Shown: positions 1 through 35,061 of the stretch, in pieces
Numbering within the stretch: the first letter of the stretch is position 1
Layout of the letters: the number at the start of each line of letters is the position of its first letter
Source of the DNA: a virus
Taxonomy: Duplodnaviria; Heunggongvirae; Uroviricota; Caudoviricetes
Strand: one strand, 5' to 3'
IMG/VR virus record: IMGVR_UViG_2654587570_000013
Location: 1 to 35,061 of that record
Length of the DNA: 35,061 bases
Notes under the pieces: model-generated
Told to the model about the DNA's origin: nothing
The model's database searches: none
Seen by the model: the letters and a program-made list of their open reading frames with translations, nothing else
Program-made: the position numbers and the translations under genes

Positions 1-387
1 ATGTTCAATATCATGATTCGTAAATTTGGCGAGATGACTTTCGAGAAAGCTGGTGTTGCGCGTACCGAAGAAGAAGCAATGGCCTTAGTTCTGGTAGCAC
101 TGAGATCATCACCTGAGATTATCGACGCTGAATATGTAGCCGCAGAAGGTGAGATTAAAGAGATTAAAGCAGTGGCTAAGGAATTAGGTGTTAAAGGTTT
201 CCGTAAGCTGAAACTATCCCGCGAGACTTATGTCATTGGACAGCAAGGACAATACCTAGATGAGAATAGCGCGATTGTCCTACTGAATAAGATCACCCGC
301 TATGGTTTCCAGATTGAGCAATATAAAACGTGTTTCGAATTATACGAAAAAGGTTTGCTGGATACTCTGACCATCGTTCGCGCTTAA
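1..387 (+). CDS. hypothetical protein (may be truncated at window edge)
   Basis: 128-aa ORF starting at window position 1; no motif recognised; followed by a hairpin plus T-run at 402-427. Confidence 0.4.
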   Translation: MFNIMIRKFGEMTFEKAGVARTEEEAMALVLVALRSSPEIIDAEYVAAEGEIKEIKAVAKELGVKGFRKLKLSRETYVIGQQGQYLDENSAIVLLNKITRYGFQIEQYKTCFELYEKGLLDTLTIVRA

Positions 388-401
388 TTAATTTCTAATT
401 T

Positions 402-427
402 GGTGGGTGCAATTCCCACCGCTTTTT
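402..427 (+). terminator. putative rho-independent terminator
   Basis: GGTGGG-tgcaatt-CCCACC stem-loop followed by gcttttt, immediately after the ORF ending at 387. Confidence 0.5.
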
Positions 428-444
428 AAACTGGAGAATCAAAC

Positions 445-525
445 ATGTTAGCTTTTATCTCATTCGTGGGAGGTAGTCTCACAACCATGATTAGTCTTTC
501 TTATATTGTCGTTAGTATGGGGTGA
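445..525 (+). CDS. small hydrophobic peptide (26 aa), speculative
   Basis: ATG at 445 preceded by ggag; translation MLAFISFVGGSLTTMISLSYIVVSMG is essentially one transmembrane segment. Below the ORF-track size cutoff. Confidence 0.2.
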   Translation: MLAFISFVGGSLTTMISLSYIVVSMG

Positions 526-528
526 GCA

Positions 529-654
529 ATGAAACAATTTCATGATGGCATTTCATCCAAGACATTCAAGAAAGAATATAGCGGATTGTGTATTAACTGG
601 ATTGATTTGATTGGTGCGGTTGTGTTTGGTTTGGTAATCAGCATCAACTTTTAA
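529..654 (+). CDS. small membrane peptide (41 aa), speculative
   Basis: ATG at 529; translation MKQFHDGISSKTFKKEYSGLCINWIDLIGAVVFGLVISINF has a C-terminal hydrophobic helix; sits between a terminator and the secreted-protein gene. Confidence 0.3.
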   Translation: MKQFHDGISSKTFKKEYSGLCINWIDLIGAVVFGLVISINF

Positions 655-699
655 CGATATAAATATATCGTAATTCAAATAACAAGAGGAAATTCTACT

Positions 700-945
700 A
701 TGAAAAAGATTATCGCGGGTGTTGTTCTTGCTCTGGGTTTGGTTGGTGCTGCAAATGCCGAACAATATGTACAGGGTGATAGTGTCAAGCGTGCTGCCGT
801 TGCACCTTCTTTAAATCAACTGTGTACTGAATTAGCACAGGTTGCCGGAGTTGGTGACGATGACGACTTTATTACTGCGTGTGTATGGAGTCATATCGAG
901 GATATTAATAAACGTGATGCAAAACTAACTGGAAAGAAATATTAA
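700..945 (+). CDS. small secreted/periplasmic protein of unknown function (possible moron)
   Basis: N-terminal signal peptide MKKIIAGVVLALGLVGAANA with an A-N-A signal peptidase I site; mature part has two Cys; SD agagga upstream; terminator at 962-998 downstream. Confidence 0.55.
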   Translation: MKKIIAGVVLALGLVGAANAEQYVQGDSVKRAAVAPSLNQLCTELAQVAGVGDDDDFITACVWSHIEDINKRDAKLTGKKY

Positions 946-961
946 TGACTTACTAACCAAT

Positions 962-998
962 GCCCCTATCGTTATAATACGCGGTAGGGGCGTTTTTG
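962..998 (+). terminator. putative rho-independent terminator
   Basis: GCCCCTA ... TAGGGGC stem followed by gttttt gttt. Confidence 0.5.
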
Positions 999-1010
999 TT
1001 TGGAAATGGT

Positions 1011-2690
1011 ATGAAAACTAAACTGTATTCGTATATTCGCTTCTCGTCTATGCGTCAGAATGATGGTTCGAGTTATGAACGACAAATCAGGATGGCGAGA
1101 GAGGTTGCGGCAAAGTATGACCTTGAACTGGTAAATGATTATCAGGATCTGGGTGTATCTGCGTTTAAGGGTGCTAACTCTAAAACAGGGGCGCTATCTC
1201 GTTTCCTTGATGCAATTGGTAGATCCGTTCCTGTTGGTAGCTGGCTATTCATCGAGAACTTGGACCGTTTATCCCGTGCCGATATTGTCAGTGCGCAGGA
1301 GTTATTCCTTTCAATAATCCGTAGGGGGATAACCATTGTTACTGGCATGGATAACAAGATCTACTCGCTGGATACTGTTACCGCTAACCCGATGGACCTG
1401 ATGTTCTCCATCCTTTTATTCATCCGTGGTAATGAGGAAAGCCAGACTAAGCGCAATCGTACTAACTCAAGCGCATTGATTAAGATTAAAGCTCATCAAG
1501 AAAATCCACAAAATCCGGCAGTGGCTATCGAGGAAGTTGGAAAGAATATGTGGTGGACTGATACCACTTCCGGTTATGTGTGTCCCGATCCGGTCTTCTT
1601 CCCTATTGTTCAGGAGGTTGTGGAATTACGCAGGAATGGACGGTCTACCGCCGAGATACTGGATCACCTTAACGCGACATATACACCACCACCAGCCGCA
1701 AGTCACAAGAGGCATTCAAACTGGTCACGAGCAATGATTGAAAGGTTGTTCCATACCCGCGCTTTGATTGGTATCAAGGAAATCTCTGTAGATGGCGTTA
1801 AGTATGAGTTAAAGGATTATTACCCTCGTGTGCTAGATGACGCTGAGTTTTATCACCTTAAGAAAAGCATTGGTGTTAGAGCATGTAACTATGGAGACAA
1901 AGAAGAAGCTAAACCGATCCCCCTGCTTAGTGGTGTTAATCTGCTGAAATGTGAACATTGCGGTTCCGCTATGGTTAAGGTGAAAGGAACTAACAAACGG
2001 CCTAACCAATATCGTTATTCATGCGATGCAATGCGCTCTAGTCGTATTGCATGTGTGCATACAAACTGGAGTTTTCGAGGTGATCAATTAGAGAAAGCTG
2101 TATTGCAATTGCTGGCTGATAAAATCTGGATTGCTGAGGATAAGGCTAATCCTGTTCCGGCTTTGAAAGTACAGATTGATGAGATATCACGCAAGATTGA
2201 TAACCTGATTACCCTTTCTGCTATGACTGGAGCAACGAAGGAGTTAGCCGACCAGATTACTACCCTCAATAGCGAGCGTGAAACACTCTATAATCAGATT
2301 AAGATGGCAGAAGAGGAAATGTATTCTGTGGACTCTCAAGGCTGGGAGAAGCTCGCAGAATTTGATTTAGAAGATGTTTATAACGAGGATCGCATTAAGG
2401 TCCGGTTTAAGATTAAGCAAGCTCTAAAACGGATCGGGTGTAGCAGGATTGACAAATACAAAAACTTGTTTGTATTGGAATACATTGATGGCAAGACCCA
2501 GAGAGTTGTAATAGAAAATTCAAGAGGACCGAGGAAAGGACAAATCTTTGTCGATTTGAAAACTATCAATGATAGGCAGATTCTGGAGAGTAACGGGCTT
2601 GTTCTGCATCCATGTTTAGACATGCTGACAGATAAAGACTGGAAGCCAGAAGAGGAAATACCAGGTCCATTACAGGAATTTGGAATTTAA
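1011..2690 (+). CDS. large serine recombinase (probable integrase)
   Basis: N-terminal resolvase-type catalytic domain with YIRFSSMRQ serine motif, a recombinase domain, a Cys-rich zinc ribbon (CEHCGS...C..C) and a C-terminal coiled coil. Start placed at MKTKL; the ORF track begins 15 nt earlier at 996. Confidence 0.85.
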   Translation: MKTKLYSYIRFSSMRQNDGSSYERQIRMAREVAAKYDLELVNDYQDLGVSAFKGANSKTGALSRFLDAIGRSVPVGSWLFIENLDRLSRADIVSAQELFLSIIRRGITIVTGMDNKIYSLDTVTANPMDLMFSILLFIRGNEESQTKRNRTNSSALIKIKAHQENPQNPAVAIEEVGKNMWWTDTTSGYVCPDPVFFPIVQEVVELRRNGRSTAEILDHLNATYTPPPAASHKRHSNWSRAMIERLFHTRALIGIKEISVDGVKYELKDYYPRVLDDAEFYHLKKSIGVRACNYGDKEEAKPIPLLSGVNLLKCEHCGSAMVKVKGTNKRPNQYRYSCDAMRSSRIACVHTNWSFRGDQLEKAVLQLLADKIWIAEDKANPVPALKVQIDEISRKIDNLITLSAMTGATKELADQITTLNSERETLYNQIKMAEEEMYSVDSQGWEKLAEFDLEDVYNEDRIKVRFKIKQALKRIGCSRIDKYKNLFVLEYIDGKTQRVVIENSRGPRKGQIFVDLKTINDRQILESNGLVLHPCLDMLTDKDWKPEEEIPGPLQEFGI

Positions 2691-2726
2691 GCGGACTAAA
2701 TCGACGTATAACGAGCTAAACACTTT

Positions 2727-2751
2727 AAGGGGTACATCTGTACCCCTTTTT
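2727..2751. terminator. bidirectional hairpin terminator between convergent genes
   Basis: Near-perfect palindrome AAGGGGTACA-TC-TGTACCCCTT with T-run on the plus side, between the recombinase stop (2690) and the convergent minus-strand gene end (2764). Confidence 0.5.
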
Positions 2752-2763
2752 AATTTAATTGTA

Positions 2764-3762
2764 TTAAAGAGCCTCTAAAGGGCTTAAATCGAGTTCTAAG
2801 TCTTCCGGTATTAAATCAGCTAACGGTGCATTCATCCACTGCGATAAATCTCGTTCTATGTCTTCATCACTAATGTAGTTGTTCAGATTGATTGCGTTGG
2901 TATCATCAAAATACATTGGCTTAGATGGGTTGGTGTGGATGTATTCATTGATGAATGATTTAACATCTTTCAGCTTGCTAATCGGTAGCGTTTCTGTGAA
3001 TCCGCTATTCATTACCTTACGTGGGATTTTCTTGCCCTGAATATTCTTTTTAATCCCCATTTCTAAATCACCAGCTTTCCATCCAATGTTAAACAAATGT
3101 GAGCATTCAAAGGTGATTTTCTCGCTGGTGTGCTTCTGGTGTTCTCTTACCCGTTGCATCGGATCTTTGCGAGTGGTAATTCCATATTTGAAAAACTTCT
3201 CGCCAACACGAATTAGATAAAAGTGCATAGAGCGCTGTGCAAACTTGTTTCTGATAACCTGTTTTCTACCATTCTGAATTGATTTAAGTACACCCCTAAC
3301 CAAAGGGCATGTTAACCCACCTTGTCTGCGGTTATTGTGTAAATCACCTTTCTTGTGAATCTTTCCGTGGCACTTACAACGAAGAATTAGTTTAGTGTCA
3401 ACACCCTGATAAGGTTCAGCCAGACCTAACACATCCCACCCTATCGGCTTGTAGAACTTGCGAGCGTTTTCTAAGTGTTCTTCTTCGGTAAATCTAAACT
3501 TCTTCTTAGGCGGTGATACTCTATCTTTGCCAGTAAACTGACCAGTTAGAACATGACTAATACATGGCGTTTTAACCTTTCCGTTAACTTCTATGCAAAC
3601 TTTGGTGTTCTGGAATGGTTTCTTTACAGGAAGCACAAAACCACTGTATAACCATCCATGCGCTTGACAAACTTTAATGATTCTGGTTTCATATTCGACC
3701 GGAGGGGTCGCACGTTTGCTTTTTGCGGTAAATTCGATATCCTTTGCTAAAGTAGTATTCAT
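2764..3762 (-). CDS. putative nuclease with Cys/His zinc-finger-like segment and a GIY-YIG-like motif
   Basis: 332 aa; mid-protein HFYLIRVGEKFFKYGITTRKDPMQRVREH resembles the GIY...YIG...R..H core of GIY-YIG nucleases; upstream CKCHGKIH...C cluster; acidic C-terminus. Confidence 0.45.
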   Translation of the reverse strand: MNTTLAKDIEFTAKSKRATPPVEYETRIIKVCQAHGWLYSGFVLPVKKPFQNTKVCIEVNGKVKTPCISHVLTGQFTGKDRVSPPKKKFRFTEEEHLENARKFYKPIGWDVLGLAEPYQGVDTKLILRCKCHGKIHKKGDLHNNRRQGGLTCPLVRGVLKSIQNGRKQVIRNKFAQRSMHFYLIRVGEKFFKYGITTRKDPMQRVREHQKHTSEKITFECSHLFNIGWKAGDLEMGIKKNIQGKKIPRKVMNSGFTETLPISKLKDVKSFINEYIHTNPSKPMYFDDTNAINLNNYISDEDIERDLSQWMNAPLADLIPEDLELDLSPLEAL

Positions 3763-3808
3763 AGTAGTGAATCCTCAATAAAATAATATTCACTACTATT
3801 TATAAGAA

Positions 3809-4066
3809 TTAATTATTGTAGTTTTGGAAACCAGTAAGATCACAAAATGAATCAGTATCATGTGCAGGAGAACGATGCTCTGCTTCGTCAGAGAAAATGT
3901 TGGCTACCGGAGATTCCACTTTAACTTCCAGTGCTTCTTCAACATCTGACTTAACTTCTTCGACCACTGGTTCAACTGCTGGAGATTCTTCTTTTGTTTC
4001 TTCAATGACGATCTCAGGTTCTTTCATTGCTTCAACCAGAGACGGATCAACTTCGTCGAATACCAC
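3809..4066 (-). CDS. small highly acidic protein (unknown; DNA-mimic-like composition)
   Basis: 85 aa, about one third Asp/Glu; apparent GTG start. The overlapping plus-strand Ser/Thr-rich ORF (3897..4121) looks like its antisense shadow. Confidence 0.35.
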   Translation of the reverse strand: MVFDEVDPSLVEAMKEPEIVIEETKEESPAVEPVVEEVKSDVEEALEVKVESPVANIFSDEAEHRSPAHDTDSFCDLTGFQNYNN

Positions 4067-4146
4067 TTTATCATCTGCGGTATATTTGTCTATAATGAAA
4101 AATGGTCAGAAATATAGCTAACGTCGCCAGCATATTCTAACAAAAA

Positions 4147-4166
4147 AGCGCCCACTGGAGGCGCTT
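4147..4166 (-). terminator. putative terminator at end of the late operon
   Basis: GCGCC-cactgga-GGCGC hairpin; on the minus strand it is followed by a T-run, immediately after the endolysin gene. Confidence 0.45.
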
Positions 4167-4171
4167 TAATT

Positions 4172-4525
4172 TTATCCATTCCACCGTGATTTTTTTGATC
4201 TGGAATCAATATGCGTAAAGGTTTTATATTTTCCTAAGCCGTATTGAGTAGGATATTTCCCATCAAGATAAGCATGAACAATATCAGGCGAGACACCCTT
4301 GATAACAATGTCAGCCGCGCGGCCTCGAACATGATAGCTATTGGTTGCGCCGCCTACATTCTTGTTATGAGTCGGGCAACGGTTCCCACTGTTAATAATC
4401 ACTGGTTTACCGAAGTGCTCTCGTACATCCTCAAGAATCACCAGTAATTCAGCGTCGATTGTATCATAATCACATTTTCCGCATTTACATTTAAATTCCT
4501 TGCGAGAAAAATGCTTACTTAACAT
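4172..4525 (-). CDS. peptidase M15 family cell-wall hydrolase (probable endolysin)
   Basis: SGNRCPTHNKNVGGATNSYHVRGRAADI ... FTHID matches the zinc-binding H/D/H signature of M15 peptidases; 117 aa, no signal peptide; last gene of the late operon. Confidence 0.8.
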   Translation of the reverse strand: MLSKHFSRKEFKCKCGKCDYDTIDAELLVILEDVREHFGKPVIINSGNRCPTHNKNVGGATNSYHVRGRAADIVIKGVSPDIVHAYLDGKYPTQYGLGKYKTFTHIDSRSKKSRWNG

Positions 4526-4534
4526 ATTACCCCC

Positions 4535-4882
4535 TTAGATCATTTCGAAGATATAACCAATAAAGCGCATACCCTTGATATAATAAGGAGCAGTGCCTAC
4601 ACACACCGCGCGTGCATCACCCAGACAGTTAAAGCTATAAGGATTAACTACATCGACTTCTTGCCCTACACGAAAACGATATTTAGGACGTTTAGCCAAT
4701 GTAGCGACACAAAACACGGTCCCCTTTTCATGATCACGGATACATTCTTTATATTGTTTATGTTTAACTCTCTTCGCCTCAAAATCATAGGTCATAGATT
4801 CTGGGCTAATGCCATTAATAAAAATACCGGAAAGCTGATCAACCGGATAAGTAGGAAATTCAGTGAAAATATTTTTAGCCAT
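4535..4882 (-). CDS. hypothetical protein
   Basis: 115-aa ORF co-oriented and tightly packed in the operon; no recognisable motif. Confidence 0.5.
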   Translation of the reverse strand: MAKNIFTEFPTYPVDQLSGIFINGISPESMTYDFEAKRVKHKQYKECIRDHEKGTVFCVATLAKRPKYRFRVGQEVDVVNPYSFNCLGDARAVCVGTAPYYIKGMRFIGYIFEMI

Positions 4883-4920
4883 GTTATACCCCCATAAGAT
4901 TCTATGAGGGTATTTATTGA

Positions 4921-5604
4921 TTAAACGTATTTCATGCGCGATTTAATGTGCTTATTGATGTTTTCAAGCATCATTGCTTCGTTGCTTTCCCACGATCCTA
5001 GCGTCGAATAACGAGTAGAAATTTTATCCGACTTAACGGCAACAATTCGCTTACTCTGTTTCTGGATGCGTTTCTCTAAGCGACGTTTTGCCACCGCCGA
5101 TCCATTCTTAGCGCGTTTGGTTCGGGATTTCTTAGGCTTGTACTTCTTCATGATAAAAGTCCCTTCCTTGTTCTCTACCTTGATGAAGTTGCCGTTTTCG
5201 ATGTTACGCATCATCTTACCGCCTTTGATGGCCTTAATGTTCCCGTGGGAGTCTAAGACCTTACCGTTGGCGATTGGCACTAGCTTATTGATTTTGCCAC
5301 CATCGAAATAGTGTTTCAGATAGTCATCCTGACTGCCGATCTTCTTGTCCTTATCCCTTGCGCCCTTGATGAAGATTTGGTGTCTGGTCCCTGATCGGTT
5401 CTTGTAGTTGGTATTACCTACAGCTTGCTGAGTCCAGCGAGTAGGTCTATCAACATTCTTGTTAATCTTCTTCTGGAGTGCACGAGCAGCAAAGATCGCC
5501 CCTTCCCCTATCGCCCTTTCGAATGTATCGGTTGCTTTATCAGTCCATTGGCGTAACGCTTTCTTTGTCCTTAGAGCGTTTCGTTTATTGGTACTGGTTG
5601 CCAT
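4921..5604 (-). CDS. very basic Lys/Arg-rich protein of unknown function
   Basis: 227 aa with long K/R-rich stretches (possible nucleic-acid binding or virion internal protein); SD AGGGGG upstream. Confidence 0.5.
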   Translation of the reverse strand: MATSTNKRNALRTKKALRQWTDKATDTFERAIGEGAIFAARALQKKINKNVDRPTRWTQQAVGNTNYKNRSGTRHQIFIKGARDKDKKIGSQDDYLKHYFDGGKINKLVPIANGKVLDSHGNIKAIKGGKMMRNIENGNFIKVENKEGTFIMKKYKPKKSRTKRAKNGSAVAKRRLEKRIQKQSKRIVAVKSDKISTRYSTLGSWESNEAMMLENINKHIKSRMKYV

Positions 5605-5605
5605 G

Positions 5606-5776
5606 TTAGCCCCCTAATAACGAAAAGACCCCCGCCAGTGTCCTTAGCAATTGTTCATCCACGGTCATAGCCGGGAGTTCAAGCCCAAAGGACGTTAGCA
5701 GAGGTCTAATAGCTACGTTATAAGTGAGGGCGACAATCAAGAGATAACCAAAATATTTCTTAAGTTTATTCTTCAT
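5606..5776 (-). CDS. small membrane protein (56 aa), speculative
   Basis: Translation MKNKLKKYFGYLLIVALTYNVAIRPLL... has one transmembrane helix; its stop abuts the SD of the next gene. Below the ORF-track cutoff. Confidence 0.35.
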   Translation of the reverse strand: MKNKLKKYFGYLLIVALTYNVAIRPLLTSFGLELPAMTVDEQLLRTLAGVFSLLGG

Positions 5777-5794
5777 ATATTCACCCCTTTATTA

Positions 5795-6073
5795 TTATTT
5801 TTGTTTGAGTATGTCGAGAACTTGGTCAAATTTGGCGTCCATCGCAACCACTTTCTTCTCTATACCGTGTAGTGTTTGTTCCATTTGGTAAACACGTTCA
5901 GCAATCTGAGTATGGTTATTCTGCATCGTCTCAAACTTCTGGTTTAACAATGCGTCGCTGGATTCCAATTTCGACAATCTATTTTCTGTGGCTAATTGAT
6001 TTCGGTGAAGTCTCCAAAGCCCACCACAAATTAAGGCGATAACACCGATACCGCCATATATAATTTCAGTCAT
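5795..6073 (-). CDS. membrane-anchored coiled-coil protein (holin/spanin-like or exclusion protein, unassigned)
   Basis: 92 aa; N-terminal transmembrane segment GGIGVIALICGGLW followed by a heptad-like coiled coil; immediately downstream of the J-like gene. Confidence 0.5.
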   Translation of the reverse strand: MTEIIYGGIGVIALICGGLWRLHRNQLATENRLSKLESSDALLNQKFETMQNNHTQIAERVYQMEQTLHGIEKKVVAMDAKFDQVLDILKQK

Positions 6074-6127
6074 TACGCCCCCGATATTTTTATATAATTT
6101 AATGGCAGAATTATTTAGATAAAAATA

Positions 6128-6165
6128 ATCCCGCCTAACTCAAAAGAATTAAGCGGGATTAATTA
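6128..6165 (-). terminator. putative hairpin terminator after J-like gene
   Basis: ATCCCGC ... GCGGGAT stem with a long loop; T-rich on the minus strand. Confidence 0.35.
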
Positions 6166-6178
6166 TTAGAATTAAATT

Positions 6179-9100
6179 TTAAGAAACAGAAATACCAGTA
6201 GCGGCTTTCTTAGTTACCATTACCGTTAGATCGCTGATATATGCACTTGGGTTATAGTTGTTAACGCCCTTACAGTAAACTTCAAAAGTCATTGTTACTG
6301 CCCCGTGTCCGGCTGGCATGTCAATAACTCCACTGTACATACAGCCAGAAGTTGCAGTGCGATCATATAGAACACCACCATTTTTCTTAACGATTAGTCG
6401 GCAAGTATCCCAATGATCGCTACTTTCGCCACGACGAACAGACCCGTTATGATGAATCGCTGGAATCACTATTTGGCGATCGAATGGATGATCATCTTCG
6501 ACCCTTACAGTGATTGCACCATCAGGCCAGTTTGGTTGGCGATGCGGGAAACTCCTACCAACCACTTTCACGAAGTCACCACGCACCTGATTAGCATCAA
6601 GCATACCCAAAATGCGGCAACTTGAATTAATCGTTACGTTGTTCATTTCGCCGGAATCAGCCACCAAATGACCACGAATATTAGCGTGTCTAAAATGACA
6701 AGTGCCATCTTTGCCGATATACCATCCATCGTTACCATTCCAGTTATAAGACTGGATATAGTTACCAATTTTAGCATTATCGATAGAGCCATCAATGATA
6801 TGACCTGTTCCGATCTGTGCGTGTTGGATGTGAGCGCCGTTAATCTGGGCTGTGCCGATCTTAGCCGTGGTGATACTAGCATCACTAATCTGGGCTGTGC
6901 CAATTGCAGCATTACGAATCATCGCATTATCAAGATAAACTTTGTTATCTTCGATGCCAAACGGACAAACTTCTGATCCGTCTTGTGGAGCTACCGCGAT
7001 TTTATCAGCCGTAAAGATGATTCTTGTCGGTTCTGCCGGATCATTGGTTGCGCTCATATGAATACCAGCCACGCGACCATCTGCATTAACTGCCAGATTA
7101 TATTTGCTGTTAATGGTTCCCTTCAAAGCATCGATTTTTACATCTGCTTCCTGATTCACACCAGCAATCTTGCCATCCATTTCTACCCGAACTTGATCAA
7201 TCTTACTTGCGCTTGCTGCCTCACTGGTAGCAATTGCTTGTTTCAGGGTAGTAGCAGATGCGCTAACTTCTTTGGTGATATCGCCTTTCAGTTCAGCTTT
7301 AACCTGATCAATCTTAGTTGCGCTGGCTTGCTCACTGGTAGCAATCAGACTCTTGAGAGTATCGGCTGAGGCTTGGACCGTCTGCCCTGTCTCGGTAGTA
7401 ATCTGTTTATGCATTGCATCAATCTTAGCATCGGCATTAGCGCCAGCTTGAGCAATAGCATCCGCGATGGTTTCATCTAAGCGATCTTGTAAACCAATCA
7501 GGTCTTCCAGTGCTTCTTTGTCCTGATCGTCCCAGCTAATGGTAGATTTCATTTGCATGAAATACGGTTCAGACCAAACAGCATCATCCATACCGAAAAT
7601 ATCATAGTGAGCACCACGGATATAATAATCACCGTCAGCCAAATCAAAGGAAGTATGACTAACGCTATTGGTAGTCACTGCCCTTGCATCGGAGAAAGTA
7701 TTATCGGTTGCATACTGGATGATTGACCCTGCATAGTCATGTTCTACGTCATCCGCCCAGCTAACAAACGCAGTATTAAAGCCACCACGCGCACTAAAAC
7801 CTTTCATCGGCTTATGTTGTGGGTTGATAGCCACTAAACGCGCTGGGGCGCTCTCTGAGTTGTTATAGCCCTTGACTGATACTTCTACCGTCAATTCACG
7901 GGAAAGGCCGTTAAACTGGTTCATATCAAGCGTATAAGTCCATGATTCAGGATCGCGGGTACGGTACTGAATAGACTTACCAGCCTTGTTAGTCACCTTG
8001 ATAATGTATGCTTCAAACAGGTCACTAAACTTGTTAGCTTCACCGTTGATCATCACATCTAATTGTTGCTGATTTTCCCATTCGATAATCAGATCATTGC
8101 CTTCGAAAGTACCAGGTGAACTACCCTGATTTTTGATTCGAATAACCGGAGTCGGCAATTCATAGGTAACAGTAGGATTCTGGTTAACCAGTTCCACCCA
8201 TTCGGAACGAGCAATAATACCGAAAGCACAAACGCGGTAATCGTAGGAACGATCTTTAGCCAGTGCATTGATATTGAAAATTTGCTGTGAAGTCTGTCCC
8301 AGCTTAATCCAGTTAGGTGATCCACTCACTTTGTAATCAATCTGGAAACCGTAGCGGTTGAAATCTTCCGGTACATCCCATGTCAAAGTTACGTTTTTAC
8401 CGTGGATTGTCTCACCAGTTGCCTTAATTCTGAAATTAGTCGGTTTCTGTACTGTCATTGAATCCGGTAAACCAGTAGGTCTATTGTCTGGATTCGCCGC
8501 ATAGTTCAGGTCAGTATAAACCTGAGAATTATATTCTGTGGCGGTGATAGTCATCATCCCAGCAATACCAGAATCAATAGAGCGATCAATTGCAGTAATA
8601 CGCCAAAGTGAATTATTCAGTTTTAATTCATCATAGGTTACGCTAATAACATCCCAAACTTCGGCAGTGAATGCGTCAGTAGTCATAAAGCTGATAACCT
8701 GAGTGATACGAGATTTATTTCGTTCTACACTCGCTAGTTTATCAATCTGGGCTTTAGACTTAACAAAACGATATTCAATATCTTTAGCGATAATTCGACC
8801 ATCTTGACGAATAGTAGCATCGTTTTCAGCATCAGCCGGATAACGTAGCATTTGCTCTGAATAGTCAATTGATGGTTCTTGATACATCGCGTTAATGGTA
8901 TTGAAATAACCATTAGTGCCACCTGTTTTCAGTGATACTTTTCCCATCATGATATTGTCTTCATTGAAGGTATGCTTAACAATATCAGGAGCATCCAGTT
9001 TCAGAGTAATACGTCCAAAGGATTCGAACATCACCCCGCCGAAAGTCTGCATAAGACTGGTCAAGTTCTCTTTAAAGCTGGCGTTCGGATCACATGCACC

Positions 9101-9925
9101 GTTTGAATGCAAATCCATCTGGCGTACTTGTTTACGTACTTTCAGGAATGAATCAACGTTGATGTTTTCAATTGGTACGGATAAGCCATATTTTTCATTT
9201 GTTAGGTAGTGGAAAATCTGGTCCACGCCGTTAGTGCTTGCCTCAATAGCATTGGTTTCAAGGTTACGGATTTTTAAGCCCATAACATCGACCGCTACCT
9301 GGCTATTTGGTTGAAGGATATCAACACCAGCAGCCAAAGATTTGTCATCACGACGTAAAACAATACACATGGTCGCAATGCCGTTACCCTGATACCGATC
9401 ATCCCAATCAGCGCCCAAATGATGTTTAGCAAGATCTAATGCAGTGTTAGGATTTTTACCCGTGCGAAACTCGACTTCTAAAACTTTGCGGTATTCGTCT
9501 TTAATGTTTCCTTTATCGAGAATGCCATCACGAATTGTCATATTCTGGCTAATGAGAACGTTTTTATTATCGATGTGCAGTGCTTTAAAGTGATCGATCT
9601 CACCTTCGGCAATAGCAAAAATTTGTACCAGCTTGTTATTTTCACGCTGTGAAATTGCTTTGTAAACGCAGATTGCACCAGTTCGGGTAGTACCGAAAAG
9701 AACGGGTAAAACTGTCTTAGGATCGTTTGATGTTCCTAGTGTCACCGCATTATCTGGGCTTTGTACTTTCGGTGTTTTTGGTGCGCCTACAGTGGAAGCG
9801 ATCAAGGTCATTGCACCAGCAGCCATACCGATAGCGACTGCGGTCATAACAGAAAATGTTGCAGCAGCAGCCATCCCAGCAGACGCACCAGCAATAACCG
9901 CGCCTACTAATATTTCAAATCCCAT
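6179..9925 (-). CDS. central tail fibre / host specificity protein (lambda J-like) with I-like hydrophobic N-terminus
   Basis: 1248 aa; C-terminus (DDHPFDRQIVIPA ... IDMPAGHGAVT ... KKAATGISVS) closely resembles the lambda J receptor-binding end as I recall it; internal fibre-shaft repeats; N-terminal Gly/Ala-rich hydrophobic segment; start overlaps the upstream stop (TAATG). Confidence 0.85.
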   Translation of the reverse strand: MGFEILVGAVIAGASAGMAAAATFSVMTAVAIGMAAGAMTLIASTVGAPKTPKVQSPDNAVTLGTSNDPKTVLPVLFGTTRTGAICVYKAISQRENNKLVQIFAIAEGEIDHFKALHIDNKNVLISQNMTIRDGILDKGNIKDEYRKVLEVEFRTGKNPNTALDLAKHHLGADWDDRYQGNGIATMCIVLRRDDKSLAAGVDILQPNSQVAVDVMGLKIRNLETNAIEASTNGVDQIFHYLTNEKYGLSVPIENINVDSFLKVRKQVRQMDLHSNGACDPNASFKENLTSLMQTFGGVMFESFGRITLKLDAPDIVKHTFNEDNIMMGKVSLKTGGTNGYFNTINAMYQEPSIDYSEQMLRYPADAENDATIRQDGRIIAKDIEYRFVKSKAQIDKLASVERNKSRITQVISFMTTDAFTAEVWDVISVTYDELKLNNSLWRITAIDRSIDSGIAGMMTITATEYNSQVYTDLNYAANPDNRPTGLPDSMTVQKPTNFRIKATGETIHGKNVTLTWDVPEDFNRYGFQIDYKVSGSPNWIKLGQTSQQIFNINALAKDRSYDYRVCAFGIIARSEWVELVNQNPTVTYELPTPVIRIKNQGSSPGTFEGNDLIIEWENQQQLDVMINGEANKFSDLFEAYIIKVTNKAGKSIQYRTRDPESWTYTLDMNQFNGLSRELTVEVSVKGYNNSESAPARLVAINPQHKPMKGFSARGGFNTAFVSWADDVEHDYAGSIIQYATDNTFSDARAVTTNSVSHTSFDLADGDYYIRGAHYDIFGMDDAVWSEPYFMQMKSTISWDDQDKEALEDLIGLQDRLDETIADAIAQAGANADAKIDAMHKQITTETGQTVQASADTLKSLIATSEQASATKIDQVKAELKGDITKEVSASATTLKQAIATSEAASASKIDQVRVEMDGKIAGVNQEADVKIDALKGTINSKYNLAVNADGRVAGIHMSATNDPAEPTRIIFTADKIAVAPQDGSEVCPFGIEDNKVYLDNAMIRNAAIGTAQISDASITTAKIGTAQINGAHIQHAQIGTGHIIDGSIDNAKIGNYIQSYNWNGNDGWYIGKDGTCHFRHANIRGHLVADSGEMNNVTINSSCRILGMLDANQVRGDFVKVVGRSFPHRQPNWPDGAITVRVEDDHPFDRQIVIPAIHHNGSVRRGESSDHWDTCRLIVKKNGGVLYDRTATSGCMYSGVIDMPAGHGAVTMTFEVYCKGVNNYNPSAYISDLTVMVTKKAATGISVS

Positions 9926-10344
9926 TATTCACCCCCGAATCTATAAACTTGTTCATAGTCAATGTCTGAAACAGGAATGGTCATCCAGATACCATCTTCT
10001 TCAACGAGGCCATAACCGGAATAATGAGGAACTACGGAATAATATTTGCGGTTTCCTAATTTGTGGGCTGTGACCAGTAAGTCGCCGTCCTGTAAATCAT
10101 CAGTGACTAATTTGAAATGTTTCTTAATTGGTTGAAGGATATTTGTGTATCCGCTTAATTCTTTGCAGATTTTCAAGCCTTCTTCTTTAGTTGAATATTT
10201 TTTATAAAGAGAATTATATAGGTCAGTACCAGCGAGAATATCGATGATCTTACATGCAATTATATTGCAATCATTCTCGCCTTGAACGAACTCCTGACCT
10301 ATTAAAGAATTGATGTAATCGGTGATAAGCCTAGTTTTTAGCAT
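9925..10344 (-). CDS. tail tip assembly protein (lambda K-like, NlpC/P60-type Cys/His motif)
   Basis: Start placed at MLKTRL, which has a GGAGGT SD; the ORF track extends to 10500 and would overlap the upstream gene by 110 nt. ENDC...H...H pattern; sits between the L-like and J-like genes. Confidence 0.55.
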   Translation of the reverse strand: MLKTRLITDYINSLIGQEFVQGENDCNIIACKIIDILAGTDLYNSLYKKYSTKEEGLKICKELSGYTNILQPIKKHFKLVTDDLQDGDLLVTAHKLGNRKYYSVVPHYSGYGLVEEDGIWMTIPVSDIDYEQVYRFGGE

Positions 10345-10390
10345 GTTGAATACCTCCATGCAGTTATTTACTAGGCTTAGGGAGAAGGGA

Positions 10391-11044
10391 TTATTTCTTC
10401 GATGAATGCCACTTGCTTTCGCTATTCCAGCGACCCGTCCTTGAGAAGAATAGATCGTTCTCGTTTCCAACATAGGAACGGTGGATACCATCGGAAGCAT
10501 GACTACGAGCGTTTTTATCTAGAACTTCCCAGATACTATTAAGCTGAAATTCTGATTCGTTTTTACACTCTTCATCTTCATGTTCGATGTTAATACCGAT
10601 GGAATCGACTACCCCACGGAAAACAGGGTAAGTAGTTTCAACCTTGCCCGTGTTGGGGTTAAGGAAAACCATCTCGATTTTCACATCAGATTTATCGAAT
10701 TGCTTGTTACGAATCAGGGTAATGTATTCTTCGCGAACGTTAGAAACAGTTACGTTGATCCCGTTGTTGTTGATCTCCTTCTCTTCGGTATTCGATGAGA
10801 TTTGAAGAAAGTCACCCGTTGCAAGATACGTAAAACCGTTATAGTCCAAATCGAAGTACCCATCTGTAAGCCGTAGAACGTCTCCTGACGCGGTTATTAC
10901 TTCGATAATGTGAAACATCGATCCAGTGGAAAAAAGCTGCGGTAGAGTCAATCTAGACACATTCTGCCCTGTCTGGTCGTTGTAGACCTCGATGAAGTCC
11001 AGATTAGTGCATAGTTTGCTGAATGATTCCTGAATAGTTGCCAT
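10391..11044 (-). CDS. minor tail protein (lambda L-like position)
   Basis: 217 aa; position between the M-like and K-like genes; start overlaps the upstream stop (TAATG). Confidence 0.5.
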   Translation of the reverse strand: MATIQESFSKLCTNLDFIEVYNDQTGQNVSRLTLPQLFSTGSMFHIIEVITASGDVLRLTDGYFDLDYNGFTYLATGDFLQISSNTEEKEINNNGINVTVSNVREEYITLIRNKQFDKSDVKIEMVFLNPNTGKVETTYPVFRGVVDSIGINIEHEDEECKNESEFQLNSIWEVLDKNARSHASDGIHRSYVGNENDLFFSRTGRWNSESKWHSSKK

Positions 11045-11604
11045 TATACATTCTCCACTAATTCAAATTTCATCTTGCCGATCTGAGCGATCTTCCAATC
11101 GATGTTTTCAGTTTTGAGAACAAATTCACCTTCTACGTTCTGATACTTGATCACCTCACCCGCTAGGACGTTCTGACGCAAGTTAGGGAAGAGTTTCATT
11201 TCGCCACCTGATTTCACATCTTCGGTGATCGTGTAGATTTTCTTGTGGTTCTCAAACTGGATGATAGTTCCCGCTTTCAGTGTTCCGGTGAAGTTGGAGA
11301 TTCTCACCTTACGCCCACCGCGAGCAGTACCAGCAGCAGCCGTTACCATCTGGCGTACATCACCTGTGTATTTTGAAAAGTAAGACAGTGGCACATTGAA
11401 AGGACGACCAAAAAGGTGACGTGCTACAAATTCTTTTACTTCGTTAATATCCTGAGCCATGAAATTCGCGGTAAATTCTGCTTCGTAAAAATGGATGCCA
11501 GTAAAGCGACGCTGGAACTTACCGGATATAGATTGCGCCTTGAAGAAAGGCTGTTTTGATTTAAGAGTAAAATCTGTGATTTTAATATTCTTGGATTTGA
11601 ACAT
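11044..11604 (-). CDS. minor tail / distal tail protein (lambda M position)
   Basis: 186 aa, immediately downstream of the tape measure gene. Confidence 0.5.
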   Translation of the reverse strand: MFKSKNIKITDFTLKSKQPFFKAQSISGKFQRRFTGIHFYEAEFTANFMAQDINEVKEFVARHLFGRPFNVPLSYFSKYTGDVRQMVTAAAGTARGGRKVRISNFTGTLKAGTIIQFENHKKIYTITEDVKSGGEMKLFPNLRQNVLAGEVIKYQNVEGEFVLKTENIDWKIAQIGKMKFELVENV

Positions 11605-11610
11605 AGAAAA

Positions 11611-11648
11611 GCCCCCATAGTTTTATGATTATTTATGACTATGGGGGC
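11611..11648 (-). terminator. intercistronic hairpin (attenuator) between tape measure and M-like gene
   Basis: GCCCCCATAG ... CTATGGGGGC 10-bp stem with flanking A/T runs. Confidence 0.4.
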
Positions 11649-11654
11649 TTTTAA

Positions 11655-14084
11655 TTACATCTTACGACGCTGTGCGTCTTCTACCGCCTGAGCAACTAAC
11701 TTAGCGTGACGTTTGATAGCATCCATGACCATCTTGTCTGAGCTATTAACGTTGCCGTTAATGTTCAAAGGCGCATTAACTTCAATCGGCTGAGAGTTAC
11801 CACCACCTGATTTTTGAGCAGCAAGGAAGTCTTTCAAATCGCCGTTAGTACGCTGATCAACTACTCGTTCACCCTTATCAAGCAACCATGTACCCTCACG
11901 CGGGATGTTATCGATACCATCATGAGCCATACCGCTAACGTTAGTAGACTTGATGTTTGCGATGTTCCCCATGTTCTGAGAAACAGCCAATGCAGCAGCA
12001 GCGATCTTTTGTCCTGTGGTGACGTTGGTCGGATCGTTCCATGCATCGGTAGCAGCCGTCCACATGTTCACCGTCGCTTGTCCGATAGAGAATGCTTTAT
12101 GAGCATTGAAAGCCATCTGCATAGCTTTAGTGTTTTCCTGCCCGAAGAGAGTCATTGCAGCAGCAAAACCGCCATACATATCATCGGCTATTGACTGGCG
12201 AGCATCAGCATATTTCTTTTCAATTGCAGCCATCCGTTTTTGATGGTTTTCATTGAGTTTTTCTAATGCTTCCATCCGTTTAGCCGGATCATTAATACCG
12301 TCAATCTTGAGTTTATCGGTCTTATAATCTTGTTCAGCATCCGATTTCTCTTTATCGATTGCATTAAATTTAGCAAACGGATTATTTGAGTCTTGATAAT
12401 CATAACCACTAGTTAATTGATTGGTTTTATAACCATCCATTCCCTGTAAAGAATTTTCAATCTGAGAATAGTTTTGCTCGGTATCGTTCACACGACGCAT
12501 ATATTCTTCGTAGGAGATAGCTTTACCATCAAGTAACCGTTTATGGCTTTCTAGCTCGTTGTCCCTGATTTGTTGCAATTGTGTTAAAGCATTCAGAGCA
12601 TCAATCGGATCAGCACCCAACATCATTTTATAAACGTTTTCAGTATTCTGATCGATTAGCGCCTGGCGTTTCGCGGCTGCGTCTTCCTGAGAGATTAAGC
12701 CCAGAGCTAACGCGTCGTTCACATCTTTTAAGCTGTTTTGCAACTGGCTATTTTGAGAAGTGATAGACGCTGCAACTTGCCCTTGCAATTTAACATCAAG
12801 TGCATTCAGTCGCTTGATTGCATCCTCGCGTGCTTTCTGTGCTTTTTCTGCGGCTTCCTTAGCCTTTTTAGCTGCCTCTTCCGCTTTCTTGCGTGCTTCT
12901 TCTTCGGCTTTCTTCTCATTACCAGACTTACCCAATGATTCTGGTCTTACTGGTTTATTTGGTATAGTCAAATCACGGTTAGGATCTGCCTTGCGGGTTA
13001 GATGTTCCCCGTTATCGACAACAATCAGAGAGCCATTTTTCTTATAAGAATCACCAAAACGTTTCTTAAATCCTTCAACATCAAAGCCAGCAGTACGAGG
13101 ATCGACACCAGCACCACGGATCGCGGCCTTTTCCCAATCTGCCAGATTATTCCAACGCTTTTCTTTATTGTACTTGTCAATAATTTTTTGAGCGTCTTTA
13201 TGGTTGGCGTTAAGAATACCGCCAGTTGCGGTCTTGCCTTCTTTATTCAGTCGATCTAATGCCCTGAATAGAGAACTCTTTTCCCAATCAATATTAAACC
13301 AGTCAAATAACCAGTTTAAACTATCAACCAGCGGACCAGAAATGGTCATACCGACACCTTTCAGGTTATTTTCCAGCTTATTGATATTTTGAGAAAATTT
13401 ATCATATTTTTTAGCGTTTTCTTCGGTGACGTTAACAGATTGATTCTGAATAGCGATCATCGCCTCTTGAGCAGTATTATATTTCTCAAGCTGGCTGGTC
13501 ATATGGCTTGAATCACTGGCTAAAGATTCCATCATGAACTTGATTTCAGCCATTGATTTTCCGGCTTTCTTCATGTCATAGAACACTTGGATCGCCGCTT
13601 TCATACCACCTTGCGGATCAGTCATGAAGTGAGCATAGTTTTCTAACTTAAGGCCAACCGATTCTAAGTCATCGGCAATACCGCCACCGTTAGCCCATGC
13701 ATCACCCATTTTATCTAAGGTGTCTTTGTTGATATCACCAAATTTTTCAACTGTTAGGCCAGTACCAGAAAATTCCTTTTCCAGTCTTTGAAGGGATTCA
13801 ATCGAGAGTCCGGTCGCCTTAGATACTTCTGAATATTGTTTAACGTATTCCGCGCCAGCTTTAGCGGCTGCAACCACTGCGGTCGCAACTAAGCCGATAC
13901 CACCAGCAGCTAAACCAGCAGAGCCAGCAATACCACGAAGAGATCCAGTCAGACCAGACAAGCCACCACCAAAATCAATATTACTTGCCTTTTCAGACAA
14001 ATCATCGAGCAGGTCAGCGGCTTCACTAGTGCTTCTCTTTAGCCCTTTATTATCCCCTTCTATTGTTACTATATGTTTTGTCAT
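11655..14084 (-). CDS. tail tape measure protein
   Basis: 809 aa; Ala/Gly-rich N-terminal hydrophobic stretch, long alpha-helical/coiled-coil body; canonical position after the chaperone pair and before the tip genes. Confidence 0.85.
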   Translation of the reverse strand: MTKHIVTIEGDNKGLKRSTSEAADLLDDLSEKASNIDFGGGLSGLTGSLRGIAGSAGLAAGGIGLVATAVVAAAKAGAEYVKQYSEVSKATGLSIESLQRLEKEFSGTGLTVEKFGDINKDTLDKMGDAWANGGGIADDLESVGLKLENYAHFMTDPQGGMKAAIQVFYDMKKAGKSMAEIKFMMESLASDSSHMTSQLEKYNTAQEAMIAIQNQSVNVTEENAKKYDKFSQNINKLENNLKGVGMTISGPLVDSLNWLFDWFNIDWEKSSLFRALDRLNKEGKTATGGILNANHKDAQKIIDKYNKEKRWNNLADWEKAAIRGAGVDPRTAGFDVEGFKKRFGDSYKKNGSLIVVDNGEHLTRKADPNRDLTIPNKPVRPESLGKSGNEKKAEEEARKKAEEAAKKAKEAAEKAQKAREDAIKRLNALDVKLQGQVAASITSQNSQLQNSLKDVNDALALGLISQEDAAAKRQALIDQNTENVYKMMLGADPIDALNALTQLQQIRDNELESHKRLLDGKAISYEEYMRRVNDTEQNYSQIENSLQGMDGYKTNQLTSGYDYQDSNNPFAKFNAIDKEKSDAEQDYKTDKLKIDGINDPAKRMEALEKLNENHQKRMAAIEKKYADARQSIADDMYGGFAAAMTLFGQENTKAMQMAFNAHKAFSIGQATVNMWTAATDAWNDPTNVTTGQKIAAAALAVSQNMGNIANIKSTNVSGMAHDGIDNIPREGTWLLDKGERVVDQRTNGDLKDFLAAQKSGGGNSQPIEVNAPLNINGNVNSSDKMVMDAIKRHAKLVAQAVEDAQRRKM

Positions 14085-14095
14085 AAATTACCCCT

Positions 14096-14482
14096 TTAAC
14101 CGCTTCTGAGTTTCTCAAGCAAAGATGGATCAAACATGTTCAGCATTGTCGCTTTACGTTCTTCTTCTTTCTTGCGTACAAGTTCTTCCTGTTCTTCTTT
14201 AGTTTTAAAGAGTTTTTCTTCTCTAATTAATTGGAATTGGCTAGGCTTGAGTTTCTTTGCAGTTTCACGAGTCATTCCTTGCGACGTCATATACATGGAA
14301 TACTGCAACATCGCATTCTGCATATCATGAAACGCGGGGCTTTGTGGTTCTAAGTAGGTGTCGAAAATGTATAATTTCCAAAATAGAGTGATTGGCATAT
14401 TATCCATTTCATCTTTACTAAGCCCCGATCTCATCATTTGCCGGAAATAGAAATTCAGAAGCGGGTTTACTTTACCTCGTTT
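14096..14482 (-). CDS. tail assembly chaperone extension (lambda T-like; candidate -1 frameshift product with upstream gene)
   Basis: Reading frame is open from 14482 to 14096; it overlaps the 3' end of the G-like ORF in the -1 frame and has no well-placed independent start. Confidence 0.4.
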   Translation of the reverse strand, partial: KRGKVNPLLNFYFRQMMRSGLSKDEMDNMPITLFWKLYIFDTYLEPQSPAFHDMQNAMLQYSMYMTSQGMTRETAKKLKPSQFQLIREEKLFKTKEEQEELVRKKEEERKATMLNMFDPSLLEKLRSG

Positions 14483-14775
14483 TCAATTACCGCCGGATCT
14501 TGCATCAATGAGGCTTGAGCAACCAAACCGATTAATTCACTGCGGACGTTAGTATACAGTGCCTTAACTTGTTCAATAGATTCAAATACTGGTTTACCGT
14601 CTTCATCTTCAATACAACGAAGAATCGAACGTTCGTCACGGTCTTCTTTATCAGTATTAAAAACATGTTCGTTAAATTCTTTTACTGACATAGGGCGAGC
14701 ATAGAAAGTGAATCCACCGATGGTCAGAGATTCGCGTTTCGGAGAGAGTGCGGCTAACATTTCGTTAATATTCAT
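14467..14775 (-). CDS. tail assembly chaperone (lambda G-like position)
   Basis: 102-aa acidic ORF between the tail tube gene and the tape measure gene. Confidence 0.5.
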   Translation of the reverse strand: MNINEMLAALSPKRESLTIGGFTFYARPMSVKEFNEHVFNTDKEDRDERSILRCIEDEDGKPVFESIEQVKALYTNVRSELIGLVAQASLMQDPAVIENEVK

Positions 14776-14830
14776 TCTTGTTTCCTCTTAAGTTAATTAG
14801 ATATGTTTATTTAGAATTGGAAACAAAAAA

Positions 14831-14848
14831 GCCACCCCGAAGGATGGC
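14831..14848 (-). terminator. hairpin terminator/attenuator after the tail tube gene
   Basis: On the minus strand GCCAUCC-UUCG-GGGUGGC (UUCG tetraloop) followed by a T-run. Confidence 0.45.
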
Positions 14849-14857
14849 TAGATAATA

Positions 14858-15328
14858 TTAGACTTTCTGGAAAACAGCTTGTTTGACCGGAGCACCATCT
14901 ACTACAAAGGTGAAGGTACGGCCTACTACAGCATCCTCACCACCAGTCATGGTAGTTTTAGACAGGAAGCCGTTATAAGCGATATGTACACCAGATTTTT
15001 TCGTAGCATCGATGTAGTAAGCAATTTTAAGCTGTACGCGCTTACCGTCTTCGGTTGCTTTAATCAGTTTTTCGTGTACTTCGTTACCCGGCATGTAGTT
15101 GATCGAAAGTTCGATATCCGGTACAGACATACGACCAACCAGCTTACGGTTATACGGACCACCGAAGTTAGGAACATCGATAGTAGAACGTTCTACACCA
15201 GTTTCCGGGAAAGCCGCACATTCTGGAATTTCCAGATAGCTTTCACTGTCAAGATCGGTGTTAGTTACTTCTTCATGCAGAAACAGACCAACGAGGCCAC
15301 CAGAAAAAATATCAAATTTAGTAGTCAT
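14858..15328 (-). CDS. major tail tube protein (lambda V N-domain-like)
   Basis: 156 aa; INYMPGNEVHEKLIKATEDGKRVQLKIAY resembles the conserved lambda V segment as recalled (WMPGE...ALLAWFNEGD...YKIRF); very strong optimal-codon bias typical of an abundant structural protein; terminator hairpin downstream. Confidence 0.6.
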   Translation of the reverse strand: MTTKFDIFSGGLVGLFLHEEVTNTDLDSESYLEIPECAAFPETGVERSTIDVPNFGGPYNRKLVGRMSVPDIELSINYMPGNEVHEKLIKATEDGKRVQLKIAYYIDATKKSGVHIAYNGFLSKTTMTGGEDAVVGRTFTFVVDGAPVKQAVFQKV

Positions 15329-15382
15329 TATTCTTTTCCTTCTATTTTAAACAATAGGGCACATACCCGTAATTCTATTTAT

Positions 15383-15685
15383 TTAGCGGTTGCTCAAACG
15401 TCTATAACGAAGATGAGCGATCCCCCTATTTGTGCTAACGGTAATTACCGCCCCTTGCGGTGCAATACAAGAATGAATCTGTCCCCAATCATGACCCTTA
15501 TGGCTTCCAGAAACACACAAACCATGAATAAGCAATTCAGAGTCACCACCGCCACCACCGGAAGAATGAGCACAGAATGAAATAGTCCCGAAAGCGTCGG
15601 CTGTCCAACCGTTAGGAATATCAAACCATCCCTGATTTGCTTTACCCGCCCTATTCCCCAAAGCGCCATCTACCCAAAATGCCAT
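15383..15685 (-). CDS. small Gly/Trp/His-rich protein, paralogue 1 of 3 (unknown function)
   Basis: 100 aa; shares WFDIPNGW, a Gly-rich segment, D-SEL--GL and a C-terminal aromatic-basic tail with the two adjacent ORFs. Confidence 0.55.
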   Translation of the reverse strand: MAFWVDGALGNRAGKANQGWFDIPNGWTADAFGTISFCAHSSGGGGGDSELLIHGLCVSGSHKGHDWGQIHSCIAPQGAVITVSTNRGIAHLRYRRLSNR

Positions 15686-15990
15686 TAGTGCATTCTCCTG
15701 AATTTAAAATAATGCAAGCTACCTTTACCCAATGTAAAGCTAACGGTAGCACCAGCGCCAACTAAAGAACTAGCGCCCCAACTCCCGGCATCAGCCGCAT
15801 GATGACCCGATTCAATCAATCCATTTACGACCAATTCAGAATCAAGATCACCAGCACCGTTAATGGCTTCCATATGAGCAAAAACAATTCCGCATGAATC
15901 AGTAACCCAGCCGTTGGGGATATCAAAATATCCACCATTAGCCCAAATACTAATAGCGTTTGACATTCTTTGATTTATCCATCCAGCCAT
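15685..15990 (-). CDS. small Gly/Trp/His-rich protein, paralogue 2 of 3
   Basis: 101 aa; YFDIPNGW motif; its stop overlaps the start of paralogue 1 (TAATG). Confidence 0.55.
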   Translation of the reverse strand: MAGWINQRMSNAISIWANGGYFDIPNGWVTDSCGIVFAHMEAINGAGDLDSELVVNGLIESGHHAADAGSWGASSLVGAGATVSFTLGKGSLHYFKFRRMH

Positions 15991-15992
15991 AA

Positions 15993-16289
15993 TTAAAACT
16001 CCATGAATTTAAAATATTCAACACCACCTTCACCCCCTAAACCAAAGGAGACGGTGCAGCCAGCAGGAACAAACGAATTTATAGTAGATCCCCAATTGGT
16101 CCCACCACGACGACGAGCAACGGTCAAACCATCTACGTTAATATGTGCATCAGACCACCCACCACCAGCATTATGACGCATTACAGCGACACCAGCACGA
16201 GCAGTACCATAGCCGTTAGGAATATCAAATACATGCCATTTTAAAGCATCGATTTTAGTATTAATTTCGCTACTTACCCAATATCCCAT
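15993..16289 (-). CDS. small Gly/Trp/His-rich protein, paralogue 3 of 3
   Basis: 98 aa; VFDIPNGY motif; 2-nt gap to paralogue 2. Confidence 0.55.
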   Translation of the reverse strand: MGYWVSSEINTKIDALKWHVFDIPNGYGTARAGVAVMRHNAGGGWSDAHINVDGLTVARRRGGTNWGSTINSFVPAGCTVSFGLGGEGGVEYFKFMEF

Positions 16290-16327
16290 ATAAGAATCCT
16301 TAGCGGAGATTTCTCCCCGCTTTCCAA

Positions 16328-19300
16328 TTACCCTAATTTAGCTTCAATTGCAGCAAGACGTTCACGAAGAAGTTTATTTTCTTCGCTCATTTCTTGGACC
16401 GCTTTAATTAAAAGCGCGTTCACTGCGGAGTTTGAAATTGTTAAAATTTCTTCTGGGTTATCAAAACCACCAATTTTTGCGGTTTTAACAGCTTCCGGTA
16501 ATACCTCTTGTAAATCCTGTGCGATAATACCAATCTCATGACCTATAACTTCTCGGTCATTAAGAGATTTAACTTTATCGTAGGTTTTAACTTTGAGTTT
16601 ATTTACCTTATCCACCGCATTTTCTTCGTAATCTTCAACATTAATTTTCAGACGACGATCGGAACGAATATAAACATCGTTAAAGTTACCATTACCAGGA
16701 CAGTAAAAAGTACCATCATGATGGAACTCGAATACAGCTTGAGGGTGACCAGCCGCTGGCGATGCCTCCGCAGATCCAACACGAATAATTGCTTGCCCCC
16801 AATTTTGAGGAACACGACGCATACCAAAATCGACGGCAGTTGTATACCCTTGATTGGTGATTAAACTTCTTCCTTTGATAATCGGATAATAACAGTCCGG
16901 TGAAACATAGCCATGATCGACAAATATTGGCGCTTCTAAGCCCCATTGATCACCCCAACCTCCAGATTGGCTAGCAGTCCAACGTTCACCATGAACATAG
17001 AATCGAACGTTATTGACATGAGTCATTTCGACACCTTTTGGACTTAGCGCGATATCCCCCGCGTTTGTAATATTGATAGCAGCATTAGTAGCATAGCTAT
17101 AGAACGCTAATCCATTATCAGCACCACCTTTACCGATATACCAGTTGTTATTATCAGCACAAGTACCCAACAAATATATCGACGAATCGCCCGTTTCGGC
17201 ATTCATGATGATTGCGTCAGAACCACGATTAACTTTAAGTTTCCCGAAGAAGGTGTTTTTAATGGTATTATCACCCAATCGTTCAAATTCGGCTAAAAAT
17301 CCTTTTGAGTCACGAAGGCTTAAAACGTTATTTCGACCTGTATTGCTTGCCCCCCAATGGACGAGTTCCATATAGTCCATAGATTGACGAGAACCAGCTT
17401 TAAAGAAAAGATTGTCCTCAAGACGAGTGCTACCATCAATTCCAAGATGCAAACAGCGTGCGGTCGCTGTGCCACCTAGATCTAATCCACCACCAGCAAA
17501 ATCATAACTAAATGGTCTACGGCTATTCCACCCACCGAAAGAATCACCGTGATCTGTGGAAAGAATATGGAAGCTAGTTCCATCATTACGGAACATCAAA
17601 CCATAATTACCACCTTTAACAGCCAAACGAGCATTTTCAGATAATGCAACTTCGCTATTCATTACAATTTTCTGGCCTTTACCACCAGTAATATGTAATT
17701 CACCATCTTCAATCAGGTTTATCGAGTTTTGACCGTTATCATTCCACCAAATAAAATCTTTGGTTGTTCCATCACCGAAGCCAAACCAGCCATTACGAAC
17801 ATCTTGTCCAGTGCGATAATCCATGAAATTAAAATGGCTTGATTCGTTTGGTCCTCGACGAATATCAATACCAGAATTTCCACCAACACCACCATCCAAT
17901 GTTAATCTCTTGACATGTAACCCGGTTGTTGCTGTCAGCAATAATTCCTGATTTGTATCTTCGTATCCAGTAGCAAGACGATATGCGTTATCATCAACTG
18001 TCTCATGCCAGATAGTGGCAGGAGCAGAACTACGGAAGCGACGCAACATTTTCTTAGCATTTGTTTGCTGTTCGTTCAAATGCTCAATGTCATATTGGCC
18101 TTGATGGTTTCCAGCAAAATTTAACGTTCCACGGTTGCTAAAGTTATTGAACGATGAAATGTTAAGAGCATCAAAAATTTCATCTGCAACAGGTTTTTCA
18201 CCGCCCAGGTATTCAGGAGTATCCAACAGGTTTAAAGAAACACCACCGGAAGAAACTTGATATTCTGCTAAAACAAATCCTGTATGTGCACCATAGTAAG
18301 CGTAAAGATCATAATTGTCGCCATCGGTTGGAATAGCGCAAAAATGTTGTTCATAATGCCAAATAGTATAATACGCATTGAATACAACACCTTTCGGGCT
18401 ATTGTTGCCGCATCGAATCACCAATTCGATAATATTGGCTTGTCCATTCATCCCGACGTTATAACCGTTACCACCAACTAAGCGGATCTTAGCACTACGA
18501 CCGTGTTGCTGTGGCATTGTCAAAGTGCCTAGTTTAAACCAACCACCCTCGATCCCAAAATTAAGCGTCTTCTGGAACAGTCGGTCAATTTCTGCTTTCG
18601 AATATGCGCCAATTTCGGCAGGAGTAGGTTTATCACCTTCATGATACATGCGGTGAGAATATGCCAAATGACCCAATTCATCATAGCCGTATGTTCTTAC
18701 CGTATGAACCGGATTAGACCCATAAGTGAACTCAAAGCCACGAGCATGATTAACACCAGATGGATGCGGAACATGCAAGATCATTGCAATATGACCCGCC
18801 AGGTCATTCATGCGGAATGCACCAAAGTAATCAAGATTACGCGCATTTGGATCATCAAAATAGTTTGCGGTCTTAGACAGCAAATAACCATCAGTATAAG
18901 TGTTTACGTGTTTTTTGATGTACTTGCCATCAGCAGATCCATCGGCTGCATCAATACGGCTTTCTAAGCGTGCCAATTCAGAATCAGTGTAAGACTTGTT
19001 ATTGTCAACTTTGCTATGAATTGCTGTATTTTTGGCTTCAACATCACGGGTTAATGCTGCGACGTTATCCGCTGCCTCTTGCTTATTGGCTGCAATCACA
19101 CCAGTAAGGTTATTGTAGGTGTCAGTTAACTGATTTTCCGCATAGACTTTATTTGCTGCGATAGTGCGGTCAGTTTCTGTCTTAATCAGATCAACTTTGT
19201 CATTGATTGCTTTGTCATTACTTGCGATTGTCGCGTCGGTACGGGATTTAATATCATCAACTTTTTTATTGATGCGGGTATCCAGTTCCTGGGTTGCTAC

Positions 19301-19738
19301 AGCAGCCGCATTTTTATTAGCGTTGATGGTATCCGACAATTCAGCTTTAACACCAGCAAGGTCGGAAGCAGCTTTATTTTTATTGGCCTCGATTGTCGCG
19401 TCGGTTTCGCGTTTAATTACATCAACTTTATTGTTAATTTCTGCGTGATTTGCTGCGATGGTTGCATCAGTAGTTTGTTTAATTTCATCTACTTTAGCGT
19501 GAATATTGCGGTCATTTACTGCAATTGTGCTATCCAGTTCTTGTTTGTTAGCATCAACTTTAGATTCTAGTGCCGCGTGAGTTTCAGGAGAAACAGAGAT
19601 TTGAACTACTTCATGATCTCGGTCTTTGGTAAAAATAACATGGTCTTTAAGGTTGATTGCTACCTCACCGACCTGTAATTGTTCCGGCGTTGGTTTTTTG
19701 CCAGAAACATTTGTTCGTTTAAATTGGATCGACTGCAT
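16328..19738 (-). CDS. tail fibre/tailspike with C-terminal intramolecular chaperone (peptidase S74-type) domain
   Basis: 1136 aa; N-terminal array of roughly 22-aa shaft repeats (KVDxIKxxTDATIxAN); C-terminal ~110 aa has the S-DxRxK autoproteolysis signature (YIRS/DRRLK) and a terminal coiled coil, as in T5 L-shaped fibre and K1F endosialidase chaperone domains. Confidence 0.85.
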   Translation of the reverse strand: MQSIQFKRTNVSGKKPTPEQLQVGEVAINLKDHVIFTKDRDHEVVQISVSPETHAALESKVDANKQELDSTIAVNDRNIHAKVDEIKQTTDATIAANHAEINNKVDVIKRETDATIEANKNKAASDLAGVKAELSDTINANKNAAAVATQELDTRINKKVDDIKSRTDATIASNDKAINDKVDLIKTETDRTIAANKVYAENQLTDTYNNLTGVIAANKQEAADNVAALTRDVEAKNTAIHSKVDNNKSYTDSELARLESRIDAADGSADGKYIKKHVNTYTDGYLLSKTANYFDDPNARNLDYFGAFRMNDLAGHIAMILHVPHPSGVNHARGFEFTYGSNPVHTVRTYGYDELGHLAYSHRMYHEGDKPTPAEIGAYSKAEIDRLFQKTLNFGIEGGWFKLGTLTMPQQHGRSAKIRLVGGNGYNVGMNGQANIIELVIRCGNNSPKGVVFNAYYTIWHYEQHFCAIPTDGDNYDLYAYYGAHTGFVLAEYQVSSGGVSLNLLDTPEYLGGEKPVADEIFDALNISSFNNFSNRGTLNFAGNHQGQYDIEHLNEQQTNAKKMLRRFRSSAPATIWHETVDDNAYRLATGYEDTNQELLLTATTGLHVKRLTLDGGVGGNSGIDIRRGPNESSHFNFMDYRTGQDVRNGWFGFGDGTTKDFIWWNDNGQNSINLIEDGELHITGGKGQKIVMNSEVALSENARLAVKGGNYGLMFRNDGTSFHILSTDHGDSFGGWNSRRPFSYDFAGGGLDLGGTATARCLHLGIDGSTRLEDNLFFKAGSRQSMDYMELVHWGASNTGRNNVLSLRDSKGFLAEFERLGDNTIKNTFFGKLKVNRGSDAIIMNAETGDSSIYLLGTCADNNNWYIGKGGADNGLAFYSYATNAAINITNAGDIALSPKGVEMTHVNNVRFYVHGERWTASQSGGWGDQWGLEAPIFVDHGYVSPDCYYPIIKGRSLITNQGYTTAVDFGMRRVPQNWGQAIIRVGSAEASPAAGHPQAVFEFHHDGTFYCPGNGNFNDVYIRSDRRLKINVEDYEENAVDKVNKLKVKTYDKVKSLNDREVIGHEIGIIAQDLQEVLPEAVKTAKIGGFDNPEEILTISNSAVNALLIKAVQEMSEENKLLRERLAAIEAKLG

Positions 19739-19767
19739 CGAATCACCTCACTATAAAACAGGAATAA

Positions 19768-19785
19768 GGGAGGCGTTAACCTCCC
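19768..19785 (-). terminator. hairpin (attenuator) between V-like gene and fibre gene
   Basis: GGGAGG-cgttaa-CCTCCC stem-loop; flanking sequence only moderately T-rich. Confidence 0.3.
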
Positions 19786-19811
19786 GCGTCATGTTTTATT
19801 TAGAGAAGCAA

Positions 19812-20645
19812 TCAGTATTCCCCGAAGTCGATCCGGTCATGGATAGAAACGGCTTCAATCTCGGCTGGTGTCGGTTTTTCTTCTGTGGAATACACTTTCA
19901 CCCATCCAGAATTACCGTCTTTCTGGACTGTGCGAACTCGTAAACGTGGTGCGCCGGAAGCGGTGCAAGTTAATTGCCATCCACCATCTTCATTAGGTTG
20001 AACGTGAATTAGTGAAGTATCAGCACTAAATGGATTAGATACGCTCGATCCCTGATAAGTTACGAAACGGTTTCCGGCTAATGCTTCGCTATCAATCGGA
20101 CCTATGAATGGGCTAACGCCTGAACCTACGCCATAATCCCCTTGTCGCAGAATTTTTCCCTCGGTCGCGATACCCCTTGCAAGAATCCCGCCATCTGGTT
20201 CAAGTTTAAATTCCAGTGTTACAGCTTTGTTATCTGCGCCACGGGTTTTATGTGATGTGACGTAAGCATCGAATATACAAAAGTACCCTGTGTTAGCAGC
20301 ACTATAGCCAGAGTTCACAACATAGAACATACGGAAGCGTAAAGGTGTTTTATCCTCTACCGCTTTCATCAACATTGCTTGATGTTCGTCATCCAGAACA
20401 CGGTTTAACGTGAGTGTTGTCGGTTCCAGTTTACGATAACCAGCAAGTTTCCCCGTAGCGTCCTGGTCATACTCTTCTAACGTCTGGATCTCTGTGGATT
20501 CGGTTATCGTCGGAAATGCTGCGATGTTCTCGATAGGACTAAAGCTAGGATCGAAAAAGTCCGGCTGGTTATCCACCATAGTAGACACGGAGACTTCAAC
20601 ATGCGACCCCGTGAAAATGTCTAAGTTATCTTGTGTAATATTCAT
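19812..20645 (-). CDS. tail tube-fold protein with C-terminal extra domain (lambda V-like major tail protein or tail terminator)
   Basis: 277 aa; TLTLNRVLDDEHQAMLMKAVEDKTPLRFRMF resembles the same V-like segment; C-terminal ~100 aa beta-rich domain carrying a KPTPAEI motif also present in the fibre. Confidence 0.5.
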   Translation of the reverse strand: MNITQDNLDIFTGSHVEVSVSTMVDNQPDFFDPSFSPIENIAAFPTITESTEIQTLEEYDQDATGKLAGYRKLEPTTLTLNRVLDDEHQAMLMKAVEDKTPLRFRMFYVVNSGYSAANTGYFCIFDAYVTSHKTRGADNKAVTLEFKLEPDGGILARGIATEGKILRQGDYGVGSGVSPFIGPIDSEALAGNRFVTYQGSSVSNPFSADTSLIHVQPNEDGGWQLTCTASGAPRLRVRTVQKDGNSGWVKVYSTEEKPTPAEIEAVSIHDRIDFGEY

Positions 20646-20654
20646 TATTACCCC

Positions 20655-21077
20655 TTAAAAACGCGCTAGATAAGAAAATTTAAGGCTAAGTGTCCCAACG
20701 ATACCCCCATCACTAGAATCATCGTCATAATCGGTATTAGAGGCTACTGGAGTGATATCTGAAATAGAGAAGCCCAAATCTTTAAAACGTGGATTATCCG
20801 GCTGAATCTGGATTATCTGGCAAATACCCTCATGAATTTTGGTTTCATGATTCTGAGAATACAACTGCATTTCGATAACGCATTCAGCTTGCATTGCATT
20901 ACCACCACGGACCCTATTGTAAGTCTCATTCATTCCGGTAATCCAACAAACCACGTCATCACTAAAGCCTTGCTGAGTTTGTTCTACGTTTAAAGCCAGA
21001 CCTAAATCTTGTTCGATAATATCCTGCAAGGCGCGTTTGATTTTCAGTCTAGGCATATTATTAACGGTAGCGAGCAT
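20655..21077 (-). CDS. head-tail joining / tail completion protein (by position)
   Basis: Start placed at MLATVNN, which has a GGGGG SD; the ORF track extends to 21125. Located between the capsid and tail genes. Confidence 0.45.
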   Translation of the reverse strand: MLATVNNMPRLKIKRALQDIIEQDLGLALNVEQTQQGFSDDVVCWITGMNETYNRVRGGNAMQAECVIEMQLYSQNHETKIHEGICQIIQIQPDNPRFKDLGFSISDITPVASNTDYDDDSSDGGIVGTLSLKFSYLARF

Positions 21078-21351
21078 GTGTACCCCCTGCACGAGCAATA
21101 AAGCAATCAGAAGTATTATCACCATTGCGCTTAACGTATTGAACTTTGAAACGCTGATTTTCTACAGTGACAACATCACCCTGATTTAAGTCTCCCTCAC
21201 GACAAAATAGAAATTCTGTCTCTGTCATTACCCCTTGTTCGTCGGTAGTAGTAATTTCATGATAAGCACGAATTGATTTACCACCTTCCACCGAAAATAC
21301 AGGAGCACTTCGGAACATTCTTGATAATTGTGATTCTGATAATTTGAACAT
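21061..21351 (-). CDS. head-tail connector protein (by position)
   Basis: 96-aa ORF immediately downstream of the capsid gene and its terminator. Confidence 0.45.
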   Translation of the reverse strand: MFKLSESQLSRMFRSAPVFSVEGGKSIRAYHEITTTDEQGVMTETEFLFCREGDLNQGDVVTVENQRFKVQYVKRNGDNTSDCFIARAGGTHARYR

Positions 21352-21386
21352 AGTTACCCCCTTTATGGAGTATTTACATACAAAAA

Positions 21387-21408
21387 AGCCCCACCGTTAG
21401 GCAGGGCT
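21387..21408 (-). terminator. weak hairpin plus T-run after the capsid gene
   Basis: AGCCC ... GGGCT stem; on the minus strand followed by TTTTTTG. Confidence 0.3.
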
Positions 21409-21545
21409 AATTATTATTTTGCTTTAGTCTTACGTTCTTTTTTAACTGTGGCTTTCGCCGTAACCGTCTGAGATTCTTCTTCCTGAGATGGAATCAGATT
21501 TTCTTCCCCCAAATCGGGGGAAGGTTCAGATGGTTCTACGTTATT

Positions 21546-23558
21546 TCATTCAGCGGAGATGTGAAGAACTTTCAGAGCTTCCGGCTGAACTACGGTGAAG
21601 TCCAGGTCTACCCAGATACGCGGAACGATAGCAGACTGTGCGCGGTAAGTGGTGTCGTCCATATCCAGTTCCAGACCACCCCATTCACCGATCATGATAC
21701 CGGAGAAGTCACCCAGAACGATGTGGTCTGCCGGAATAACGCCAGAAGTAACTACATCGTAACCAGCCAGTTTGCCGTTTTCGATGATATAACCGGAAAC
21801 GCCGTTATCTTTCAGGGTAGATTCCAGTTCAGCAGCAGTTGCACCGCTCATTGCAAACTTGATGGACTGTGCCGGAACGCCAGCGTCGGTCAGTGCTGCA
21901 ATTTCTTTCAGGAAGTCTTTGTAAGAGAAAGCAGCTTTCTTAGTAACGCGACCACCGTCTACCAGTTGCTTAACCAAACCTTTCGGACCGCGAGTATTGT
22001 CTTTGTCAGACAGAATCAGTTGTTCCAGTTTGATGCGAACAGCTTTGTTAATATGATCAGTGATCAGGGTAGCAATATTCGGAACAGTTTTCAGAGACTG
22101 ACGGCTGATCGGGTTGCCACCAGCAAAAGTTTTCGGAGCCATTTTCACGTTTTCAAAGGTAGCCTTCGACTCGGGGGCACTTCCATTTTCGTCTACAAAA
22201 CCAAAGGCATCAACGCTGGAAGCAGTCATTTTCGGTACAGCGATCGGGCTATTCAGACCAGACAGGACGGTCACGCCCAGACGACCCAGACACGAAGCAG
22301 GAAGCAGCATTTCGATGTATGATTCAGTCAGCAGTTTTTCGTCAGTTACAGCGGTCAGAGTAGTTTTGGTGTTACCATCAGCAGCAGCACGCAGAGCAGC
22401 AGCCGGAACGAATACAGAGCCACCGCGAGCAGCACGACCACGCTGCATTGCAGCACCAGCAGCCATAGCGGAATATTCAGCTTCGTTAGCACCCAGAGCA
22501 GCACCATCTACCAGAGAGCGAATTACGTTGTTCAGGTCAAAAGTTTTTTCCATTTTAGAGTCCTTAATTTGTTGTTCGTTGTTACGTTGAGCAGTAGCGA
22601 TTTTATTTAGTGCCTTAGTGCGGAATGCTTCCGGCGTAATTTCTTTATTTGCCAATGCGCGTTTAAATTCTTCATCGTCTTCGTTAATATTTAGCTCGCG
22701 AGCGATCTCGCGAATTTCTAATTCGTCTTCTTCGGAACGTTCAGCCACTTCTTCGATTTTTTCTTCTTCAACCGGAGCGGCTTCACGTTCTTCTTTTACT
22801 TCTTCTGCTTCCCGAACAGTTGAACTATCATCATCAACACTTTCAGGATGTTCAGCGTCTTTTCCGTCTTCGAGATTTTCATTTTCTTTATTCTCTTCAA
22901 CTTGGCGCTCTTGAGTTTCTTCAACTTCCGGTTCTTTATTTTCTTCTACCGGAGTTTCTTCAACCTGAGCGGCTTCTTGTTCTTCTTTGATTTCTTCGAT
23001 TTGTTCTTTAGTCATATCGCGTTTAGCCTCCAAATTAACTGTGATAGTATTTAGAGAGCGATTTAAACCGACCGAATCATCAGCAGGAACGGTGACAAAT
23101 GAGAGTTCATAGGGCGCCCACTTAGTAACAATCAATTGCCCTTTGGCGTAATCGATGTGATATTCTTTAATGTCATAGCCGACAGAAATTTTTTCCATCG
23201 TACCTTCAATGACTTTATTGCGAATATCATTAGCCAAAGTGCCATGCTTAGAGAATTTAACCAGAGCACGACCTACGTTATCCGCATCGATTCGAGCGTC
23301 GCAGACTACACCTAAATGATTATCGAAATTATGATTGAACAGCAACGGAGCGTTATTATTCAGACGAGACAGATCAACCGCTTCCGGTGTATGTACCAGA
23401 ATTTCATCTAGTACCACCATCTCTTGATTTTGCTCATCCCAGAATTGGCGCTGATACGGCTGTTCACTGGAGAAAGCAATTTCAAATTCGTATTGATCGT
23501 TATGCCCTTCGTTAATAACTCCACCGTAACCGTTAAGATCGCGGCGAAATTTAAGCAT
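21546..23558 (-). CDS. prohead protease - acidic scaffold-like linker - HK97-fold major capsid protein (single ORF)
   Basis: 670 aa; N-terminal ~170 aa protease-like, central ~150 aa extremely acidic/coiled-coil, C-terminal ~330 aa Ala/Gly-rich capsid-like region; strong codon bias; internal ATG at 22553 has an AAGGA SD. Confidence 0.7.
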   Translation of the reverse strand: MLKFRRDLNGYGGVINEGHNDQYEFEIAFSSEQPYQRQFWDEQNQEMVVLDEILVHTPEAVDLSRLNNNAPLLFNHNFDNHLGVVCDARIDADNVGRALVKFSKHGTLANDIRNKVIEGTMEKISVGYDIKEYHIDYAKGQLIVTKWAPYELSFVTVPADDSVGLNRSLNTITVNLEAKRDMTKEQIEEIKEEQEAAQVEETPVEENKEPEVEETQERQVEENKENENLEDGKDAEHPESVDDDSSTVREAEEVKEEREAAPVEEEKIEEVAERSEEDELEIREIARELNINEDDEEFKRALANKEITPEAFRTKALNKIATAQRNNEQQIKDSKMEKTFDLNNVIRSLVDGAALGANEAEYSAMAAGAAMQRGRAARGGSVFVPAAALRAAADGNTKTTLTAVTDEKLLTESYIEMLLPASCLGRLGVTVLSGLNSPIAVPKMTASSVDAFGFVDENGSAPESKATFENVKMAPKTFAGGNPISRQSLKTVPNIATLITDHINKAVRIKLEQLILSDKDNTRGPKGLVKQLVDGGRVTKKAAFSYKDFLKEIAALTDAGVPAQSIKFAMSGATAAELESTLKDNGVSGYIIENGKLAGYDVVTSGVIPADHIVLGDFSGIMIGEWGGLELDMDDTTYRAQSAIVPRIWVDLDFTVVQPEALKVLHISAE

Positions 23559-23604
23559 TTAATCACCTTTAATTAATTGGGGGCATTGCGCCCCCCGTTG
23601 GTTA

Positions 23605-25116
23605 TTAGGGATCGGCTGGGGAATTTTTTTCTTCACCCTCGCCATCAACGATAATATTTAGTGCGCTCTTTTCGGCTTGAATCTCTGAGAATACTTTTTC
23701 AGGATCATCACCACGTTCAAGAATAACGGCAGTACGTGATTTAAGTCCTTTATCAATTAAAGCAATATCAGCGTTTACGTCTTTAATAACATCGACAGAC
23801 TCGAAACGCGGACGAATAATAGTTGTATTATCGATAATATGTGGAATTGCAGTAATACGAATCGGAACAATACCACGCGCGGAATAATGGCGTAGATACG
23901 CTTCGAAAATTGGCAATACCACTGTTTCAATCAATTTGTTTTGAAGTGCTTTAACGCGGTTACGTTGAAGTAGTTCACCAAAACGTGCGGCGCTGTAATT
24001 TATTTGGCTAGTATCGCCAGTTAAGCCCTGATTGAACACGCCAAGACCCATCGCTATACTCTTGAACATTCCATCATTGAAGCTGTTAAAGTCATCACCA
24101 CTTTGCGATGATTGAATTGACTTGATTGTTGCCCCTTCCGGCAATTCCTGAATAGTACCAGGCGCGAAATCGTGAATAACTTCCGGCGCTTGATATTGGT
24201 CTTCATCTTCACCAGTATCAAAATCGTCACCAGAATCTTTCGGACGCTCGATGAACGCCATGCTACAACTTGAAATTCGTTTATGTACCAGTACAGCTTC
24301 GCGGAATGCGTCTTGATGTGCGATATCCTTAATCACTGGCAGGAAGTCAGTCACACCACGCAGAGATTCAGCCGCAAGTGGTTGATAATAATGGCATACT
24401 TGCGAAGCATCTACGCGATAGTTATCACCTGTGTAGGTCTGAGTCAGTAGGTTGATTTTACGAAACCAGTATGCAACAGGGCGCATTGTGTGTAGGTCAT
24501 ACTCCACACCTTGATATATCGCACGCTCTTTGCTTACTTCACGGTTGAGCGACCAGTCGCACTTATCAGCAGACAGGATAGAAACATTTAACTCATTGTT
24601 TTCTTTAGTTAAAACGATGAAACACTCACCACCCATAACGCGCTCACGTTCAGCCATTACCAGCAGTTCACGGAAGTTAAAGCGACCGTTACGAGAGAAG
24701 CGTTTAGCATTCTGCGCCCACTTCCAGAAAGCATTCTCAATCTGCTTATTCAGTGCGCTATCAAGTTTGCCATTTGATTTAACGATTGATGGCTTCGGAT
24801 CTAGGCCAGTACCTACCACCATATCGGTTATGTATTGCGTGTAGCGACTGCCTACGGAAGTGTTTAAGGCCAGAGTACGACCCTGATCATAAAGGCGCTT
24901 ACCGTTCGATTTGAGAGCCTTATTGAAGGTTCCGGTGATAGTATCTTGTTGAAGCTGTCCATCAATGCGATCACCAACCAGTCCTAAACTCCGAGTCGCC
25001 AAAGATCTCTGGTATTTTTCTACTTGTTTGTCGATGAAAATTTTTGGTTGTTGCTGGCGGTGATTAGTTTTAACTGGAGTTTCTACCGCCTTTTTGCGTC
25101 GAAAAAGATTAAACAT
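23605..25116 (-). CDS. portal protein (lambda gpB family)
   Basis: 503 aa; KSIAMGLGVFNQGLTGDTSQINYSAARFG resembles the conserved lambda portal segment as recalled (IAAGLGVSYEQLSRNYAQMSYSTARAS); located after the terminase gene. Confidence 0.8.
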   Translation of the reverse strand: MFNLFRRKKAVETPVKTNHRQQQPKIFIDKQVEKYQRSLATRSLGLVGDRIDGQLQQDTITGTFNKALKSNGKRLYDQGRTLALNTSVGSRYTQYITDMVVGTGLDPKPSIVKSNGKLDSALNKQIENAFWKWAQNAKRFSRNGRFNFRELLVMAERERVMGGECFIVLTKENNELNVSILSADKCDWSLNREVSKERAIYQGVEYDLHTMRPVAYWFRKINLLTQTYTGDNYRVDASQVCHYYQPLAAESLRGVTDFLPVIKDIAHQDAFREAVLVHKRISSCSMAFIERPKDSGDDFDTGEDEDQYQAPEVIHDFAPGTIQELPEGATIKSIQSSQSGDDFNSFNDGMFKSIAMGLGVFNQGLTGDTSQINYSAARFGELLQRNRVKALQNKLIETVVLPIFEAYLRHYSARGIVPIRITAIPHIIDNTTIIRPRFESVDVIKDVNADIALIDKGLKSRTAVILERGDDPEKVFSEIQAEKSALNIIVDGEGEEKNSPADP

Positions 25117-25126
25117 GATTTACCCC

Positions 25127-25621
25127 TTATCGCGTAAGACGTAATTTGATATTTTTAATCGGGCTAATTCCCTGTTTACGTCGTTCGGCTTGAATTAATT
25201 TTGATAACTGACGTTCATAATCGACTTTTAGAGTCTGGAGAACAGCCAATGACTCATAGGCGAAAGTATTCCCTTTCACTGTCATTGCTGATAATGCGGC
25301 TTCGTCCCCAGATAAACGGGCGAAAATAACTTGCTCGATTAAGGCGATAGTTTCCCGCAGATATTCTTTTTTGGATTGTTTGGCGAATACTGGTAAAACA
25401 GTTAATTCCTGCATTGATACCAGTTCTTCTTCCAAAGTGGTTACGATGGTATATTTACCTTCGGCAAAATCTAAGGTTTTGATCTCATGATTAGCCGGAG
25501 TATCATCAACCTGATAAATGATACCTTTACTATTTCCTACCTGAATTGTTACACCCTCTTCATTCGCCAGCGTGATTTTTTCGCCTTTACGAATTACTAA
25601 GGGAATTAGTTCTAAACTCAT
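25127..25621 (-). CDS. hypothetical protein between terminase and portal genes
   Basis: 164-aa ORF in operon context; no motif recognised. Confidence 0.45.
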   Translation of the reverse strand: MSLELIPLVIRKGEKITLANEEGVTIQVGNSKGIIYQVDDTPANHEIKTLDFAEGKYTIVTTLEEELVSMQELTVLPVFAKQSKKEYLRETIALIEQVIFARLSGDEAALSAMTVKGNTFAYESLAVLQTLKVDYERQLSKLIQAERRKQGISPIKNIKLRLTR

Positions 25622-25693
25622 AATTACCCCTTATTTAATTGTTATTGGATTAACAATATTTAGGAGTAAGCCGCCCCGAAGGACGGCGAGTTA

Positions 25694-27601
25694 TTAGAAC
25701 GATGTTACCCAACTACGGCCTCTATTTGGAGGTCTGACGATGTTTTGACGTTGCGGTCGTGTGATTGGCTTAGTTTCTTCGATTTGCTCGTTAGATTGCG
25801 ATTTAGGAGCTTTTACGGGTTCTTCGACAACGCGGTTTAAGCTGTCTTTCATTGCAATGAGTTTATCCCATGACATTTTTGAAAGGACGTAGCGAGAAGC
25901 CGCATAGCTATAAACCAGACAGTCGAGAGCCTCGTTTCGGGTACTACCTGGATTTTTCACCCAACGCACGCCAGTAGTAGTACGCTTGATGGATTCACTC
26001 AAAAGCTGATCGAGATAATCATCAGGAACGGTTTCTGATATCTCTAAACCAATATGAGGATTGTCTTTCAGGTTTCTAACCAGCATTTCACGAACAGCAG
26101 ATTTACCAACGTTAACACCCAGCATAAGCAATTCATGACCACCTGTGCGGGTAGGTTTAACCGGAATCACTGGAGCATTACCAGATGAACTACCTTTGAT
26201 CGCGTGTAGGTTCTTCCACTTACCGCAAATACGGTATCCGGCTTGAGTGAATCGACCGTTCGATGTATCAAGGAAGCTGGCGAGCATAGGAACACGATCA
26301 CCCGATACAGTAGTAAATTTGGTTTTATGGAAGTTGATTAATCTATCCCATACAGGGGATTCATATCGTTCACAGTTATGATCGTAAAAGCTGCGGTGAT
26401 CCAGAATGTAAACCTTATCTTTCGCTACACCTAAGATGGTAGTTTCTGCGCGATCTAATTGCTGGTCAGTACCCGCACATAAGAAAATCACGTCATCAGG
26501 GATATTCTCGATAGAAACATCTGTTTTGAGTTGTTCCAGTTCATTTGCTTCTACTGCCGTGTCCTGATCGTCGTATACCTTGCCTAACACGGTGTTAAAA
26601 AAGGATTGTAAATCAAAGGATTGCCACGCATGACTAAAATCAACCACACAAGCGCGAATCGTGCTGAAAGGTGAATACAGACGACTGATCCAGAATCCTG
26701 CTACCTCACTTTCACGGGTTGCTCTCCACTCTCCTTGTGCTACTGCCCTGATTCGTTCCCCTTCTGTCCATGCGTTCTTACAGTGGGGGCAAATATAACG
26801 AGCGGTATCAGGATCGGGTAAGTTCTTACCATCAATGTTACGCCATTCAAATTGAACGTTTTCCCACTCGATCACCTGGTGTCTACCGCAATGAGGACAC
26901 GGAACAAAAAACATACGCATATCGCTTGATAACCATTGCTGGTTAATGCTTCCCAGCTTACTGGTCGGGGTACTGGATACGACTAATCGACCTTCATCGC
27001 CAAAGGTAGTTAAACGGTTAGCAGCCAGTGCCACCGGATCACCTTCTTCTGAGGCTGTGGCAGCATCAATTTCGTCAAGTAATCCAACCTTTGCGGTCTT
27101 ACCACGTAGGGTTGATGGGCTGGTAAGCGATACCATGTACAGGAAGTGATTCGTTTTTAACTGGAGTTGGTTGTTGTTGTTAACCGCGTTGCGATCATTC
27201 TTGTCTGTAACCACGTCTTTCAATGCATCACATGCTTCGATAGACGGTCGGATCTTACCCGCGAGATATTGAGACATTTCTTTAGCGGTTGATTGTCCGA
27301 TAATCATATTGCATGGATCGTTAGCCATCTGGTTAAACAGGATACCGTTTAGGATGGTAGTTTTTCCGATCTGCGCACTGGTCATCAGTACATACTTTTT
27401 CTTATTCTCAAGGAAAGGAGCATCAATCATGCCTTTCTGGAATGACAGCAATTTAACTTTATCCCCCGCTTGAGGACCATCTACCAGCACCATATTCGCT
27501 TCGCACCATTCAGACGGAAGGAGCTTAGGCGGTGGAGTGATATATTTTGCGGCATTTTTAAGAATCTTTTTTAATTTTGCCTTATTAGAAATCAGTTTCA
27601 T
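25694..27601 (-). CDS. terminase large subunit (lambda gpA family)
   Basis: 635 aa; Walker A-like SAQIGKTT; VPCPHCG zinc motif; C-terminal [14 protein letters not shown] resembles lambda gpA RNEALDCFVYALAA as recalled; GAGGGT SD; first gene of the leftward operon. Confidence 0.9.
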
Positions 27602-27688
27602 GTAATTACCCTCATTACGAAATATGAAGGTATTTATTAAATTATTGATATTTTGATAAATACGGGTATTAAGATTTAAGGAGGGTGT

Positions 27689-28285
27689 ATGCTAATTAAT
27701 CAGCAAGAAAGAGATGAATTAGCCTTGTCTTGTACCGATCATGAATATCGTTTACCCGTTAAGCATAAGCATTTAAAAACCGATTACACAACATCTGGGT
27801 TTAGCCGTGAGGAAGCGAAAGAGATTTTAATAGAATTTTACCGTGATAATGGCTATAGAGACGTTCATAACTTCTTTAAGAAGCATCGCACATCACAGAC
27901 AGAGTTTCAGCGAGTCCGTGAGTGGTTTGATTTTGATATCAAGCGTTATTATCGCATTGATGACGGTCCTATCTATCGGTTGCAGTGGAAGCCGATCAGG
28001 GAAGTGTTGAAACAGAAGAGATTGAATCACGCAATTACACGCTATCGTAACGAGGCTTTCAAGAAAGGCTATGGTGATACAAGGGAACTATTCGTTGAAC
28101 TCGCTAACGTGAAGTACAGCCACTATTACAACGATCCTAAAGGGTTCTTTGAAGTGCTTCGCAAGGTTGATATAAGTCGGGGTACATATTATTCACGGTT
28201 GAAGAAGTACGGGATTAAGGCAGAGTTCTTTATGTCGGTTGACGATGGAGAACTTTTTCCGATAAAATGTAAGTCCTCTAAATAA
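27689..28285 (+). CDS. protein with two copies of a small HTH-like module (putative DNA-binding regulator)
   Basis: 198 aa; AAGGAGGG SD; two internal segments ([17 protein letters not shown]...FFKK and [17 protein letters not shown]) match the module found in the two small downstream proteins. Confidence 0.5.
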
Positions 28286-28314
28286 AGGTGAACATTCACT
28301 TTAATTTGGAGAAA

Positions 28315-28548
28315 ATGACTATGACTACTAAAGCTACTCGCGGTCGCCCTACCCGTTTTAATCGTGAACAGATGGCTGATATTGCCTACGCTTACTATAC
28401 AGCGGATCGTGGTAAGGAAGCGAAAGAACAGATTCTTAGTGAACATGGGATCTCAATCGCCCAATTCTATAAGAATATGAAGAAGTTAGACATTAAATTC
28501 TATGTTCAGATCGGTGATGGTCAGATCGTAGAAGCAACAGGTTTTTGA
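28315..28548 (+). CDS. small HTH-like DNA-binding protein (paralogue family)
   Basis: Start placed at ATG 28315 after GGAG; the ORF track starts at a GTG at 28288. RGRPTRFNREQMADIAYAYY ... GISIAQFYKNMKKLDI parallels the 31655 protein. Confidence 0.5.
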   Translation: MTMTTKATRGRPTRFNREQMADIAYAYYTADRGKEAKEQILSEHGISIAQFYKNMKKLDIKFYVQIGDGQIVEATGF

Positions 28549-28556
28549 TTCTCTTT

Positions 28557-28581
28557 GCCACTCTTCGGAGTGGCTTTTTTG
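28557..28581 (+). terminator. rho-independent terminator (UUCG tetraloop)
   Basis: GCCACTC-TTCG-GAGTGGC followed by TTTTTTG. Confidence 0.6.
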
Positions 28582-28707
28582 TATGTAAAACAATCGGCGC
28601 AAAACTGCGCTCATCTCTAAGTTGAGTCCAAATCTGGACTGATCTATAGATGCATCCAAATCTGGAGGGATGTGCTTAACTTTCAGCGCATCTACAGATA
28701 CAAAAAA

Positions 28708-28726
28708 GCCCCTGAAATTCAGGGGC
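28708..28726 (-). terminator. rho-independent terminator of the Rha-like operon
   Basis: GCCCCTGA-aat-TCAGGGGC 8-bp stem; T-run on the minus strand. Confidence 0.55.
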
Positions 28727-28734
28727 AAAAATTA

Positions 28735-29577
28735 TTACAGTCCGAAGGCTTCCAGAGTTCCGATATTCTTACGAATCAGTGCAGCCGTATTGTTGATAAT
28801 TGCACGAGCATTGTTTGGCTGCGGTAATTTCAAAGTTGCTACCGTCTCTTCCTCAATCAAGCCCAATTTAACCAGCACTGGTAAACAGTCAGTTGTGAAC
28901 TCAAGCTGACCATGTGCTGATTGTCGAGCGTACATGTAAGCAGGAGGAAGAACATCATAGCCGTTAGGCTTACCAGAAGCATCCAGACGACGCTCAATGT
29001 GTTTAGCCTCACATAATCCCTTAAGAATACGTTGTACCTTCGTAGAGCCTCGTTTTTCGCCTAATAAGCGGGTGAGACTGTGTGCGTCAATGGCACGTCT
29101 GATGTGGAGATCAACTAAACGTTTATTTTCGCGGGTTTTCTCTAATGCCAGTTCGATCCAATCGGTTTCTTCAAAGTGTTCATATGGATTAACCGGAACA
29201 TTAGCTTTACCTTCTTTCATCAAACGCCATTCTTTAGCAATTTTGAAGCGAAGCGGTGCATCGTATCCCATAACCAGAGTATTACAGAGATCTTCATCCA
29301 GTTCATACATCGGTTTATTACGATTCAGAGAATCTTTATAAGTCGTTTCTTTATAAAAACCGATGGGCGCAAAATTGCGCTCATCTCCTCCGACCAGTTT
29401 GCTACCCTTTTCAAGCGAATCAACCATATTACGAAAATCACGCATAACATCTTTATGATTCTTTCCGGTTAATTCCGCGATCTGCAAAGTAGACATGGTC
29501 AGCGGTTTGGTGTTATCAACAACCAGAGACACGGAAGCAGGTTTAATAGCAGTATTCATAGTAGTAACAGTATTCAT
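28735..29577 (-). CDS. Rha-family phage regulatory protein / antirepressor-like
   Basis: 280 aa; N-terminal LTMSTLQIAELTGKNHKDVMRDFRNMVDSL matches the Rha-type N-terminal DNA-binding signature. Confidence 0.6.
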   Translation of the reverse strand: MNTVTTMNTAIKPASVSLVVDNTKPLTMSTLQIAELTGKNHKDVMRDFRNMVDSLEKGSKLVGGDERNFAPIGFYKETTYKDSLNRNKPMYELDEDLCNTLVMGYDAPLRFKIAKEWRLMKEGKANVPVNPYEHFEETDWIELALEKTRENKRLVDLHIRRAIDAHSLTRLLGEKRGSTKVQRILKGLCEAKHIERRLDASGKPNGYDVLPPAYMYARQSAHGQLEFTTDCLPVLVKLGLIEEETVATLKLPQPNNARAIINNTAALIRKNIGTLEAFGL

Positions 29578-29666
29578 AGTAAAATCCCCCTTAAACGGTT
29601 TAGTGATGATCCTCCTAGTTCCGGCATCACTACCGGAACAATTTTATTTATAAAGAAATTTTTATC

Positions 29667-29813
29667 TCATTTAGATTCAGCAATCGCGCGATCAATTTCT
29701 TCTTGAATGCGACGCTGGCGTTCATGGAAGTCAACCATTGAGAAATTCAGGTTTGGGGTCCACGGTTTGCGGTTCGGGTTTTTACGTCCATCAATTTTCT
29801 TAGTAGTGTTCAT
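29667..29813 (-). CDS. small basic protein (48 aa), speculative
   Basis: Translation MNTTKKIDGRKNPNRKPWTPNL...; AAGAGGA SD; lies between a near-consensus promoter and the Rha-like gene. Below the ORF-track cutoff. Confidence 0.35.
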   Translation of the reverse strand: MNTTKKIDGRKNPNRKPWTPNLNFSMVDFHERQRRIQEEIDRAIAESK

Positions 29814-29871
29814 AATTAACATCCTCTTTACAAATCTAGGTCAAATAGGTTCAAAGTTGTCAAGTGCGATA

Positions 29872-29900
29872 ATCATAAAAAAGTTAGAAAATTTTGTCAA
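29872..29900 (-). promoter_or_regulatory. near-consensus sigma70 promoter (leftward)
   Basis: Minus strand reads TTGACA - 17 nt - TATGAT; the -35 element is embedded in a TTGTCAA/TTGACAA inverted repeat. Confidence 0.45.
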
Positions 29901-29935
29901 TGCCCCTTGACAAGCCACCAAAGGGTTGACCTAAC

Positions 29936-30394
29936 TTACAGCATATCTAAGCCTTCATCATGGCCGTAGAAGCCACCGTGAGAAGAGAAACAGATTGGTG
30001 CGTAGTCGTCGTCATCTTCGTCTTGTTCATCTTGTTCTGGGGCTTCCTGAGCGGGTTGTTTGCCGTAATCAGCCATAATCTGGTCAAGATCAGCGATCCC
30101 ATAGTAAGAGCCTAAATCAACGTCATATTCACGAACATCAAACGGCAGGTCATCACGAACAATAATTGCTGGAATATCGTTGTATTGAAGACGACCTTCA
30201 TCAGTAAGACAGTCGATGATCACAGTAGGACGACCATTTCGTTTTAAAGCGTAGAAAGCAGTTGAGTAGTTGGAGTCTTCGGAATGACGAATGATGTTAT
30301 AACCACGATTAGCGAAAACTTCTAGCATATGGAAGTTACCATAGTTTTCAGAGTCCAGACCCAGAAGTACGAAAGGAGTTTTAGTATTGATCAT
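29936..30394 (-). CDS. hypothetical protein with acidic C-terminal tail
   Basis: Start placed at MINTKTP, which has a GAGGA SD; the ORF track extends to 30424. 152 aa with a DEQDEDDDD tail. Confidence 0.5.
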   Translation of the reverse strand: MINTKTPFVLLGLDSENYGNFHMLEVFANRGYNIIRHSEDSNYSTAFYALKRNGRPTVIIDCLTDEGRLQYNDIPAIIVRDDLPFDVREYDVDLGSYYGIADLDQIMADYGKQPAQEAPEQDEQDEDDDDYAPICFSSHGGFYGHDEGLDML

Positions 30395-30967
30395 AGTGGT
30401 ATCCTCTAAAAGAAAGTGAATCAAACAAATTACACTAGTATTTATACGAGAAAAAAATATCTATTTGGAAGTGATTGGATTCAGTCGGCTTCGCCTCCTT
30501 CATGATTTTGATTAAATCATCATCAAAACGAAGGAGTATCTTTAGAATATAAGAATCTTTCTTTTGGAGAAATAATAATCAGGAAGCAATTTGGCAACCG
30601 AAGGTTGCAATCCCGAAGGGATACCAATACCTTTCTAGAAAGTGATTGTTACTCACTTCGTTCGTTTACTAGAATCAGTTAGTAACTAGCATTAAATCCC
30701 TTTCTAAGAAAATCCTTTCAAAAGTGAGTGAACGCCGTAGGCGTGAACGTGAGCGAAGCGAACTATCCAATCCCTTTCGAATCCTGCTTGCAGGTCTTAG
30801 AAGGTGTTGATGGGCGCTTCGCGCACGGCTACGCCGTATTCTTTTTGCGAGATCTTTCTTGAACGTAGTGAGAGAAAACGAGCAAAAAGGAGAACGTTAG
30901 TTCGAATTTTATATTCTATGGTCTGTGGGGTGAAATGTTTTTCAAGATCATACACTTATGAGATTGA

Positions 30968-31090
30968 AGTGTAGGGTTAGTGTAGGTGTGTAGGTTTCAT
31001 AGTGTAGGTTTGAGGGTGTTATAGTGTAGGTTTACTGGCTAGTGTAGTGTAGGCCAATCCCTTTAAAGTGTAGGTTTGTAGTGTAGGGTT
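30968..31090 (+). repeat. array of ~9 direct GTGTAGG(T/G)TT repeats (iteron-like)
   Basis: Copies start at 30969, 30980, 30988, 31002, 31024, 31047, 31068 and 31081, plus a degenerate copy at 31042; all same orientation with irregular 8-23 bp spacing, inside a 1.2-kb ORF-free region. Confidence 0.6.
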
Positions 31091-31284
31091 TTCATCAAAA
31101 ATTTTGATAGAAAATTCTTGTATATTATTTAATCAGAAAATCACCAAAAATCGCGGTAACTGCATGATTTAAAAGGAATGGTCAAAAGGTCACCGTGCTA
31201 TAATAGGTTATAAAGGTTGATAATCGTTATCCGCCATTTTCACACAAAAATTTTGATAGTCTTTTCTCGTTTAGGTCAAGTGTA

Positions 31285-31313
31285 TTGACAACTGTCAAGG
31301 ATTATTTTATACT
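31285..31313 (+). promoter_or_regulatory. near-consensus sigma70 promoter (rightward) with overlapping palindromic operator-like site
   Basis: TTGACA - 17 nt - TATACT; the -35 element is part of the palindrome TTGACA-ac-TGTCAA. Confidence 0.5.
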
Positions 31314-31654
31314 TTTTATCGCTGGTGGGGGTTGAAATTTTCTAAACAGCCCCCATATAGATGATAAGCAAGATTTTTCGTGTATAAATACATGCATGAA
31401 ATGATTGTTCACTTCTGAAAATCCCCTGATTCACTGTTAACACATACAGCACTGGTTAAACACACAGTGCTTTTTCGATTAAATAATGTACGAAATGATT
31501 AATTATTAATCTTCTCTTTAGCAATTCGTGCTCCCACTGATCGGATATACAGTGGTTTTACAGGGTTTTCTGAAATGACTTTTATAAATAGAAGTATCGA
31601 GGGCGAAAAGCTCTTTTTATTGTCCTTATTAATCCACATTTGAGGAATCTACTT

Positions 31655-31834
31655 ATGGCTAGACCTGTTAAGTTTACTCGTGAAATGATTGTTGATATTG
31701 CTAAACGCTTTTATGGCGATACTGAACGAGGCGGCGAGAATTTCTTTAAGAAGGAAGGAATTGATAGAAGCGGATTCTATAAGTTAATGAAGAAATACGA
31801 AATTCAGATAAAGATTAACGTTCAAGTTTGTTAA
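31655..31834 (+). CDS. small HTH-like DNA-binding protein (paralogue family)
   Basis: Start placed at MARPVKF, which has a TGAGGA SD; the ORF track starts at 31640. ARPVKFTREMIVDIAKRFY ... GFYKLMKKYEI parallels the 28315 protein. Confidence 0.5.
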   Translation: MARPVKFTREMIVDIAKRFYGDTERGGENFFKKEGIDRSGFYKLMKKYEIQIKINVQVC

Positions 31835-31950
31835 TCCACTTTCACTGAGAATTATATGATGGCTTTAAAAATAAAAAGCCTCCCTTGTTGCAGCAAAGGA
31901 GGCTTGAAATGAACAATTAAAACTAACACAGCATTCAGGAGTATTTATAA

Positions 31951-32946
31951 ATGAAAAATTCTAAGCGCATCACCTTCAACCTGTTTATTAAATCCAACGG
32001 CAAACTGAACATTACCGTCATGGAAGGTAAAGCAAGCAAACAAGACAAATCCTTTGAAGTAGTATCCGGTAAGACTCTGACCGAAATGCGTCAGAATGCT
32101 GGCATCAAAGACGGTGCTGAATGGCAGATCACTAACCGTTTCGACAAACGTCACGTTAAACCTACACTGGTAGAAGGTGAATCCGTTTATTGCTTCGCTC
32201 GTGCTGTTAAAGCCGATGAAACTTACTATCTCGCTGTTGTTAAAACTGCTTCCGGCTTCCGTGCTGTAATGCATCACAAGAGCAAGCGTAACGAATACGG
32301 CGTAGAGACCCAGGAAGTCGCAAAACGCTTCCGTACTGTTGCTACCGAATCCACTGTAAAGGATGTTTCTGGTACTGTTAACACCGCTAAAGGCGGTTCC
32401 TTCTACAACCACGCATTACAGGTTACTTCCTCCTTCTTCTGCAAAAAAGAAGCACAGAAAGAAGTTTCTCCGGTAGTAGTTGAAGAAGTTAAAGAAGAAG
32501 TTGCAGTGGTTGAATCTTCCGAAGTTGAAGCACTGAAAGCACGCATTGCTGAACTGGAAGCTGAAAACGCATCTCTGAAAGCTGAACTGGCAGCACAGGA
32601 AACCACTTTCGAAGTAGCAGCGGTTGAAGTTGAAGCAGTTGAAGAAAAATCCATTGATGAAGAACTGGAAGAACTCCTTAACTATCGCTGGGGTGTTGTT
32701 GCAGAAGTAGAACAAGAAGTTGCTCCGGTAGTTGTTCCGGTTGAAGTTGAAAAAGAATCCGCACCTGTTACTAACTTTGAATCCCTGCGCAATAACTTTA
32801 TGGCTAAATTCAAAACCACTTGGGAAGATACCGAAGAAGAACAAGAAGAGATTGAAGTAAACGAAGACGAGATCCGCGAAGCACAGATGGCACTGCATGA
32901 CGCTATCTACGACACCAACTACAGCGCCTACGCATACGCAGCTTAA
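31951..32946 (+). CDS. abundant acidic coiled-coil protein of unknown function (early region)
   Basis: 331 aa; globular N-terminal ~170 aa followed by a Glu/Val/Ala-rich coiled-coil and acidic tail; very strong optimal-codon bias (cgt, ctg, ggt, gaa); AGGAG SD. Confidence 0.7.
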   Translation: MKNSKRITFNLFIKSNGKLNITVMEGKASKQDKSFEVVSGKTLTEMRQNAGIKDGAEWQITNRFDKRHVKPTLVEGESVYCFARAVKADETYYLAVVKTASGFRAVMHHKSKRNEYGVETQEVAKRFRTVATESTVKDVSGTVNTAKGGSFYNHALQVTSSFFCKKEAQKEVSPVVVEEVKEEVAVVESSEVEALKARIAELEAENASLKAELAAQETTFEVAAVEVEAVEEKSIDEELEELLNYRWGVVAEVEQEVAPVVVPVEVEKESAPVTNFESLRNNFMAKFKTTWEDTEEEQEEIEVNEDEIREAQMALHDAIYDTNYSAYAYAA

Positions 32947-32961
32947 TAGAGGGGTGAATCT

Positions 32962-33204
32962 ATGATGAATCAAAACAAAGAATTTCTGGGTAATCTGATG
33001 TTAGAAATTACCAAAATGAAAGAAAGAATGGTAGCGATGGAATCAGAGATTAAAACTCTTAAAGCTGATAATAAGGCGTTGAGAAAGTCCTTAAAGCTGA
33101 TTGATGAGACTAATGCGGTTATGATGGATCATGTATTCCCTGAGTGGCGAAATGAAACTAAACCTACACAACATAAGAAACTTACACTTCGAATTGTTGC
33201 ATAA
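32962..33204 (+). CDS. small coiled-coil protein
   Basis: 80 aa; AGAGGGG SD; heptad-like pattern (MKERMVAMESEIKTLKADNKALRKSLK). Confidence 0.5.
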   Translation: MMNQNKEFLGNLMLEITKMKERMVAMESEIKTLKADNKALRKSLKLIDETNAVMMDHVFPEWRNETKPTQHKKLTLRIVA

Positions 33205-33210
33205 AAAAAA

Positions 33211-33228
33211 GGGACTCCGAAGAGTCCC
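33211..33228 (-). terminator. hairpin terminator (UUCG loop on the minus strand)
   Basis: GGGACTC-CGAA-GAGTCCC; an 8-nt A-run on the plus side gives a T-run on the minus transcript. May also stop rightward transcription. Confidence 0.45.
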
Positions 33229-33313
33229 TAGTAAGTTTAGGTTAGGTTTGCACAACAAAGATGAGGTTATAATGAACATAATGCTACATTATTCTTTAAA
33301 GCCAGAAAAATAA

Positions 33314-33330
33314 CCGCCCCGAAGGGGCGG
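33314..33330 (-). terminator. hairpin terminator (UUCG loop on the minus strand)
   Basis: CCGCCCC-GAA-GGGGCGG; T-rich on the minus side. Confidence 0.45.
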
Positions 33331-33479
33331 GAGGATTAATACTCAATCTATACTTGTTATGTTTTTGTGTTGTATGGATCACTGACTATGAAAACACTGT
33401 TTTTATGGCTTTTAATCGGGAACTCTCTTTCGAAAATTCCCTGTTAAAACCACATAAGGAGAAAAGGCAGATTACAATA

Positions 33480-33653
33480 TTATTTAGTGTCTGATTTATA
33501 GCAACTAAAAAGAATAAACAGGATTAAACATACCCAGCCGTAAGGCGTACCGATTAGAAATTTGAAAAACACCACCAGCGATATAAAAATCAATTTAATG
33601 CCAGCGACGATAGTCAAAAACAGCAGAGTAGCAAAGTAGACAAAAAGATCCAT
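33480..33653 (-). CDS. small membrane protein (57 aa), speculative
   Basis: AGAGGA SD; translation MDLFVYFATLLFLTIVAGIKLIFISLVVFFKFLIGTPYGWVCLILFILFSCYK... has 2-3 predicted transmembrane segments. Below the ORF-track cutoff. Confidence 0.4.
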   Translation of the reverse strand: MDLFVYFATLLFLTIVAGIKLIFISLVVFFKFLIGTPYGWVCLILFILFSCYKSDTK

Positions 33654-33706
33654 AGATAATCCTCTTTGAAAACGACCATCATCTATAGTTCAATTCATCG
33701 ATTTAA

Positions 33707-33808
33707 TTAATGATACTTGAAAGCATTACACACAGCAGAAATGCCAATGTGAGCAAATGAATATACGATAGTTAATCCTACAGCCAGATAAATCAAAAAT
33801 TCAACCAT
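33707..33808 (-). CDS. small membrane peptide (33 aa), speculative
   Basis: GAGGA SD; translation MVEFLIYLAVGLTIVYSFAHIGISAVCNAFKYH is a single transmembrane helix. Confidence 0.3.
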   Translation of the reverse strand: MVEFLIYLAVGLTIVYSFAHIGISAVCNAFKYH

Positions 33809-33904
33809 AGGTAAATCCTCAAATAAGAAAAAGGTTAGCGGGGGATGTTCTCCCCCGTAGACGTTGACCATCAACATCTTTCATACATTTATTTATAACG
33901 CGTT

Positions 33905-34456
33905 TTAAGACACATCAAATTCATCGTCTTCTTCTGGTTCTTGTTCCGGTTCATCCATTAATGGTAATTCTTCTTCCTCGTCTTCTCCTAAATCCGCATT
34001 TTCGAACAAGTCCCCTACTTCATTTAAACGACGCTCGATGATCTCCCTTAGCTTATTCTTCAATGTTTTCTGGTCGGTGGCAGATTCAAGAATTTCTAAA
34101 GCGTCGATTGTGGCGATCTGCAAAATAGTCTGTTTCACCTTCCCGCAATATTCCGCTAGTTCCTGCTCAACATACCCGACCGGAATCAGGAGGTTCATTG
34201 CTTCCTGGTTCTCTCGTTCGGCTGCATCTGCTAATGCTCTCTCACGGCGTAATTTCTCTACGTCGATTTGTTCCTTGACAGTAGTTTCCCTGAGTGGACT
34301 GATGATATTTTTTGCTACCCACTCGGTCCCCTCTTTGAGTGGCACGCGGCGGGTATTGGTATTGTAAGGTAGTCCCCTTTCTAACCATTTCTTAGCGGCG
34401 TTAATTGTATAGCCGTATAAGCGGGAAATTTCTGTAAGGGTTAATTCTTCTTTCAT
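33905..34456 (-). CDS. HTH DNA-binding protein with acidic C-terminal tail (Nu1/terminase-small-subunit-like N-terminus; alternatively a regulator)
   Basis: 183 aa; N-terminal LTLTEISRLYGYTINAAKKWLERGLPY resembles the Nu1-type HTH; central coiled coil; DEEEELPLMDEPEQEPEEDDEFD tail. Confidence 0.5.
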   Translation of the reverse strand: MKEELTLTEISRLYGYTINAAKKWLERGLPYNTNTRRVPLKEGTEWVAKNIISPLRETTVKEQIDVEKLRRERALADAAERENQEAMNLLIPVGYVEQELAEYCGKVKQTILQIATIDALEILESATDQKTLKNKLREIIERRLNEVGDLFENADLGEDEEEELPLMDEPEQEPEEDDEFDVS

Positions 34457-34755
34457 CCGGTTATCCTCCTTTAAATTTGCGTAAAATTATTTATCTGATC
34501 TGCGCATTCAGGAGAGCGCCTAAAACGCTTTATAACGAAGGGAAAGATCGAGGCATGGAAAGGGATTGGCGTGTGTTAATAGTCGCGTAGCGACCGCGCT
34601 GGTGGGCTGCACTGCACCTGTTTTGAAATCTCACACGCACATCAAATACCGGGGTGCCGAAAACTCCCTTTATTTCACCCGTGGAACAGTACCTTTTGAT
34701 TTTGTCAAGTCTTTTTTATAAATAATCGAAAATATTTTTCACACGAGGGCAAATC

Positions 34756-35061
34756 ATGAAGACTAAAGATATTAAGATTGAATTTGAAACTGTTGATGAC
34801 GTTCGGGAACATCGCATTGATTCTACTGGCTGCATCTTCCAGCTTACTAACTCCCCTATTGGATTGATTATCTATGTAGCAGAAGATGACGTGTACGCTA
34901 TATGGGATGGACAGGATGAGTTTAAAGGCGGGAATAGCCATCTGATCAATACTCATGAGGGATTTGATCCGACTCCTGTCTGTATGCTTGCTTATCACGT
35001 AACACTGGATGAACTACCGGAAGCAAGCGCGCGTATCCGTAGAATGAAAGACATTAAGTGA
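34756..35061 (+). CDS. hypothetical protein
   Basis: 101-aa ORF with AGGG SD and an upstream TTGTCAAG-containing promoter-like region; ends at the window edge with a stop codon. Confidence 0.45.
   Translation: MKTKDIKIEFETVDDVREHRIDSTGCIFQLTNSPIGLIIYVAEDDVYAIWDGQDEFKGGNSHLINTHEGFDPTPVCMLAYHVTLDELPEASARIRRMKDIK

What the first reader, a model, noticed from the sequence alone, without database searches (positions are those of the whole stretch)
445..945. Two tiny membrane-peptide ORFs and a secreted 81-aa protein form a candidate moron cassette
Between two terminators lie a 26-aa and a 41-aa hydrophobic ORF, then a signal-peptide protein with two Cys. A 16-bp palindrome CGATATA-aa-TATATCG (659-674) sits about 30 bp upstream of its start. 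The cassette is outside the structural and early operons, as expected for a lysogenic-conversion or superinfection-exclusion module.
Basis: partly seen in the sequence, partly recalled or inferred. Interest (0 to 1): 0.4.

Follow-up and report, generated by a model that had tools for sequence, protein, structure and literature searches.

The report
Conserved tiny membrane genes, swappable cargo
At the integrase end of an uncharacterised E. coli/Salmonella prophage sit two real but almost never annotated micro-genes for membrane peptides (26 and 41 aa), followed by an exported 81-aa protein that is one of several interchangeable cargo genes; their function is unknown, and an effect on the lysogen's cell envelope is the best guess.

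Summary
ORFs lie at 445-525 (26 aa), 529-654 (41 aa) and 700-945 (81 aa, Sec-type signal peptide, two invariant Cys), between hairpin+T-run sites at 401-421 and 959-994. The palindrome is real but lies at 655-670, not 659-674.

The window is a temperate siphovirus prophage found in 58 of 5426 complete E. coli genomes, with relatives in Salmonella. Position 1 lies about 36 nt from attL, and a large serine integrase starts at 1011.

Comparison of 54 related loci changes the picture:
- **Small ORFs:** they are conserved core genes. ORF41 is intact in 54/54 loci (pN/pS 0.03-0.48, in-frame indels, invariant N-terminus MKQFHDGISSKTFKK). ORF26 is intact in 53/54.
- **Cargo:** only the mature part of the 81-aa gene (759-961) is exchanged. 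Alternatives include a 137/139-aa beta-rich protein, a 75-aa two-Cys protein and a 348-aa nuclease-like protein. The signal peptide and the terminator hairpin serve as shared flanks.

So the 81-aa gene is moron-like cargo, but the micro-ORFs are not part of a mobile cassette. None of the three matches Pfam, PHROGs, PADLOC, NCBIfam or PDB. No promoter was found, so expression in the lysogen and any exclusion function remain inferences.

The parts
1..387 (+). First prophage gene after attL (128 aa, phrog_14908, function unknown). Its homologue is translationally coupled to ORF26 in one Salmonella-type relative (L012).
401..421 (+). Hairpin plus T-run (terminator-like) between the 128-aa gene and ORF26. 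The stem is kept by paired changes in L005/L006. It is absent in Salmonella-type loci.
445..525 (+). ORF26: a 26-aa, entirely hydrophobic, single-helix micro-protein. SD GGAG lies at 433-436. It is never annotated by PGAP in the loci examined.
529..654 (+). ORF41: a 41-aa tail-anchored micro-protein with an invariant basic N-terminus (MKQFHDGISSKTFKK), a C-terminal transmembrane helix and a conserved ending SIN(F/I). It is in frame with ORF26, separated by TGA GCA.
654..671 (.). Conserved palindrome/hairpin ACGATATA-aa-TATATCGT directly after the ORF41 stop. It is present whenever cargo follows ORF41 and absent when the int terminator follows directly.
672..699 (+). Conserved leader of the cargo gene with SD AAGAGGA (684-690). 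The leader is repeated before the second cargo gene in two-cargo loci.
700..945 (+). 81-aa exported protein. The signal peptide is 700-759 (ANA|E cleavage motif). The mature 61 aa is predicted as a two-helix hairpin with invariant Cys42 and Cys61.
759..961 (+). Segment that is actually exchanged between related prophages (the mature-protein coding part). Homology to relatives with other cargo stops at about 758 and resumes at 962.
959..994 (+). Strong conserved hairpin plus T-run (terminator of the unit), with a compensatory stem change in Salmonella-type loci. Its loop carries TATAAT, a candidate -10 for int.
1011..2690 (+). Large serine integrase (Resolvase, Recombinase and Zn_ribbon_recom domains).

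Best explanation
SHOWN: The region holds three real protein-coding genes at the attL/integrase end of a temperate siphovirus prophage of E. coli, with relatives in Salmonella. ORF26 and ORF41 are conserved core genes of this phage group. ORF26 is a bare transmembrane helix. ORF41 has a cytoplasmic, invariant, basic N-terminal peptide anchored by a C-terminal helix. The 81-aa gene encodes a Sec-exported helical hairpin with two Cys. It is one allele of a cargo position whose mature-protein part is replaced by recombination between shared flanks (leader plus signal peptide on the left, terminator hairpin on the right). Most alternative cargoes are also envelope proteins. INFERRED: The unit is an envelope-acting accessory module. 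The two micro-proteins sit in the inner membrane, the exported cargo acts in the periplasm, and together or separately they alter the envelope of the cell carrying the phage. The most plausible effect is blocking DNA entry of superinfecting phages, in the manner of T4 Imm/Sp or HK97 gp15. In that reading the cargo is the fast-evolving, swappable specificity part. The conserved hairpin after ORF41 most likely acts at the RNA level, as an intercistronic stabiliser or processing element, or as a regulator-binding site controlling cargo expression.
For: **The small ORFs code for protein.** ORF41 is intact at 40-41 aa in 54/54 loci, with 21 protein variants and a 3-nt in-frame indel. Its pN/pS is 0.03-0.48, and the first 15 codons carry synonymous changes while the peptide stays nearly invariant. 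ORF26 is intact in 53/54 loci, with a conserved pattern (SF...Y[ILVM]VV) and pN/pS of 0.3-0.6 for most pairs. In Salmonella-type loci the start and stop codons overlap (ATGA) with neighbouring genes. PGAP calls ORF41 in some genomes.

**The 81-aa gene is real.** There are 12 homologues in E. coli, both Cys are invariant, and pN/pS is 0.33.

**Cargo is exchanged.** Homology breakpoints lie at about 758 and 962. The same signal peptide is fused to 81-aa, 75-aa and 137/139-aa mature domains, and there are at least 8 cargo types.

**Cargo is mostly envelope-directed.** Alternatives carry signal peptides, a lipobox protein (L013) or a membrane-anchored coiled coil (L002). The 139-aa allele folds confidently (pLDDT 87) into a beta-rich domain that resembles phage lipoproteins and, more weakly, LolA/LolB.

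**Location.** The unit lies about 0.4 kb from attL, upstream of int, bracketed by hairpin+T-run sites, on the strand opposite the late genes.

**Hairpin.** It is conserved between E. coli and Salmonella more strongly than the flanking coding sequence. All variants keep pairing (C>U giving G.U, and one A-U to U-A double change).
Against: No sigma-70-like promoter was found for the unit, and fewer promoter-like sites were found than in shuffles. Host genes at attL point away, so expression in the lysogen is unproven. In the circular phage, a GIY-YIG nuclease gene reads across attP towards this region. That would fit expression during infection rather than lysogeny. ORF26, ORF41 and the 81-aa protein match no defence, exclusion or other family (also for the 81-aa protein). 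G+C of the 81-aa gene (0.419) equals the genome average (0.418), so it shows no foreign composition. Two cargo types (62 aa and 348 aa, the latter with CapR/T5orf172-like domains) have no export signal, so the position is not exclusively envelope-directed. Conservation of the micro-ORFs in every relative fits a core phage function as well as it fits an accessory one. Support for the hairpin rests on one compensatory event and is not significant (97/500 shuffles).
Confidence: 0.4

Rival explanations
1. ORF26 and ORF41 are core phage functions unrelated to the cargo. They would be made from the circular genome during infection or establishment, co-directional with int. They could, for example, modulate a host membrane protein such as a protease or transporter to bias the lysis-lysogeny decision or prepare the membrane. 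The exported genes would then be independent morons that landed in permissive gaps around them.
For: The micro-ORFs are present in essentially all relatives, whereas the cargo varies and can be absent (L011-type loci: ORF41, then terminator, then int). They are translationally coupled to upstream non-cargo genes in Salmonella-type loci. No lysogen promoter was found. A gene at the other prophage end reads across attP towards this operon. The invariant cytoplasmic N-terminus of ORF41 suggests a conserved intracellular partner.
Against: In the window lineage a terminator-like hairpin separates them from the upstream gene. In L011 an exported two-Cys protein sits between them with overlapping start and stop codons, which suggests co-expression with cargo. 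No similarity to cIII, Kil or any known regulator was found.
Confidence: 0.3
2. The exported cargo proteins are orphan immunity or inhibitor proteins. They would protect the lysogen from periplasm-acting toxins or enzymes such as colicins, T6SS effectors or lysozymes, rather than from phages.
For: They are small periplasmic proteins with disulfide-forming Cys pairs. Alleles are replaced under one signal peptide. Distribution is narrow and strain-specific.
Against: No sequence or fold match to any known immunity or inhibitor family was found. No cognate toxin gene lies nearby.
Confidence: 0.1
3. ORF26 and/or ORF41 are type I toxin-like membrane peptides that stabilise the prophage by post-segregational killing or abortive infection, controlled by an antisense RNA.
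For: Their size and hydrophobicity resemble Ibs, ShoB or TisB-class peptides (own knowledge). The AT-rich palindrome read on the minus strand contains TATATT (sequence).
Against: Both ORFs have good SD sequences and are operon-coupled by ATGA overlaps to flanking genes in relatives, which is unlike translationally silenced type I toxins. No antisense promoter passed the scan. There was no Rfam hit (best E 0.52). ORF41 has its hydrophilic part at the N-terminus, the reverse of most type I toxins (own knowledge).
Confidence: 0.07
4. The small ORFs are chance ORFs in an AT-rich spacer, and only the 81-aa gene is real. This is the current RefSeq annotation for most genomes.
For: PGAP annotates only the 81-aa gene in most records. 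ORFs of 20-40 codons are abundant on both strands.
Against: Both ORFs are intact in 53-54 of 54 loci at up to about 40% protein divergence. Substitutions are biased towards synonymous changes, indels are in frame, and they are coupled to neighbouring genes.
Confidence: 0.03

Closest known systems
Phage morons / lysogenic-conversion genes next to int-att (e.g. HK97 gp15 exclusion moron; P22/SfV gtrABC beside int)
   Same: An accessory gene sits at a prophage end beside the integrase, is followed by its own terminator, and is present or replaced among otherwise collinear relatives. Its products go to the envelope (concept from PMC3594210 and own knowledge).
   Different: No own promoter was found and composition is not atypical. 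What is exchanged is only the mature-protein part under a shared signal peptide, not a promoter-gene-terminator unit. There is no sequence similarity to gp15 or Gtr proteins.
T4 Imm and Sp; P1 Sim (small membrane or periplasmic superinfection-exclusion proteins)
   Same: The combination of very small inner-membrane proteins with a small exported protein is the anatomy of known injection-blocking systems (own knowledge).
   Different: No homology was found. ORF26 and ORF41 are much smaller than Imm (83 aa). Exclusion activity is untested, and expression in lysogens is unknown.
Bacterial micro-membrane proteins (under 50 aa) that modulate larger membrane proteins (e.g. MgrB, AcrZ, MgtS, KdpF, SpoVM)
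   Same: They share the size class and a single helix. ORF41 has a short conserved soluble peptide that could contact a partner (the family comparison is own knowledge).
   Different: No sequence relationship was found. These genes are phage-borne, and no partner is known.
Type I toxin peptides (Ibs, ShoB, TisB, Ldr, Hok)
   Same: They are short hydrophobic peptides encoded in mobile or accessory DNA.
   Different: These ORFs are operon-coupled, have strong SD sequences, show no antisense RNA signal and no Rfam match.
H-NS high-affinity nucleation site tCG(t/a)TA(a/t)ATt (Lang et al. 2007, PMC2094087)
   Same: The minus-strand reading of the palindrome, ACGATATATT (662-671), matches the proV site TCGATATATT at 9 of 10 positions. 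The L012 variant (CGTTATATT) is the other allowed form.
   Different: The motif occurs in the window exactly as often as in shuffles (16 against 16.1), so the match carries no statistical weight. Binding is untested.

Membership tests
Moron (independent accessory transcription unit in a phage genome) | Present in some genomes and absent or replaced in otherwise collinear relatives | tested here: met
   Met for the 81-aa gene: at least 8 alternative cargoes, or none, at the same position. Not met for ORF26 and ORF41, which are present in 53-54 of 54 loci.
Moron (independent accessory transcription unit in a phage genome) | Own promoter | tested here: inconclusive
   The consensus scan finds only one weak site, inside ORF26 (478-507, 9/12 match). 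That is fewer sites than in shuffles. There are no transcript data.
Moron (independent accessory transcription unit in a phage genome) | Own factor-independent terminator | tested here: met
   Hairpin 959-994 at -23.7 kcal/mol (z -4.7) with a T-run. It is conserved, with a compensatory stem change in relatives.
Moron (independent accessory transcription unit in a phage genome) | Nucleotide composition different from neighbouring genes | tested here: not met
   The 81-aa gene has G+C 0.419 against 0.418 for the genome. ORF26 and ORF41 are lower (0.38 and 0.34), but they are the conserved part.
Moron (independent accessory transcription unit in a phage genome) | Expressed from the repressed prophage | not testable with these tools
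   Needs RNA-seq or Ribo-seq of a lysogen.
Sec-exported (signal peptidase I) protein | Basic n-region, hydrophobic h-region, and small residues at -3/-1 before the cleavage site | tested here: met
   The sequence reads MKK / IIAGVVLALGLVGAA / N-A | E, with GRAVY 1.57 over residues 1-20. The A-x-A motif is conserved in all homologues. This was judged by rule; no dedicated predictor was available.
Superinfection-exclusion protein | Expression reduces infection by the same or other phages at the entry step | not testable with these tools
   No homology to known Sie or defence families (PADLOC and PHROGs).
Type I toxin-antitoxin | Small hydrophobic toxin ORF with a cis- or trans-encoded antisense RNA, in a stand-alone locus | tested here: not met
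   Hydrophobic peptides are present, but they are operon-coupled by ATGA overlaps. No antisense promoter was found and there was no Rfam family hit.
Holin / lysis membrane protein | Encoded in the lysis cassette with the endolysin and transcribed late | tested here: not met
   The endolysin (M15 peptidase) is at 4172-4525 on the opposite strand. Separate membrane-protein candidates lie at 5606-5776 and 5795-6073. ORF26 and ORF41 are on the int strand.
Structured RNA hairpin (654-671) | Pairing maintained by compensatory substitutions beyond chance | tested here: inconclusive
   All cells pair (100%), with one double change and two G.U changes. However, 97 of 500 shuffles do as well. Predicted stability is only -5.7 kcal/mol.

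The most novel reading that the evidence does not exclude
ORF26, ORF41 and the exported protein form one three-part inner-membrane/periplasm system. The two invariant micro-proteins would be a fixed membrane platform; the invariant cytoplasmic peptide of ORF41 could contact a host or phage factor. The exported subunit, exchanged by recombination under a shared signal peptide, would set specificity. That would be a previously undescribed modular exclusion or defence architecture built largely from proteins too small for standard annotation.
Probability: 0.12. Interest if true: 0.6.

Novelty: new member of a known kind. Interest (0 to 1): 0.35.

Why it matters
It adds two conserved micro-protein families (26 and 40-41 aa) that genome annotation misses almost completely. 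ORF26 is never called and ORF41 only occasionally. They occur in a prophage group carried by about 1% of complete E. coli genomes and by Salmonella. It also documents cargo exchange in which a shared leader, signal peptide and terminator act as recombination flanks for unrelated exported domains. If the module blocks superinfection or protects the envelope, it would be a compact new system and a convenient scaffold for testing exported phage accessory proteins. If not, it remains an ordinary prophage accessory region of unknown function.

Tried and rejected
**Family and database searches**
- Pfam, PHROGs, PADLOC and NCBIfam gave no hit for ORF26, ORF41 or the 81-aa protein.
- An HMM profile of the 81-aa family against 1.84 billion representatives found only itself plus signal-peptide fragments.
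- The PDB sequence search and Foldseek on the 81-aa model gave nothing meaningful (best E 3.6).
- Rfam over 1-3000 gave nothing near threshold.
- Searches of phage GenBank by megablast, blastn and tblastn found no related cultured phage. The nearest integrases are about 30% identical (Bcep176, YbcK).
- GTDB species representatives carry neither ORF41 nor a close integrase, apart from a 512-bp probable contaminant.
- Literature searches for the integration site or the protein accessions returned nothing.

**Hypotheses tested and set aside**
- **Palindrome as a repeated operator:** rejected, since there is no second copy at up to 2 mismatches.
- **Palindrome as an H-NS site:** the motif match is at chance frequency.
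- **Promoter for the unit:** not found.
- **The 81-aa protein and the 75-aa two-Cys cargoes as one family:** L005 and L011 are related to each other (34% identity, E 2e-7). The 81-aa profile aligns to L005 only through the signal peptide and about 20 further residues, and not to L011.
- **Holin role:** rejected on position and strand.
- **TGA read-through fusion of ORF26 and ORF41:** the two ORFs are in frame, and ENA record P0022 shows a 68-aa fusion. The arrangement is not conserved in relatives, so this is most likely a genetic-code artefact.

Full report
**1. What is in the sequence**

The plus strand of 1-2700 reads as follows:
- a 128-aa gene at 1-387;
- a hairpin plus T-run at 401-421;
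- a 26-aa ORF at 445-525;
- a 41-aa ORF at 529-654;
- an AT-rich palindrome;
- an 81-aa ORF at 700-945;
- a strong hairpin plus T-run at 959-994;
- a 559-aa gene from 1011.

The 559-aa protein is a large serine integrase with Resolvase, Recombinase and Zn_ribbon_recom domains.

The palindrome CGATATA-aa-TATATCG is at 655-670, or 654-671 with one more pair. It is not at 659-674. It ends 30 nt before the ATG at 700.

ORF26 has no charged residue (GRAVY 1.64). ORF41 has a basic hydrophilic N-terminal 19 aa and a hydrophobic C-terminal 22 aa. The 81-aa protein begins with a typical Sec signal (MKK, hydrophobic core, A-N-A|E) and has two Cys. ORF26 has an SD (GGAG) 8 nt upstream. ORF41 starts 3 nt after the ORF26 stop, in the same frame, behind GGGGTGA. 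The 81-aa gene has AAGAGGA.

The two hairpins fold at -11.4 kcal/mol (z -2.7) and -23.7 kcal/mol (z -4.7).

**2. Where it is**

The rest of the window encodes, on the minus strand:
- a nuclease-like protein and an M15 endolysin;
- two small membrane proteins;
- tail fibres, a tape-measure protein and a major tail protein;
- a capsid protein, a portal protein and a terminase.

An Ant/Rha-type regulator region follows. This is a temperate siphovirus.

No cultured phage is related at the DNA level. The nearest phage integrases are about 30% identical.

The same element is a chromosomal prophage in 58 of 5426 complete E. coli genomes. In these, window position 1 lies about 36 nt from a truncated host gene, either hicB or ycdX. 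The studied unit therefore sits at the very end of the prophage, between attL and int. At the other prophage end a GIY-YIG nuclease gene reads towards attR. In the circular phage it would read across attP towards position 1.

**3. The small ORFs are genes**

I collected 54 related loci from E. coli genomes, IMG/VR, metagenomes, Logan assemblies and Salmonella enterica.

*ORF41*
- It is intact, at 40-41 aa, in all 54 loci, as 21 different protein sequences.
- Length varies by one in-frame codon.
- pN/pS is 0.03-0.48 in every informative pair.
- The first 15 codons carry several synonymous differences, including TCC/AGC serine. The peptide MKQFHDGISSKTFKK is invariant in 10 of the 11 sequences aligned; only a few of the 21 variants seen over all 54 loci differ in it.

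*ORF26*
- It is intact in 53 of 54 loci; L034 has a frameshift.
- It keeps the pattern M-x-x-L-x-S-F...Y-[ILVM]-V-V at down to about 40% identity.
- pN/pS is 0.3-0.6 for most pairs. It is about 1 against the MKLLELL type, which may be an analogous replacement.

In Salmonella-type loci both ORFs overlap their neighbours by ATGA. PGAP annotates ORF41 in a few genomes and never annotates ORF26. Chance ORFs are excluded.

**4. The 81-aa gene is swappable cargo**

Twelve homologues, all from E. coli, share 73-98% identity with both Cys invariant. A profile search of 1.84 billion representatives finds nothing else. pN/pS against a divergent allele is 0.33. AlphaFold gives a signal helix plus a two-helix hairpin; confidence is 78-93 over residues 31-70 and the overall pLDDT is 69. 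It has no fold neighbours.

In relatives with different cargo, homology to the window runs through 388-758 and resumes at 962. The exchanged segment is therefore the mature-protein coding part. The leader plus signal peptide and the terminator hairpin are the common flanks.

Cargo types and arrangements seen:

| Cargo or arrangement | Notes |
|---|---|
| 81/82 aa | the window's type |
| 113 aa membrane-anchored coiled coil plus 81 aa | two cargo genes in tandem |
| 132-139 aa beta-rich exported protein | same signal peptide as the 81-aa protein |
| 75 aa two-Cys exported protein | L005 |
| 348 aa | CapR/T5orf172-like domains, no export signal |
| IS911 insertion | L006 |
| No gene after ORF41 | seen in L011 and in L013-L015 |
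| 75-aa exported two-Cys protein between ORF26 and ORF41 | L011 |
| 62-aa protein between ORF26 and ORF41, plus a lipoprotein before ORF26 | L013-L015 (and L055/L056, which also carry a 134-aa cargo) |

The 139-aa allele models confidently (pLDDT 87). It resembles uncharacterised phage lipoproteins (E 8e-5 to 1e-3) and, weakly, LolA/LolB. The two 75-aa two-Cys proteins are related to each other (E 2e-7). Their relation to the 81-aa protein is uncertain.

**5. The palindrome**

It is single-copy in the window. As a bare 7-bp inverted repeat it is not unusual (19 observed against 12.6 expected).

It is nevertheless conserved from E. coli to Salmonella, together with the following leader. That conservation is stronger than in the flanking coding sequence. 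It is present exactly when a cargo gene follows ORF41.

Its variants keep pairing. C655 to T gives G.U in at least 14 loci, and L012 has a double change (A-U to U-A). With so few events this is not significant (97/500 shuffles), and the RNA hairpin is weak (-5.7 kcal/mol).

Its minus-strand reading matches the H-NS high-affinity motif at 9 of 10 positions (PMC2094087). That motif occurs in the window at chance frequency.

It is therefore a real conserved element of unresolved role. It could be an intercistronic RNA hairpin or a regulator site.

**6. Expression**

No convincing sigma-70 promoter precedes the unit. Host genes at attL are divergent. Whether the unit is expressed in lysogens is therefore the main open question. 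It decides between the accessory-module reading and the core-function rival.

**7. Interpretation**

*Shown:* there are three real genes; the micro-ORFs are conserved core; the exported gene is exchangeable cargo; most cargoes are envelope-directed; the unit lies at the att/int end and is bounded by terminators.

*Inferred:* this is an envelope-acting module, most plausibly for superinfection exclusion, by analogy with T4 Imm/Sp, P1 Sim and HK97 gp15 (own knowledge; PMC3594210 for the moron concept).

*Rivals:*
- a core infection or establishment function of the micro-proteins, with unrelated morons around them;
- orphan periplasmic immunity proteins;
- type I toxin-like peptides, which is disfavoured by the operon coupling and the lack of an antisense signal;
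- chance ORFs, which the comparative data refute.

**8. Verdict**

The novelty is modest. These are new orphan families, including two unannotated micro-proteins, in a known kind of genomic niche. The cargo-exchange design is clear.

Noticed in passing
window 959-1010; L011 4126-4168; L013 4127-4155: The loop of the conserved terminator hairpin before int carries TATAAT. In relatives it forms a 10/12 promoter-like site (TTCACC or TTAAAA, 17-nt spacer, TATAAT) about 30 nt upstream of the int start. A terminator and a candidate int promoter are therefore superimposed. The stem shows a compensatory change in Salmonella-type loci (GCCCCTA..TAGGGGC to GCCCCTC..GAGGGGC).
   Followed up: partly
attL flanks: L001, L004, L006, L008 (hicB); L002, L003, L005, L007, L009, L010, L011-L015, L054-L056 (ycdX); L057 (next to ydiJ-like genes): Closely related prophages with serine integrases that seem more than 90% identical (DNA over window 1-3000 is 93-99% identical) are inserted in at least two, possibly three, different host genes. 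This suggests recent retargeting of a large serine integrase or several attB sites.
   Followed up: no
window 2764-3762 (-); L009 2812-3858; L041 8622-9686: Three related nuclease-like proteins (CapR-homology repeats plus a T5orf172/GIY-YIG-like domain) occur in this phage group. One converges on int, one lies at the far prophage end reading across attP, and one occupies the cargo position in some relatives.
   Followed up: partly
window 445-654; protein P0022: ORF26 and ORF41 are in the same frame, separated only by TGA GCA. An ENA metagenome record reports them as one 68-aa protein with Trp at the TGA. This is probably a genetic-code artefact, because the in-frame arrangement is not kept in Salmonella-type relatives.
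   Followed up: partly
window 148-375 (residues 50-125 of the 128-aa protein): The C-terminal domain of the first prophage gene is 46% identical to hypothetical proteins of T4-like Krischvirus phages (RB49, Phi1, GEC-3S). RefSeq labels it 'beta/alpha barrel domain-containing', which looks doubtful for an 80-aa domain.
   Followed up: no
L042 (JANCAF010000145.1, 512 bp): A 512-bp contig in an Actinacidiphila cocklensis assembly encodes a fragment 83% identical to this enterobacterial integrase. It is most likely assembly contamination.
   Followed up: no
window 5606-5776 (-) and 5795-6073 (-): Two small membrane proteins lie upstream of the endolysin region: a 56-aa protein, and a 92-aa protein with an N-terminal helix plus coiled coil. 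They are the likely holin or spanin candidates. The ORF directly upstream of the endolysin (4535-4882) has no hydrophobic segment.
   Followed up: no
window 3809-4165 (-): The 118-aa ORF annotated at this position in the 98.8%-identical prophage of strain PRO_A-1412-6M-A is interrupted by stop codons in the window. Only an 85-aa GTG-started acidic ORF remains.
   Followed up: no

What the first reader, a model, noticed from the sequence alone, without database searches (positions are those of the whole stretch)
996..2760. Large serine recombinase implies a temperate lifestyle; attP not identified
Serine integrases usually act on an attP within a few hundred bp of the gene. The immediate flanks contain only terminator-like hairpins. 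One of them (2727-2751) is a near-perfect palindrome around a central TC dinucleotide, which is also the general architecture of serine-integrase att cores, although a bidirectional terminator is the simpler reading.
Basis: inference. Interest (0 to 1): 0.4.

Follow-up and report, generated by a model that had tools for sequence, protein, structure and literature searches.

The report
Prophage serine integrase targeting hicB

Summary
The ORF (real start ATG 1011, stop 2690, 559 aa) is a large serine recombinase. It has Resolvase, Recombinase and Zn-ribbon Pfam domains. The AlphaFold model matches serine-integrase/att complexes, and the catalytic and zinc-ligand residues are conserved.

The window is an integrated prophage trimmed to gene boundaries. 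A Logan contig that is 100% identical to it supplies the flanks. The prophage splits E. coli hicB. attL lies 42 nt before window position 1 and attR 88 nt after position 35061.

Rebuilt attP is a 26+2+26 imperfect palindrome, GTTATTGGGGTTTACAACATTTAGGT-TT-GCCTAATATAATGCCCCCACAATAAC. Its centre is 1,052 nt upstream of int. Comparing junctions across relatives narrows the crossover to a 2-bp TT.

Relatives use three intragenic attB sites: hicB, ycdX and codB. In 23 of 23 integrase/site pairs, site choice tracks 29 substitutions, 28 of them in the two DNA-binding domains. The window carries the hicB allele.

The flagged hairpin (2727-2748) is a terminator. Its stem is conserved, its loop varies, it is absent in some relatives, and it is always internal to the prophage.

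Verdict: the temperate reading is right and the attP candidates are wrong. This is a new member of a known kind, of moderate interest.

The parts
1011..2690 (+). Large serine recombinase (integrase) gene, 559 aa plus stop. The ORF finder's TTG at 996 is an upstream in-frame alternative start.
   Evidence: Pfam PF00239, PF07508, PF13408. (phrog_95 integrase, E 1.4e-58). (AF2 pLDDT 81; Foldseek top hits are serine integrase-att complexes 9dxf/9dxh, PhiC31 9rah and LI 4kis).
1011..1502 (+). Catalytic N-terminal domain plus long helix E (aa 1-164). The nucleophile Ser12 codon is at 1044-1046, in the motif YIRFSSMRQ. The D85-R86-x-x-R89 motif is also here.
   Evidence: R10, Q16, D85, R86, R89 invariant; S12 conserved in at least 90% of 54 homologues; motif aligns with YTRVSTSIQ of resolvase 3guv; secondary structure.
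1581..2120 (+). DNA-binding modules: recombinase domain (aa ~191-300) and zinc-ribbon domain (aa ~301-370; Cys314, 317, 338, 348). These carry the hicB-type specificity allele.
   Evidence: 28 of 29 site-diagnostic residues lie at aa 196-351, and the window has 28 of 29 hicB-type residues; the four Cys are invariant.
2154..2318 (+). Helical hairpin (aa 382-436), the coiled-coil motif of serine integrases.
   Evidence: helices 382-406 and 410-436; full-length alignment to integrase-att cryo-EM structures.
2346..2687 (+). Extra C-terminal alpha/beta domain (aa 446-559) of unknown role.
   Evidence: strands 472-533, block pLDDT 67-89; the PHROG integrase profile ends at aa 485; conserved 72-81% in Salmonella and E. 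fergusonii homologues.
2727..2748 (+). Intrinsic terminator of int (9-bp G+C-rich stem, 4-nt loop, T-run).
   Evidence: stem conserved, loop variable, element absent in L005/L006.
959..994 (+). Terminator-like hairpin ending the upstream small secreted-protein gene (700-945), just before int.
1..387 (+). First prophage gene. Its ATG is the window edge. The attP P' arm (26 nt) plus a 16-nt spacer lie immediately upstream, outside the window.
   Evidence: Logan contig SRR19671051_85, 100% identical to the window. (phrog_14908, unknown function).
34756..35061 (+). Last prophage gene. Its stop codon is the window edge. A 62-nt spacer (with a terminator-like hairpin) and the 26-nt attP P arm follow, outside the window.

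Best explanation
The 559-aa protein is the integrase of a ~35.2-kb temperate siphovirus-like phage of E. coli. The window is the integrated prophage cut at its first ATG and last stop codon, so it holds neither attP arm. In the circular phage genome the two window ends are joined by a 132-nt intergenic stretch: 62-nt spacer, 26-nt P arm, TT, 26-nt P' arm, 16-nt spacer. That stretch contains attP = GTTATTGGGGTTTACAACATTTAGGT-TT-GCCTAATATAATGCCCCCACAATAAC, centred 1,052 nt upstream of int.

Inferred mechanism, as in characterised serine integrases: integrase dimers bind attP and the host site attB (...CTCCTGTTTAGGT-TT-GCCAATTCGCC...) inside hicB. Ser12 makes 2-nt staggered cuts at the central TT, subunits rotate, and the ends are religated conservatively. 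TT is not palindromic, so it fixes the orientation.

Integration cuts HicB at about codon 104, inside its C-terminal helix-turn-helix. It leaves hicA and the N-terminal part of hicB in place.

Shown here: domain content and fold, conserved catalytic residues, exact junctions, conservative 2-bp exchange, and covariation between site and allele. Inferred: catalysis, directionality control, present-day activity, and any effect on HicAB.
For: (1) Family: Pfam domains; an AF2 model with NTD, helix E, RD, ZD, coiled-coil hairpin; Foldseek E 8e-16 to 1e-14 to full-length serine integrase-att complexes and 1.6e-9 to the LI integrase-DNA complex 4kis; catalytic and zinc residues conserved across 54 homologues.

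(2) The window's own context: Logan contig SRR19671051_85 is 100.000% identical to window 1-5190 and 17494-35061. Its flanks are the two halves of hicB. attL plus attR reconstitute K-12 hicB with no gain or loss of bases.

(3) Two-bp crossover. The identity shared by attL, attR and attB is TTTAGGTTT in L003 and TTGCCAA in L005 at the same hicB site, which intersect at TT. It is exactly TT at ycdX (L001). It is TTACC, beginning with TT, at codB.

(4) In all four attP variants the TT sits at the exact centre of a 26+2+26 imperfect palindrome. The hicB- and ycdX-type variants share outer GTTATTG(G/T)GG repeats, the codB type has a different outer repeat (TTGTGGTGG / ATGTGGTTGG), and all have inner TTnGGn-like motifs next to the core.

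(5) Specificity sits in the integrase. In 23 integrase/site pairs (16 hicB, 7 ycdX), 29 residues are diagnostic of the site. 28 lie in aa 196-351 (RD and ZD); none lie in the NTD, coiled coil or tail. The two NTD alleles assort independently of site.

(6) All 10 displayed contigs that encode exactly the window's integrase lie next to ydcR/hicB.

(7) The RefSeq annotation of L001 and L003 lists no other recombinase gene in the prophage, and Pfam/PHROG scans of the accessory ORFs found none. Insertion-sequence transposases occur in some copies, such as L005.

(8) Empty sites are the rule: 5,323 and 5,411 of 5,426 genomes match the hicB and ycdX host segments, and about 57 carry the prophage.
Against: No excised or circular form with an intact attP was found in IMG/VR or JGI metagenomes. 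The single hit was a chance match in a Bacteroidetes outer-membrane receptor gene. There is no experimental evidence of integration, excision or induction. No recombination directionality factor or repressor was recognised. At hicB alone the window's attP and attB share 12 bp (TTTAGGTTTGCC), so for this phage by itself the crossover is placed at TT only by comparison with relatives and by symmetry. Shared ancestry of prophages in related strains inflates the 23/23 covariation count (12 and 7 distinct protein sequences).
Confidence: 0.9

Rival explanations
1. The palindrome at 2727-2751 is the attP core of the integrase.
For: Perfect 10-nt arms around a 2-nt centre, 37 nt downstream of the int stop codon.
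Against: It lies about 2.7 kb inside the prophage in every integrated copy. The 'central' bases vary (ATCT, ATTC, TTA) while the G+C stem and T-run are kept. The whole element is absent from L005/L006, which integrate at hicB all the same. The true junctions are elsewhere.
Confidence: 0.01
2. The 28627-28666 element (two palindromic TCCAAATCTGGA 12-mers) is attP.
For: A repeated palindromic motif in an intergenic region between two terminators.
Against: It is internal to all prophage copies. The prophage ends map to the window edges. It has no resemblance to the att arms.
Confidence: 0.01
3. The serine recombinase is an accessory enzyme, like the YbcK-type recombinases carried by lambdoid phages, and another unrecognised protein integrates the phage.
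For: The closest proteins in the phage collection are YbcK-like genes of lambda-like E. coli phages (some annotated YbcK or recombinase family protein, ~31% identity) and Burkholderia phage recombinases (27-31% identity). That lambdoid phages integrate with a tyrosine integrase is from my own knowledge, not from a tool result. Many ORFs of the window have no known function.
Against: No tyrosine integrase, DDE transposase or second recombinase appears in the window or in the annotated L001 and L003 copies. Exchange is confined to 2 bp at the centre of a 54-bp imperfect palindrome, the signature of serine integrases. Site choice covaries with the recombinase's DNA-binding domains and with no other gene near the ends: gene 1 and the last gene occur with both sites.
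Confidence: 0.03
4. The recombinase is a low-specificity, transposase-like serine recombinase (TnpX/TndX style) that inserts at many sites.
For: Three different target genes are used within one closely related family.
Against: Each target is hit at one and the same nucleotide in every copy examined. Each target goes with its own RD/ZD allele. Only these three sites were seen in 57 complete genomes.
Confidence: 0.02
5. The integrase and att sites are as described, but this copy is a grounded prophage that no longer excises or forms particles.
For: No intact attP or circular form in the collections searched. No cultured relative in 50,697 phage records: TerL is at best 44.7% identical. No RDF or repressor recognised.
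Against: The structural and packaging ORFs scanned, and the integrase, are full-length, and the copies compared show intact integrase reading frames. The family is mosaic and scattered over hosts and continents, with most genomes unoccupied, which argues for ongoing horizontal spread.
Confidence: 0.15

Closest known systems
Characterised phage large serine integrases (Bxb1, PhiC31, Listeria A118/LI, TP901-1, SPbeta SprA)
   Same: Same domain order: catalytic NTD, helix E, recombinase domain, zinc ribbon with an inserted coiled coil. Same site anatomy: an attP of about 50 bp with imperfect dyad symmetry, a non-palindromic 2-bp crossover, conservative exchange, attB inside a host gene, and little attP/attB identity.
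   Different: Only 13-16% sequence identity to any solved integrase. phmmer finds no solved large serine integrase at E<=5; its only relevant hit is the catalytic domain of resolvase 3guv (E 0.0023). It has an extra ~110-aa C-terminal alpha/beta domain. The host is an enterobacterium. attP is about 1 kb from int, with two small genes in between, rather than adjacent. No RDF is identified.
Burkholderia phage Bcep176 gp53, Bcep22 and JC1 serine recombinases, and YbcK-type recombinases of lambdoid E. coli phages
   Same: These are the nearest proteins in the phage sequence collection, with 27-31% identity over 80-85% of the length. All match the same PHROG (phrog_95).
   Different: They are distant, and from unrelated phage types. 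In this window the enzyme is the only recombinase, and the junction evidence ties it to integration.
Unnamed 'recombinase family protein' clusters of E. coli/Shigella (91-99%), Salmonella and E. fergusonii (67-77%) and Edwardsiella (59%)
   Same: Same family, same length, same prophage type, same att architecture with a TT core.
   Different: They differ mainly in the RD and ZD domains (52-63% identity against 75-91% for the NTD) and in target: ycdX in Salmonella, codB in E. fergusonii and E. coli 39EVA. None carries a functional name or, as far as I could find, a publication.
Prophages that interrupt host genes and restore them on excision (SPbeta in spsM)
   Same: A serine-integrase prophage sits inside a coding sequence. 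Precise excision would restore hicB, ycdX or codB (PMC5499854 for SPbeta).
   Different: There is no evidence here for regulated, reversible excision or for any host benefit. This is an analogy only.

Membership tests
Large serine recombinase / phage serine integrase | N-terminal resolvase-type catalytic domain with the nucleophilic Ser in an R-x-S-x-x-x-Q motif and the D-R-x-x-R motif | tested here: met
   PF00239, E 9.7e-15, 55 bits against a cut-off of 23. Motif Y8-I-R10-F-S12-S-M-R-Q16 and D85-R86-L-S-R89. R10, Q16, D85, R86, R89 are invariant and S12 is conserved in at least 90% of 54 homologues. The motif aligns to resolvase 3guv.
Large serine recombinase / phage serine integrase | C-terminal recombinase domain (RD) followed by a zinc-ribbon domain (ZD) with four Cys ligands | tested here: met
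   PF07508 (32 bits against 21.1) and PF13408 (37.6 against 25.3). C314, C317, C338 and C348 are invariant. Foldseek matches the LI integrase C-terminal domain-DNA complex 4kis with TM 0.58 on the target.
Large serine recombinase / phage serine integrase | Coiled-coil motif inserted in the ZD, which controls synapsis and directionality | tested here: met
   The AF2 model has an antiparallel helical hairpin at aa 382-406 and 410-436 directly after the ZD. Full-length alignments to the integrase-att cryo-EM structures 9dxf, 9dxh and 9rah. This is a model only; its function is not tested.
Large serine recombinase / phage serine integrase | attP of ~50 bp and attB of ~40 bp with imperfect dyad symmetry around a central dinucleotide, and little other identity between them | tested here: met
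   attP rebuilt from the window's own flanks is 26+2+26 with outer GTTATTG(G/T)GG inverted repeats. attP/attB identity is 2 bp at ycdX, 5 bp at codB and 7-12 bp at hicB. The minimal functional sizes were not determined.
Large serine recombinase / phage serine integrase | Conservative exchange with a 2-bp staggered crossover and no target duplication | tested here: met
   attL plus attR equal attB plus attP base for base. The crossover interval narrows to TT by intersecting two phage types at hicB, and directly at ycdX. The cleavage chemistry itself is not observable in silico.
Large serine recombinase / phage serine integrase | Integrase alone catalyses attP x attB; excision needs a phage-encoded RDF | not testable with these tools
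   No RDF candidate was recognised by Pfam or PHROGs. This needs an in vitro or in vivo recombination assay.
Small serine recombinases (resolvases/invertases) | About 180-200 aa, with a C-terminal helix-turn-helix DNA-binding domain, acting on res or inversion sites | tested here: not met
   The protein is 559 aa with RD, ZD and coiled coil in place of the HTH. The phrog_125 DNA invertase match is weak and limited to the N-terminal part.
Tyrosine integrases | Phage_integrase (R-H-R-Y) catalytic domain, with a 6-8 bp overlap region | tested here: not met
   No such domain in the recombinase or in the ORFs scanned, and none in the RefSeq annotation of relatives. The crossover is 2 bp.

The most novel reading that the evidence does not exclude
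This prophage family offers a natural allelic series of one serine-integrase scaffold. A few dozen substitutions confined to the RD and ZD domains (29 fixed differences between the hicB and ycdX alleles, and a more diverged codB allele) retarget integration between three unrelated host genes. Meanwhile the attP arms stay nearly interchangeable: the P-arm variant GTTATTTTGGGTTGACTACATTCGGG is found joined to both hicB and ycdX, and the P' arms differ by one base. If the substitutions are causal, they form a compact natural map of how attB recognition can be reprogrammed without rebuilding attP. Separately, the hicB allele removes only the DNA-binding helix-turn-helix of the antitoxin, so lysogeny could rewire HicAB autoregulation.
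Probability: 0.35. Interest if true: 0.55.

Novelty: new member of a known kind. Interest (0 to 1): 0.35.

Why it matters
For the scan, this closes the open item. The phage is temperate, its integrase is identified, and attP, attB and the crossover dinucleotide are now explicit sequences that can be ordered and tested.

For biology, it documents a common prophage lineage with no cultured representative. About 1% of complete E. coli genomes carry it, and it also occurs in Shigella, Salmonella and E. fergusonii. It always lands inside a coding gene: hicB, ycdX or codB.

For engineering, it adds a Gram-negative serine integrase only 13-16% identical to any solved integrase. It comes with three natural attB/attP pairs and a short list of candidate specificity residues. 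None of this changes how serine integrases are thought to work.

Tried and rejected
1. I searched the window for attP-like sequence with exact motifs and then with mismatch-tolerant scans of the 54-mer and of both half-sites, including the artificial end-to-start junction. Nothing exceeded chance.

2. I looked for an intact attP (excised or circular phage) with a degenerate pattern. IMG/VR gave 0 hits. JGI metagenomes gave 1 hit, which was a chance match inside a Bacteroidetes SusC-like gene.

3. I tried to find the window's source among IMG/VR contigs with its terminal 33-mer and 38-mer. This gave only 90-98% relatives, all in hicB. The exact context came instead from protein look-ups of the integrase and terminase.

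4. I tested whether the gene next to attL (window gene 1) or the last gene determines the site. Both occur with hicB and with ycdX, so this was rejected.

5. I tested whether the P-arm variant determines the site. One variant occurs with both sites, so this was rejected.

6. GTDB species representatives yielded no useful relatives: a 512-nt contig and one weak hit.

7. Literature searches covered hicB or ycdX prophage integration, the attB core sequences, and the held supplements of Durrant et al. 2022. There was no prior description. The supplements held may be truncated, so a prior computational listing cannot be excluded.

8. A sequence search of the PDB found no integrase. Only the fold search did.

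9. Rfam found nothing in the window.
Full report
**What is at the coordinates**

The ORF finder lists 996-2690 (+) from a TTG. The in-frame ATG at 1011 gives the 559-aa protein MKTKLYSYIRFSS..., which RefSeq annotates in every relative. Pfam finds Resolvase (aa 6-153), Recombinase (198-286) and Zn_ribbon_recom (310-368), all above their gathering scores. PHROGs assigns it to phrog_95, integrase, at E 1.4e-58.

The flagged hairpin exists exactly as described. Its arms are 2727-2736 and 2739-2748, 100% complementary, with TC between them. A T-run follows, and the site scores as terminator-like. It folds at -14.5 kcal/mol, z = -3.8. A second terminator-like hairpin lies at 959-994, upstream of int.

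**What the window is**

The window begins with the ATG of an ORF and ends with the stop codon of another. It encodes a terminase (large and small subunits), portal, a fused protease/major capsid protein, tape measure, tail tip and tail fibres, an M15 peptidase and a Rha-type regulator.

It has no close relative among 50,697 phage records. Only a 258-bp stretch matches at the DNA level. The terminase is at best 44.7% identical to that of any deposited phage.

In contrast, 60 of 5,426 complete E. coli chromosomes hold 93-95% identical prophages. The window is therefore a prophage trimmed to gene boundaries, not a packaged genome.

**Mapping the junctions**

In strain UTME-8 the prophage splits ycdX. 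In UTME-9, 14EC017 and O55:H7 DEC5A it splits hicB. I aligned these junctions with the intact K-12 genes.

At hicB:
- attB is ...CTCCTGTTTAGGT-TT-GCCAATTCGCC...
- The bases shared by attL, attR and attB are TTTAGGTTT for the UTME-9 phage type.
- They are TTGCCAA for the 14EC017 type.
- The only bases common to both are TT.

At ycdX:
- attB is ...TTCATATTTGGGA-TT-TCCGGGATGGC...
- The shared stretch is exactly TT.

A third site, codB, turned up in E. coli 39EVA and in E. fergusonii. There attB is ...CCCGGTTGCC-TT-ACCCACCGG... and the shared stretch is TTACC, again starting with TT.

In every case attL plus attR add up to attB plus attP with no duplicated or lost base. In every case the TT sits in the exact centre of a 26+2+26 imperfect palindrome. 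In the hicB- and ycdX-type variants the outer ten bases are inverted repeats (GTTATTG(G/T)GG); the codB type has a different outer repeat (TTGTGGTGG / ATGTGGTTGG). The bases next to the core follow a TTnGGn-like pattern that also appears in the attB half-sites.

A 2-bp non-palindromic crossover at the centre of a site of about 50 bp is the hallmark of serine integrases. This is established knowledge from Bxb1, PhiC31 and A118.

**The window's own att sites**

Exact-sequence look-ups of the window's integrase and terminase led to Logan contig SRR19671051_85 (50,986 nt). It is 100.000% identical to window 1-5190 and 17494-35061.

Its flanks give:
- attL = ...GGCGAGTAATCTCCTGTTTAGGT-TT-GCCTAATATAATGCCCCCACAATAAC-ACGAGGGGGTACAACA|ATG (window position 1)
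- attR = (window position 35061)|62 nt-GTTATTGGGGTTTACAACATTTAGGT-TT-GCCAATTCGCCTGGC...

Hence attP = GTTATTGGGGTTTACAACATTTAGGT-TT-GCCTAATATAATGCCCCCACAATAAC. The phage genome is 35,193 bp. The attP centre lies 1,052 nt upstream of the int ATG, with gene 1 and a small secreted-protein gene in between.

Both arms lie outside the window: 42 nt before its start, and 62-88 nt after its end. That is why a reader of the window could not find attP. A mismatch-tolerant scan of the window also finds nothing above chance (29/54 against 28-30/54 in shuffles).

The 2727-2748 hairpin lies about 2.7 kb inside every integrated copy. Across relatives its G+C stem and T-run are conserved, but the supposed central dinucleotide is not: the loop is ATCT, ATTC or TTA. 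In 14EC017 and DEC5A the element is replaced by other DNA, yet those phages integrate at hicB. It is the terminator of int. Only the + strand has a T-run.

The 28627-28666 element consists of two palindromic TCCAAATCTGGA 12-mers between two terminators. It is likewise internal to every copy. Neither element is attP.

**Is the recombinase the integrase?**

Four lines of evidence say yes.

1. It has the full architecture. The AlphaFold model (pLDDT 81) shows the catalytic domain, a long helix E, RD, ZD, a helical hairpin at 382-436 (the coiled coil) and an extra alpha/beta domain at 446-559. Foldseek's best hits are full-length serine integrase-att complexes (9dxf, 9dxh, E about 1e-15), the PhiC31 integrase-attL complex and the LI integrase-DNA complex 4kis. 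Sequence identity to these is only 13-16%.

2. The catalytic residues are conserved. R10, Q16, D85, R86, R89 and the four zinc cysteines are invariant, and S12 is in the 'at least 90%' class, in an alignment reaching down to 27% identity.

3. It is the only recombinase gene in the window. The RefSeq annotation of the UTME-8 and UTME-9 copies lists no other. Some other copies carry insertion-sequence transposases.

4. Site choice tracks its DNA-binding domains. In 23 integrase/site pairs (16 hicB, 7 ycdX; 12 and 7 distinct sequences), 29 positions are fixed differently between the groups. 28 of them lie at aa 196-351, and none lies in the catalytic domain, coiled coil or tail.

Several controls support point 4:
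- The two catalytic-domain alleles (about 79% identical) assort independently of site.
- Gene 1 and the last gene occur with both sites.
- One P-arm variant is joined to both hicB and ycdX.

The window's enzyme combines the A-type catalytic domain with the hicB-type RD/ZD (28 of 29 diagnostic residues). All ten displayed contigs that encode exactly this protein lie next to ydcR/hicB. Across Salmonella, E. fergusonii and Edwardsiella homologues, RD and ZD are the most diverged parts (52-63% identity against 75-91% for the catalytic domain).

**Distribution**

The RD/ZD coding segment occurs in 57 of 5,426 complete E. coli genomes:
- 30 at 95% identity or more (hicB type)
- 25 at 80-90% (ycdX type)
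- 2 at 60-80% (one of them, 39EVA, is in codB)

The corresponding host segments are present in 5,323 and 5,411 genomes, so empty sites are the norm. The protein collection holds hundreds of near-identical sequences from E. coli and Shigella, and 67-77% relatives from Salmonella (inserted in ycdX) and E. fergusonii (inserted in codB). All are named only 'recombinase family protein'.

**Consequences for the host (inferred)**

The hicB crossover falls at about codon 104 of 138, between the second and third helices of the C-terminal helix-turn-helix. The product is HicB(1-104)+CCKPQ, and hicA stays intact. The ycdX crossover leaves 135 of 245 residues. The codB crossover lies about 360 nt into a 1,260-nt gene. 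Whether this matters physiologically is untested.

**What is not shown**

No circular junction was found in public contigs. No directionality factor or repressor was recognised. No experiment exists. For this phage alone, attP and attB share 12 bp, so the TT assignment rests on relatives and on symmetry. I found no publication describing these integrases or sites. However, large computational catalogues of serine recombinases exist, and their supplements were only partly searchable.

**Verdict**

The inference of a temperate lifestyle is correct. The proposed attP candidates are wrong. The attP, the attB (hicB) and the crossover dinucleotide are now defined.

The system works like a textbook serine integrase and passes every membership test that can be run in silico. 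It is a new, divergent member of a known kind. Its modest extra interest comes from the three natural target specificities, which are encoded by swappable RD/ZD alleles.

Noticed in passing
window 3826-4083 (ORF 3809-4066, minus strand): A 258-bp stretch is 97-99% identical at the DNA level to the 'inhibitor of prohead protease' gene of T4-like Krischvirus phages (GEC-3S, Ec_Makalu and others). It is the only near match of the first 8 kb to any of 50,697 phage records. This suggests recent gene exchange between a virulent myovirus and this temperate prophage. The locus is variable among relatives.
   Followed up: partly
window 28628-28639 and 28655-28666: Two copies of the palindromic 12-mer TCCAAATCTGGA, 27 nt apart start to start, lie between two terminator hairpins upstream of the Rha-type regulator gene. 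The element is not att. It could be an operator or a packaging-related site.
   Followed up: partly
window 30964-31090, within the ORF-free stretch 30425-31640: At least seven iteron-like copies of AGTGTAGG(T/G)TT occur at roughly 11- and 22-nt spacing in a 1.2-kb region with no ORF of 45 aa or more. This looks like a candidate replication origin or regulatory array. Rfam finds nothing there.
   Followed up: no
window 2764-3762 (minus strand): A 332-aa endonuclease-like gene (phrog_681; the gene at this position is annotated GIY-YIG nuclease in strain L3Cip3) lies convergent with int. It is present in some relatives and replaced in others. Relatives L005/L006 also carry a NUMOD3-domain gene inserted in the tail module. 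These look like mobile homing-endonuclease genes.
   Followed up: partly
L100/L101 (E. coli 39EVA), L097-L099 (E. fergusonii), L092-L096 (Salmonella): A third attachment site lies inside codB (cytosine permease). It goes with a more diverged integrase allele and a different outer attP repeat (TTGTGGTGG). Salmonella homologues (69-74% identity) use the position in ycdX equivalent to the E. coli site.
   Followed up: yes
NZ_CP063332.1 (E. coli BS74R-D), L056 and hit H137: One chromosome carries an attL in hicB at about 452.7 kb and an attR in ycdX at about 10-11 kb. This is consistent with two related prophages of different site specificity living in the same cell.
   Followed up: partly
window 1011-2687, aa 446-559 of the integrase: An extra C-terminal alpha/beta domain follows the coiled coil. 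It is conserved 72-81% in Salmonella and E. fergusonii homologues, is not covered by the PHROG integrase profile beyond aa 485, and has no assigned function.
   Followed up: partly
window 700-945: A small ORF with a signal-peptide-like N-terminus (MKKIIAGVVLALGLVGAANA) lies between attP and int. It has no family match and may be a lysogeny-expressed accessory gene. In relatives this slot holds 81-aa or 137-139-aa variants.
   Followed up: no
L089 (JANCAF010000145.1, 512-nt contig of an Actinacidiphila cocklensis assembly): A 512-nt contig in a Streptomycetaceae genome assembly encodes an 83%-identical fragment of this enterobacterial integrase. It is probably contamination of that assembly.
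   Followed up: no

What the first reader, a model, noticed from the sequence alone, without database searches (positions are those of the whole stretch)
2764..4066. Accessory island between the recombinase and the endolysin: GIY-YIG-like nuclease plus a small highly acidic protein
Both genes lie outside the late operon, which ends at the terminator at 4147-4166, and form their own convergent unit next to the recombinase. The 332-aa protein combines a Cys/His cluster with a GIY-YIG-like core. The neighbouring 85-aa protein is about one third Asp/Glu. The pair could be a homing endonuclease, or a nuclease with its inhibitor or DNA-mimic partner. The acidic ORF has a GTG start and low coding confidence.
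Basis: partly seen in the sequence, partly recalled or inferred. Interest (0 to 1): 0.45.

Follow-up and report, generated by a model that had tools for sequence, protein, structure and literature searches.

The report
Homing nuclease beside T4-like gene debris
The 332-aa gene is an intact mobile ("homing") DNA-cutting enzyme of a known phage family. The small acidic "partner" is not a gene but a broken piece of a head-protein gene copied almost letter for letter from T4-like phages, which shows that this E. coli prophage trades DNA with its virulent competitors.

Summary
Both ORFs exist as described. The 332-aa protein is a free-standing homing endonuclease of the T5orf172/GIY-YIG type. It has two degenerate CapR-like zinc-finger DNA-binding modules. 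This is supported by a PHROG hit, Pfam scans of its homologues, fold searches and conserved catalytic residues.

The 85-aa acidic ORF is not a partner protein. Window 3826-4083 is 98.8% nucleotide-identical to an internal piece (residues ~84-168 of 241) of inh, the gene annotated as "inhibitor of prohead protease" in T4-like Krischviruses. In this window the piece is also frameshifted. Next to it, 4085-4140 is the 3' stub of a second nuclease gene that is intact in sibling prophages.

The block is therefore a decayed "HEG island". Sibling E. coli, Salmonella and Proteus prophages carry nuclease-1, a truncated Inh (residues 49-186), nuclease-2 and/or a UvsW helicase at the same recombinase-endolysin junction. 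Some of these carry patches 95-99% identical to Krischvirus DNA. "Empty" siblings are deletion derivatives.

The nuclease body is 99.2-99.6% identical across backbones that differ by 2-17%, which indicates recent horizontal spread. A TATAAATA motif and a hairpin over the start codon resemble T4 endonuclease regulation. However, the same motif precedes other genes of this prophage. The element is a new member of a known kind, of moderate interest.

The parts
2727..2748 (+). Intrinsic terminator of the serine-recombinase gene. It marks the left edge of the variable junction.
   Evidence: 9-bp stem with 5 GC pairs, followed by a T-run.
2764..3762 (-). Nuclease-1 (HEG1). This is an intact free-standing homing-endonuclease gene of 332 aa with the architecture CapR-like module x2 + T5orf172/GIY-YIG nuclease + acidic C-terminal tail.
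2923..3240 (-). Nuclease domain (residues ~175-280). Y182 and Y193-G194 correspond to GIY...YIG. R204, E257 and N278 are the other candidate catalytic residues.
   Evidence: Y182, K192, G194, E234, G254, E257 and T258 are invariant, and R204 is >90% conserved, in 53 sequences with mean column identity 13%. N278 is invariant in the closer alignment A4 and >=90% conserved in A1. pLDDT is 84-95. The spacing matches I-TevI Y6/Y17/R27/E75/N90 (own knowledge).
3298..3705 (-). Two degenerate CapR-like zinc-finger DNA-binding modules (residues ~20-75 and ~93-155).
   Evidence: Pfam CapR hits residues 102-134 at E=0.014, below the cut-off. C129 and C152 are invariant, and C131 is nearly invariant. The model shows a repeated helix-plus-three-strand topology.
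2764..2809 (-). The last ~15 codons of nuclease-1 (...PEDLELDLSPLEAL). They are retained in 'empty' siblings and conserved in all family members, and they act as the left recombination anchor.
   Evidence: Empty-site junctions. The tail is conserved even at 36% overall identity. Sibling diversity rises again left of ~2800.
2810..4013 (.). The segment missing from 'empty' siblings (1204 bp). It is bounded by the microhomology TC[C/A]GGT. It represents a deletion in those siblings, not an insertion here.
3797..3804 (-). TATAAATA, the T4-late-promoter consensus, 34 nt upstream of the nuclease-1 ATG.
   Evidence: Other alleles carry AATAAATA or ACTAAATA in the same register. A(-13) is the commonest natural T4 variant (PMC2988020). 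Caveat: the same 8-mer precedes other genes of this prophage.
3762..3798 (-). Hairpin (TAGTAGTGAAT / ATTCACTACTA) with the Shine-Dalgarno GAGG (3773-3776) in its loop and the A of the ATG in the stem.
   Evidence: RNA fold -15.2 kcal/mol, z=-3.2, with 0 of 200 shuffles as stable. A transcript starting inside the 5' arm is unstructured. The stem is 92.6% paired in 9 alleles, but covariation is not significant.
3826..4083 (-). inh' is an internal fragment of the T4-like inh gene (Inh residues ~84-168 of 241). It is a pseudogene remnant.
   Evidence: 98.8% nt identity to Krischvirus Makalu_002 (3 mismatches), and homology stops abruptly at both ends. Nothing else in window 1-8000 matches any phage at megablast level.
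3809..4066 (-). It is the open remainder of inh' plus 5 unrelated codons (QNYNN) and is probably not translated as such.
4085..4140 (+). 3' stub of nuclease-2 (HEG2): its last 18 codons (FVYNEKMVRNIANVASIF*), with a 1-nt deletion in the A-run 4098-4102.
   Evidence: Siblings L005 and L008 have the intact 193-aa gene inserted exactly at window 4081/4085. It matches Pfam CapR at 26.1 bits (cut-off 24.2) and T5orf172.
4145..4167 (.). Bidirectional terminator shared by the late operon (endolysin, - strand) and by nuclease-2 (+ strand). It is the right edge of the variable junction. Backbone homology with the other cargo types resumes at 4138.

Best explanation
Window 2764-4140 is the decayed remnant of a homing-endonuclease (HEG) island. 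It sits at the recombinase-endolysin junction of an uncharacterised family of temperate enterobacterial prophages.

What is shown:
- (1) The 332-aa gene encodes an intact nuclease of the T5orf172 branch of the GIY-YIG superfamily. It is preceded by two CapR-like zinc-finger DNA-binding modules.
- (2) The acidic ORF is a frameshifted internal fragment of the T4-like head gene inh.
- (3) Next to it lies the 3' stub of a second CapR+T5orf172 nuclease gene.
- (4) Fuller versions in siblings read nuclease-1 | truncated Inh (residues 49-186) | nuclease-2, or nuclease-1 | nuclease-2 + UvsW helicase. In other words, they hold pieces of the adjacent, divergent inh|uvsW locus of T4-like phages, bracketed by nuclease genes.
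- (5) Cargo segments carry patches 95-99% identical to present-day E. coli Krischviruses, inside older, diverged copies.
- (6) 'Empty' siblings are microhomology deletions that keep the 3' end of nuclease-1.

What is inferred: nuclease-1 makes a site-specific double-strand break in DNA that lacks it. The target could be rival alleles in sibling prophages, the inh/uvsW region of co-infecting Krischviruses, or both. Recombinational repair then copies the nuclease gene and converts flanking sequence. That would explain why the nuclease body is nearly identical in diverged backbones and why the neighbouring cargo is repeatedly overwritten with Krischvirus sequence.

Expression is probably kept low. 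The gene lies behind the late-operon terminator, has no sigma-70-type promoter, and its start codon is held in a hairpin. That hairpin would be absent only from transcripts starting at the TATAAATA motif immediately upstream.
For: Nuclease identity:
- phrog_681 'endonuclease' E=1.8e-19.
- 1995 representatives at E<1e-3. Of 53 sampled, 38 match CapR, 16 MUG113, 14 DUF4379, 7 DUF723 and 5 T5orf172.
- Foldseek against viral models gives CapR/T5orf172/'homing endonuclease' proteins, with the top hit in Krischvirus JEP8.
- Y182, K192, G194, E257 and T258 are invariant.

inh fragment:
- It is the only megablast match of window 1-8000, at 98.8% to Krischvirus inh.
- L008 holds 415 bp at 99%, corresponding to Inh residues 49-186.
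- The same truncated Inh, with the same ends, occurs in Proteus (50% aa identity) and in L010 (~70% nt identity).

Second nuclease stub.

UvsW variants: L009, L011/L012, L020 and L022. In L009, a 500-bp patch at 95-97% sits inside a gene otherwise 55-76% identical to Krischvirus uvsW.

Allele replacement within fixed junctions: L016 and L017 have recombinase sequence 98.7-100% and endolysin 98.3-100% identical to the window, but their inh' is only 80% identical.

Deletion origin of empty sites.

Recent spread of nuclease-1: it is 99.2-99.6% identical across siblings, versus 80-100% for flanks. There are ~12 variable sites in 950 bp of the gene body, versus 6-11 per 50 bp outside it.

A related nuclease gene sits beside uvsW in Krischvirus JK32.

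Literature:
- CapR+T5orf172 HEGs, and 'HEG-islands' whose cargo is >90% identical between otherwise unrelated phages (PMC10448857; PMC8096241).
- Late promoter plus RBS-sequestering hairpin in T4 HEGs (PMC2988022).
Against: - No cleavage activity or target site is known, and homing is inferred from population patterns only.
- The window protein itself scores below the Pfam cut-offs for CapR (16 vs 24.2 bits) and MUG113 (13.3 vs 22.3 bits). Family assignment rests on PHROG, on homologues and on fold.
- No truly naive empty site was found. Every sibling keeps a remnant. So the polymorphism shows deletion and allele replacement, not fresh insertion.
- No sequenced Krischvirus carries a nuclease gene inside inh.
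- The prophage and Krischviruses also share a tail-fibre module at 82-94% nt identity. Exchange therefore happens without any nearby nuclease gene, and the inh' patch need not be nuclease-driven.
- The conversion patch in L009 uvsW lies ~800 bp from the nearest nuclease gene.
- Hairpin covariation is not significant.
Confidence: 0.7

Rival explanations
1. Infection-triggered anti-Krischvirus module. The prophage keeps nuclease-1 (and originally truncated Inh and nuclease-2) silent in the lysogen. When a T4-like phage infects, its gp55/gp33/gp45 late machinery reads the TATAAATA promoter. The resulting short transcript lacks the 5' arm of the hairpin and is translated. The nuclease then cuts the invader, for example in inh/uvsW. 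The outcome would be either protection of the lysogen population or copying of the nuclease gene into the invader.
For: - (T/A)ATAAATA or ACTAAATA sits in the same register upstream of nine diverged alleles from E. coli, Salmonella and Proteus prophages, while the surrounding sequence varies.
- A(-13) is the main natural T4 late-promoter variant, and (a/g)C at -13/-12 is the Aeh1 type.
- There is no sigma-70 -35 or TGn element, and no gp55/gp33/gp45 homologue in the window.
- The hairpin is stable only in long transcripts. This is the same logic as for I-TevI, segB and mobE.
- The cargo is homologous to Krischvirus genes, and the tail fibre is shared, so the two phages compete for the same cells.
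- The close relatives of the nuclease found in the big protein database (18 clusters, 24-99% identity) come from bacterial genome assemblies and sequencing-run assemblies, including prophage-sized contigs. The best match in the 50,697-phage collection is only 35% identical.
Against: - The 8-mer also precedes ordinary genes of this prophage (ant, a small HTH gene, a secreted-protein gene). It may therefore simply be this phage's own promoter class, read with an unknown activator.
- There is no match to known defence systems.
- inh' and nuclease-2 are decaying in many siblings, which argues against selection on the module as a whole.
- A cut late in a T4-like infection, when many genome copies and active recombination repair are present, may not protect the cell.
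Confidence: 0.15
2. The 332-aa nuclease is toxic, and the 85-aa acidic protein is its inhibitor, antitoxin or DNA mimic.
For: The two ORFs are adjacent and on the same strand. The small ORF is 28% Asp+Glu.
Against: - The small ORF is an internal fragment of inh (98.8% nt) with a fortuitous GTG start and no ribosome-binding site.
- It is frameshifted here relative to L004 and L016.
- Siblings with the same intact nuclease have inh' pieces of different extent or allele. Those in which the nuclease's close paralogues sit beside uvsW have no inh' at all.
- The nuclease is therefore maintained independently of the small ORF.
Confidence: 0.02
3. Domesticated, non-mobile protein. The CapR-like modules make it a sequence-specific DNA-binding regulator or a dedicated nuclease serving the prophage, by analogy with CapR of PLE or Odn of ICP1. 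On this view it is not a selfish homing element.
For: - CapR and Odn are documented domestications of this very family.
- The gene occupies a fixed position in the prophage family across genera.
- A short C-terminal motif, (E/D)LDL(S/E)P(L/V), is conserved at the protein level and suggests a partner interaction.
Against: - The catalytic residues are retained, so it is not a pure repressor like CapR.
- The same locus holds many alleles (99, 84, 75, 64, 57, 50, 36 and 27% identity) with conserved 5' and 3' anchors.
- One allele has very recently spread across diverged backbones.
- This pattern fits competing selfish or arms-race cassettes better than a housekeeping regulator.
Confidence: 0.08
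4. Inert debris. The whole block came in by illegitimate or homologous recombination with Krischvirus DNA, as the tail-fibre module did. The nuclease gene is a passive, possibly inactive passenger.
For: - Exchange with Krischvirus also occurs at the tail-fibre locus, where no nuclease gene is nearby.
- Multiple deletions show that the region is dispensable.
Against: - The nuclease ORF is intact in 10 of 10 siblings. The few substitutions give dN/dS of 0.1-0.5, and the catalytic residues are invariant over 1995-member family depth.
- The gene has no close homologue in any of 50,697 phage records, so it did not come in with the Krischvirus patch.
- Its diversity trough coincides with the ORF body, unlike that of a passenger.
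Confidence: 0.05

Closest known systems
T5orf172-family homing endonucleases with CapR/DUF723/DUF4379 zinc-finger modules (vibriophage ICP1 gp165/gp174 etc., T5 orf141/172; Barth, Dunham & Seed 2023, PMC10448857; Netter et al. 2021, PMC8096241)
   Same: - Same architecture: repeated Cys-containing CapR-type DNA-binding modules followed by a T5orf172/GIY-YIG-clan nuclease domain.
- Free-standing gene.
- Several paralogues clustered at one locus.
- Allele and domain swapping.
   Different: - Resident in temperate enterobacterial prophages rather than in virulent phages.
- The window protein is too diverged to pass the Pfam cut-offs on its own.
- It carries an extra conserved acidic C-terminal tail (...ELDLSPLEAL).
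- Activity is untested.
'HEG-islands' (Barth et al. 2023): cargo genes bracketed by homing-endonuclease genes and >90% nt identical between otherwise unrelated phages
   Same: - In siblings L005/L008/L010 the cargo (inh') is bracketed by two nuclease genes.
- The E. coli cargo is 96-99% identical to Krischvirus, although the genomes are otherwise unrelated.
- The nuclease content of related islands is unstable.
   Different: - The cargo here is a truncated, non-essential gene fragment (or uvsW), not an essential operon.
- The exchange is between a temperate prophage and a virulent T4-like myovirus.
- In this window the island is decayed to one intact nuclease gene plus two remnants.
T4-family HEG regulation: late promoter plus RBS-sequestering hairpin (I-TevI, I-TevII, I-TevIII, segB, Aeh1 mobE; Edgell, Gibb & Belfort 2010, PMC2988022)
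   Same: TATAAATA lies immediately upstream of a stable hairpin that holds the SD and start codon. A transcript initiated ~6 nt downstream of the motif would lack the 5' arm and be translatable.
   Different: - The element lies in a genome with no gp55/gp33/gp45.
- The same 8-mer precedes other prophage genes.
- No transcript mapping exists.
- Covariation in the stem is not significant.
T4-like Inh (annotated in the Krischvirus records as 'inhibitor of prohead protease' or 'minor head protein inhibitor of protease'; 241 aa in Krischvirus)
   Same: The acidic ORF is colinear with, and 98.8% nt identical to, Inh codons ~84-168.
   Different: - It lacks the N-terminal 83 and C-terminal 73 residues, and it has no start or RBS of its own.
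- It is frameshifted in this window.
- Fuller truncated copies (residues 49-186) are conserved in other siblings and might be functional there.
Domesticated relatives: PLE CapR (repressor) and ICP1 Odn (anti-satellite nuclease)
   Same: Same protein family, used in conflicts between a phage and another mobile element living in the same host.
   Different: No evidence here for loss of mobility or for a defined target. The catalytic residues are retained, unlike in CapR.

Membership tests
GIY-YIG superfamily / T5orf172 (MUG113) nuclease domain | GIY-YIG alpha/beta fold in the catalytic domain | tested here: met
   [not shown]
GIY-YIG superfamily / T5orf172 (MUG113) nuclease domain | Catalytic motif residues: Tyr (GIY), Tyr/Gly (YIG) 10-11 residues later, Arg ~10 residues later, and a distal Glu | tested here: met
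   Y182, Y193-G194 (K192 and G194 invariant), R204 (>90%) and E257 (invariant) in 53 sequences with mean column identity 13%. The correspondence with I-TevI residues rests on own knowledge.
GIY-YIG superfamily / T5orf172 (MUG113) nuclease domain | Significant match of the protein itself to the Pfam T5orf172 / MUG113 / GIY-YIG models | tested here: not met
   The window protein scores 13.3 bits on MUG113 against a cut-off of 22.3 (E=0.13) and has no T5orf172 hit. Membership holds only transitively: 16/53 homologues match MUG113 and 5/53 match T5orf172, and phrog_681 scores E=1.8e-19.
CapR-type zinc-finger DNA-binding module | Match to the Pfam CapR homology domain (PF21817) with a CxxC...CxC-type cysteine set | tested here: inconclusive
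   The window protein scores 16 bits against a cut-off of 24.2 (residues 102-134), while 38/53 homologues pass. The cysteine set is degenerate here: C129-x-C131-H132 ... C152, with the fourth Cys replaced.
Homing endonuclease gene (functional definition) | Site-specific double-strand cleavage of the allele that lacks the gene | not testable with these tools
   No biochemical data are available, and no target could be deduced.
Homing endonuclease gene (functional definition) | Sporadic distribution, with gene similarity exceeding that of the surrounding genome (horizontal spread) | tested here: met
   The block is present in 18 of 57 matching E. coli genomes. The ORF is 99.2-99.6% identical across siblings whose flanks are 80-100% identical. 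The diversity trough covers 2800-3750.
Homing endonuclease gene (functional definition) | Existence of naive, never-occupied target sites in related genomes | tested here: not met
   All 'empty' siblings examined (L006, L007) retain the 3' end of the nuclease gene and part of inh'. They are therefore deletion derivatives.
HEG-island (Barth et al. 2023) | Cargo flanked on both sides by homing-endonuclease genes | tested here: inconclusive
   This is met in siblings L005, L008, L013, L018 and L010. In the window only one nuclease gene is intact, and the other is an 18-codon stub.
HEG-island (Barth et al. 2023) | Cargo >90% nt identical between phages that otherwise lack nucleotide similarity | tested here: met
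   98.8% over 258 bp in the window and 99% over 415 bp in L008, against Krischvirus. No other match exists in window 1-8000.
T4-type late promoter with translational hairpin | TATAAATA (or a natural variant) without a -35 element, placed so that initiation falls inside the 5' arm of an RBS/start-sequestering hairpin | tested here: met
   The motif is at 3797-3804 and the hairpin at 3762-3798, with dG -15.2 and z -3.2. The truncated RNA is unstructured. The best -35 scores 3/6 and there is no TGn. Variants in 9 alleles.
T4-type late promoter with translational hairpin | Dependence on gp55/gp33/gp45 of a T4-like phage | not testable with these tools
   No gp55/gp33/gp45 homologue is present in the window. 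The 8-mer also precedes other prophage genes, so another factor may read it.
T4-type late promoter with translational hairpin | Evolutionary support for the hairpin (compensatory changes) | tested here: inconclusive
   92.6% of cells are paired. There is one compensatory pair (G-C to A-U in L022), two wobble changes and six unpaired cells. This is not distinguishable from shuffles (193/500).
T4-like Inh protein | Full-length homology to Inh with its own translation start | tested here: not met
   Only residues ~84-168 of 241 are present. The ORF has a GTG start at V89 and a frameshift relative to siblings.
Nuclease inhibitor / DNA-mimic partner | Small acidic protein that is conserved and co-inherited with its nuclease | tested here: not met
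   The extent and allele of the acidic segment vary among siblings that carry the same nuclease. The segment is absent where paralogous nuclease genes sit beside uvsW.
Known anti-phage defence systems (PADLOC) | Significant match to a defence-system model | tested here: not met
   The only hits are 14.6-14.9 bits to PD-Lambda-1 over 34-49 residues. Nuclease-2 and Inh' have no meaningful hits.

The most novel reading that the evidence does not exclude
This prophage family may be wired to the late transcription machinery of the T4-like Krischviruses that compete with it for the same cells.

The nuclease gene sits behind a promoter of T4-late type, (T/A)ATAAATA with no -35 element. Eight further such motifs occur in the window, one of them in front of the anti-repressor gene. 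The genome encodes no gp55/gp33/gp45.

On this reading, an infecting Krischvirus would switch these genes on. The nuclease, released from its hairpin block, would cut the invader in or near inh/uvsW. That would either restrict the invader or transfer the nuclease cassette into it. The 95-99% identical patches in inh' and uvsW, and the shared tail-fibre module, would be footprints of these encounters. The conserved truncated Inh (residues 49-186) in fuller islands could be a second effector aimed at the invader's prohead protease.
Probability: 0.15. Interest if true: 0.8.

Novelty: new member of a known kind. Interest (0 to 1): 0.5.

Why it matters
- It turns an apparent 'nuclease plus acidic partner' operon into a documented case of recent DNA traffic between a virulent T4-like phage genus and a temperate prophage family. 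The traffic is localised next to homing-endonuclease genes.
- The HEG-island idea was developed mainly on virulent phages. This case extends it to prophages resident in 1% of complete E. coli genomes.
- It offers natural material for measuring homing and co-conversion across phage lifestyles: many alleles at one locus, conversion patches, and deletion series.
- If the T4-late-type promoters really respond to Krischvirus infection, the family would be a prophage that senses and attacks a specific virulent competitor. That would be relevant to phage therapy with Krischvirus-type phages.

Tried and rejected
- **Sequence search against PDB chains.** Only spurious Stu2 hits at E~0.2.
- **Search for a donor T4-like phage carrying either nuclease gene inside or beside inh.** tblastn of nuclease-1 found 8 records, all <=35% identical and none in inh. 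Nuclease-2 found nothing. IMG/VR gave only sibling prophages. Scans of GTDB genomes and JGI metagenomes found nothing.
- **'Insertion into a small host ORF'.** The 65-aa ORF after the endolysin in empty siblings first looked like a target gene interrupted in frame. This was rejected. Its C-terminus is the conserved tail of the nuclease, its middle is inh', its N-terminus is antisense to the nuclease-2 stub, and it contains the terminator hairpin.
- **'inh' is only recent debris'.** This was modified after truncated Inh ORFs with identical ends were found at ~70% nt identity in L010 and 50% aa identity in Proteus.
- **L016's divergent inh' allele as a copy of a second Krischvirus lineage.** It is ~80% identical to every phage record, so no donor was found.
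- **Covariation test of the hairpin.** Not significant.
- **The conserved acidic/hydrophobic C-terminal tail as a T4-type sliding-clamp-binding peptide.** The RB49 tails are gp43 ...SLTDLFDI and gp55 ...SLDQFYEIEN, and the Whisky gp33 tail is ...TNTLDI. They share only general character with ...ELDLSPLEAL, so there is no motif match.
- **Known defence systems (PADLOC).** Nothing meaningful.
- **An own gp55/gp33/gp45 in the window.** None by tblastn.
- **Assembly chimera.** Excluded, because the same junctions occur in many complete E. coli chromosomes.
- **One megablast call failed on length.** It was repeated.
Full report
**1. Observation.**
ORF 2764-3762 (- strand, 332 aa, ATG) and ORF 3809-4066 (- strand, 85 aa, GTG) are present. 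They lie between a serine recombinase gene and an M15 endolysin gene. The recombinase (996-2690, +) matches Resolvase, Recombinase and Zn_ribbon_recom. The endolysin (4172-4525, -) matches Peptidase_M15_3. Terminator-like hairpins lie at 2727-2748 (+) and at 4145-4167, and the latter scores on both strands. The small ORF is 28% Asp+Glu (24/85), not one third.

**2. What the genome is.**
The window belongs to a family of chromosomal E. coli prophages found in 60 of 5426 complete genomes. The family encodes the following:
- a large terminase and a portal protein;
- a fused protease/major-head protein;
- tail proteins and a gp37-like tail fibre;
- an anti-repressor.

Apart from short patches, it matches no phage record at the DNA level.

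**3. The 332-aa protein.**
- Direct Pfam hits are sub-threshold: CapR E=0.014 and MUG113 E=0.13. PHROG 681 'endonuclease' scores E=1.8e-19 over residues 87-292.
- A profile of 18 homologues finds 1995 cluster representatives at E<1e-3.
- Of 53 sampled, 38 match CapR, 16 MUG113, 14 DUF4379, 7 DUF723 and 5 T5orf172.
- The AlphaFold model (mean pLDDT 78) shows two similar helix-plus-three-strand modules (residues ~20-75 and ~93-155). A well-predicted alpha/beta domain follows (175-280), then a low-confidence acidic tail.
- Foldseek against viral models returns CapR-domain, T5orf172 and 'homing endonuclease' proteins at E down to 5e-15. The top hit is in Krischvirus JEP8.
- Y182, K192, G194, E234, G254, E257 and T258 are invariant, and R204 is >90% conserved, in an alignment with 13% mean column identity. 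Their spacing fits the GIY...YIG...R...E pattern of I-TevI (own knowledge).

This is the architecture described for T5orf172 homing endonucleases with CapR/DUF723/DUF4379 zinc-finger repeats (PMC10448857; PMC8096241).

**4. The acidic ORF.**
- In a megablast of window 1-8000 against 50,697 phage records, the only match is 3826-4083. It hits 59 records. The listed ones are Krischvirus-group T4-like phages, and the annotated ones call the gene inh ('inhibitor of prohead protease'). The best match is 98.8% identical.
- In phage Makalu_002 the match is internal to the 241-aa gene. There are three mismatches, and similarity stops abruptly at both ends.
- The segment corresponds to Inh residues ~84-168. 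The GTG 'start' is Val89, and the ORF ends five unrelated codons after the homology.
- Siblings L004 and L016 have one more A in the run at 4098-4102. In them a longer ORF is open, starting 4 nt before the endolysin stop codon. The window copy is frameshifted.
- That longer ORF contains the terminator hairpin, and its N-terminus is antisense to another gene's 3' end (see section 5). It is an accidental fusion, not a gene.

The acidic ORF is thus a pseudogene fragment, and its acidity comes from the acidic middle of Inh.

**5. A third part.**
Siblings L005 and L008 carry ~675 bp more, inserted exactly at window 4081/4085. The insert holds a 193-aa gene on the + strand, which PGAP annotates as 'GIY-YIG nuclease family protein' in L005 and as 'hypothetical protein' in L008. 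It matches Pfam CapR above threshold, and T5orf172 below its cut-off. Its L010 homologue passes the T5orf172, MUG113 and GIY-YIG cut-offs. Its last 18 codons (FVYNEKMVRNIANVASIF*) survive in the window at 4085-4140.

**6. The island in relatives.**
- L008 reads nuclease-1 | Inh' residues 49-186 | nuclease-2 | terminator | endolysin. The Inh' piece is 415 bp and 99% nt identical to phages ECD7 and Whisky.
- L010 has a nuclease-1 that is 64% identical. It shows the same arrangement, with an Inh' starting at the same Met49 but only ~70% nt identical to Krischvirus.
- A Proteus columbae prophage (L021, nuclease-1 61% identical) has a 146-aa Inh' with the same start and the same end (...CPWW). It is 50% aa identical to Krischvirus Inh.
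- Other siblings carry paralogues of both nucleases together with a complete or truncated UvsW helicase, at the same junction. These are L009 and L020 in E. coli, L011/L012 in Salmonella, and L022.
- In Krischvirus, inh and uvsW are adjacent and divergent. The prophage islands therefore hold pieces of that one locus, bracketed by nuclease genes.
- Krischvirus JK32 has a 361-aa relative of nuclease-1 inserted between uvsW and uvsW.1. It is 35% identical to nuclease-1 in the nuclease domain and 29% identical over its full length to the L009 paralogue.

**7. 'Empty' sites are deletions.**
- In L006 the sequence jumps from window 2809 to 4014, across the microhomology TC[C/A]GGT. L007 has a further deletion between two ACCAGAG repeats.
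- The retained left part encodes ...PEDLELDLS..., which is the C-terminal tail conserved in all nuclease-1 relatives, even those only 36% identical.
- Backbone homology with the UvsW-type siblings resumes only at window 4138, at the nuclease-2 stop codon.
- No naive site was seen.

**8. Evidence for recent exchange.**
- (a) Nuclease-1 is 99.2-99.6% identical in ten siblings. In the same siblings the recombinase gene is 90-100% identical and the late genes 83-98%. Variable sites number 6-11 per 50 bp outside the gene but only ~12 in the 950 bp of its body. All ten ORFs are intact.
- (b) L016 and L017 have recombinase sequence 98.7-100% and endolysin 98.3-100% identical to the window, and the same junctions. 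Their inh' allele is only 80% identical to the window's and ~80% identical to every phage record. One of the two alleles must have been replaced by recombination after the junctions formed.
- (c) The L009 uvsW is 55-76% identical to Krischvirus uvsW, except for a ~500-bp patch at 95-97%.
- (d) Outside the island, window ~15367-18875 (tail fibre and downstream ORFs) is 82-94% identical to Krischvirus gp37 regions. The two phage types therefore share receptor-binding modules, and presumably host cells.

Points (a) to (c) fit the 'HEG-island' picture: cargo >90% identical between otherwise unrelated phages, unstable nuclease content, and allele and domain swapping (PMC10448857). Point (d) is a caution. 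It shows that exchange also happens where no nuclease gene is nearby.

**9. Regulation.**
- On the - strand the sequence is TTCT-TATAAATA-GTAGTGAATATTATTTTATTGAGGATTCACTACT-ATG.
- The 8-mer is the T4 late-promoter consensus. Other alleles carry AATAAATA, and A(-13) is the commonest natural T4 variant (9 of 50 promoters). One allele carries ACTAAATA, which is the Aeh1 type.
- The hairpin has dG -15.2 kcal/mol and z -3.2. It encloses the SD and pairs the A of the ATG. An RNA beginning inside the 5' arm is unstructured.
- This is the arrangement described for I-TevI, I-TevII, I-TevIII, segB and mobE (PMC2988022).
- There is no sigma-70-type promoter upstream.

Caveats:
- Stem covariation is not significant.
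- TATAAATA occurs nine times in the window against 2.6 expected. All nine sites lack a -35 element. Most of them precede other genes of this prophage, including ant, a small HTH gene and a secreted-protein gene.
- The window has no gp55/gp33/gp45 homologue.

The motif is therefore either this prophage's own promoter class or a set of promoters read by an infecting T4-like phage. The data cannot decide between these.

**10. Mechanism, with what is shown and what is inferred.**
- Shown: the identity of the three parts, the deletion origin of empty sites, allele replacement, conversion patches, and the uniformity of nuclease-1.
- Inferred: nuclease-1 is an active site-specific endonuclease. Its breaks, in rival alleles or in Krischvirus DNA, drive its own spread and the conversion of neighbouring cargo. 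It is kept nearly silent by the upstream terminator and by the start-codon hairpin.

The nuclease/inhibitor model is rejected, for three reasons. The acidic segment varies in extent and allele, or is absent, beside intact nucleases. It has no translation signals. It is a fragment of a known gene.

**11. Comparison and novelty.**
The nuclease is a new, diverged member of the CapR+T5orf172 HEG family. The block is a decayed HEG-island. Three points go beyond published descriptions:
- the island resides in temperate prophages of E. coli, Salmonella and Proteus;
- its cargo is drawn from the inh|uvsW locus of virulent T4-like phages, at up to 99% nt identity;
- T4-late-type promoter motifs occur throughout a genome that lacks the T4 late factors.

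Nothing matched known defence systems.

**12. Verdict.**
Interest is moderate. The most novel reading that cannot be excluded is a Krischvirus-triggered nuclease, or a prophage that senses a Krischvirus. It is testable with simple transcript mapping and plating experiments.

Noticed in passing
window 15367-18875 (tail-fibre gene 16328-19738 and the small ORFs 15383-16289): This stretch is 82-94% nt identical to the long-tail-fibre distal subunit (gp37) region of Krischviruses. The best case is phage KFS-EC, at 94.3% over 2196 bp. The prophage and the virulent phages share a receptor-binding module. This is a second locus of exchange, and it has no nuclease gene nearby.
   Followed up: partly
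window 658, 3797, 29645, 30439, 31383, 31583, 31942, 33890, 34717: TATAAATA occurs 9 times against 2.6 expected. All sites appear to lie between ORFs (by inspection of the ORF lists), and none has a sigma-70 -35 or TGn. Most sit 30-70 nt upstream of start codons: ORF 700-945, nuclease-1, ant 28735-29577, an acidic ORF starting ~30386, the 64-aa HTH 31640-31834, and ORF 34756-. The window encodes no gp55/gp33/gp45 homologue. The factor that reads these sites is unknown.
   Followed up: partly
window 31383-31470 (+) and 31860-31949 (-): Two of the TATAAATA motifs are followed within ~40-80 nt by terminator-like hairpins rather than by ORFs. They may drive convergent small RNAs in the regulatory region.
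   Followed up: no
[not shown]
   Followed up: yes
L021 4503-4943 (Proteus columbae), L010 5587-5943, L008 1700-2146: A truncated Inh (residues ~49-186/187), with the same N- and C-terminal limits, stays open at 50% aa divergence in three distant islands, yet it has no obvious Shine-Dalgarno. It could be a functional gene, such as a decoy or inhibitor of a T4-like prohead protease. Alternatively it could be kept open because it is repeatedly recopied from functional phage genes.
   Followed up: partly
window 2764-2890 (nuclease-1 residues ~290-332): The nuclease has an acidic/hydrophobic C-terminal tail whose core, (E/D)LDL(S/E)P(L/V), is conserved at the protein level across all alleles. It resembles T4-type clamp-binding C-termini only in general character. 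The compared tails are RB49 gp43 ...SLTDLFDI, RB49 gp55 ...SLDQFYEIEN, and Whisky gp33 ...TNTLDI. Its function is unknown.
   Followed up: partly
L022 2836-3873: One sibling has yet another nuclease gene with a faint CapR match (345 aa). It is inserted between the 115-aa late gene and the endolysin, and it has AATAAATA 48 nt upstream.
   Followed up: no
L002 2320-3405 (Shigella phage JK32): A 361-aa relative of nuclease-1 is inserted between uvsW and uvsW.1 of a Krischvirus, ~1.6 kb from inh. It is preceded by a terminator-like hairpin rather than by a TATAAATA motif.
   Followed up: partly
L006 594-850 (E. coli 14EC017): 'Empty' siblings carry an extra ~257 bp between the recombinase stop codon and the junction. 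It holds an ORF (MKMIKILGLILSMNSCLALA...) with a signal-peptide-like start, reminiscent of window ORF 700-945. It may be a moron.
   Followed up: no
window 21546-23558: The 670-aa major head protein matches PHROGs for 'major head and protease protein', which suggests a fused prohead protease-capsid gene.
   Followed up: no
window 30507-30584 and 34852-34953: Short patches of 73-80% nt similarity to Krischvirus intergenic and hypothetical-protein regions are the only phage-database matches of the regulatory region.
   Followed up: no

What the first reader, a model, noticed from the sequence alone, without database searches (positions are those of the whole stretch)
6179..9925. J-like central fibre carries a hydrophobic Gly/Ala-rich N-terminus resembling the end of lambda tail assembly protein I
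The first ~50 aa (GFEILVGAVIAGASAGMAAAATFSVMTAVAIGMAAGAMTLIASTVGAPKTP) are hydrophobic, which is unusual for a J N-terminus. In lambda-like phages a segment like this ends the separate I protein. Here the K-like stop overlaps the J start (TAATG) and there is no separate I gene, which suggests an I-J fusion.
Basis: inference. Interest (0 to 1): 0.4.

Follow-up and report, generated by a model that had tools for sequence, protein, structure and literature searches.

The report
Tail-tip J protein with built-in plug
The central tail-fibre protein of this E. coli prophage starts with a greasy segment that phage lambda encodes at the end of a separate protein (I). This is real homology, but the joined layout is already described and is the normal one for this protein's family, so the finding is ordinary.

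Summary
The 1248-aa J-like gene lies on the minus strand at 6179-9925. It begins with about 47 uncharged Gly/Ala-rich hydrophobic residues. Its ATG overlaps the stop of the upstream gene (TAATG). There is no separate I gene and no room for one.

Residues 1-95 are homologous to the C-terminal half of lambda gpI, the part seen in the lambda tail tip (two hydrophobic helices, plug, beta strands):
- BLASTP E 5e-6
- hhalign probability 93%, E 4e-7
- family profile against PDB chain 8iyk_I, E 4e-6

From about residue 96 the chain continues as a J/pb3-type hub. T5 pb3 residues 260-313 span the junction in one chain (E 7.5e-9).

Only gpI's C-terminal half is present. The ubiquitin-like domain of I and the JAB domain of K are absent from the window.

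The layout is not unusual:
- 23 of 26 remote homologues among 1.84 billion representatives carry the module at their own N-terminus.
- More than 100 E. coli, Salmonella and Providencia orthologues keep it.
- I-J fusions were noted in 2006.
- Solved structures (Avs-1 gp23, the RcGTA and R4C megatron proteins, T5 pb3) show in-chain tube-closing elements.

Likely role: a lumenal plug plus outer-membrane insertion helices. Verdict: a new member of a known kind, low to moderate interest.

The parts
6179..9925 (-). J-like central tail fibre / tail-tip hub protein, 1248 aa, with a gpI-C-type module at its N-terminus
   Evidence: ORF found. Pfam Ig_GpJ_C E 1.6e-34 and Phage_Tail_Tip E 4.5e-17. PHROG tail-fibre families. 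Orthologues are annotated 'phage tail tip protein'.
9785..9925 (-). Residues 1-47: uncharged Gly/Ala-rich hydrophobic segment. It is long enough for two helices and corresponds to helices H1/H2 of lambda gpI (about residues 101-156).
   Evidence: Hydropathy and composition. The profile alignment to 8iyk_I covers residues 117-221. phrog_32 (gpI family) profile positions 100-200 match. The hydrophobic character is kept in 23 of 24 remote homologues.
9713..9784 (-). Residues 48-71: polar linker APKTPKVQSPDN...DPKT, equivalent to the gpI 'plug' region (gpI 156-190)
   Evidence: BLASTP and hhalign. The gpI plug is placed at residues 159-175 in PMC11101478.
9641..9712 (-). Residues 72-95: conserved VLPVLFG-x2-R-x-G strand region (P74, G78 and G83 nearly invariant), equivalent to gpI 191-212 and T5 pb3 from about residue 260
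7526..9640 (-). Residues 96-800: hub domains (starting LVQIFAIAEGEID) followed by FNIII-type domains. This is the J/pb3-type body.
   Evidence: T5 pb3 260-313 spans the junction, E 7.5e-9. Weak hhalign match to gpJ 21-77, E 0.024. Phage-tail_3 and fn3 score below their cut-offs. Top Foldseek hits of a low-confidence model are pb3, T1 and lambda J chains.
6725..7525 (-). Residues 801-1067: fibre shaft (coiled segment plus Phage_Tail_Tip/DUF1983)
   Evidence: Pfam PF09327 over residues 931-1092. PDB hits to T1, F2-pyocin and other fibres.
6179..6724 (-). Residues 1068-1248 plus stop: lambda-J-type C-terminal receptor-binding domain
   Evidence: 41% identity to lambda J 952-1131, E 2e-34. PF12421. 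PDB 9wca_J E 3.6e-44. This region is swapped among close orthologues.
9925..10344 (-). 139-aa DUF6950 protein in the gene position of lambda K / RcGTA g14. Its stop overlaps the J start.
   Evidence: PF22262 E 5.6e-12 and phrog_2134. No similarity to lambda K. The same gene order is seen in metagenome locus L003.
10391..11044 (-). 217-aa baseplate hub protein (gpL / RcGTA g13 position)
   Evidence: PF09931 26.5 bits, cut-off 26. phrog_2048 E 7e-28. RefSeq name 'DUF2163 domain-containing protein'.
11044..11604 (-). 186-aa distal tail protein
   Evidence: phrog_1302 E 1.4e-16.
11655..14084 (-). 809-aa tape measure protein. By analogy with lambda and T5, its C-terminus would rest on the plug.
   Evidence: Assigned from its position, size and coiled/Gly-rich sequence. 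No family hit passed threshold. The contact with the plug is inferred from PMC10721106 and PMC10038345.

Best explanation
The first ~95 residues of this J-like protein are a built-in copy of the structural, C-terminal half of lambda gpI.

**Anatomy**
- Residues 1-47 are a hydrophobic Gly/Ala-rich stretch long enough for two helices.
- Residues 48-71 are a polar 'plug' linker.
- Residues 72-95 are a conserved strand region (VLPVLFG..R.G).
- From about residue 96 the chain runs straight into the hub domains of the same polypeptide.

**Proposed mechanism, inferred from the lambda, T5, RcGTA/R4C and Avs-1 structures**
- Three copies of the module sit in the lumen of the tail-tip cone under the C-terminus of the tape measure protein.
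- There they close the tube, with the strands stitched into the hub beta sheets.
- When the C-terminal lambda-J-type receptor-binding domain binds its outer-membrane receptor, the cone opens and the plug comes apart.
- The hydrophobic helices are then released towards the outer membrane and insert into it, ahead of the tape measure protein and the DNA.

**Comparison with lambda**
- Lambda encodes the same element as a separate protein carrying an extra ubiquitin-like domain, next to a JAB+NlpC protein (K).
- This phage has neither extra domain. It has the unsplit arrangement that is normal for its family.

**Shown versus inferred**
- Shown here: the homology, the domain order, and the conservation.
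- Inferred: the location in the virion and the membrane insertion.
For: **Homology to gpI's C-terminal half**
- BLASTP E 5e-6.
- tblastn without low-complexity masking: gpI 121-223 against window 9853-9605, E 1e-4 for the C-terminal query.
- phrog_32 (I family) profile positions 100-200 match at E 2e-3, and at 5e-5 for other family members.
- Profile against PDB 8iyk_I residues 117-221, E 3.9e-6.
- hhalign probability 92.7%, E 4e-7.

**Continuity into the hub**
- T5 pb3 260-313 aligns across window residues 72-121, E 7.5e-9 with the profile.
- gpJ 21-77 maps to window 96-162, directly after the gpI-like part. This match is weak, E 0.024.
- Foldseek's top hits are pb3, T1 and lambda J chains.

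**Conservation**
- The module lies at the N-terminus in 23 of 26 hits among 1.84 billion representatives.
- All 23 aligned N-termini match phrog_5616, and 22 match phrog_31, the J family.
- 23 of 24 keep a hydrophobic stretch.
- Orthologues keep it.

**Role, from published structures**
- gpI 101-223 forms H1/H2, the plug and beta strands in the lambda tip. H1/H2 disappear from the lumen in the open state (PMC11101478; PMC10721106).
- The N-terminus of Avs-1 gp23 forms a gpI-like tripod (PMC13612043).
- The megatron N-terminal iris/penetration domain closes the tube (PMC7296036, PMC10276861).
- The T5 plug refolds and anchors in the membrane (PMC10038345).
Against: - No structure of this protein exists. 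The AlphaFold2 model of residues 1-620 has mean pLDDT 44, and residues 1-72 are unmodelled.
- Part of the sequence signal in the hydrophobic stretch could be compositional. The firm homology covers residues 48-96.
- Pfam and NCBIfam have no model covering the module.
- Direct sequence similarity to the RcGTA megatron N-terminus was not tested.
- Membrane insertion by gpI H1/H2 is itself still a hypothesis in the lambda papers.
- Whether the segment stays attached to J in the virion is unknown.
Confidence: 0.72

Rival explanations
1. The module is made as part of J but is cut off during tail assembly, for example by the translationally coupled DUF6950 protein if that is a papain-like peptidase. 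The virion would then hold a free gpI-like peptide plus a J that starts near residue 96, as in lambda.
For: - Lambda has the two pieces as separate chains.
- Iyer et al. proposed that the peptidase domains of K process I (PMC1779556).
- The DUF6950 gene overlaps the J start. Its product has a G-x-x-D-C motif and a later His, as read directly from the sequence.
Against: - In T5 pb3 and Avs-1 gp23 the equivalent element stays in-chain.
- No cleavage motif is conserved around residue 96 in alignment A1.
- DUF6950 shows no detectable similarity to lambda K or to any peptidase, and its model was unusable.
Confidence: 0.13
2. The hydrophobic N-terminus is an unrelated membrane anchor or signal-like segment, and its resemblance to gpI is only compositional. 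It might, for example, target J to the inner membrane during assembly.
For: - The first 47 residues are low-complexity.
- BLAST with masking aligns only from residue 48.
- The closest Pfam hit for the first 57 residues is noise (DUF3482, E 0.48).
Against: - The adjoining residues 48-96 are significantly homologous to gpI 158-212, in the same order and at the same spacing after the hydrophobic part.
- There is no basic n-region, the hydrophobic run is 45 residues, and a Pro follows the only Ala-X-Ala-like site. It is therefore not a Sec signal peptide (read directly from the sequence).
- Tail proteins assemble in the cytoplasm (established knowledge).
Confidence: 0.05
3. The apparent fusion is an artefact. 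A sequencing frameshift or a lost stop codon has joined a short I gene to J in this one assembly.
For: Error-prone long-read metagenome contigs do split or join these genes.
Against: - More than 100 independent assemblies from E. coli, Salmonella and Providencia have the same continuous ORF and the same start.
- 56 complete E. coli genomes carry the locus.
- Remote homologues share the layout.
Confidence: 0.01

Closest known systems
Lambda tail tip assembly protein I (gpI; 'TAPI' of Iyer et al. 2006), C-terminal half, residues about 101-223 (PDB 8IYK, 8XCG, 9E7M)
   Same: Both have a Gly/Ala-rich hydrophobic stretch for two helices, a polar plug linker (APK..TP..Q..DN) and the VLPVL(F/Y)G..R.G strand region, in the same order. 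The homology is significant. Both lie immediately upstream of the J hub sequence.
   Different: Here the element is the N-terminus of J rather than a separate 223-aa protein. The N-terminal ubiquitin-like domain (PF06805) is missing. The neighbouring gene lacks the JAB and recognisable NlpC/P60 domains.
T5 / DT57C baseplate hub protein pb3 (PDB 7ZHJ, 8HQZ)
   Same: The plug-then-hub order lies within one chain. pb3 260-313 aligns across the I-like/J-like junction, E 7.5e-9. pb3 chains are the best Foldseek matches of the (poor) model. The plug closes the tube and anchors in the outer membrane (PMC10038345).
   Different: pb3 also contains the hdI part, which here is a separate 217-aa hub protein. 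The pb3 plug is a positively charged beta-hairpin with a short LFGL tip, not a 47-residue hydrophobic helical stretch. T5 places its receptor-binding protein on a separate pb4/pb5 fibre.
Megatron proteins of RcGTA (g15) and roseophage R4C, with an N-terminal iris/penetration domain
   Same: Both have a separate hub protein of the PF09931 family plus a small protein in the K position. Both then have a long multidomain protein whose first ~45 residues are predicted membrane-active helices that close the tail channel (PMC7296036, PMC10276861). The gene order is the same.
   Different: Sequence similarity of the N-termini was not tested here. The hub here has only 2 Cys, so it lacks the four-Cys Fe-S site. 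The C-terminal half here is a lambda-J-type fibre and receptor-binding domain rather than a fibre-binding domain.
Aeromonas siphophage Avs-1 gp23 (PMC13612043), and the 'TAPI fused to TAPJ' prophage proteins noted in PMC1779556
   Same: These are J-like proteins whose own N-terminal region replaces gpI as the lumenal tripod or plug. The I-J fusion was described as a domain architecture in 2006.
   Different: The fusions of Iyer et al. are described as involving the TAPI protein as a whole, which includes its ubiquitin-like domain, whereas here only TAPI-C is present. Sequence relatedness to Avs-1 gp23 was not tested.

Membership tests
Lambda gpI / TAPI family (tail tip assembly protein I) | N-terminal ubiquitin-like beta-grasp domain (Pfam PF06805 Lambda_tail_I) | tested here: not met
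   Lambda gpI hits PF06805 at 1e-28. The window's residues 1-130 give no hit even at E<=10. tblastn with gpI 1-100 against the whole window gives a best E of 8.3.
Lambda gpI / TAPI family (tail tip assembly protein I) | Gly/Ala-rich hydrophobic region followed by the conserved C-terminal domain (TAPI-C: plug plus strands) | tested here: met
Lambda gpI / TAPI family (tail tip assembly protein I) | Separate gene between K and J, next to a K protein with JAB + NlpC/P60 domains | tested here: not met
   The genes are contiguous and leave no space. The upstream protein is DUF6950 only. There is no similarity to gpK.
Lambda-type central tail fibre J (tip attachment protein) | C-terminal receptor-binding domain PF12421 and tail-tip fibre domain PF09327 | tested here: met
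   PF12421 119 bits and PF09327 62.6 bits, both above their cut-offs. 41% identity to lambda J 952-1131.
Lambda-type central tail fibre J (tip attachment protein) | N-terminal hub domains (HDII, HDIII, HDIV) followed by FNIII domains | tested here: inconclusive
   PF13550 scores 19.7 bits (cut-off 23) and fn3 17.2 bits (cut-off 25). There is no BLAST similarity to the lambda J N-terminus. hhalign gives E 0.024. Foldseek's top hits are pb3, T1 and lambda J chains, but from a model with pLDDT 44 and TM-scores of 0.20 or lower.
Lambda-type central tail fibre J (tip attachment protein) | Full-length equivalence to lambda J (NCBIfam NF049904 lambda_TipJ) | tested here: not met
   194 bits against a cut-off of 1950. 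Only the C-terminal 180 residues match.
Split baseplate hub of the RcGTA/R4C type (hub + megatron) / T5 pb3-type hub with an in-chain tube-closing element | Separate hub protein of the PF09931 (phiJL001 gp84 / RcGTA g13) family upstream | tested here: met
   26.5 bits against a cut-off of 26, so only just above threshold. phrog_2048 E 7e-28. RefSeq name DUF2163.
Split baseplate hub of the RcGTA/R4C type (hub + megatron) / T5 pb3-type hub with an in-chain tube-closing element | Tube-closing element contiguous with the hub domains in one chain | tested here: met
   At sequence level, pb3 260-313 spans the junction. The module is at the N-terminus in 23 of 26 remote homologues. Closure of the tube itself cannot be tested here.
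Split baseplate hub of the RcGTA/R4C type (hub + megatron) / T5 pb3-type hub with an in-chain tube-closing element | Sequence or structure homology of the N-terminal helices to the megatron iris/penetration domain | not tested
   No RcGTA g15 or R4C chain appeared in the PDB sequence searches. The model of residues 1-72 is unusable.
Split baseplate hub of the RcGTA/R4C type (hub + megatron) / T5 pb3-type hub with an in-chain tube-closing element | Four-Cys iron-sulfur site in the hub protein | tested here: not met
   The 217-aa hub has only two cysteines, read directly from the sequence.

The most novel reading that the evidence does not exclude
This unsplit arrangement, with no ubiquitin-like and no JAB domain, may be the ancestral state of the siphophage tail-tip plug. 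Lambda I would then have arisen by fission of the J N-terminus plus capture of a ubiquitin-like domain. The JAB domain of K would have been co-acquired to handle (chaperone or cleave) the now free hydrophobic peptide. If so, this E. coli prophage is a natural comparison partner for lambda. It could be used to test what the long-unexplained I-Ubl/K-JAB pair is for. A related reading is that the coupled DUF6950 protein does the chaperone or processing job here.
Probability: 0.25. Interest if true: 0.45.

Novelty: new member of a known kind. Interest (0 to 1): 0.25.

Why it matters
This case gives sequence-level support for the idea, drawn from cryo-EM work, that lambda gpL + gpI + the N-terminal part of gpJ together equal one T5-type baseplate hub protein. 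It does so in a lambda-like context: an E. coli prophage whose J carries a lambda-type receptor-binding domain.

In practice it helps annotation. Proteins now named 'phage tail tip protein' or 'DUF1983 protein' begin with a gpI-C-type plug/membrane-insertion module that no Pfam or NCBIfam model covers.

It also notes that the I ubiquitin-like domain and the K JAB domain are absent together in this phage, which suggests how their function might be tested. It does not reveal a new mechanism.

Tried and rejected
- **Close phage relatives.** Megablast of the tail-tip region against 50,697 phage records found nothing. tblastn found one phage record, DCP80.
- **Family libraries.** Pfam and NCBIfam scans of residues 1-130 gave no usable hit.
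- **Word-indexed protein search with residues 1-150.** This returned only close partial sequences.
- **The same search with profile A1.** It returned only short proteins, which turned out to be contig-end or frameshift fragments of long J genes, not free I-like proteins.
- **AlphaFold2 of residues 1-620.** With a 39-row alignment the mean pLDDT was 44. The Foldseek ranking was used only as weak support.
- **AlphaFold2 of the DUF6950 protein alone.** Mean pLDDT was 38, so no fold search was run. PDB sequence searches with the DUF6950 and hub proteins found nothing. The 'K-like peptidase' label therefore remains untested.
- **Rejected readings.** A Sec signal peptide was rejected (no basic n-region, 45-residue hydrophobic core). 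A sequencing artefact was rejected (orthologue set). A whole-I fusion was rejected (no ubiquitin-like domain).


Full report
**1. What is in the sequence**

The finding's coordinates hold one ORF on the minus strand, 6179-9925, of 1248 aa. It is the last gene of a tightly packed tail-tip module, all on the minus strand:
- tape measure protein, 11655-14084;
- distal tail protein, 11044-11604 (phrog_1302);
- hub protein, 10391-11044 (PF09931, phrog_2048; RefSeq name 'DUF2163');
- a 139-aa DUF6950 protein, 9925-10344;
- the J-like protein.

The DUF6950 stop and the J start overlap as TAATG. Within the run from the distal tail protein to J, the largest intergenic gap is 46 bp, so there is no room for an I gene.

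The quoted N-terminal sequence is exact. Residues 1-49 contain one charged residue. Kyte-Doolittle 19-residue means reach 1.88. Lambda gpJ never exceeds 1.00, and lambda gpI exceeds 1.6 only in windows starting at residues 101-138, spanning about 101-156.

**2. It is not an artefact, and it is conserved**

The window is a temperate siphophage. It encodes a large serine recombinase, terminase, portal, head and tail genes. The prophage is present in 56 of 5426 complete E. coli genomes.

More than 100 orthologues from E. coli, Salmonella and Providencia (80-100% identical) keep the same start and the same hydrophobic segment. In more distant full-length relatives, residues 1-47 are 36-42% identical and residues 48-95 are 39-64% identical. 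That is comparable to the hub domains.

**3. Homology to lambda I**

Several independent tests agree:
- BLASTP aligns window residues 48-107 with gpI 156-223 at 35% identity, E 5e-6.
- Without low-complexity masking, tblastn aligns gpI 121-223 with residues 25-107, E 1e-4.
- PHROG scans of residues 1-130 hit the gpI family phrog_32 at profile positions 100-200 of 203. They also hit phrog_4554, another short tail-protein family, at its C-terminal end.
- A profile built from 23 diverse N-termini (A1) hits PDB gpI (8iyk_I) over residues 117-221, E 3.9e-6.
- hhalign gives probability 92.7%, E 4e-7, for window 48-96 against gpI 158-212.

The resemblance is therefore homology, not just composition. 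It covers the part of gpI that the cryo-EM papers place in the lambda tip: hydrophobic helices H1/H2, a plug at residues 159-175, and beta strands that augment gpJ sheets (PMC11101478; PMC10721106).

The other half of gpI, the ubiquitin-like domain PF06805, is absent from the protein and from the whole window. So is the JAB domain of K. The DUF6950 protein has no detectable similarity to K.

**4. The junction**

- The hhalign match to gpI ends at residue 96. A weak match to gpJ 21-77 (E 0.024) begins at residue 96.
- T5 pb3 residues 260-313 align across window residues 72-121 (…VLPVLFG… to …AEGEIDHF…). The E-value is 7.5e-9 with the profile.
- In pb3 the plug hairpin (tip residues 230-238) lies just before this stretch (PMC10038345).

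So what lambda splits between the end of I and the start of J is one continuous chain both here and in T5. This is the sequence-level counterpart of the proposal that gpL + gpI + the N-terminal part of gpJ correspond to pb3 (PMC10721106).

A low-confidence AlphaFold2 model of residues 1-620 (pLDDT 44) ranks pb3, T1 tip and lambda J chains first in Foldseek. I count that only as weak support.

**5. How common is the layout?**

- A full HMMER scan of 1.84 billion representative proteins with residues 1-130 gave 26 hits at E<=1e-3. In 23 of them the match starts within the first 20 residues of the target. Complete targets are 650-2324 aa long.
- The aligned hits share this pattern: M, then a hydrophobic Gly/Ala-rich stretch, then P-x-x-P, a polar linker, (I/L)PV(I/V)YG-x-R-x-G, and …EGEI(D/E).
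- 23 of 24 have a KD19 value above 1.6 upstream of the YG motif.
- All 23 aligned N-termini match the N-terminus of phrog_5616. Twenty-two match phrog_31, the 'central tail fiber J' family, at profile positions about 182-316.
- The short hits from the word-indexed search are fragments or frameshift-split J genes. Two of the three contigs looked up show the same gene order, tape measure or Dit, hub, DUF6950-position gene, then J, and none of the three has a Lambda_tail_I hit. The third contig was too fragmented to read.

**6. Prior knowledge**

- Iyer, Burroughs and Aravind (2006) defined TAPI-C. They wrote that TAPI is fused to TAPJ in some prophages (PMC1779556).
- The Avs-1 structure shows the N-terminal region of its J-like gp23 forming a gpI-like lumenal tripod (PMC13612043).
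- The RcGTA and R4C megatron proteins begin with an 'iris/penetration' domain of predicted membrane-active helices that closes the channel.
- T5 closes its tube with an in-chain plug that later anchors in the outer membrane.

**7. Mechanism (inferred)**

Three N-terminal modules probably form the lumenal plug under the tape-measure C-terminus, with the strand region stitched into the hub sheets. Receptor binding by the lambda-type receptor-binding domain (41% identical to lambda J) would open the cone and free the hydrophobic helices to enter the outer membrane. The module would remain tethered to J unless it is cleaved, a rival I put at about 0.13. The TAATG coupling to DUF6950 might help to handle the hydrophobic N-terminus, but this is speculation.

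**8. Verdict**

The 'I-J fusion' reading is partly supported. The homology to I is real, but only the C-terminal half of I is present. The direction of evolution (fusion or fission) is unknown, and the architecture is standard and already described. This is a new member of a known kind, of low to moderate interest (0.25). The most novel reading still open is that lambda's I arose by fission from this unsplit state, with the Ubl and JAB domains acquired together. I give that a probability of about 0.25.

Noticed in passing
window 16328-19738 (-), flanked by 14858-15328 (-) and 19812-20645 (-): A 1136-aa protein whose C-terminal half matches T4 gp37-type long-tail-fibre distal subunits (phrog_1699, E 1.7e-129). 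It sits between two genes that both match the same major-tail-protein family (phrog_158). This is an unusual position for a fibre gene in a siphophage tail module.
   Followed up: no
window 6179-6724 (-), residues 1068-1248 of J: The lambda-J-type receptor-binding domain is swapped among otherwise 80-99% identical orthologues. Identity in this region ranges from 13% to 98%, while the hub stays at 73-94%. This is mosaic host-range exchange. The best solved match is 'A8 gpJ 713' (9wca_J, E 3.6e-44).
   Followed up: partly
window 10391-11044 (-): The hub protein (gpL / RcGTA g13 position, PF09931) has only two cysteines. It therefore cannot form the four-Cys iron-sulfur cluster seen in lambda gpL and in the RcGTA and R4C hub proteins (sequence; literature).
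   Followed up: no
window 9925-10344 (-): The DUF6950 protein occupies the K/g14 position. It has a G-x-x-D-C motif (GENDCNII) and a later His, reminiscent of NlpC/P60 peptidases. It shows no detectable sequence similarity to lambda K or to any solved structure, and no paper in the library mentions DUF6950. The longer ORF start at 10500 overlaps the hub gene and is unlikely to be used.
   Followed up: partly
window 9300-11700 compared with E. coli genomes NZ_CP065607 and NZ_CP038394: In some prophage relatives the match is split into two pieces by an insertion of roughly 0.85 kb, annotated 'NUMOD3 domain-containing DNA-binding protein'. This looks like a homing-endonuclease-type gene inserted within the tail-tip module.
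   Followed up: no
L002 (Escherichia phage DCP80, PQ671644.1) 8917-12675: DCP80 is the only record in the phage collection that matched residues 1-200 of this J (38% identity). The record may be misclassified or chimeric.
   Followed up: no
window 21546-23558 (-) and 996-2690 (+): A 670-aa major head protein matches both capsid families and a 'major head and protease' family (phrog_617, phrog_4523). A 564-aa large serine recombinase marks the element as a temperate phage or prophage.
   Followed up: no
L003 7001-10265; L004; L005: In error-prone long-read metagenome contigs the J gene is split by frameshifts into a short N-terminal piece and a long remainder. These pieces appear in protein databases as free 150-250-aa 'I-like' proteins and could mislead surveys of split versus fused layouts.
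   Followed up: yes

What the first reader, a model, noticed from the sequence alone, without database searches (positions are those of the whole stretch)
14437..14485. Candidate G/T-type programmed -1 frameshift without a canonical slippery heptamer
The T-like frame is open from 14482 and overlaps the last 5 codons of the G-like ORF in the -1 frame. The overlap on the minus strand reads AAAACGAGGTAAAGTAA. There is no textbook X-XXY-YYZ site; the closest is G-GUA-AAG directly before the UAA stop. Synteny argues strongly for a G-T fusion, so the shift mechanism may be unusual.
Basis: partly seen in the sequence, partly recalled or inferred. Interest (0 to 1): 0.4.

Follow-up and report, generated by a model that had tools for sequence, protein, structure and literature searches.

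The report
Unannotated tail-chaperone frameshift, degenerate slip site
An E. coli prophage very probably makes its two tail-assembly chaperones (G and a G-T fusion) by a programmed -1 ribosomal frameshift at G_GUA_AAG, a near-miss of the textbook slippery heptamer; the mechanism is known, but databases do not annotate it in this phage family.

Summary
On the minus strand a 102-codon G-like gene (14775..14467) ends ...GAG GTA AAG TAA. The -1 frame is open from 14482 to 14096, just before the tape-measure gene. There is no X_XXY_YYZ heptamer.

About 100 related loci, down to 24% protein identity, keep the same arrangement: T always in the -1 frame and an in-frame A_AAG at the homologous junction. 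The codon before it varies: GUA, GCA, GAA, UUA or AAA. Two arrangements are canonical (U_UUA_AAG, A_AAA_AAG).

The 11 codons between the G stop and the first ATG evolve as -1-frame coding sequence. That ATG has no Shine-Dalgarno and is not conserved in distant relatives. The base before the P-site codon is G far more often than composition predicts. No conserved RNA structure or upstream SD-like stimulator was found. The adjacent stop is common but dispensable.

Best reading: low-level -1 frameshifting on the degenerate heptamer G_GUA_AAG. tRNA-Lys re-pairs perfectly and tRNA-Val partly, giving a 226-aa G-T fusion. This site class is documented (A_AAG tetramers, NNA_AAG hexamers, G_GU-type heptamers).

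It is a new, unannotated member of a known kind. No experimental evidence exists. Interest is modest.

The parts
14858..15328 (-). Tail-tube-like gene (156 aa) immediately upstream of G
   Evidence: phrog_158 major tail protein, 3e-20. PF16461 Phage_TTP_12, 6e-5, below the Pfam cutoff. PGAP names the homologue 'phage tail tube protein'.
14825..14848 (-). Intrinsic-terminator-like hairpin (GCCATCC TTCG GGGTGGC followed by T6) between the tube gene and G
   Evidence: Read from the sequence. It is 95% identical over 39 nt to a feature annotated 'terminator' in T4-like phage G2494.
14783..14789 (-). Shine-Dalgarno of G (AAGAGGA)
   Evidence: Anti-SD duplex energy -6.0 kcal/mol, within the top 8% of background positions.
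14467..14775 (-). G-like tail assembly chaperone ORF, 102 aa plus TAA
   Evidence: phrog_344 tail assembly chaperone, 1.3e-7. PF16459 Phage_TAC_13 matches 10 of 12 lineages, best 1e-5; the one score printed (member 1, 20.3 bits) is below the 28.8-bit cutoff. AF2 model pLDDT 82.5. Its best PDB match is the HK97 TAC 2OB9, TM 0.56. Best named viral matches are tail assembly chaperones.
14470..14476 (-). Proposed -1 shift site: degenerate heptamer G_GTA_AAG. The invariant core is the tetramer A_AAG at 14473..14470.
   Evidence: A_AAG is present at the homologous junction in all 15 site types across about 100 loci. The junction codon is AAG in 12 of 12 lineages, although AAG makes up only 26% of Lys codons elsewhere in these genes. 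Position 1 of the heptamer is G in 9 of 11 non-canonical site types, against 14% G at third codon positions.
14467..14469 (-). Zero-frame UAA stop directly 3' of the shift site; possible pause or 3'-context element
   Evidence: A stop is kept as TAA, TAG or TGA in most enterobacterial relatives. It is replaced by AAA in an Edwardsiella locus and a Salmonella locus that keep G_GTA_AAG.
14438..14470 (-). Linker VNPLLNFYFRQ, read in the -1 frame. It has no start codon and is reachable only by frameshifting.
   Evidence: Variable sites by -1-frame codon position are 3/2/9. Window vs L026: 4 nt differences, 0 aa differences. Window vs L023: 7 nt, 1 aa.
14096..14470 (-). T-like segment in the -1 frame: 124 codons plus stop. 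The fusion G(1-102)+T is 226 aa.
   Evidence: Translation. PF06223 Phage_tail_T, 4e-4, below the Pfam cutoff. Codon-position pattern of variation in the T body is 10/6/21.
14432..14437 (-). ATG ATG, annotated by PGAP and other gene callers as the start of a separate T ORF; probably internal Met-Met
   Evidence: No SD: -1.1 and -1.7 kcal/mol, close to the background median. The Met is absent in DCP80, L070, L073 and L076. Called starts of homologues are inconsistent, giving products of 73-123 aa.
11655..14084 (-). Tape measure protein gene (809 aa) immediately downstream of T
   Evidence: phrog_13674 tail length tape measure protein, 5e-67.

Best explanation
This is the G/GT tail-assembly-chaperone pair of a siphovirus-type E. 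coli prophage, expressed by programmed -1 ribosomal frameshifting.

Proposed events:
- Most ribosomes translate G (102 aa) and terminate at UAA (14469..14467).
- A small fraction, probably below or around a few per cent, slips back one base on G_GUA_AAG (14476..14470).
- tRNA-Lys(UUU) moves from AAG to AAA, a perfect and preferred pairing.
- tRNA-Val(cmo5UAC) moves from GUA to GGU. It keeps the first-position pair and a tolerated U:U wobble, and has one central mismatch.

By analogy with lambda gpG/gpGT, the G part would bind the tape measure protein and the T part would recruit tail tube protein.

No RNA hairpin or upstream SD-like stimulator seems to be involved. The U of the adjacent stop codon, the slow decoding of that stop, or both may raise the efficiency.

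Shown here: the anatomy, conservation of the site, coding constraint on the linker, absence of a start signal for T, and the TAC fold of G.

Inferred: that the shift happens, its efficiency, which tRNAs move, and the function of the T part.
For: 1. Gene order is tube protein, G, T, tape measure, distal tail protein.
2. The G model has the TAC fold: top PDB hit is HK97 TAC 2OB9 (prob 1.00, TM 0.56), and top named viral hits are TACs. Phage_TAC_13 matches 10 of 12 lineages and Phage_tail_T matches 5 of 12.
3. T is in the -1 frame in every relative, from 98% down to 24% identity. The overlap ranges from 10 nt (L079) to 109 nt (L098) and always contains an in-frame A_AAG.
4. Site types seen at the aligned junction:
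   - GAG GTA AAG TAA/TAG/TGA/AAA
   - TCG GTA AAG TAA
   - GAG GCA AAG TAA
   - CTG/TCG/ACG/ACA GAA AAG
   - TCA GTA AAG
   - canonical AGT TTA AAG (phage DCP80)
   - canonical GAA AAA AAG (two lineages)
   The junction Lys is invariant in the 5-sequence protein alignment A1.
5. The junction codon is AAG in 12 of 12 lineages, against AAA 190: AAG 66 elsewhere in these genes.
6. The base before the P-site codon is G in 9 of 11 non-canonical site types, against 14% G at third positions. Glu at that place is always GAG. This points to selection for first-position re-pairing of the P-site tRNA.
7. The linker between the G stop and the first ATG shows third-position-biased variation in the -1 frame (3/2/9) and mostly synonymous changes. 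It contains no ATG, GTG or TTG.
8. The ATGs at 14437 and 14434 have no SD (-1.1 and -1.7 kcal/mol). All neighbouring genes score -5.7 to -8.4.
9. L082 changes TAA to TGA. That keeps both the zero-frame stop and the -1-frame Val (GTA to GTG).
10. Literature:
   - A_AAG is by far the best -1 tetramer in E. coli (PMC4066793).
   - NNA_AAG hexamers are used by IS1222 and occur in B. subtilis cdd. X_XX = G_GU is known from T7 gene 10 and G_GA from other viruses (PMC5009743).
   - dnaX variants with first-position mismatches still shift (PMC6787027).
Against: - There is no protein-level or reporter evidence.
- Tetramers without a stimulator are barely above background, and even the best V_VVA_AAG heptamers give only about 0.3% without a stimulator in a reporter (PMC4066793).
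- No conserved stimulator was found. Downstream folds have z-scores of +0.3 to +1.0 and differ between relatives. The SD-like GGCGGT upstream is not conserved. The real efficiency could therefore be very low.
- The central G:A mismatch for tRNA-Val in the -1 frame is unfavourable.
- Two lineages (TCA GTA AAG and ACA GAA AAG) lack even the first-position match.
- Homology of the T part to lambda T is only sub-threshold. hhalign against lambda GT gave E = 0.13. The T model has low confidence, pLDDT 64.
- An ATG ATG lies 29 nt after the stop and is conserved within the enterobacterial clade.
Confidence: 0.75

Rival explanations
1. Same product, different slip event ('shifty stop'). Only the P-site tRNA-Lys slips, from AAG to AAA, while the A site holds the slowly decoded UAA. 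Val-tRNA then reads GUA in the -1 frame. tRNA-Val has already left the P site and plays no part.
For: - A stop (TAA, TAG or TGA) directly follows A_AAG in the window and in most enterobacterial relatives, and also in L036 and L079.
- Two lineages keep A_AAG without any P-site match: TCA GTA AAG and ACA GAA AAG.
- Single-tRNA slippage of E. coli tRNA-Lys on A_AAG is documented (PMC5009743, PMC4066793).
Against: - The Edwardsiella and Salmonella loci L098 and L101 keep G_GTA_AAG but have AAA in place of the stop.
- DCP80, L074 and L100 have stops 4 to 12 codons downstream.
- Enrichment of G at heptamer position 1, including exclusive use of the rarer GAG for Glu, is not explained by a Lys-only slip.
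- UAA is read by both release factors (general knowledge).
Confidence: 0.15
2. There is no frameshift. T is a separate protein started at ATG 14437 or 14434, as PGAP annotates it, perhaps by re-initiation of ribosomes that have just terminated G 29 nt upstream.
For: - An ATG ATG is present and conserved (MM or IM) in the enterobacterial clade.
- PGAP and other gene callers call it this way.
Against: - There is no SD.
- The 11 codons upstream of the ATG are conserved as protein in the -1 frame, with mostly synonymous change.
- The motif F-x-[FY]-R-x-x-[ML]-[RK]-x-G-L begins before the Met. The Met is missing in DCP80, L070, L073 and L076.
- The -1 frame reaches back into G in every lineage, and A_AAG is invariant.
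- Called starts of homologues are inconsistent.
Confidence: 0.07
3. The frame difference is an artefact, a pseudogene or a sequencing error. Alternatively the fusion arises from transcriptional slippage rather than ribosomal slippage.
For: None specific. A single-base indel would also fuse the frames.
Against: - The identical frame arrangement occurs in 52 complete E. coli genomes and about 100 other loci from several genera.
- No in-frame fused homologue of about 226 aa exists among 71 T-like and 38 G-like protein clusters.
- The A run is only 3 nt long, far too short for polymerase slippage (general knowledge).
Confidence: 0.03

Closest known systems
Phage lambda gpG/gpGT (G_GGA_AAG) and the conserved tail-assembly-chaperone frameshift of long-tailed dsDNA phages (Levin 1993; Xu, Hendrix & Duda 2004, 2013, 2014, as cited in PMC5009743)
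   Same: - Two overlapping ORFs lie between the tail tube gene and the tape measure gene, with the second in the -1 frame and lacking its own start.
- The shift site sits in the last codons of G and ends in A_AAG followed by U. Lambda reads GCG GGA AAG TGT.
- No RNA-structure stimulator is evident.
- G has the TAC fold.
   Different: - The P-site codon is GUA rather than GGA, so the heptamer is G_GUA_AAG and not X_XXY_YYZ.
- The zero-frame stop is immediately adjacent. In lambda it is 5 codons later.
- Sequence similarity to lambda G and T is marginal.
A_AAG tetramer and NNA_AAG hexamer -1 frameshift sites: IS3 (C_CAA_AAG context), IS1222 (G_CGA_AAG), B. subtilis cdd (A_CGA_AAG) (PMC5009743, PMC4066793, PMC6815119)
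   Same: - The only fully re-pairing tRNA is tRNA-Lys, moving from AAG to AAA.
- The upstream codon cannot re-pair fully.
- The host translation system is the same for IS3 (E. coli).
   Different: Those sites depend on a strong pseudoknot (IS3) or an upstream SD-like sequence (cdd) to exceed background. No such element was found here.
Degenerate heptamers with X_XX = G_GU, as in phage T7 gene 10A/10B (G_GUU_UUC) and cardioviruses (PMC5009743)
   Same: - The P-site tRNA-Val slips from GUN to GGU, with a mismatch at the middle position.
- The first base of the heptamer equals the first base of the P-site codon.
   Different: - The A-site part is A_AAG (Lys) rather than U_UUC/U (Phe).
- The gene function is different.
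Escherichia phage DCP80 (PQ671644), the nearest sequenced phage homologue
   Same: - Homologous G, T and tape measure genes, with about 33% identity over the G-T region.
- T is in the -1 frame and the slip Lys is at the aligned position.
   Different: - It uses the canonical T_TTA_AAG, and its stop is 10 codons downstream.
- It is not annotated as a frameshift either. T is called from an internal ATG.

Membership tests
Phage tail assembly chaperone G/GT -1 frameshift pair (lambda-type) | Two consecutive small ORFs located between the major tail (tube) gene and the tape measure gene | tested here: met
   The order is tube-like 15328..14858, G 14775..14467, T ..14096, tape measure 14084..11655, then distal tail protein.
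Phage tail assembly chaperone G/GT -1 frameshift pair (lambda-type) | The second ORF overlaps the end of the first in the -1 frame and lacks its own translation start signal | tested here: met
   The -1 frame is open from 14482. There is no ATG, GTG or TTG before 14437. The SD energies are -1.1 and -1.7 kcal/mol, against -5.7 to -8.4 for neighbouring genes. The arrangement is conserved in about 100 loci.
Phage tail assembly chaperone G/GT -1 frameshift pair (lambda-type) | A slippery sequence in the overlap, conserved among relatives | tested here: met
   A_AAG is invariant. The heptamer is G_GTA_AAG in the window clade and canonical in DCP80, L079 and L100.
Phage tail assembly chaperone G/GT -1 frameshift pair (lambda-type) | The first protein has the tail-assembly-chaperone fold or homology | tested here: met
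   Foldseek top PDB hit is HK97 TAC 2OB9 (E = 2e-3, prob 1.0, TM 0.56). Top BFVD hits are TACs. phrog_344 scores 1e-7. The Pfam TAC_13 matches are weak: best 1e-5, and the window protein scores 20.3-22.2 bits against the 28.8-bit gathering score.
Phage tail assembly chaperone G/GT -1 frameshift pair (lambda-type) | The C-terminal extension is homologous to lambda T (PF06223) | tested here: inconclusive
   PF06223 matches 5 of 12 lineages, best 4e-4; the window protein scores 19.6-21.2 bits against the 25.9-bit cutoff. hhalign against lambda GT gave E = 0.13. The T model has pLDDT 64, so no fold search was made.
Phage tail assembly chaperone G/GT -1 frameshift pair (lambda-type) | The GT fusion protein is produced at a low, fixed ratio to G and is required for tail assembly | not testable with these tools
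   This needs proteomics, reporter assays and genetics.
Canonical X_XXY_YYZ tandem-slippage heptamer | Positions 1-3 are identical and positions 4-6 are identical in the zero-frame register | tested here: not met
   Positions 1-3 are G, G, U; positions 4-6 are A, A, A. No other heptamer lies in the 16-nt overlap.
Z_ZZN tetramer / NNA_AAG hexamer -1 sites (IS3, IS1222, cdd) | An in-frame A_AAG decoded by tRNA-Lys(UUU), with a P-site codon that cannot re-pair fully | tested here: met
   GTA AAG is in the zero frame at 14475..14470.
Z_ZZN tetramer / NNA_AAG hexamer -1 sites (IS3, IS1222, cdd) | A flanking stimulator: a downstream pseudoknot or hairpin, or an SD-like sequence 6-17 nt upstream | tested here: not met
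   Downstream folds have z-scores of +0.28 to +1.04 in the window, and the structures differ in L023, L034 and L001. The upstream GGCGGT becomes GGCAGT, GGTAGT or GACAGT in close relatives.
'Shifty stop' frameshifting | A stop codon immediately 3' of the shift codon, conserved | tested here: inconclusive
   It is met in the window and most relatives (TAA, TAG or TGA). It is absent in L098, L101, L070, L073, L074, L100 and DCP80.

The most novel reading that the evidence does not exclude
In this phage family the working frameshift signal would be a minimal cassette, X_XNA_AAG plus a 3' U or stop codon, with no RNA structure and no SD-like element. It would reach a biologically sufficient GT level through tRNA-Lys slippage helped by termination pausing. 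The canonical heptamers seen in DCP80, L079 and L100 and the degenerate ones would then be functionally interchangeable states that drift into each other. That would make the family a natural mutational series for measuring how much P-site re-pairing and stop adjacency contribute to -1 frameshifting in vivo.
Probability: 0.25. Interest if true: 0.45.

Novelty: new member of a known kind. Interest (0 to 1): 0.3.

Why it matters
- **Annotation.** The prophage family occurs in about 1% of complete E. coli genomes, and relatives occur in Salmonella, Shigella, Proteus, Providencia and Edwardsiella. All records split G and T into two 'hypothetical' ORFs with inconsistent T starts. Many records name G 'cytochrome'. 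The G-T fusion is missing from protein databases.
- **Detection tools.** Programs that require X_XXY_YYZ would miss this site.
- **Recoding biology.** The family offers a natural series of P-site codons (GUA, GCA, GAA, UUA, AAA) and of stop positions around one invariant A_AAG, in the best-studied host. It could be used to calibrate how degenerate a functional -1 site may be when only a few per cent of shifting is needed.

It does not reveal a new mechanism.

Tried and rejected
- **Downstream stimulatory RNA structure.** I folded 67-129 nt after the site in the window and in L023, L034 and DCP80. z-scores ran from -1.05 to +1.04 and no common fold appeared. Rejected.
- **Upstream SD-like stimulator.** GGCGGT lies 12 nt upstream in the window but is not conserved. 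GAGG overlaps the site, which is too close for a -1 stimulator (from memory of dnaX and prfB spacing rules), and it is absent in the TCG GTA AAG lineages. Rejected as a conserved element.
- **Alternative slip at GAA_AAC (G_AAA_AC).** It is present only in the window clade and is absent in L023 and L034. Rejected.
- **Non-AUG start in the linker.** A CTG exists in the window only; it is TTA or TTG in relatives. Rejected.
- **Near-identical phage in GenBank.** None was found. The only hit was a 39-nt terminator match.
- **Structure of the T part.** The model has low confidence (pLDDT 64), so no fold search was run.
- **Profile comparison with lambda GT.** Not significant. A profile search of the PDB by sequence found nothing.
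- **Papers not held.** Licznar 2003 and Xu 2004 could not be read. The measured efficiency of GUA_AAG among NNA_AAG hexamers could therefore not be checked.
- **Literature search for GGUAAAG or GGTAAAG as a frameshift site.** Nothing relevant was found.

Full report
**1. What is in the sequence.**

All features are on the minus strand.

- A 156-aa tail-tube-like gene (15328..14858) is followed by a terminator-like hairpin (14848..14825).
- Next comes a 102-codon ORF (14775..14467) with a good Shine-Dalgarno. It ends GAA AAC GAG GTA AAG TAA.
- In the -1 frame there is a TGA at 14485..14483. After it the frame stays open for 128 codons, to 14098..14096.
- That is 11 nt before the ATG of an 809-aa tape measure gene (14084..11655).
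- The overlap is 16 nt, and the first ATG of the -1 frame is at 14437.
- There is no X_XXY_YYZ heptamer. The only shift-prone element is A_AAG inside G_GTA_AAG (14476..14470), directly before the stop.

Its quoted 17-mer includes one base of the -1-frame TGA.

It is also more than chance would give:

- Elsewhere in this window's genes the -1 frame has a stop about every 7 codons, and the longest open run is 77 codons.
- In-frame A_AAG occurs 9 times in 4508 codons.

**2. What the genes are.**

- The upstream gene matches major tail protein families. The downstream genes match tape measure and distal tail protein families.
- The 102-aa protein matches phrog_344 'tail assembly chaperone' at 1.3e-7. 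It also matches Pfam Phage_TAC_13 weakly.
- Across 12 divergent lineages, 10 hit Phage_TAC_13 and 5 hit Phage_tail_T in the second half. The scores printed for the window protein are below Pfam's cutoffs.
- An AlphaFold model of G, built on 33 homologues, has pLDDT 82.5.
- Its best PDB match is the crystal structure of the HK97 tail assembly chaperone, 2OB9, aligned over its full length with TM 0.56. Its best named viral matches are tail assembly chaperones.
- The T part could not be modelled with confidence. Its similarity to lambda T is not significant in a direct profile comparison.

The T assignment therefore rests on position, frame and sub-threshold Pfam and PHROG hits.

**3. Where it comes from.**

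- The window is a prophage of about 35 kb, found in 52 of 5426 complete E. coli genomes.
- In strain ETEC1703 it sits next to ycdY and the csg genes and carries a recombinase-family gene at its end.
- PGAP annotates G and T as two separate hypothetical proteins, with T starting at the ATG that corresponds to 14437. No slippage is annotated.
- In protein databases, G homologues from E. coli, Salmonella, Proteus and Edwardsiella are often named 'cytochrome'.
- T homologues are 'hypothetical', with called lengths from 73 to 123 aa. No fused protein of about 226 aa exists.
- The only related phage in GenBank is Escherichia phage DCP80, at about 33% identity.

**4. Comparative evidence for the frameshift.**

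I collected about 100 related loci from viral contigs, metagenomes, genomes and single look-ups.

In every one, T is in the -1 frame relative to G, and the overlap contains an in-frame A_AAG.

| Zero-frame site | Where seen |
|---|---|
| GAG GTA AAG TAA | 70 loci, including Salmonella and Proteus at about 65-75% identity |
| GAG GTA AAG TAG (then TAA) | L008, L043 |
| GAG GTA AAG TGA | L082 |
| GAG GTA AAG AAA | Edwardsiella L098, Salmonella L101 |
| TCG GTA AAG TAA | L023, L024, L034 and others |
| GAG GCA AAG TAA | L099 |
| CTG GAA AAG TAA | L036 group |
| TCG / CTG GAA AAG AAC | L070; L075, L096 |
| ACG / ACA GAA AAG AAA | L073; L076 group |
| TCA GTA AAG GAA | L074, L095 |
| AGT TTA AAG CCG (canonical U_UUA_AAG) | phage DCP80 |
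| GAA AAA AAG TAA / TCC (canonical A_AAA_AAG) | L079; L100 |

- The slip Lys is an invariant column in the 5-sequence fused-protein alignment A1. In the 12-lineage alignment A2 the junction falls within about two columns.
- That codon is AAG in 12 of 12 lineages, although Lys codons elsewhere in these genes are AAA 190: AAG 66.
- L082's TAA to TGA change keeps both the zero-frame stop and the -1-frame Val.

**5. Evidence that the stretch before the ATG is translated.**

- The 11 codons between the G stop and the ATG read VNPLLNFYFRQ in the -1 frame.
- They vary mainly at third positions: 3/2/9 variable sites by codon position.
- Against L026 there are 4 nucleotide changes and no amino-acid change. 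Against L023 there are 7 nucleotide changes and one amino-acid change. In the other two frames the same changes would alter 2 to 5 residues.
- The conserved motif F-x-[FY]-R-x-x-[ML]-[RK]-x-G-L starts before the Met. It is present in relatives that have no Met there: DCP80 has RLILRGL, and L070 and L076 have RAILRRGL.
- The ATGs at 14437 and 14434 have no Shine-Dalgarno (-1.1 and -1.7 kcal/mol, the background median). G, the tape measure gene and all neighbouring genes score -5.7 to -8.4.

This argues against independent initiation of T and against the annotated gene model.

**6. How the shift most likely works.**

*The A-site part.* The invariant element is A_AAG. In E. coli, A_AAG is by far the most shift-prone tetramer: 5.6% with the IS3 pseudoknot, but near background alone (PMC4066793). 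NNA_AAG hexamers are used naturally, for example by IS1222, and occur in B. subtilis cdd (PMC5009743).

*The P-site part.* In 9 of 11 non-canonical site types the base before the P-site codon is G and the P-site codon starts with G. G makes up only 14% of third codon positions in these genes. Glu at that place is always the rarer GAG.

- This suggests selection for re-pairing of the first position of the P-site tRNA, which means tandem slippage on a degenerate heptamer G_GNA_AAG.
- Such intermediates are documented: X_XX = G_GU in T7 gene 10 and G_GA in several RNA viruses (PMC5009743).
- dnaX variants with first-position mismatches still shift (PMC6787027).

*Stimulators.* I found no conserved downstream structure (z from +0.3 to +1.0 in the window, with different folds in relatives). 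I found no conserved upstream SD-like element.

*The stop.* The adjacent stop supplies a 3' U and possibly a pause. However, L098 and L101 keep G_GTA_AAG with AAA in place of the stop, and several lineages have the stop one to twelve codons away. So it is helpful at most, not essential.

*Context effects.* Sharma et al. report that the best V_VVA_AAG heptamers give about 0.3% without stimulators, and up to about 3.7% with a favourable 3' context (PMC4066793). From memory, not checked here, a 3' U is the most favourable base in E. coli (Bertrand et al. 2002). Lambda's site is also followed by U: GGGAAAG-T.

*Overall.* I therefore expect a low efficiency, from below 1% to a few per cent. That would fit the roughly 30:1 G:GT ratio known for lambda (PMC5009743).

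Tandem slippage and P-site-only slippage give the same protein...IENEVK-VNPLL..., 226 aa. They can be separated only by mutagenesis.

**7. Comparison with known systems and verdict.**

- Functionally and positionally this is a lambda-type G/GT chaperone pair.
- It fails the strict X_XXY_YYZ definition. It fits the documented classes of degenerate heptamers and A_AAG-based sites.
- It lacks the stimulators that the IS3 and cdd sites depend on.
- The specific heptamer G_GUA_AAG was not found in the searchable literature, and the frameshift is not annotated in any record seen.

It is a new, unannotated member of a known kind. It is well supported by comparative evidence and untested experimentally. 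Interest is modest. Its main value is for annotation, and as a natural series of site variants around one invariant A_AAG.

Noticed in passing
window 15383..20645 (minus strand): There are two tail-tube-like genes, both phrog_158: 20645..19812 (277 aa) and 15328..14858 (156 aa). Between them lies a T-even-type distal long-tail-fibre gene (19738..16328, 1136 aa) that is 94% identical at the nucleotide level over 2.2 kb to T4-like phage KFS-EC. So a myovirus fibre module sits inside a siphovirus-type tail operon.
   Followed up: partly
window 15383..16289 (minus strand): Three tandem, apparently paralogous ORFs of about 100 aa lie here (16289..15993, 15990..15685, 15685..15383), sharing a 'FDIPNGW/Y' motif. 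They have no PHROG match. Their DNA matches 'hypothetical protein' genes next to tail fibres in T4-like phages. In relatives L098 and L100 a gp38-like adhesin (PF05268) occupies this place instead.
   Followed up: partly
window 14825..14848 (minus strand): The terminator-like hairpin between the tube gene and G is 95% identical over 39 nt to a feature annotated 'terminator' in T4-like phage vB_EcoM_G2494.
   Followed up: no
homologues of window 14467..14775 (P0001, P0005-P0034): NCBI records name this tail assembly chaperone 'cytochrome' in E. coli, Salmonella, Proteus and Edwardsiella. This is almost certainly a propagated misannotation.
   Followed up: partly
L001 (Escherichia phage DCP80, PQ671644, 13211..16877): DCP80 (141 kb) is filed under Straboviridae/Tevenvirinae, yet it carries siphovirus-like tube, G, T and tape measure genes. 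It has an unannotated canonical T_TTA_AAG frameshift site, and its T is called from an internal ATG that truncates the conserved region.
   Followed up: partly
window 9925..11044 (minus strand); L035 24585..25355: ORFs 11044..10391 and 10500..9925 overlap by 110 nt in the window. In E. coli ETEC1703 a NUMOD3-domain (homing-endonuclease-like) gene lies between their homologues, and a GIY-YIG nuclease gene lies elsewhere in that prophage.
   Followed up: no
P0025 (E. coli, nr): One database protein reads ...ENEVKCKPASEFLFSANDAIGA after the junction Lys, which is a different frame. This suggests an indel or assembly error at the slippery site in that record.
   Followed up: no

Follow-up and report, generated by a model that had tools for sequence, protein, structure and literature searches.

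In an E. coli prophage, a T4-like long tail fibre is most likely held on a lambda-like tail by a diverged second copy of the tail tube protein, which has a fibre connector at its end and would act as the socket. The window (the whole stretch of viral DNA analysed, 35,061 nucleotides) encodes two tube-fold proteins, of 156 and 277 aa, with a fibre gene and three small paralogues between them. The features are listed in Table 1. The open reading frames of the tube-fold pair, the fibre and the three paralogues lie exactly where the first-pass annotation had placed them, all on the minus strand. On sequence evidence, the 277-aa protein is best explained as a tube domain with a T4 gp36-like connector attached, and this combination of a duplicated tail-tube domain with a connector is probably the anchor of the fibre. 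The predicted arrangement is found across a large lineage of enterobacterial prophages that has so far escaped study. The prophage itself is present, for example, in E. coli UTAK-14 (NZ_CP168998, 3.15-3.19 Mb).

Table 1. Tail-module features of the window with their coordinates
Feature	Position	Strand	Evidence or remarks
Head-tail joining protein, gpFII-like, 96 aa	21061..21351	-	Pfam Phage_attach E 6.7e-05, under the curated cutoff; NCBIfam tail_join_FII match weak
Tail terminator, gpU-like, 140 aa	20655..21077	-	ATG at 21077; mechanical ORF start at 21125
277-aa protein ORF	19812-20645	-	
Tube domain of 277-aa protein, residues 1-162	20160..20645	-	Paralogue of the major tail tube protein
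Connector half of 277-aa protein, residues 163-277	19812..20159	-	Gly-rich segment (conserved), one fibre-shaft module, putative C-terminal docking tail ...DRIDFGEY
Weak terminator-like hairpin 3' of 277-aa gene	19768..19785	-	7-bp stem GGGAGG..CCTCCC, then TTATTCCTGTTTT
Side tail fibre, 1136 aa	16328..19738	-	Pfam Gp34_trimer 1.2e-15; Peptidase_S74 6.6e-15; PHROG 1699 E 1.7e-129
Small paralogue 1, 98 aa, gp38 position	15993..16289	-	99% aa identity to a Krischvirus G37-3 hypothetical protein
Small paralogue 2, 101 aa	15685..15990	-	38% identity to paralogue 1; motif FDIPNG(W/Y) in common
Small paralogue 3, 100 aa	15383..15685	-	25% identity to paralogue 1
Major tail tube protein, 156 aa	14858..15328	-	PHROG 158 E 3.2e-20; RefSeq name 'phage tail tube protein'
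Intrinsic-terminator-like hairpin 3' of tube gene	14830..14849	-	AGCCATCC-TTCG-GGGTGGCT, then TTTTTTGTTT
Tail assembly chaperones, G-like (14467-14775) and T-like (14096-14437)	14096..14775	-	Pfam Phage_TAC_13 1.9e-4 and Phage_tail_T 3.1e-4 (both sub-threshold); PHROG 344 E 1.3e-07

Two tube domains and their divergence

The duplication of a tube-fold protein, proposed in the first-pass annotation, is borne out by profile searches. Both proteins matched PHROG 158 ('major tail protein'); the match spans residues 20-150 of the 156-aa protein (E 3.2e-20) and residues 11-154 of the 277-aa protein (E 4.6e-10). Alignment of the two families with hhalign gave a probability of 98.2% (E 2.8e-14) over 155 columns, which is the whole tube domain. 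The tube proteins share 21% identity and a direct BLASTP of the 277-aa against the 156-aa protein detected no similarity, so their homology is visible only by profiles. The 156-aa protein had sub-threshold Pfam matches to Phage_TTP_12 (23.3 bits against a cutoff of 26.1) and Phage_TTP_11, and 20/25 of its homologues matched PF16460. The 277-aa protein matched nothing in Pfam, and NCBIfam returned nothing for either tube protein, the terminator or the small paralogues. Searches with profiles of both families against PDB sequences yielded no meaningful match, so a fold comparison was needed. A beta-sandwich plus helix tube fold was modelled for the 277-aa protein; its 156-aa paralogue presumably has the same fold, given its family matches and its homology to the modelled protein. 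Outside the 277-aa family, the nearest relatives of this tube domain are tube proteins of ~150 aa, which is consistent with duplication of a tube gene.

The 156-aa protein has the features of a major tube subunit, being a plain domain of ~150 aa whose gene lies directly upstream of the G/T chaperones and the tape measure. In the case of the 277-aa protein, however, the fibre cassette separates the gene from the chaperones and the protein carries a connector. Therefore, whilst it has the tube fold, it should not be filed as a major tube protein. A hairpin had also been noted after each tube-fold gene. Both are present, but only the one at 14849-14830, after the 156-aa gene, is a classical intrinsic terminator (8-bp stem, then TTTTTTG), the other having a T-poor tail and being the weaker of the two.

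Gp36/gp37-type junction motifs in connector and fibre

The connector half of the 277-aa protein contains invariant columns (G163...D273, G275) and is weakly similar to residues 300-380 of the fibre (E 9e-4). Its fibre-shaft module occurs in 5-8 copies in long fibre proteins, and its structural model is of low confidence (pLDDT 32-59). The C-terminal end of the protein reads ...DRIDFGEY, against ...QDFGYY in T4 gp36, and residues 1-47 of the fibre are 45% identical to residues 4-50 of T4 gp37 (E 2e-10). The locus holds both sides of a putative gp36-gp37-type junction, with a DFGYY-type tail upstream and a gp37 N-terminal domain (..QFKR..G..P....GE.AINLKD..) downstream. Moreover, at every split locus the C-terminus of the upstream protein is [IV]D[FL]G.[FYE], with ..(Q/K)FKR..G.KPT...GE..I at the start of the gene that follows, and in Proteus both junction motifs are found on one 198-aa middle segment. 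A BLASTP comparison of the 277-aa protein with T4 gp36 gave no significant similarity (best E 0.11). The link to gp36 is made through the terminal motif and a family member, P0136, in which a tube domain is followed by a gp36 homologue (32% identity to T4 gp36 over 166 columns, E 1e-15).

Behind its putative docking domain (gp37-type, residues 1-47), the 1136-aa fibre is helical and repetitive in appearance (~50-270), followed by a T-even gp37-like distal shaft (~288-1025) and an S74 intramolecular chaperone (1026-1085, window 16484-16663); no notable tandem repeats came up in a search of the fibre gene. Positions ~15367-18875 of the window share 82-94% DNA identity with Krischvirus and other T-even phages. 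No megablast match in phages was obtained for the remainder of the window (19700-35061). The three small ORFs are 25-38% identical to one another, with a common FDIPNG(W/Y) motif, and the Krischvirus G37-3 match of the first is a gene downstream of gp37. This first paralogue had no family match in Pfam, PHROG or NCBIfam. The trio is found in every locus with a fibre ending in ...RERLAAIEAKLG, the middle ORF being shortened to 73 aa in one of them (L037), and relatives carry a true gp38 adhesin (PF05268, 3.8e-49). The distal fibre part, the S74 chaperone and the three small genes would form a cassette exchanged with T-even phages, by which a lambda-like temperate siphophage may carry T-even-type side fibres besides its J-like central fibre.

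Conservation of the arrangement among relatives

The order of terminator, tube-headed protein, fibre cassette and tube protein was kept in all ~45 complete loci fetched (E. coli, Salmonella-type, Proteus, Leclercia-type, Pseudocitrobacter and metagenomes), and so is not a local rearrangement. The gpFII-like gene also keeps its place after the capsid gene in relatives. Most relatives have the tube domain fused to the entire fibre. Of the 150 best family representatives (clusters at 50% identity, those with names coming from Enterobacterales prophages), 126 contain the tube domain, which is N-terminal in 125/126, and 96/126 of these proteins exceed 600 aa. Fusions of a tube domain with a complete S74-bearing fibre occupy the same slot in L008 (1018 aa), P0181 (1349 aa), P0143 (1057 aa) and P0249 (1563 aa). 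A link between the second tube copy and the fibre, as anchor or collar, is thereby supported from two sides, by fusion in most relatives and by the gp36-type C-terminal motif that faces a gp37-type fibre N-terminus.

A scan of genome contigs returned a single locus, L008. In a phage collection of 50,697 records just one, the chimeric-looking DCP80, contained a homologue, so the lineage is essentially unstudied. Searches of phages by tblastn with two fused-type N-domains gave nothing or only DCP80, and a literature search found no description of a tube-domain-fibre fusion.

A proposed tube ring as fibre socket and its position on the tail

As fibre anchor, the tube domain of the 277-aa protein would form a specialised ring in register with the major tube rings of the 156-aa protein, and its connector would point outwards from the ring. 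The 1136-aa fibre would then be docked through its gp37-type N-terminal domain by the ...DFGEY tail, as gp37 is joined to gp36 in the T4 long tail fibre. With six chains in the ring and three in each fibre, one ring would carry two fibres. Points against this model are the symmetry mismatch between hexameric ring and trimeric fibres, the poor T-run in the hairpin 3' of the 277-aa gene, the low-confidence structural model of the connector half, the lack of a significant BLASTP match between the 277-aa protein and T4 gp36, and the occurrence of a homologue in a single, chimeric-looking record of the phage collection.

The site weakly favoured for the ring is head-proximal, beside the terminator, because the gene is always found between the terminator and tube genes, and a distal site like that of T5 p140 is nearly as likely. 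We tentatively propose an enterobacterial temperate siphophage lineage with 'tube-headed fibres', in which a paralogue ring under the terminator would convert its six chains into two trimeric, neck-anchored receptor-binding fibres of the T4 type. Such a mode of fibre attachment, and such a solution to the 6-to-3 symmetry problem, would be new among solved phages, and the socket would accept T-even gp37/gp38 modules via simple recombination. The one line of evidence for attachment away from the tip, which had also been suggested beforehand, is gene order, a weak guide to position. T5 p143 is an example of a protein whose place in the virion can be misjudged from gene order (PMC11784142).

Among known systems the nearest is p140/p132/pb1 of T5, comprising a ring of a tube-protein duplicate, a collar and an L-shaped fibre. 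Both p140 and the 277-aa protein are diverged copies of their phage's own tube protein that exist alongside the major one. By analogy, the tube-headed ring could sit at the distal end of the tube, between the distal tail protein Dit (186 aa, 11044-11604 in the window) and the first major tube ring, with the fibres near the tip, and we regard this placement as rather unlikely. All loci have the gene between those for the terminator and the tube protein, far from those for Dit and the hub, whereas that for p140 is in the T5 baseplate block. Moreover, no collar protein like p132 was evident in the cassette from Pfam or PHROG. There are further differences: p140 is a double tube domain that forms trimers, whereas the 277-aa protein has a single one, and in T5 the ring and the fibre are bridged by a separate dodecameric, Ig-like collar (p132), whereas here the tube domain itself would bear the connector or, in relatives, the whole fibre. 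According to the T5 authors, p140/p132 is a landmark of T5-like phages only (PMC10038345), and fibre anchoring must differ in other siphophages.

Alternatively, the 277-aa and 156-aa proteins might co-polymerise over the full length of the tube in the manner of SPP1 gp17.1* and gp17.1, placing fibres or stubs at many positions. The tube domains align over 155 columns without large gaps and have N-terminal and core motifs in common, which makes mixed rings conceivable. C-terminal decorations are also common in tube proteins, and relatives of the 156-aa protein themselves have a ~100-aa C-terminal extension (L004, 251 aa). Lambda gpV bears an Ig-like domain, SPP1 makes gp17.1* and lactococcal tube proteins have extensions, each a tube domain with an outward C-terminal module thought to aid adsorption. 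However, in those phages the decorated protein is either the major tube protein or its frameshift isoform and occurs all along the tail with small monomeric domains, whereas here a trimeric fibre connector, or a complete fibre of 1000-1500 aa, is encoded by a separate gene that has diverged strongly. An identity of 21% is divergence far beyond that usual for co-assembling isoforms, the two tube genes have no frameshift relationship, and attaching a trimeric fibre of 1000-1500 aa to many of the tube subunits would be expensive for the phage and cause crowding. Co-polymerisation is therefore improbable.

The weakest reading, in which a tube-fold protein is a terminator or other neck protein, or the arrangement is a local rearrangement or a functionless, decaying duplicate, is largely refuted here and, in our view, very improbable, given the order kept across loci and the separate gene for a 140-aa terminator. 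One of the tube-fold proteins had been thought perhaps to act as terminator. This was not borne out, since the 140-aa protein encoded upstream has the terminator fold and so already fills the role; a gpU/SPP1 gp17-type alpha/beta fold was not found in the 277-aa protein, which was rejected as a terminator. It was also rejected as a stand-in for the missing gpZ-like tail completion protein, as the tube fold does not fit: proteins of that type are predicted to have two long helices and a small sheet (PMC11784142).

The anchor model would bear on how side fibres are fixed to siphophage tails, for which atomic detail is known for few phages. It would represent a second anchoring solution, simpler than that of T5, with the tube domain itself as the foot of the fibre. 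In the split E. coli form, the T4 gp36/gp37 joint would act as a plug-and-socket between siphophage and T-even receptor-binding modules, which would explain the 82-94% DNA identity to lytic T-even phages. Phages or tailocin-like particles could be retargeted with such a joint as a ready-made design. For annotation, a product named 'hypothetical protein' or 'tail fiber protein' may have a tube domain at its N-terminus if its gene lies between those for the terminator and the tube protein.

The locus resembles the distal half of the T4 long tail fibre (gp36-gp37, gp38) in its junction motifs, its gp37-like distal shaft and the gp38 adhesin of relatives. In T4, however, gp36 is carried by gp35/gp34 and by the baseplate of a tail that contracts, whereas here the gp36-like piece would sit on the tube domain of a non-contractile tail, and there are no equivalents of gp34 or gp35. 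The phage also resembles Ur-lambda, being a lambda-like, temperate siphophage of E. coli with accessory side fibres in addition to a J-type central fibre. The lambda stf gene follows J, and the Stf fibre attaches at the tip complex without a tube-fold anchor; in this respect the anchor proposed here differs. The J-like protein of the window contains the lambda J C-terminal domain (PF12421, 1.6e-34).

Late gene order and its conservation

The window comprises an entire temperate siphophage, about 36 kb long. The same element is carried by E. coli UTAK-14 (93.8% identity over the region), where it is inserted in ycdX, and it encodes a serine recombinase. No gpZ-type tail completion gene separates the terminator from the gpFII-like gene (20655-21351), whereas lambda, SPP1 and HK97 have one at this point. 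The terminator ORF has two candidate starts, 21125 and 21077, the longer form gaining a hydrophobic leader. The tail tip (6179-9925 and 9925-11604) contains RcGTA/phiJL001-type parts (Dit-like protein, DUF2163-type hub N-domain, DUF6950), and the C-terminus of its J-like protein is the lambda J receptor-binding domain (PF12421, E 1.6e-34). In addition to the T-even-type side fibres, the phage probably carries a central receptor binder of the J type.

Late genes of the window, in order from the large terminase to the J-like protein
Gene	Position	Strand
gpA-type large terminase	25694-27601	-
164-aa gene		-
lambda-family portal	23605-25116	-
protease-capsid fusion	21546-23558	-
gpFII-like 96-aa gene		-
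140-aa gene (gpU-like tail terminator)	20655-21077	-
277-aa gene (tube domain, residues 1-162; connector, 163-277)	19812-20645	-
1136-aa fibre	16328-19738	-
three ~100-aa genes (15383-16289)	15993-16289, 15685-15990, 15383-15685	-
156-aa gene (major tail tube protein)	14858-15328	-
G-like and T-like chaperones		-
809-aa tape measure		-
Dit-like, hub, DUF6950, 1248-aa J-like protein		-

Members of the 277-aa family are common in E. coli and are found as well in Shigella, Salmonella, Providencia, Edwardsiella and Proteus. Loci from IMG/VR (n=44), Proteus mirabilis, metagenomes and Pseudocitrobacter, together with three distant fused forms, were scanned with three profiles, one each for the terminator and for the 277-aa and 156-aa families. 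In every complete locus a tube-headed protein (the 277-aa protein or a relative) was followed by a 3-5 kb cassette and then by the tube protein, with the terminator directly upstream of the tube-headed protein wherever the profile or gene calls picked it up. The order that the first-pass annotation found unusual is therefore real, and not a local rearrangement artefact.

Several E. coli prophage copies have the terminator-to-tube-gene interval interrupted by IS421, IS3 or ISVsa5, or by a GIY-YIG nuclease gene (genomes with such insertions include NZ_CP024134, NZ_CP062211, NZ_CP018840 and NZ_AP042682). Among phage records, a 277-aa homologue was found only in Escherichia phage DCP80 (GenBank PQ671644.1; loci L001 / L058), which is classified as Gaprivervirus (T-even). 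This record starts with a ~26 kb siphophage structural module of the window's lineage and continues with T4-like genes, among which are two copies of rIIA in opposite orientation. The record probably joins two phages in one chimeric assembly.

Two tube-fold proteins

The ORFs and features of the first-pass annotation were all recovered in place, and the duplicated tube-fold protein that it proposed was borne out. Both the 277-aa protein (residues 11-154, E 4.6e-10) and the 156-aa protein (residues 20-150, E 3.2e-20) matched PHROG 158 'major tail protein'. Matches of the 156-aa protein to the Pfam lambda-like tube families were below threshold; PF16460 was matched by 20/25 of its homologues. 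Pairwise BLASTP gave no match between the two proteins. Comparison of the family alignments (31 and 25 homologues, respectively) by hhalign paired the whole 156-aa protein with residues 2-162 of the 277-aa protein (probability 98.2%, E 2.8e-14, 155 columns, 21% identity). When the 277-aa protein was modelled with AlphaFold2, pLDDT was roughly 80-92 across most of residues 12-162, with lower values in two loops, around residues 51-70 and 111-120; past 162 the model is poor. The PDB name of 9occ_B, 'Putative neck whiskers protein gp24', misleads: according to the accompanying paper, gp24 is the Sf11 tail tube protein.

A terminator role for one of the copies, also suggested, can be discarded, as a separate terminator gene is present. 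Of the hairpins said to follow both genes, that 3′ of the 156-aa gene (14849-14830) precedes a T-run and is a classical intrinsic terminator; that 3′ of the 277-aa gene (19785-19768) is present but weaker. In metagenomic relatives (L004 14729-15484; L045-L050) the major tube protein is 251-254 aa long with a ~100-aa C-terminal extension, and both it and its paralogue have outward-facing additions.

Proposed attachment of the fibre and position of the ring

In all loci with a separate fibre gene, the tube-headed protein ends in [IV]D[FL]G.[FYE] (...DRIDFGEY in the window) and the next gene starts M..I(Q/K)FKR...G.KPT....GE..I.L.D..I (MQSIQFKRTNVSGKKPTPEQLQVGEVAINLKDHVIFTKD in the window). Proteus has an extra 198-aa segment protein, which carries the N-terminal motif and ends ...MDFGTF, followed by a 675-aa fibre that starts with the motif again. 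The C-terminus of T4 gp36 is ...VQDFGYY, and residues 4-50 of gp37 match residues 1-47 of the window fibre (45% identity, E 2e-10). Judged by sequence, the motif pair is the T4 distal-fibre joint. The 277-aa protein itself had no significant match to gp36; however, P0136, a 395-aa family member (profile E 1.8e-72), matches gp36 residues 6-165 (32% identity, E 1e-15). A module at residues ~195-270 of the 277-aa protein occurs in 5-8 copies in ordinary long fibre proteins and resembles residues 300-380 of the window fibre (E 9e-4).

Moreover, the two parts are frequently fused. In a 1018-aa Pseudocitrobacter protein the tube domain is joined to the same Gly-rich segment, to a long shaft and to an S74 chaperone, and the gene for this protein is directly followed by the tube gene. 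Among 1.84 billion representative proteins, an exhaustive profile search returned 279 relatives. The tube domain was present in 126 of the best 150, N-terminally in 125/126; 96/126 exceeded 600 aa (up to 1563) and 10/126 had a DFG-type C-terminal tail. Outside the tube-headed architecture, the nearest relatives are nine plain ~150-aa tube proteins among these 150. The three fused examples viewed in context occupied the identical slot in the same backbone. The named members belong to Serratia, Kluyvera, Pantoea, Leclercia and Yersinia; their annotations say no more than tail fibre or hypothetical protein. The junction motifs, the gp36 homology of P0136 and the fusions tie the second tube-fold copy to the fibre as its probable anchor: a tube paralogue bearing a gp36-like connector and a gp37-type fibre, with a separate terminator and lineage-wide synteny.

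Known tube-fold domains all assemble into axial rings, hexameric or pseudo-hexameric, and we infer that the tube domain of the 277-aa protein would likewise form a ring within the tail tube. The connector would trimerise and hold the fibre, such that a hexameric ring would supply two trimeric fibres.

The closest known system is T5, in which p140, a tube-protein duplicate (9% identity), forms one ring bearing the p132 collar and three pb1 fibres (PMC10038345). Its authors regard p140 and p132 as a landmark of T5-like phages and state that anchoring must differ elsewhere (PMC10038345). The 277-aa system, in contrast, needs no collar protein, has a single rather than double tube domain, lies elsewhere in gene order, and has a joint of the T4 gp36-gp37 type. 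Lambda gpV and SPP1 gp17.1*, tube proteins with small C-terminal decorations, are more distant analogues. A literature search found no description of a tube-domain-fibre fusion. The putative tube-headed anchor is a clean, widespread and so far undescribed structural solution, which extends, but does not overturn, the lessons of T5 and T4.

Gene order weakly favours a ring at the head-proximal end, under the terminator; it is also the basis of the first-pass suggestion, part of an interpretation that is partly supported overall, of a fibre mounted away from the tip, which may apply. Papers on T5 give as an empirical rule that tail proteins follow the order of their genes, and state that the position of the p140 gene foretold p140's location (PMC10038345, PMC11784142); the same group showed p143 to be an exception (PMC11784142). 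A distal ring, as in T5, would suit assembly logic and function. Residue counts and rules of thumb give a rough estimate of ~85 nm for the fibre and, with the 809-aa tape measure, ~120 nm for the tail; neck-anchored fibres would therefore fall short of the tip plane, which neither proves nor rules against the proximal position.

An exchangeable fibre cassette

Relatives keep the socket and swap the plug. The 1136-aa fibre contains Gp34_trimer and Peptidase_S74 domains. From about its residue 288 to the end, together with the three small genes (~15367-18875), the window shares 82-94% DNA identity with the T-even phages Krischvirus G37-3, KFS-EC and MIZ4, where the corresponding stretch consists of gp37 and the genes that take the place of gp38, immediately ahead of the holin. 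Other cassettes contain a single S74 fibre (1142-1207 aa), or a fibre and a genuine T2-type gp38 adhesin (PF05268, E 3.8e-49; Gp38_N, 1.8e-17). The T-even gp37+gp38 adhesin module therefore serves temperate siphophages too. This adhesin follows the fibre in distant relatives (L045 14547-15356; L046-L050, including L049).

The three small ORFs are paralogues, as first proposed, with 25-38% identity and a common FDIPNG(W/Y) motif. They have a Gly-rich centre and, following an S74-type gp37, sit in the gp38 position; the trio spans 15383-16289 in the window and 5017-5923 in L003. Searches of Pfam, PHROG and NCBIfam gave no match. In phage records they were found in only 5 (4 distinct T-even-like phages, some Krischvirus), at 76-99% amino-acid identity. 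A role as tip adhesins or as assembly factors is possible. Within the prophage lineage, they accompany only fibres ending ...RERLAAIEAKLG.
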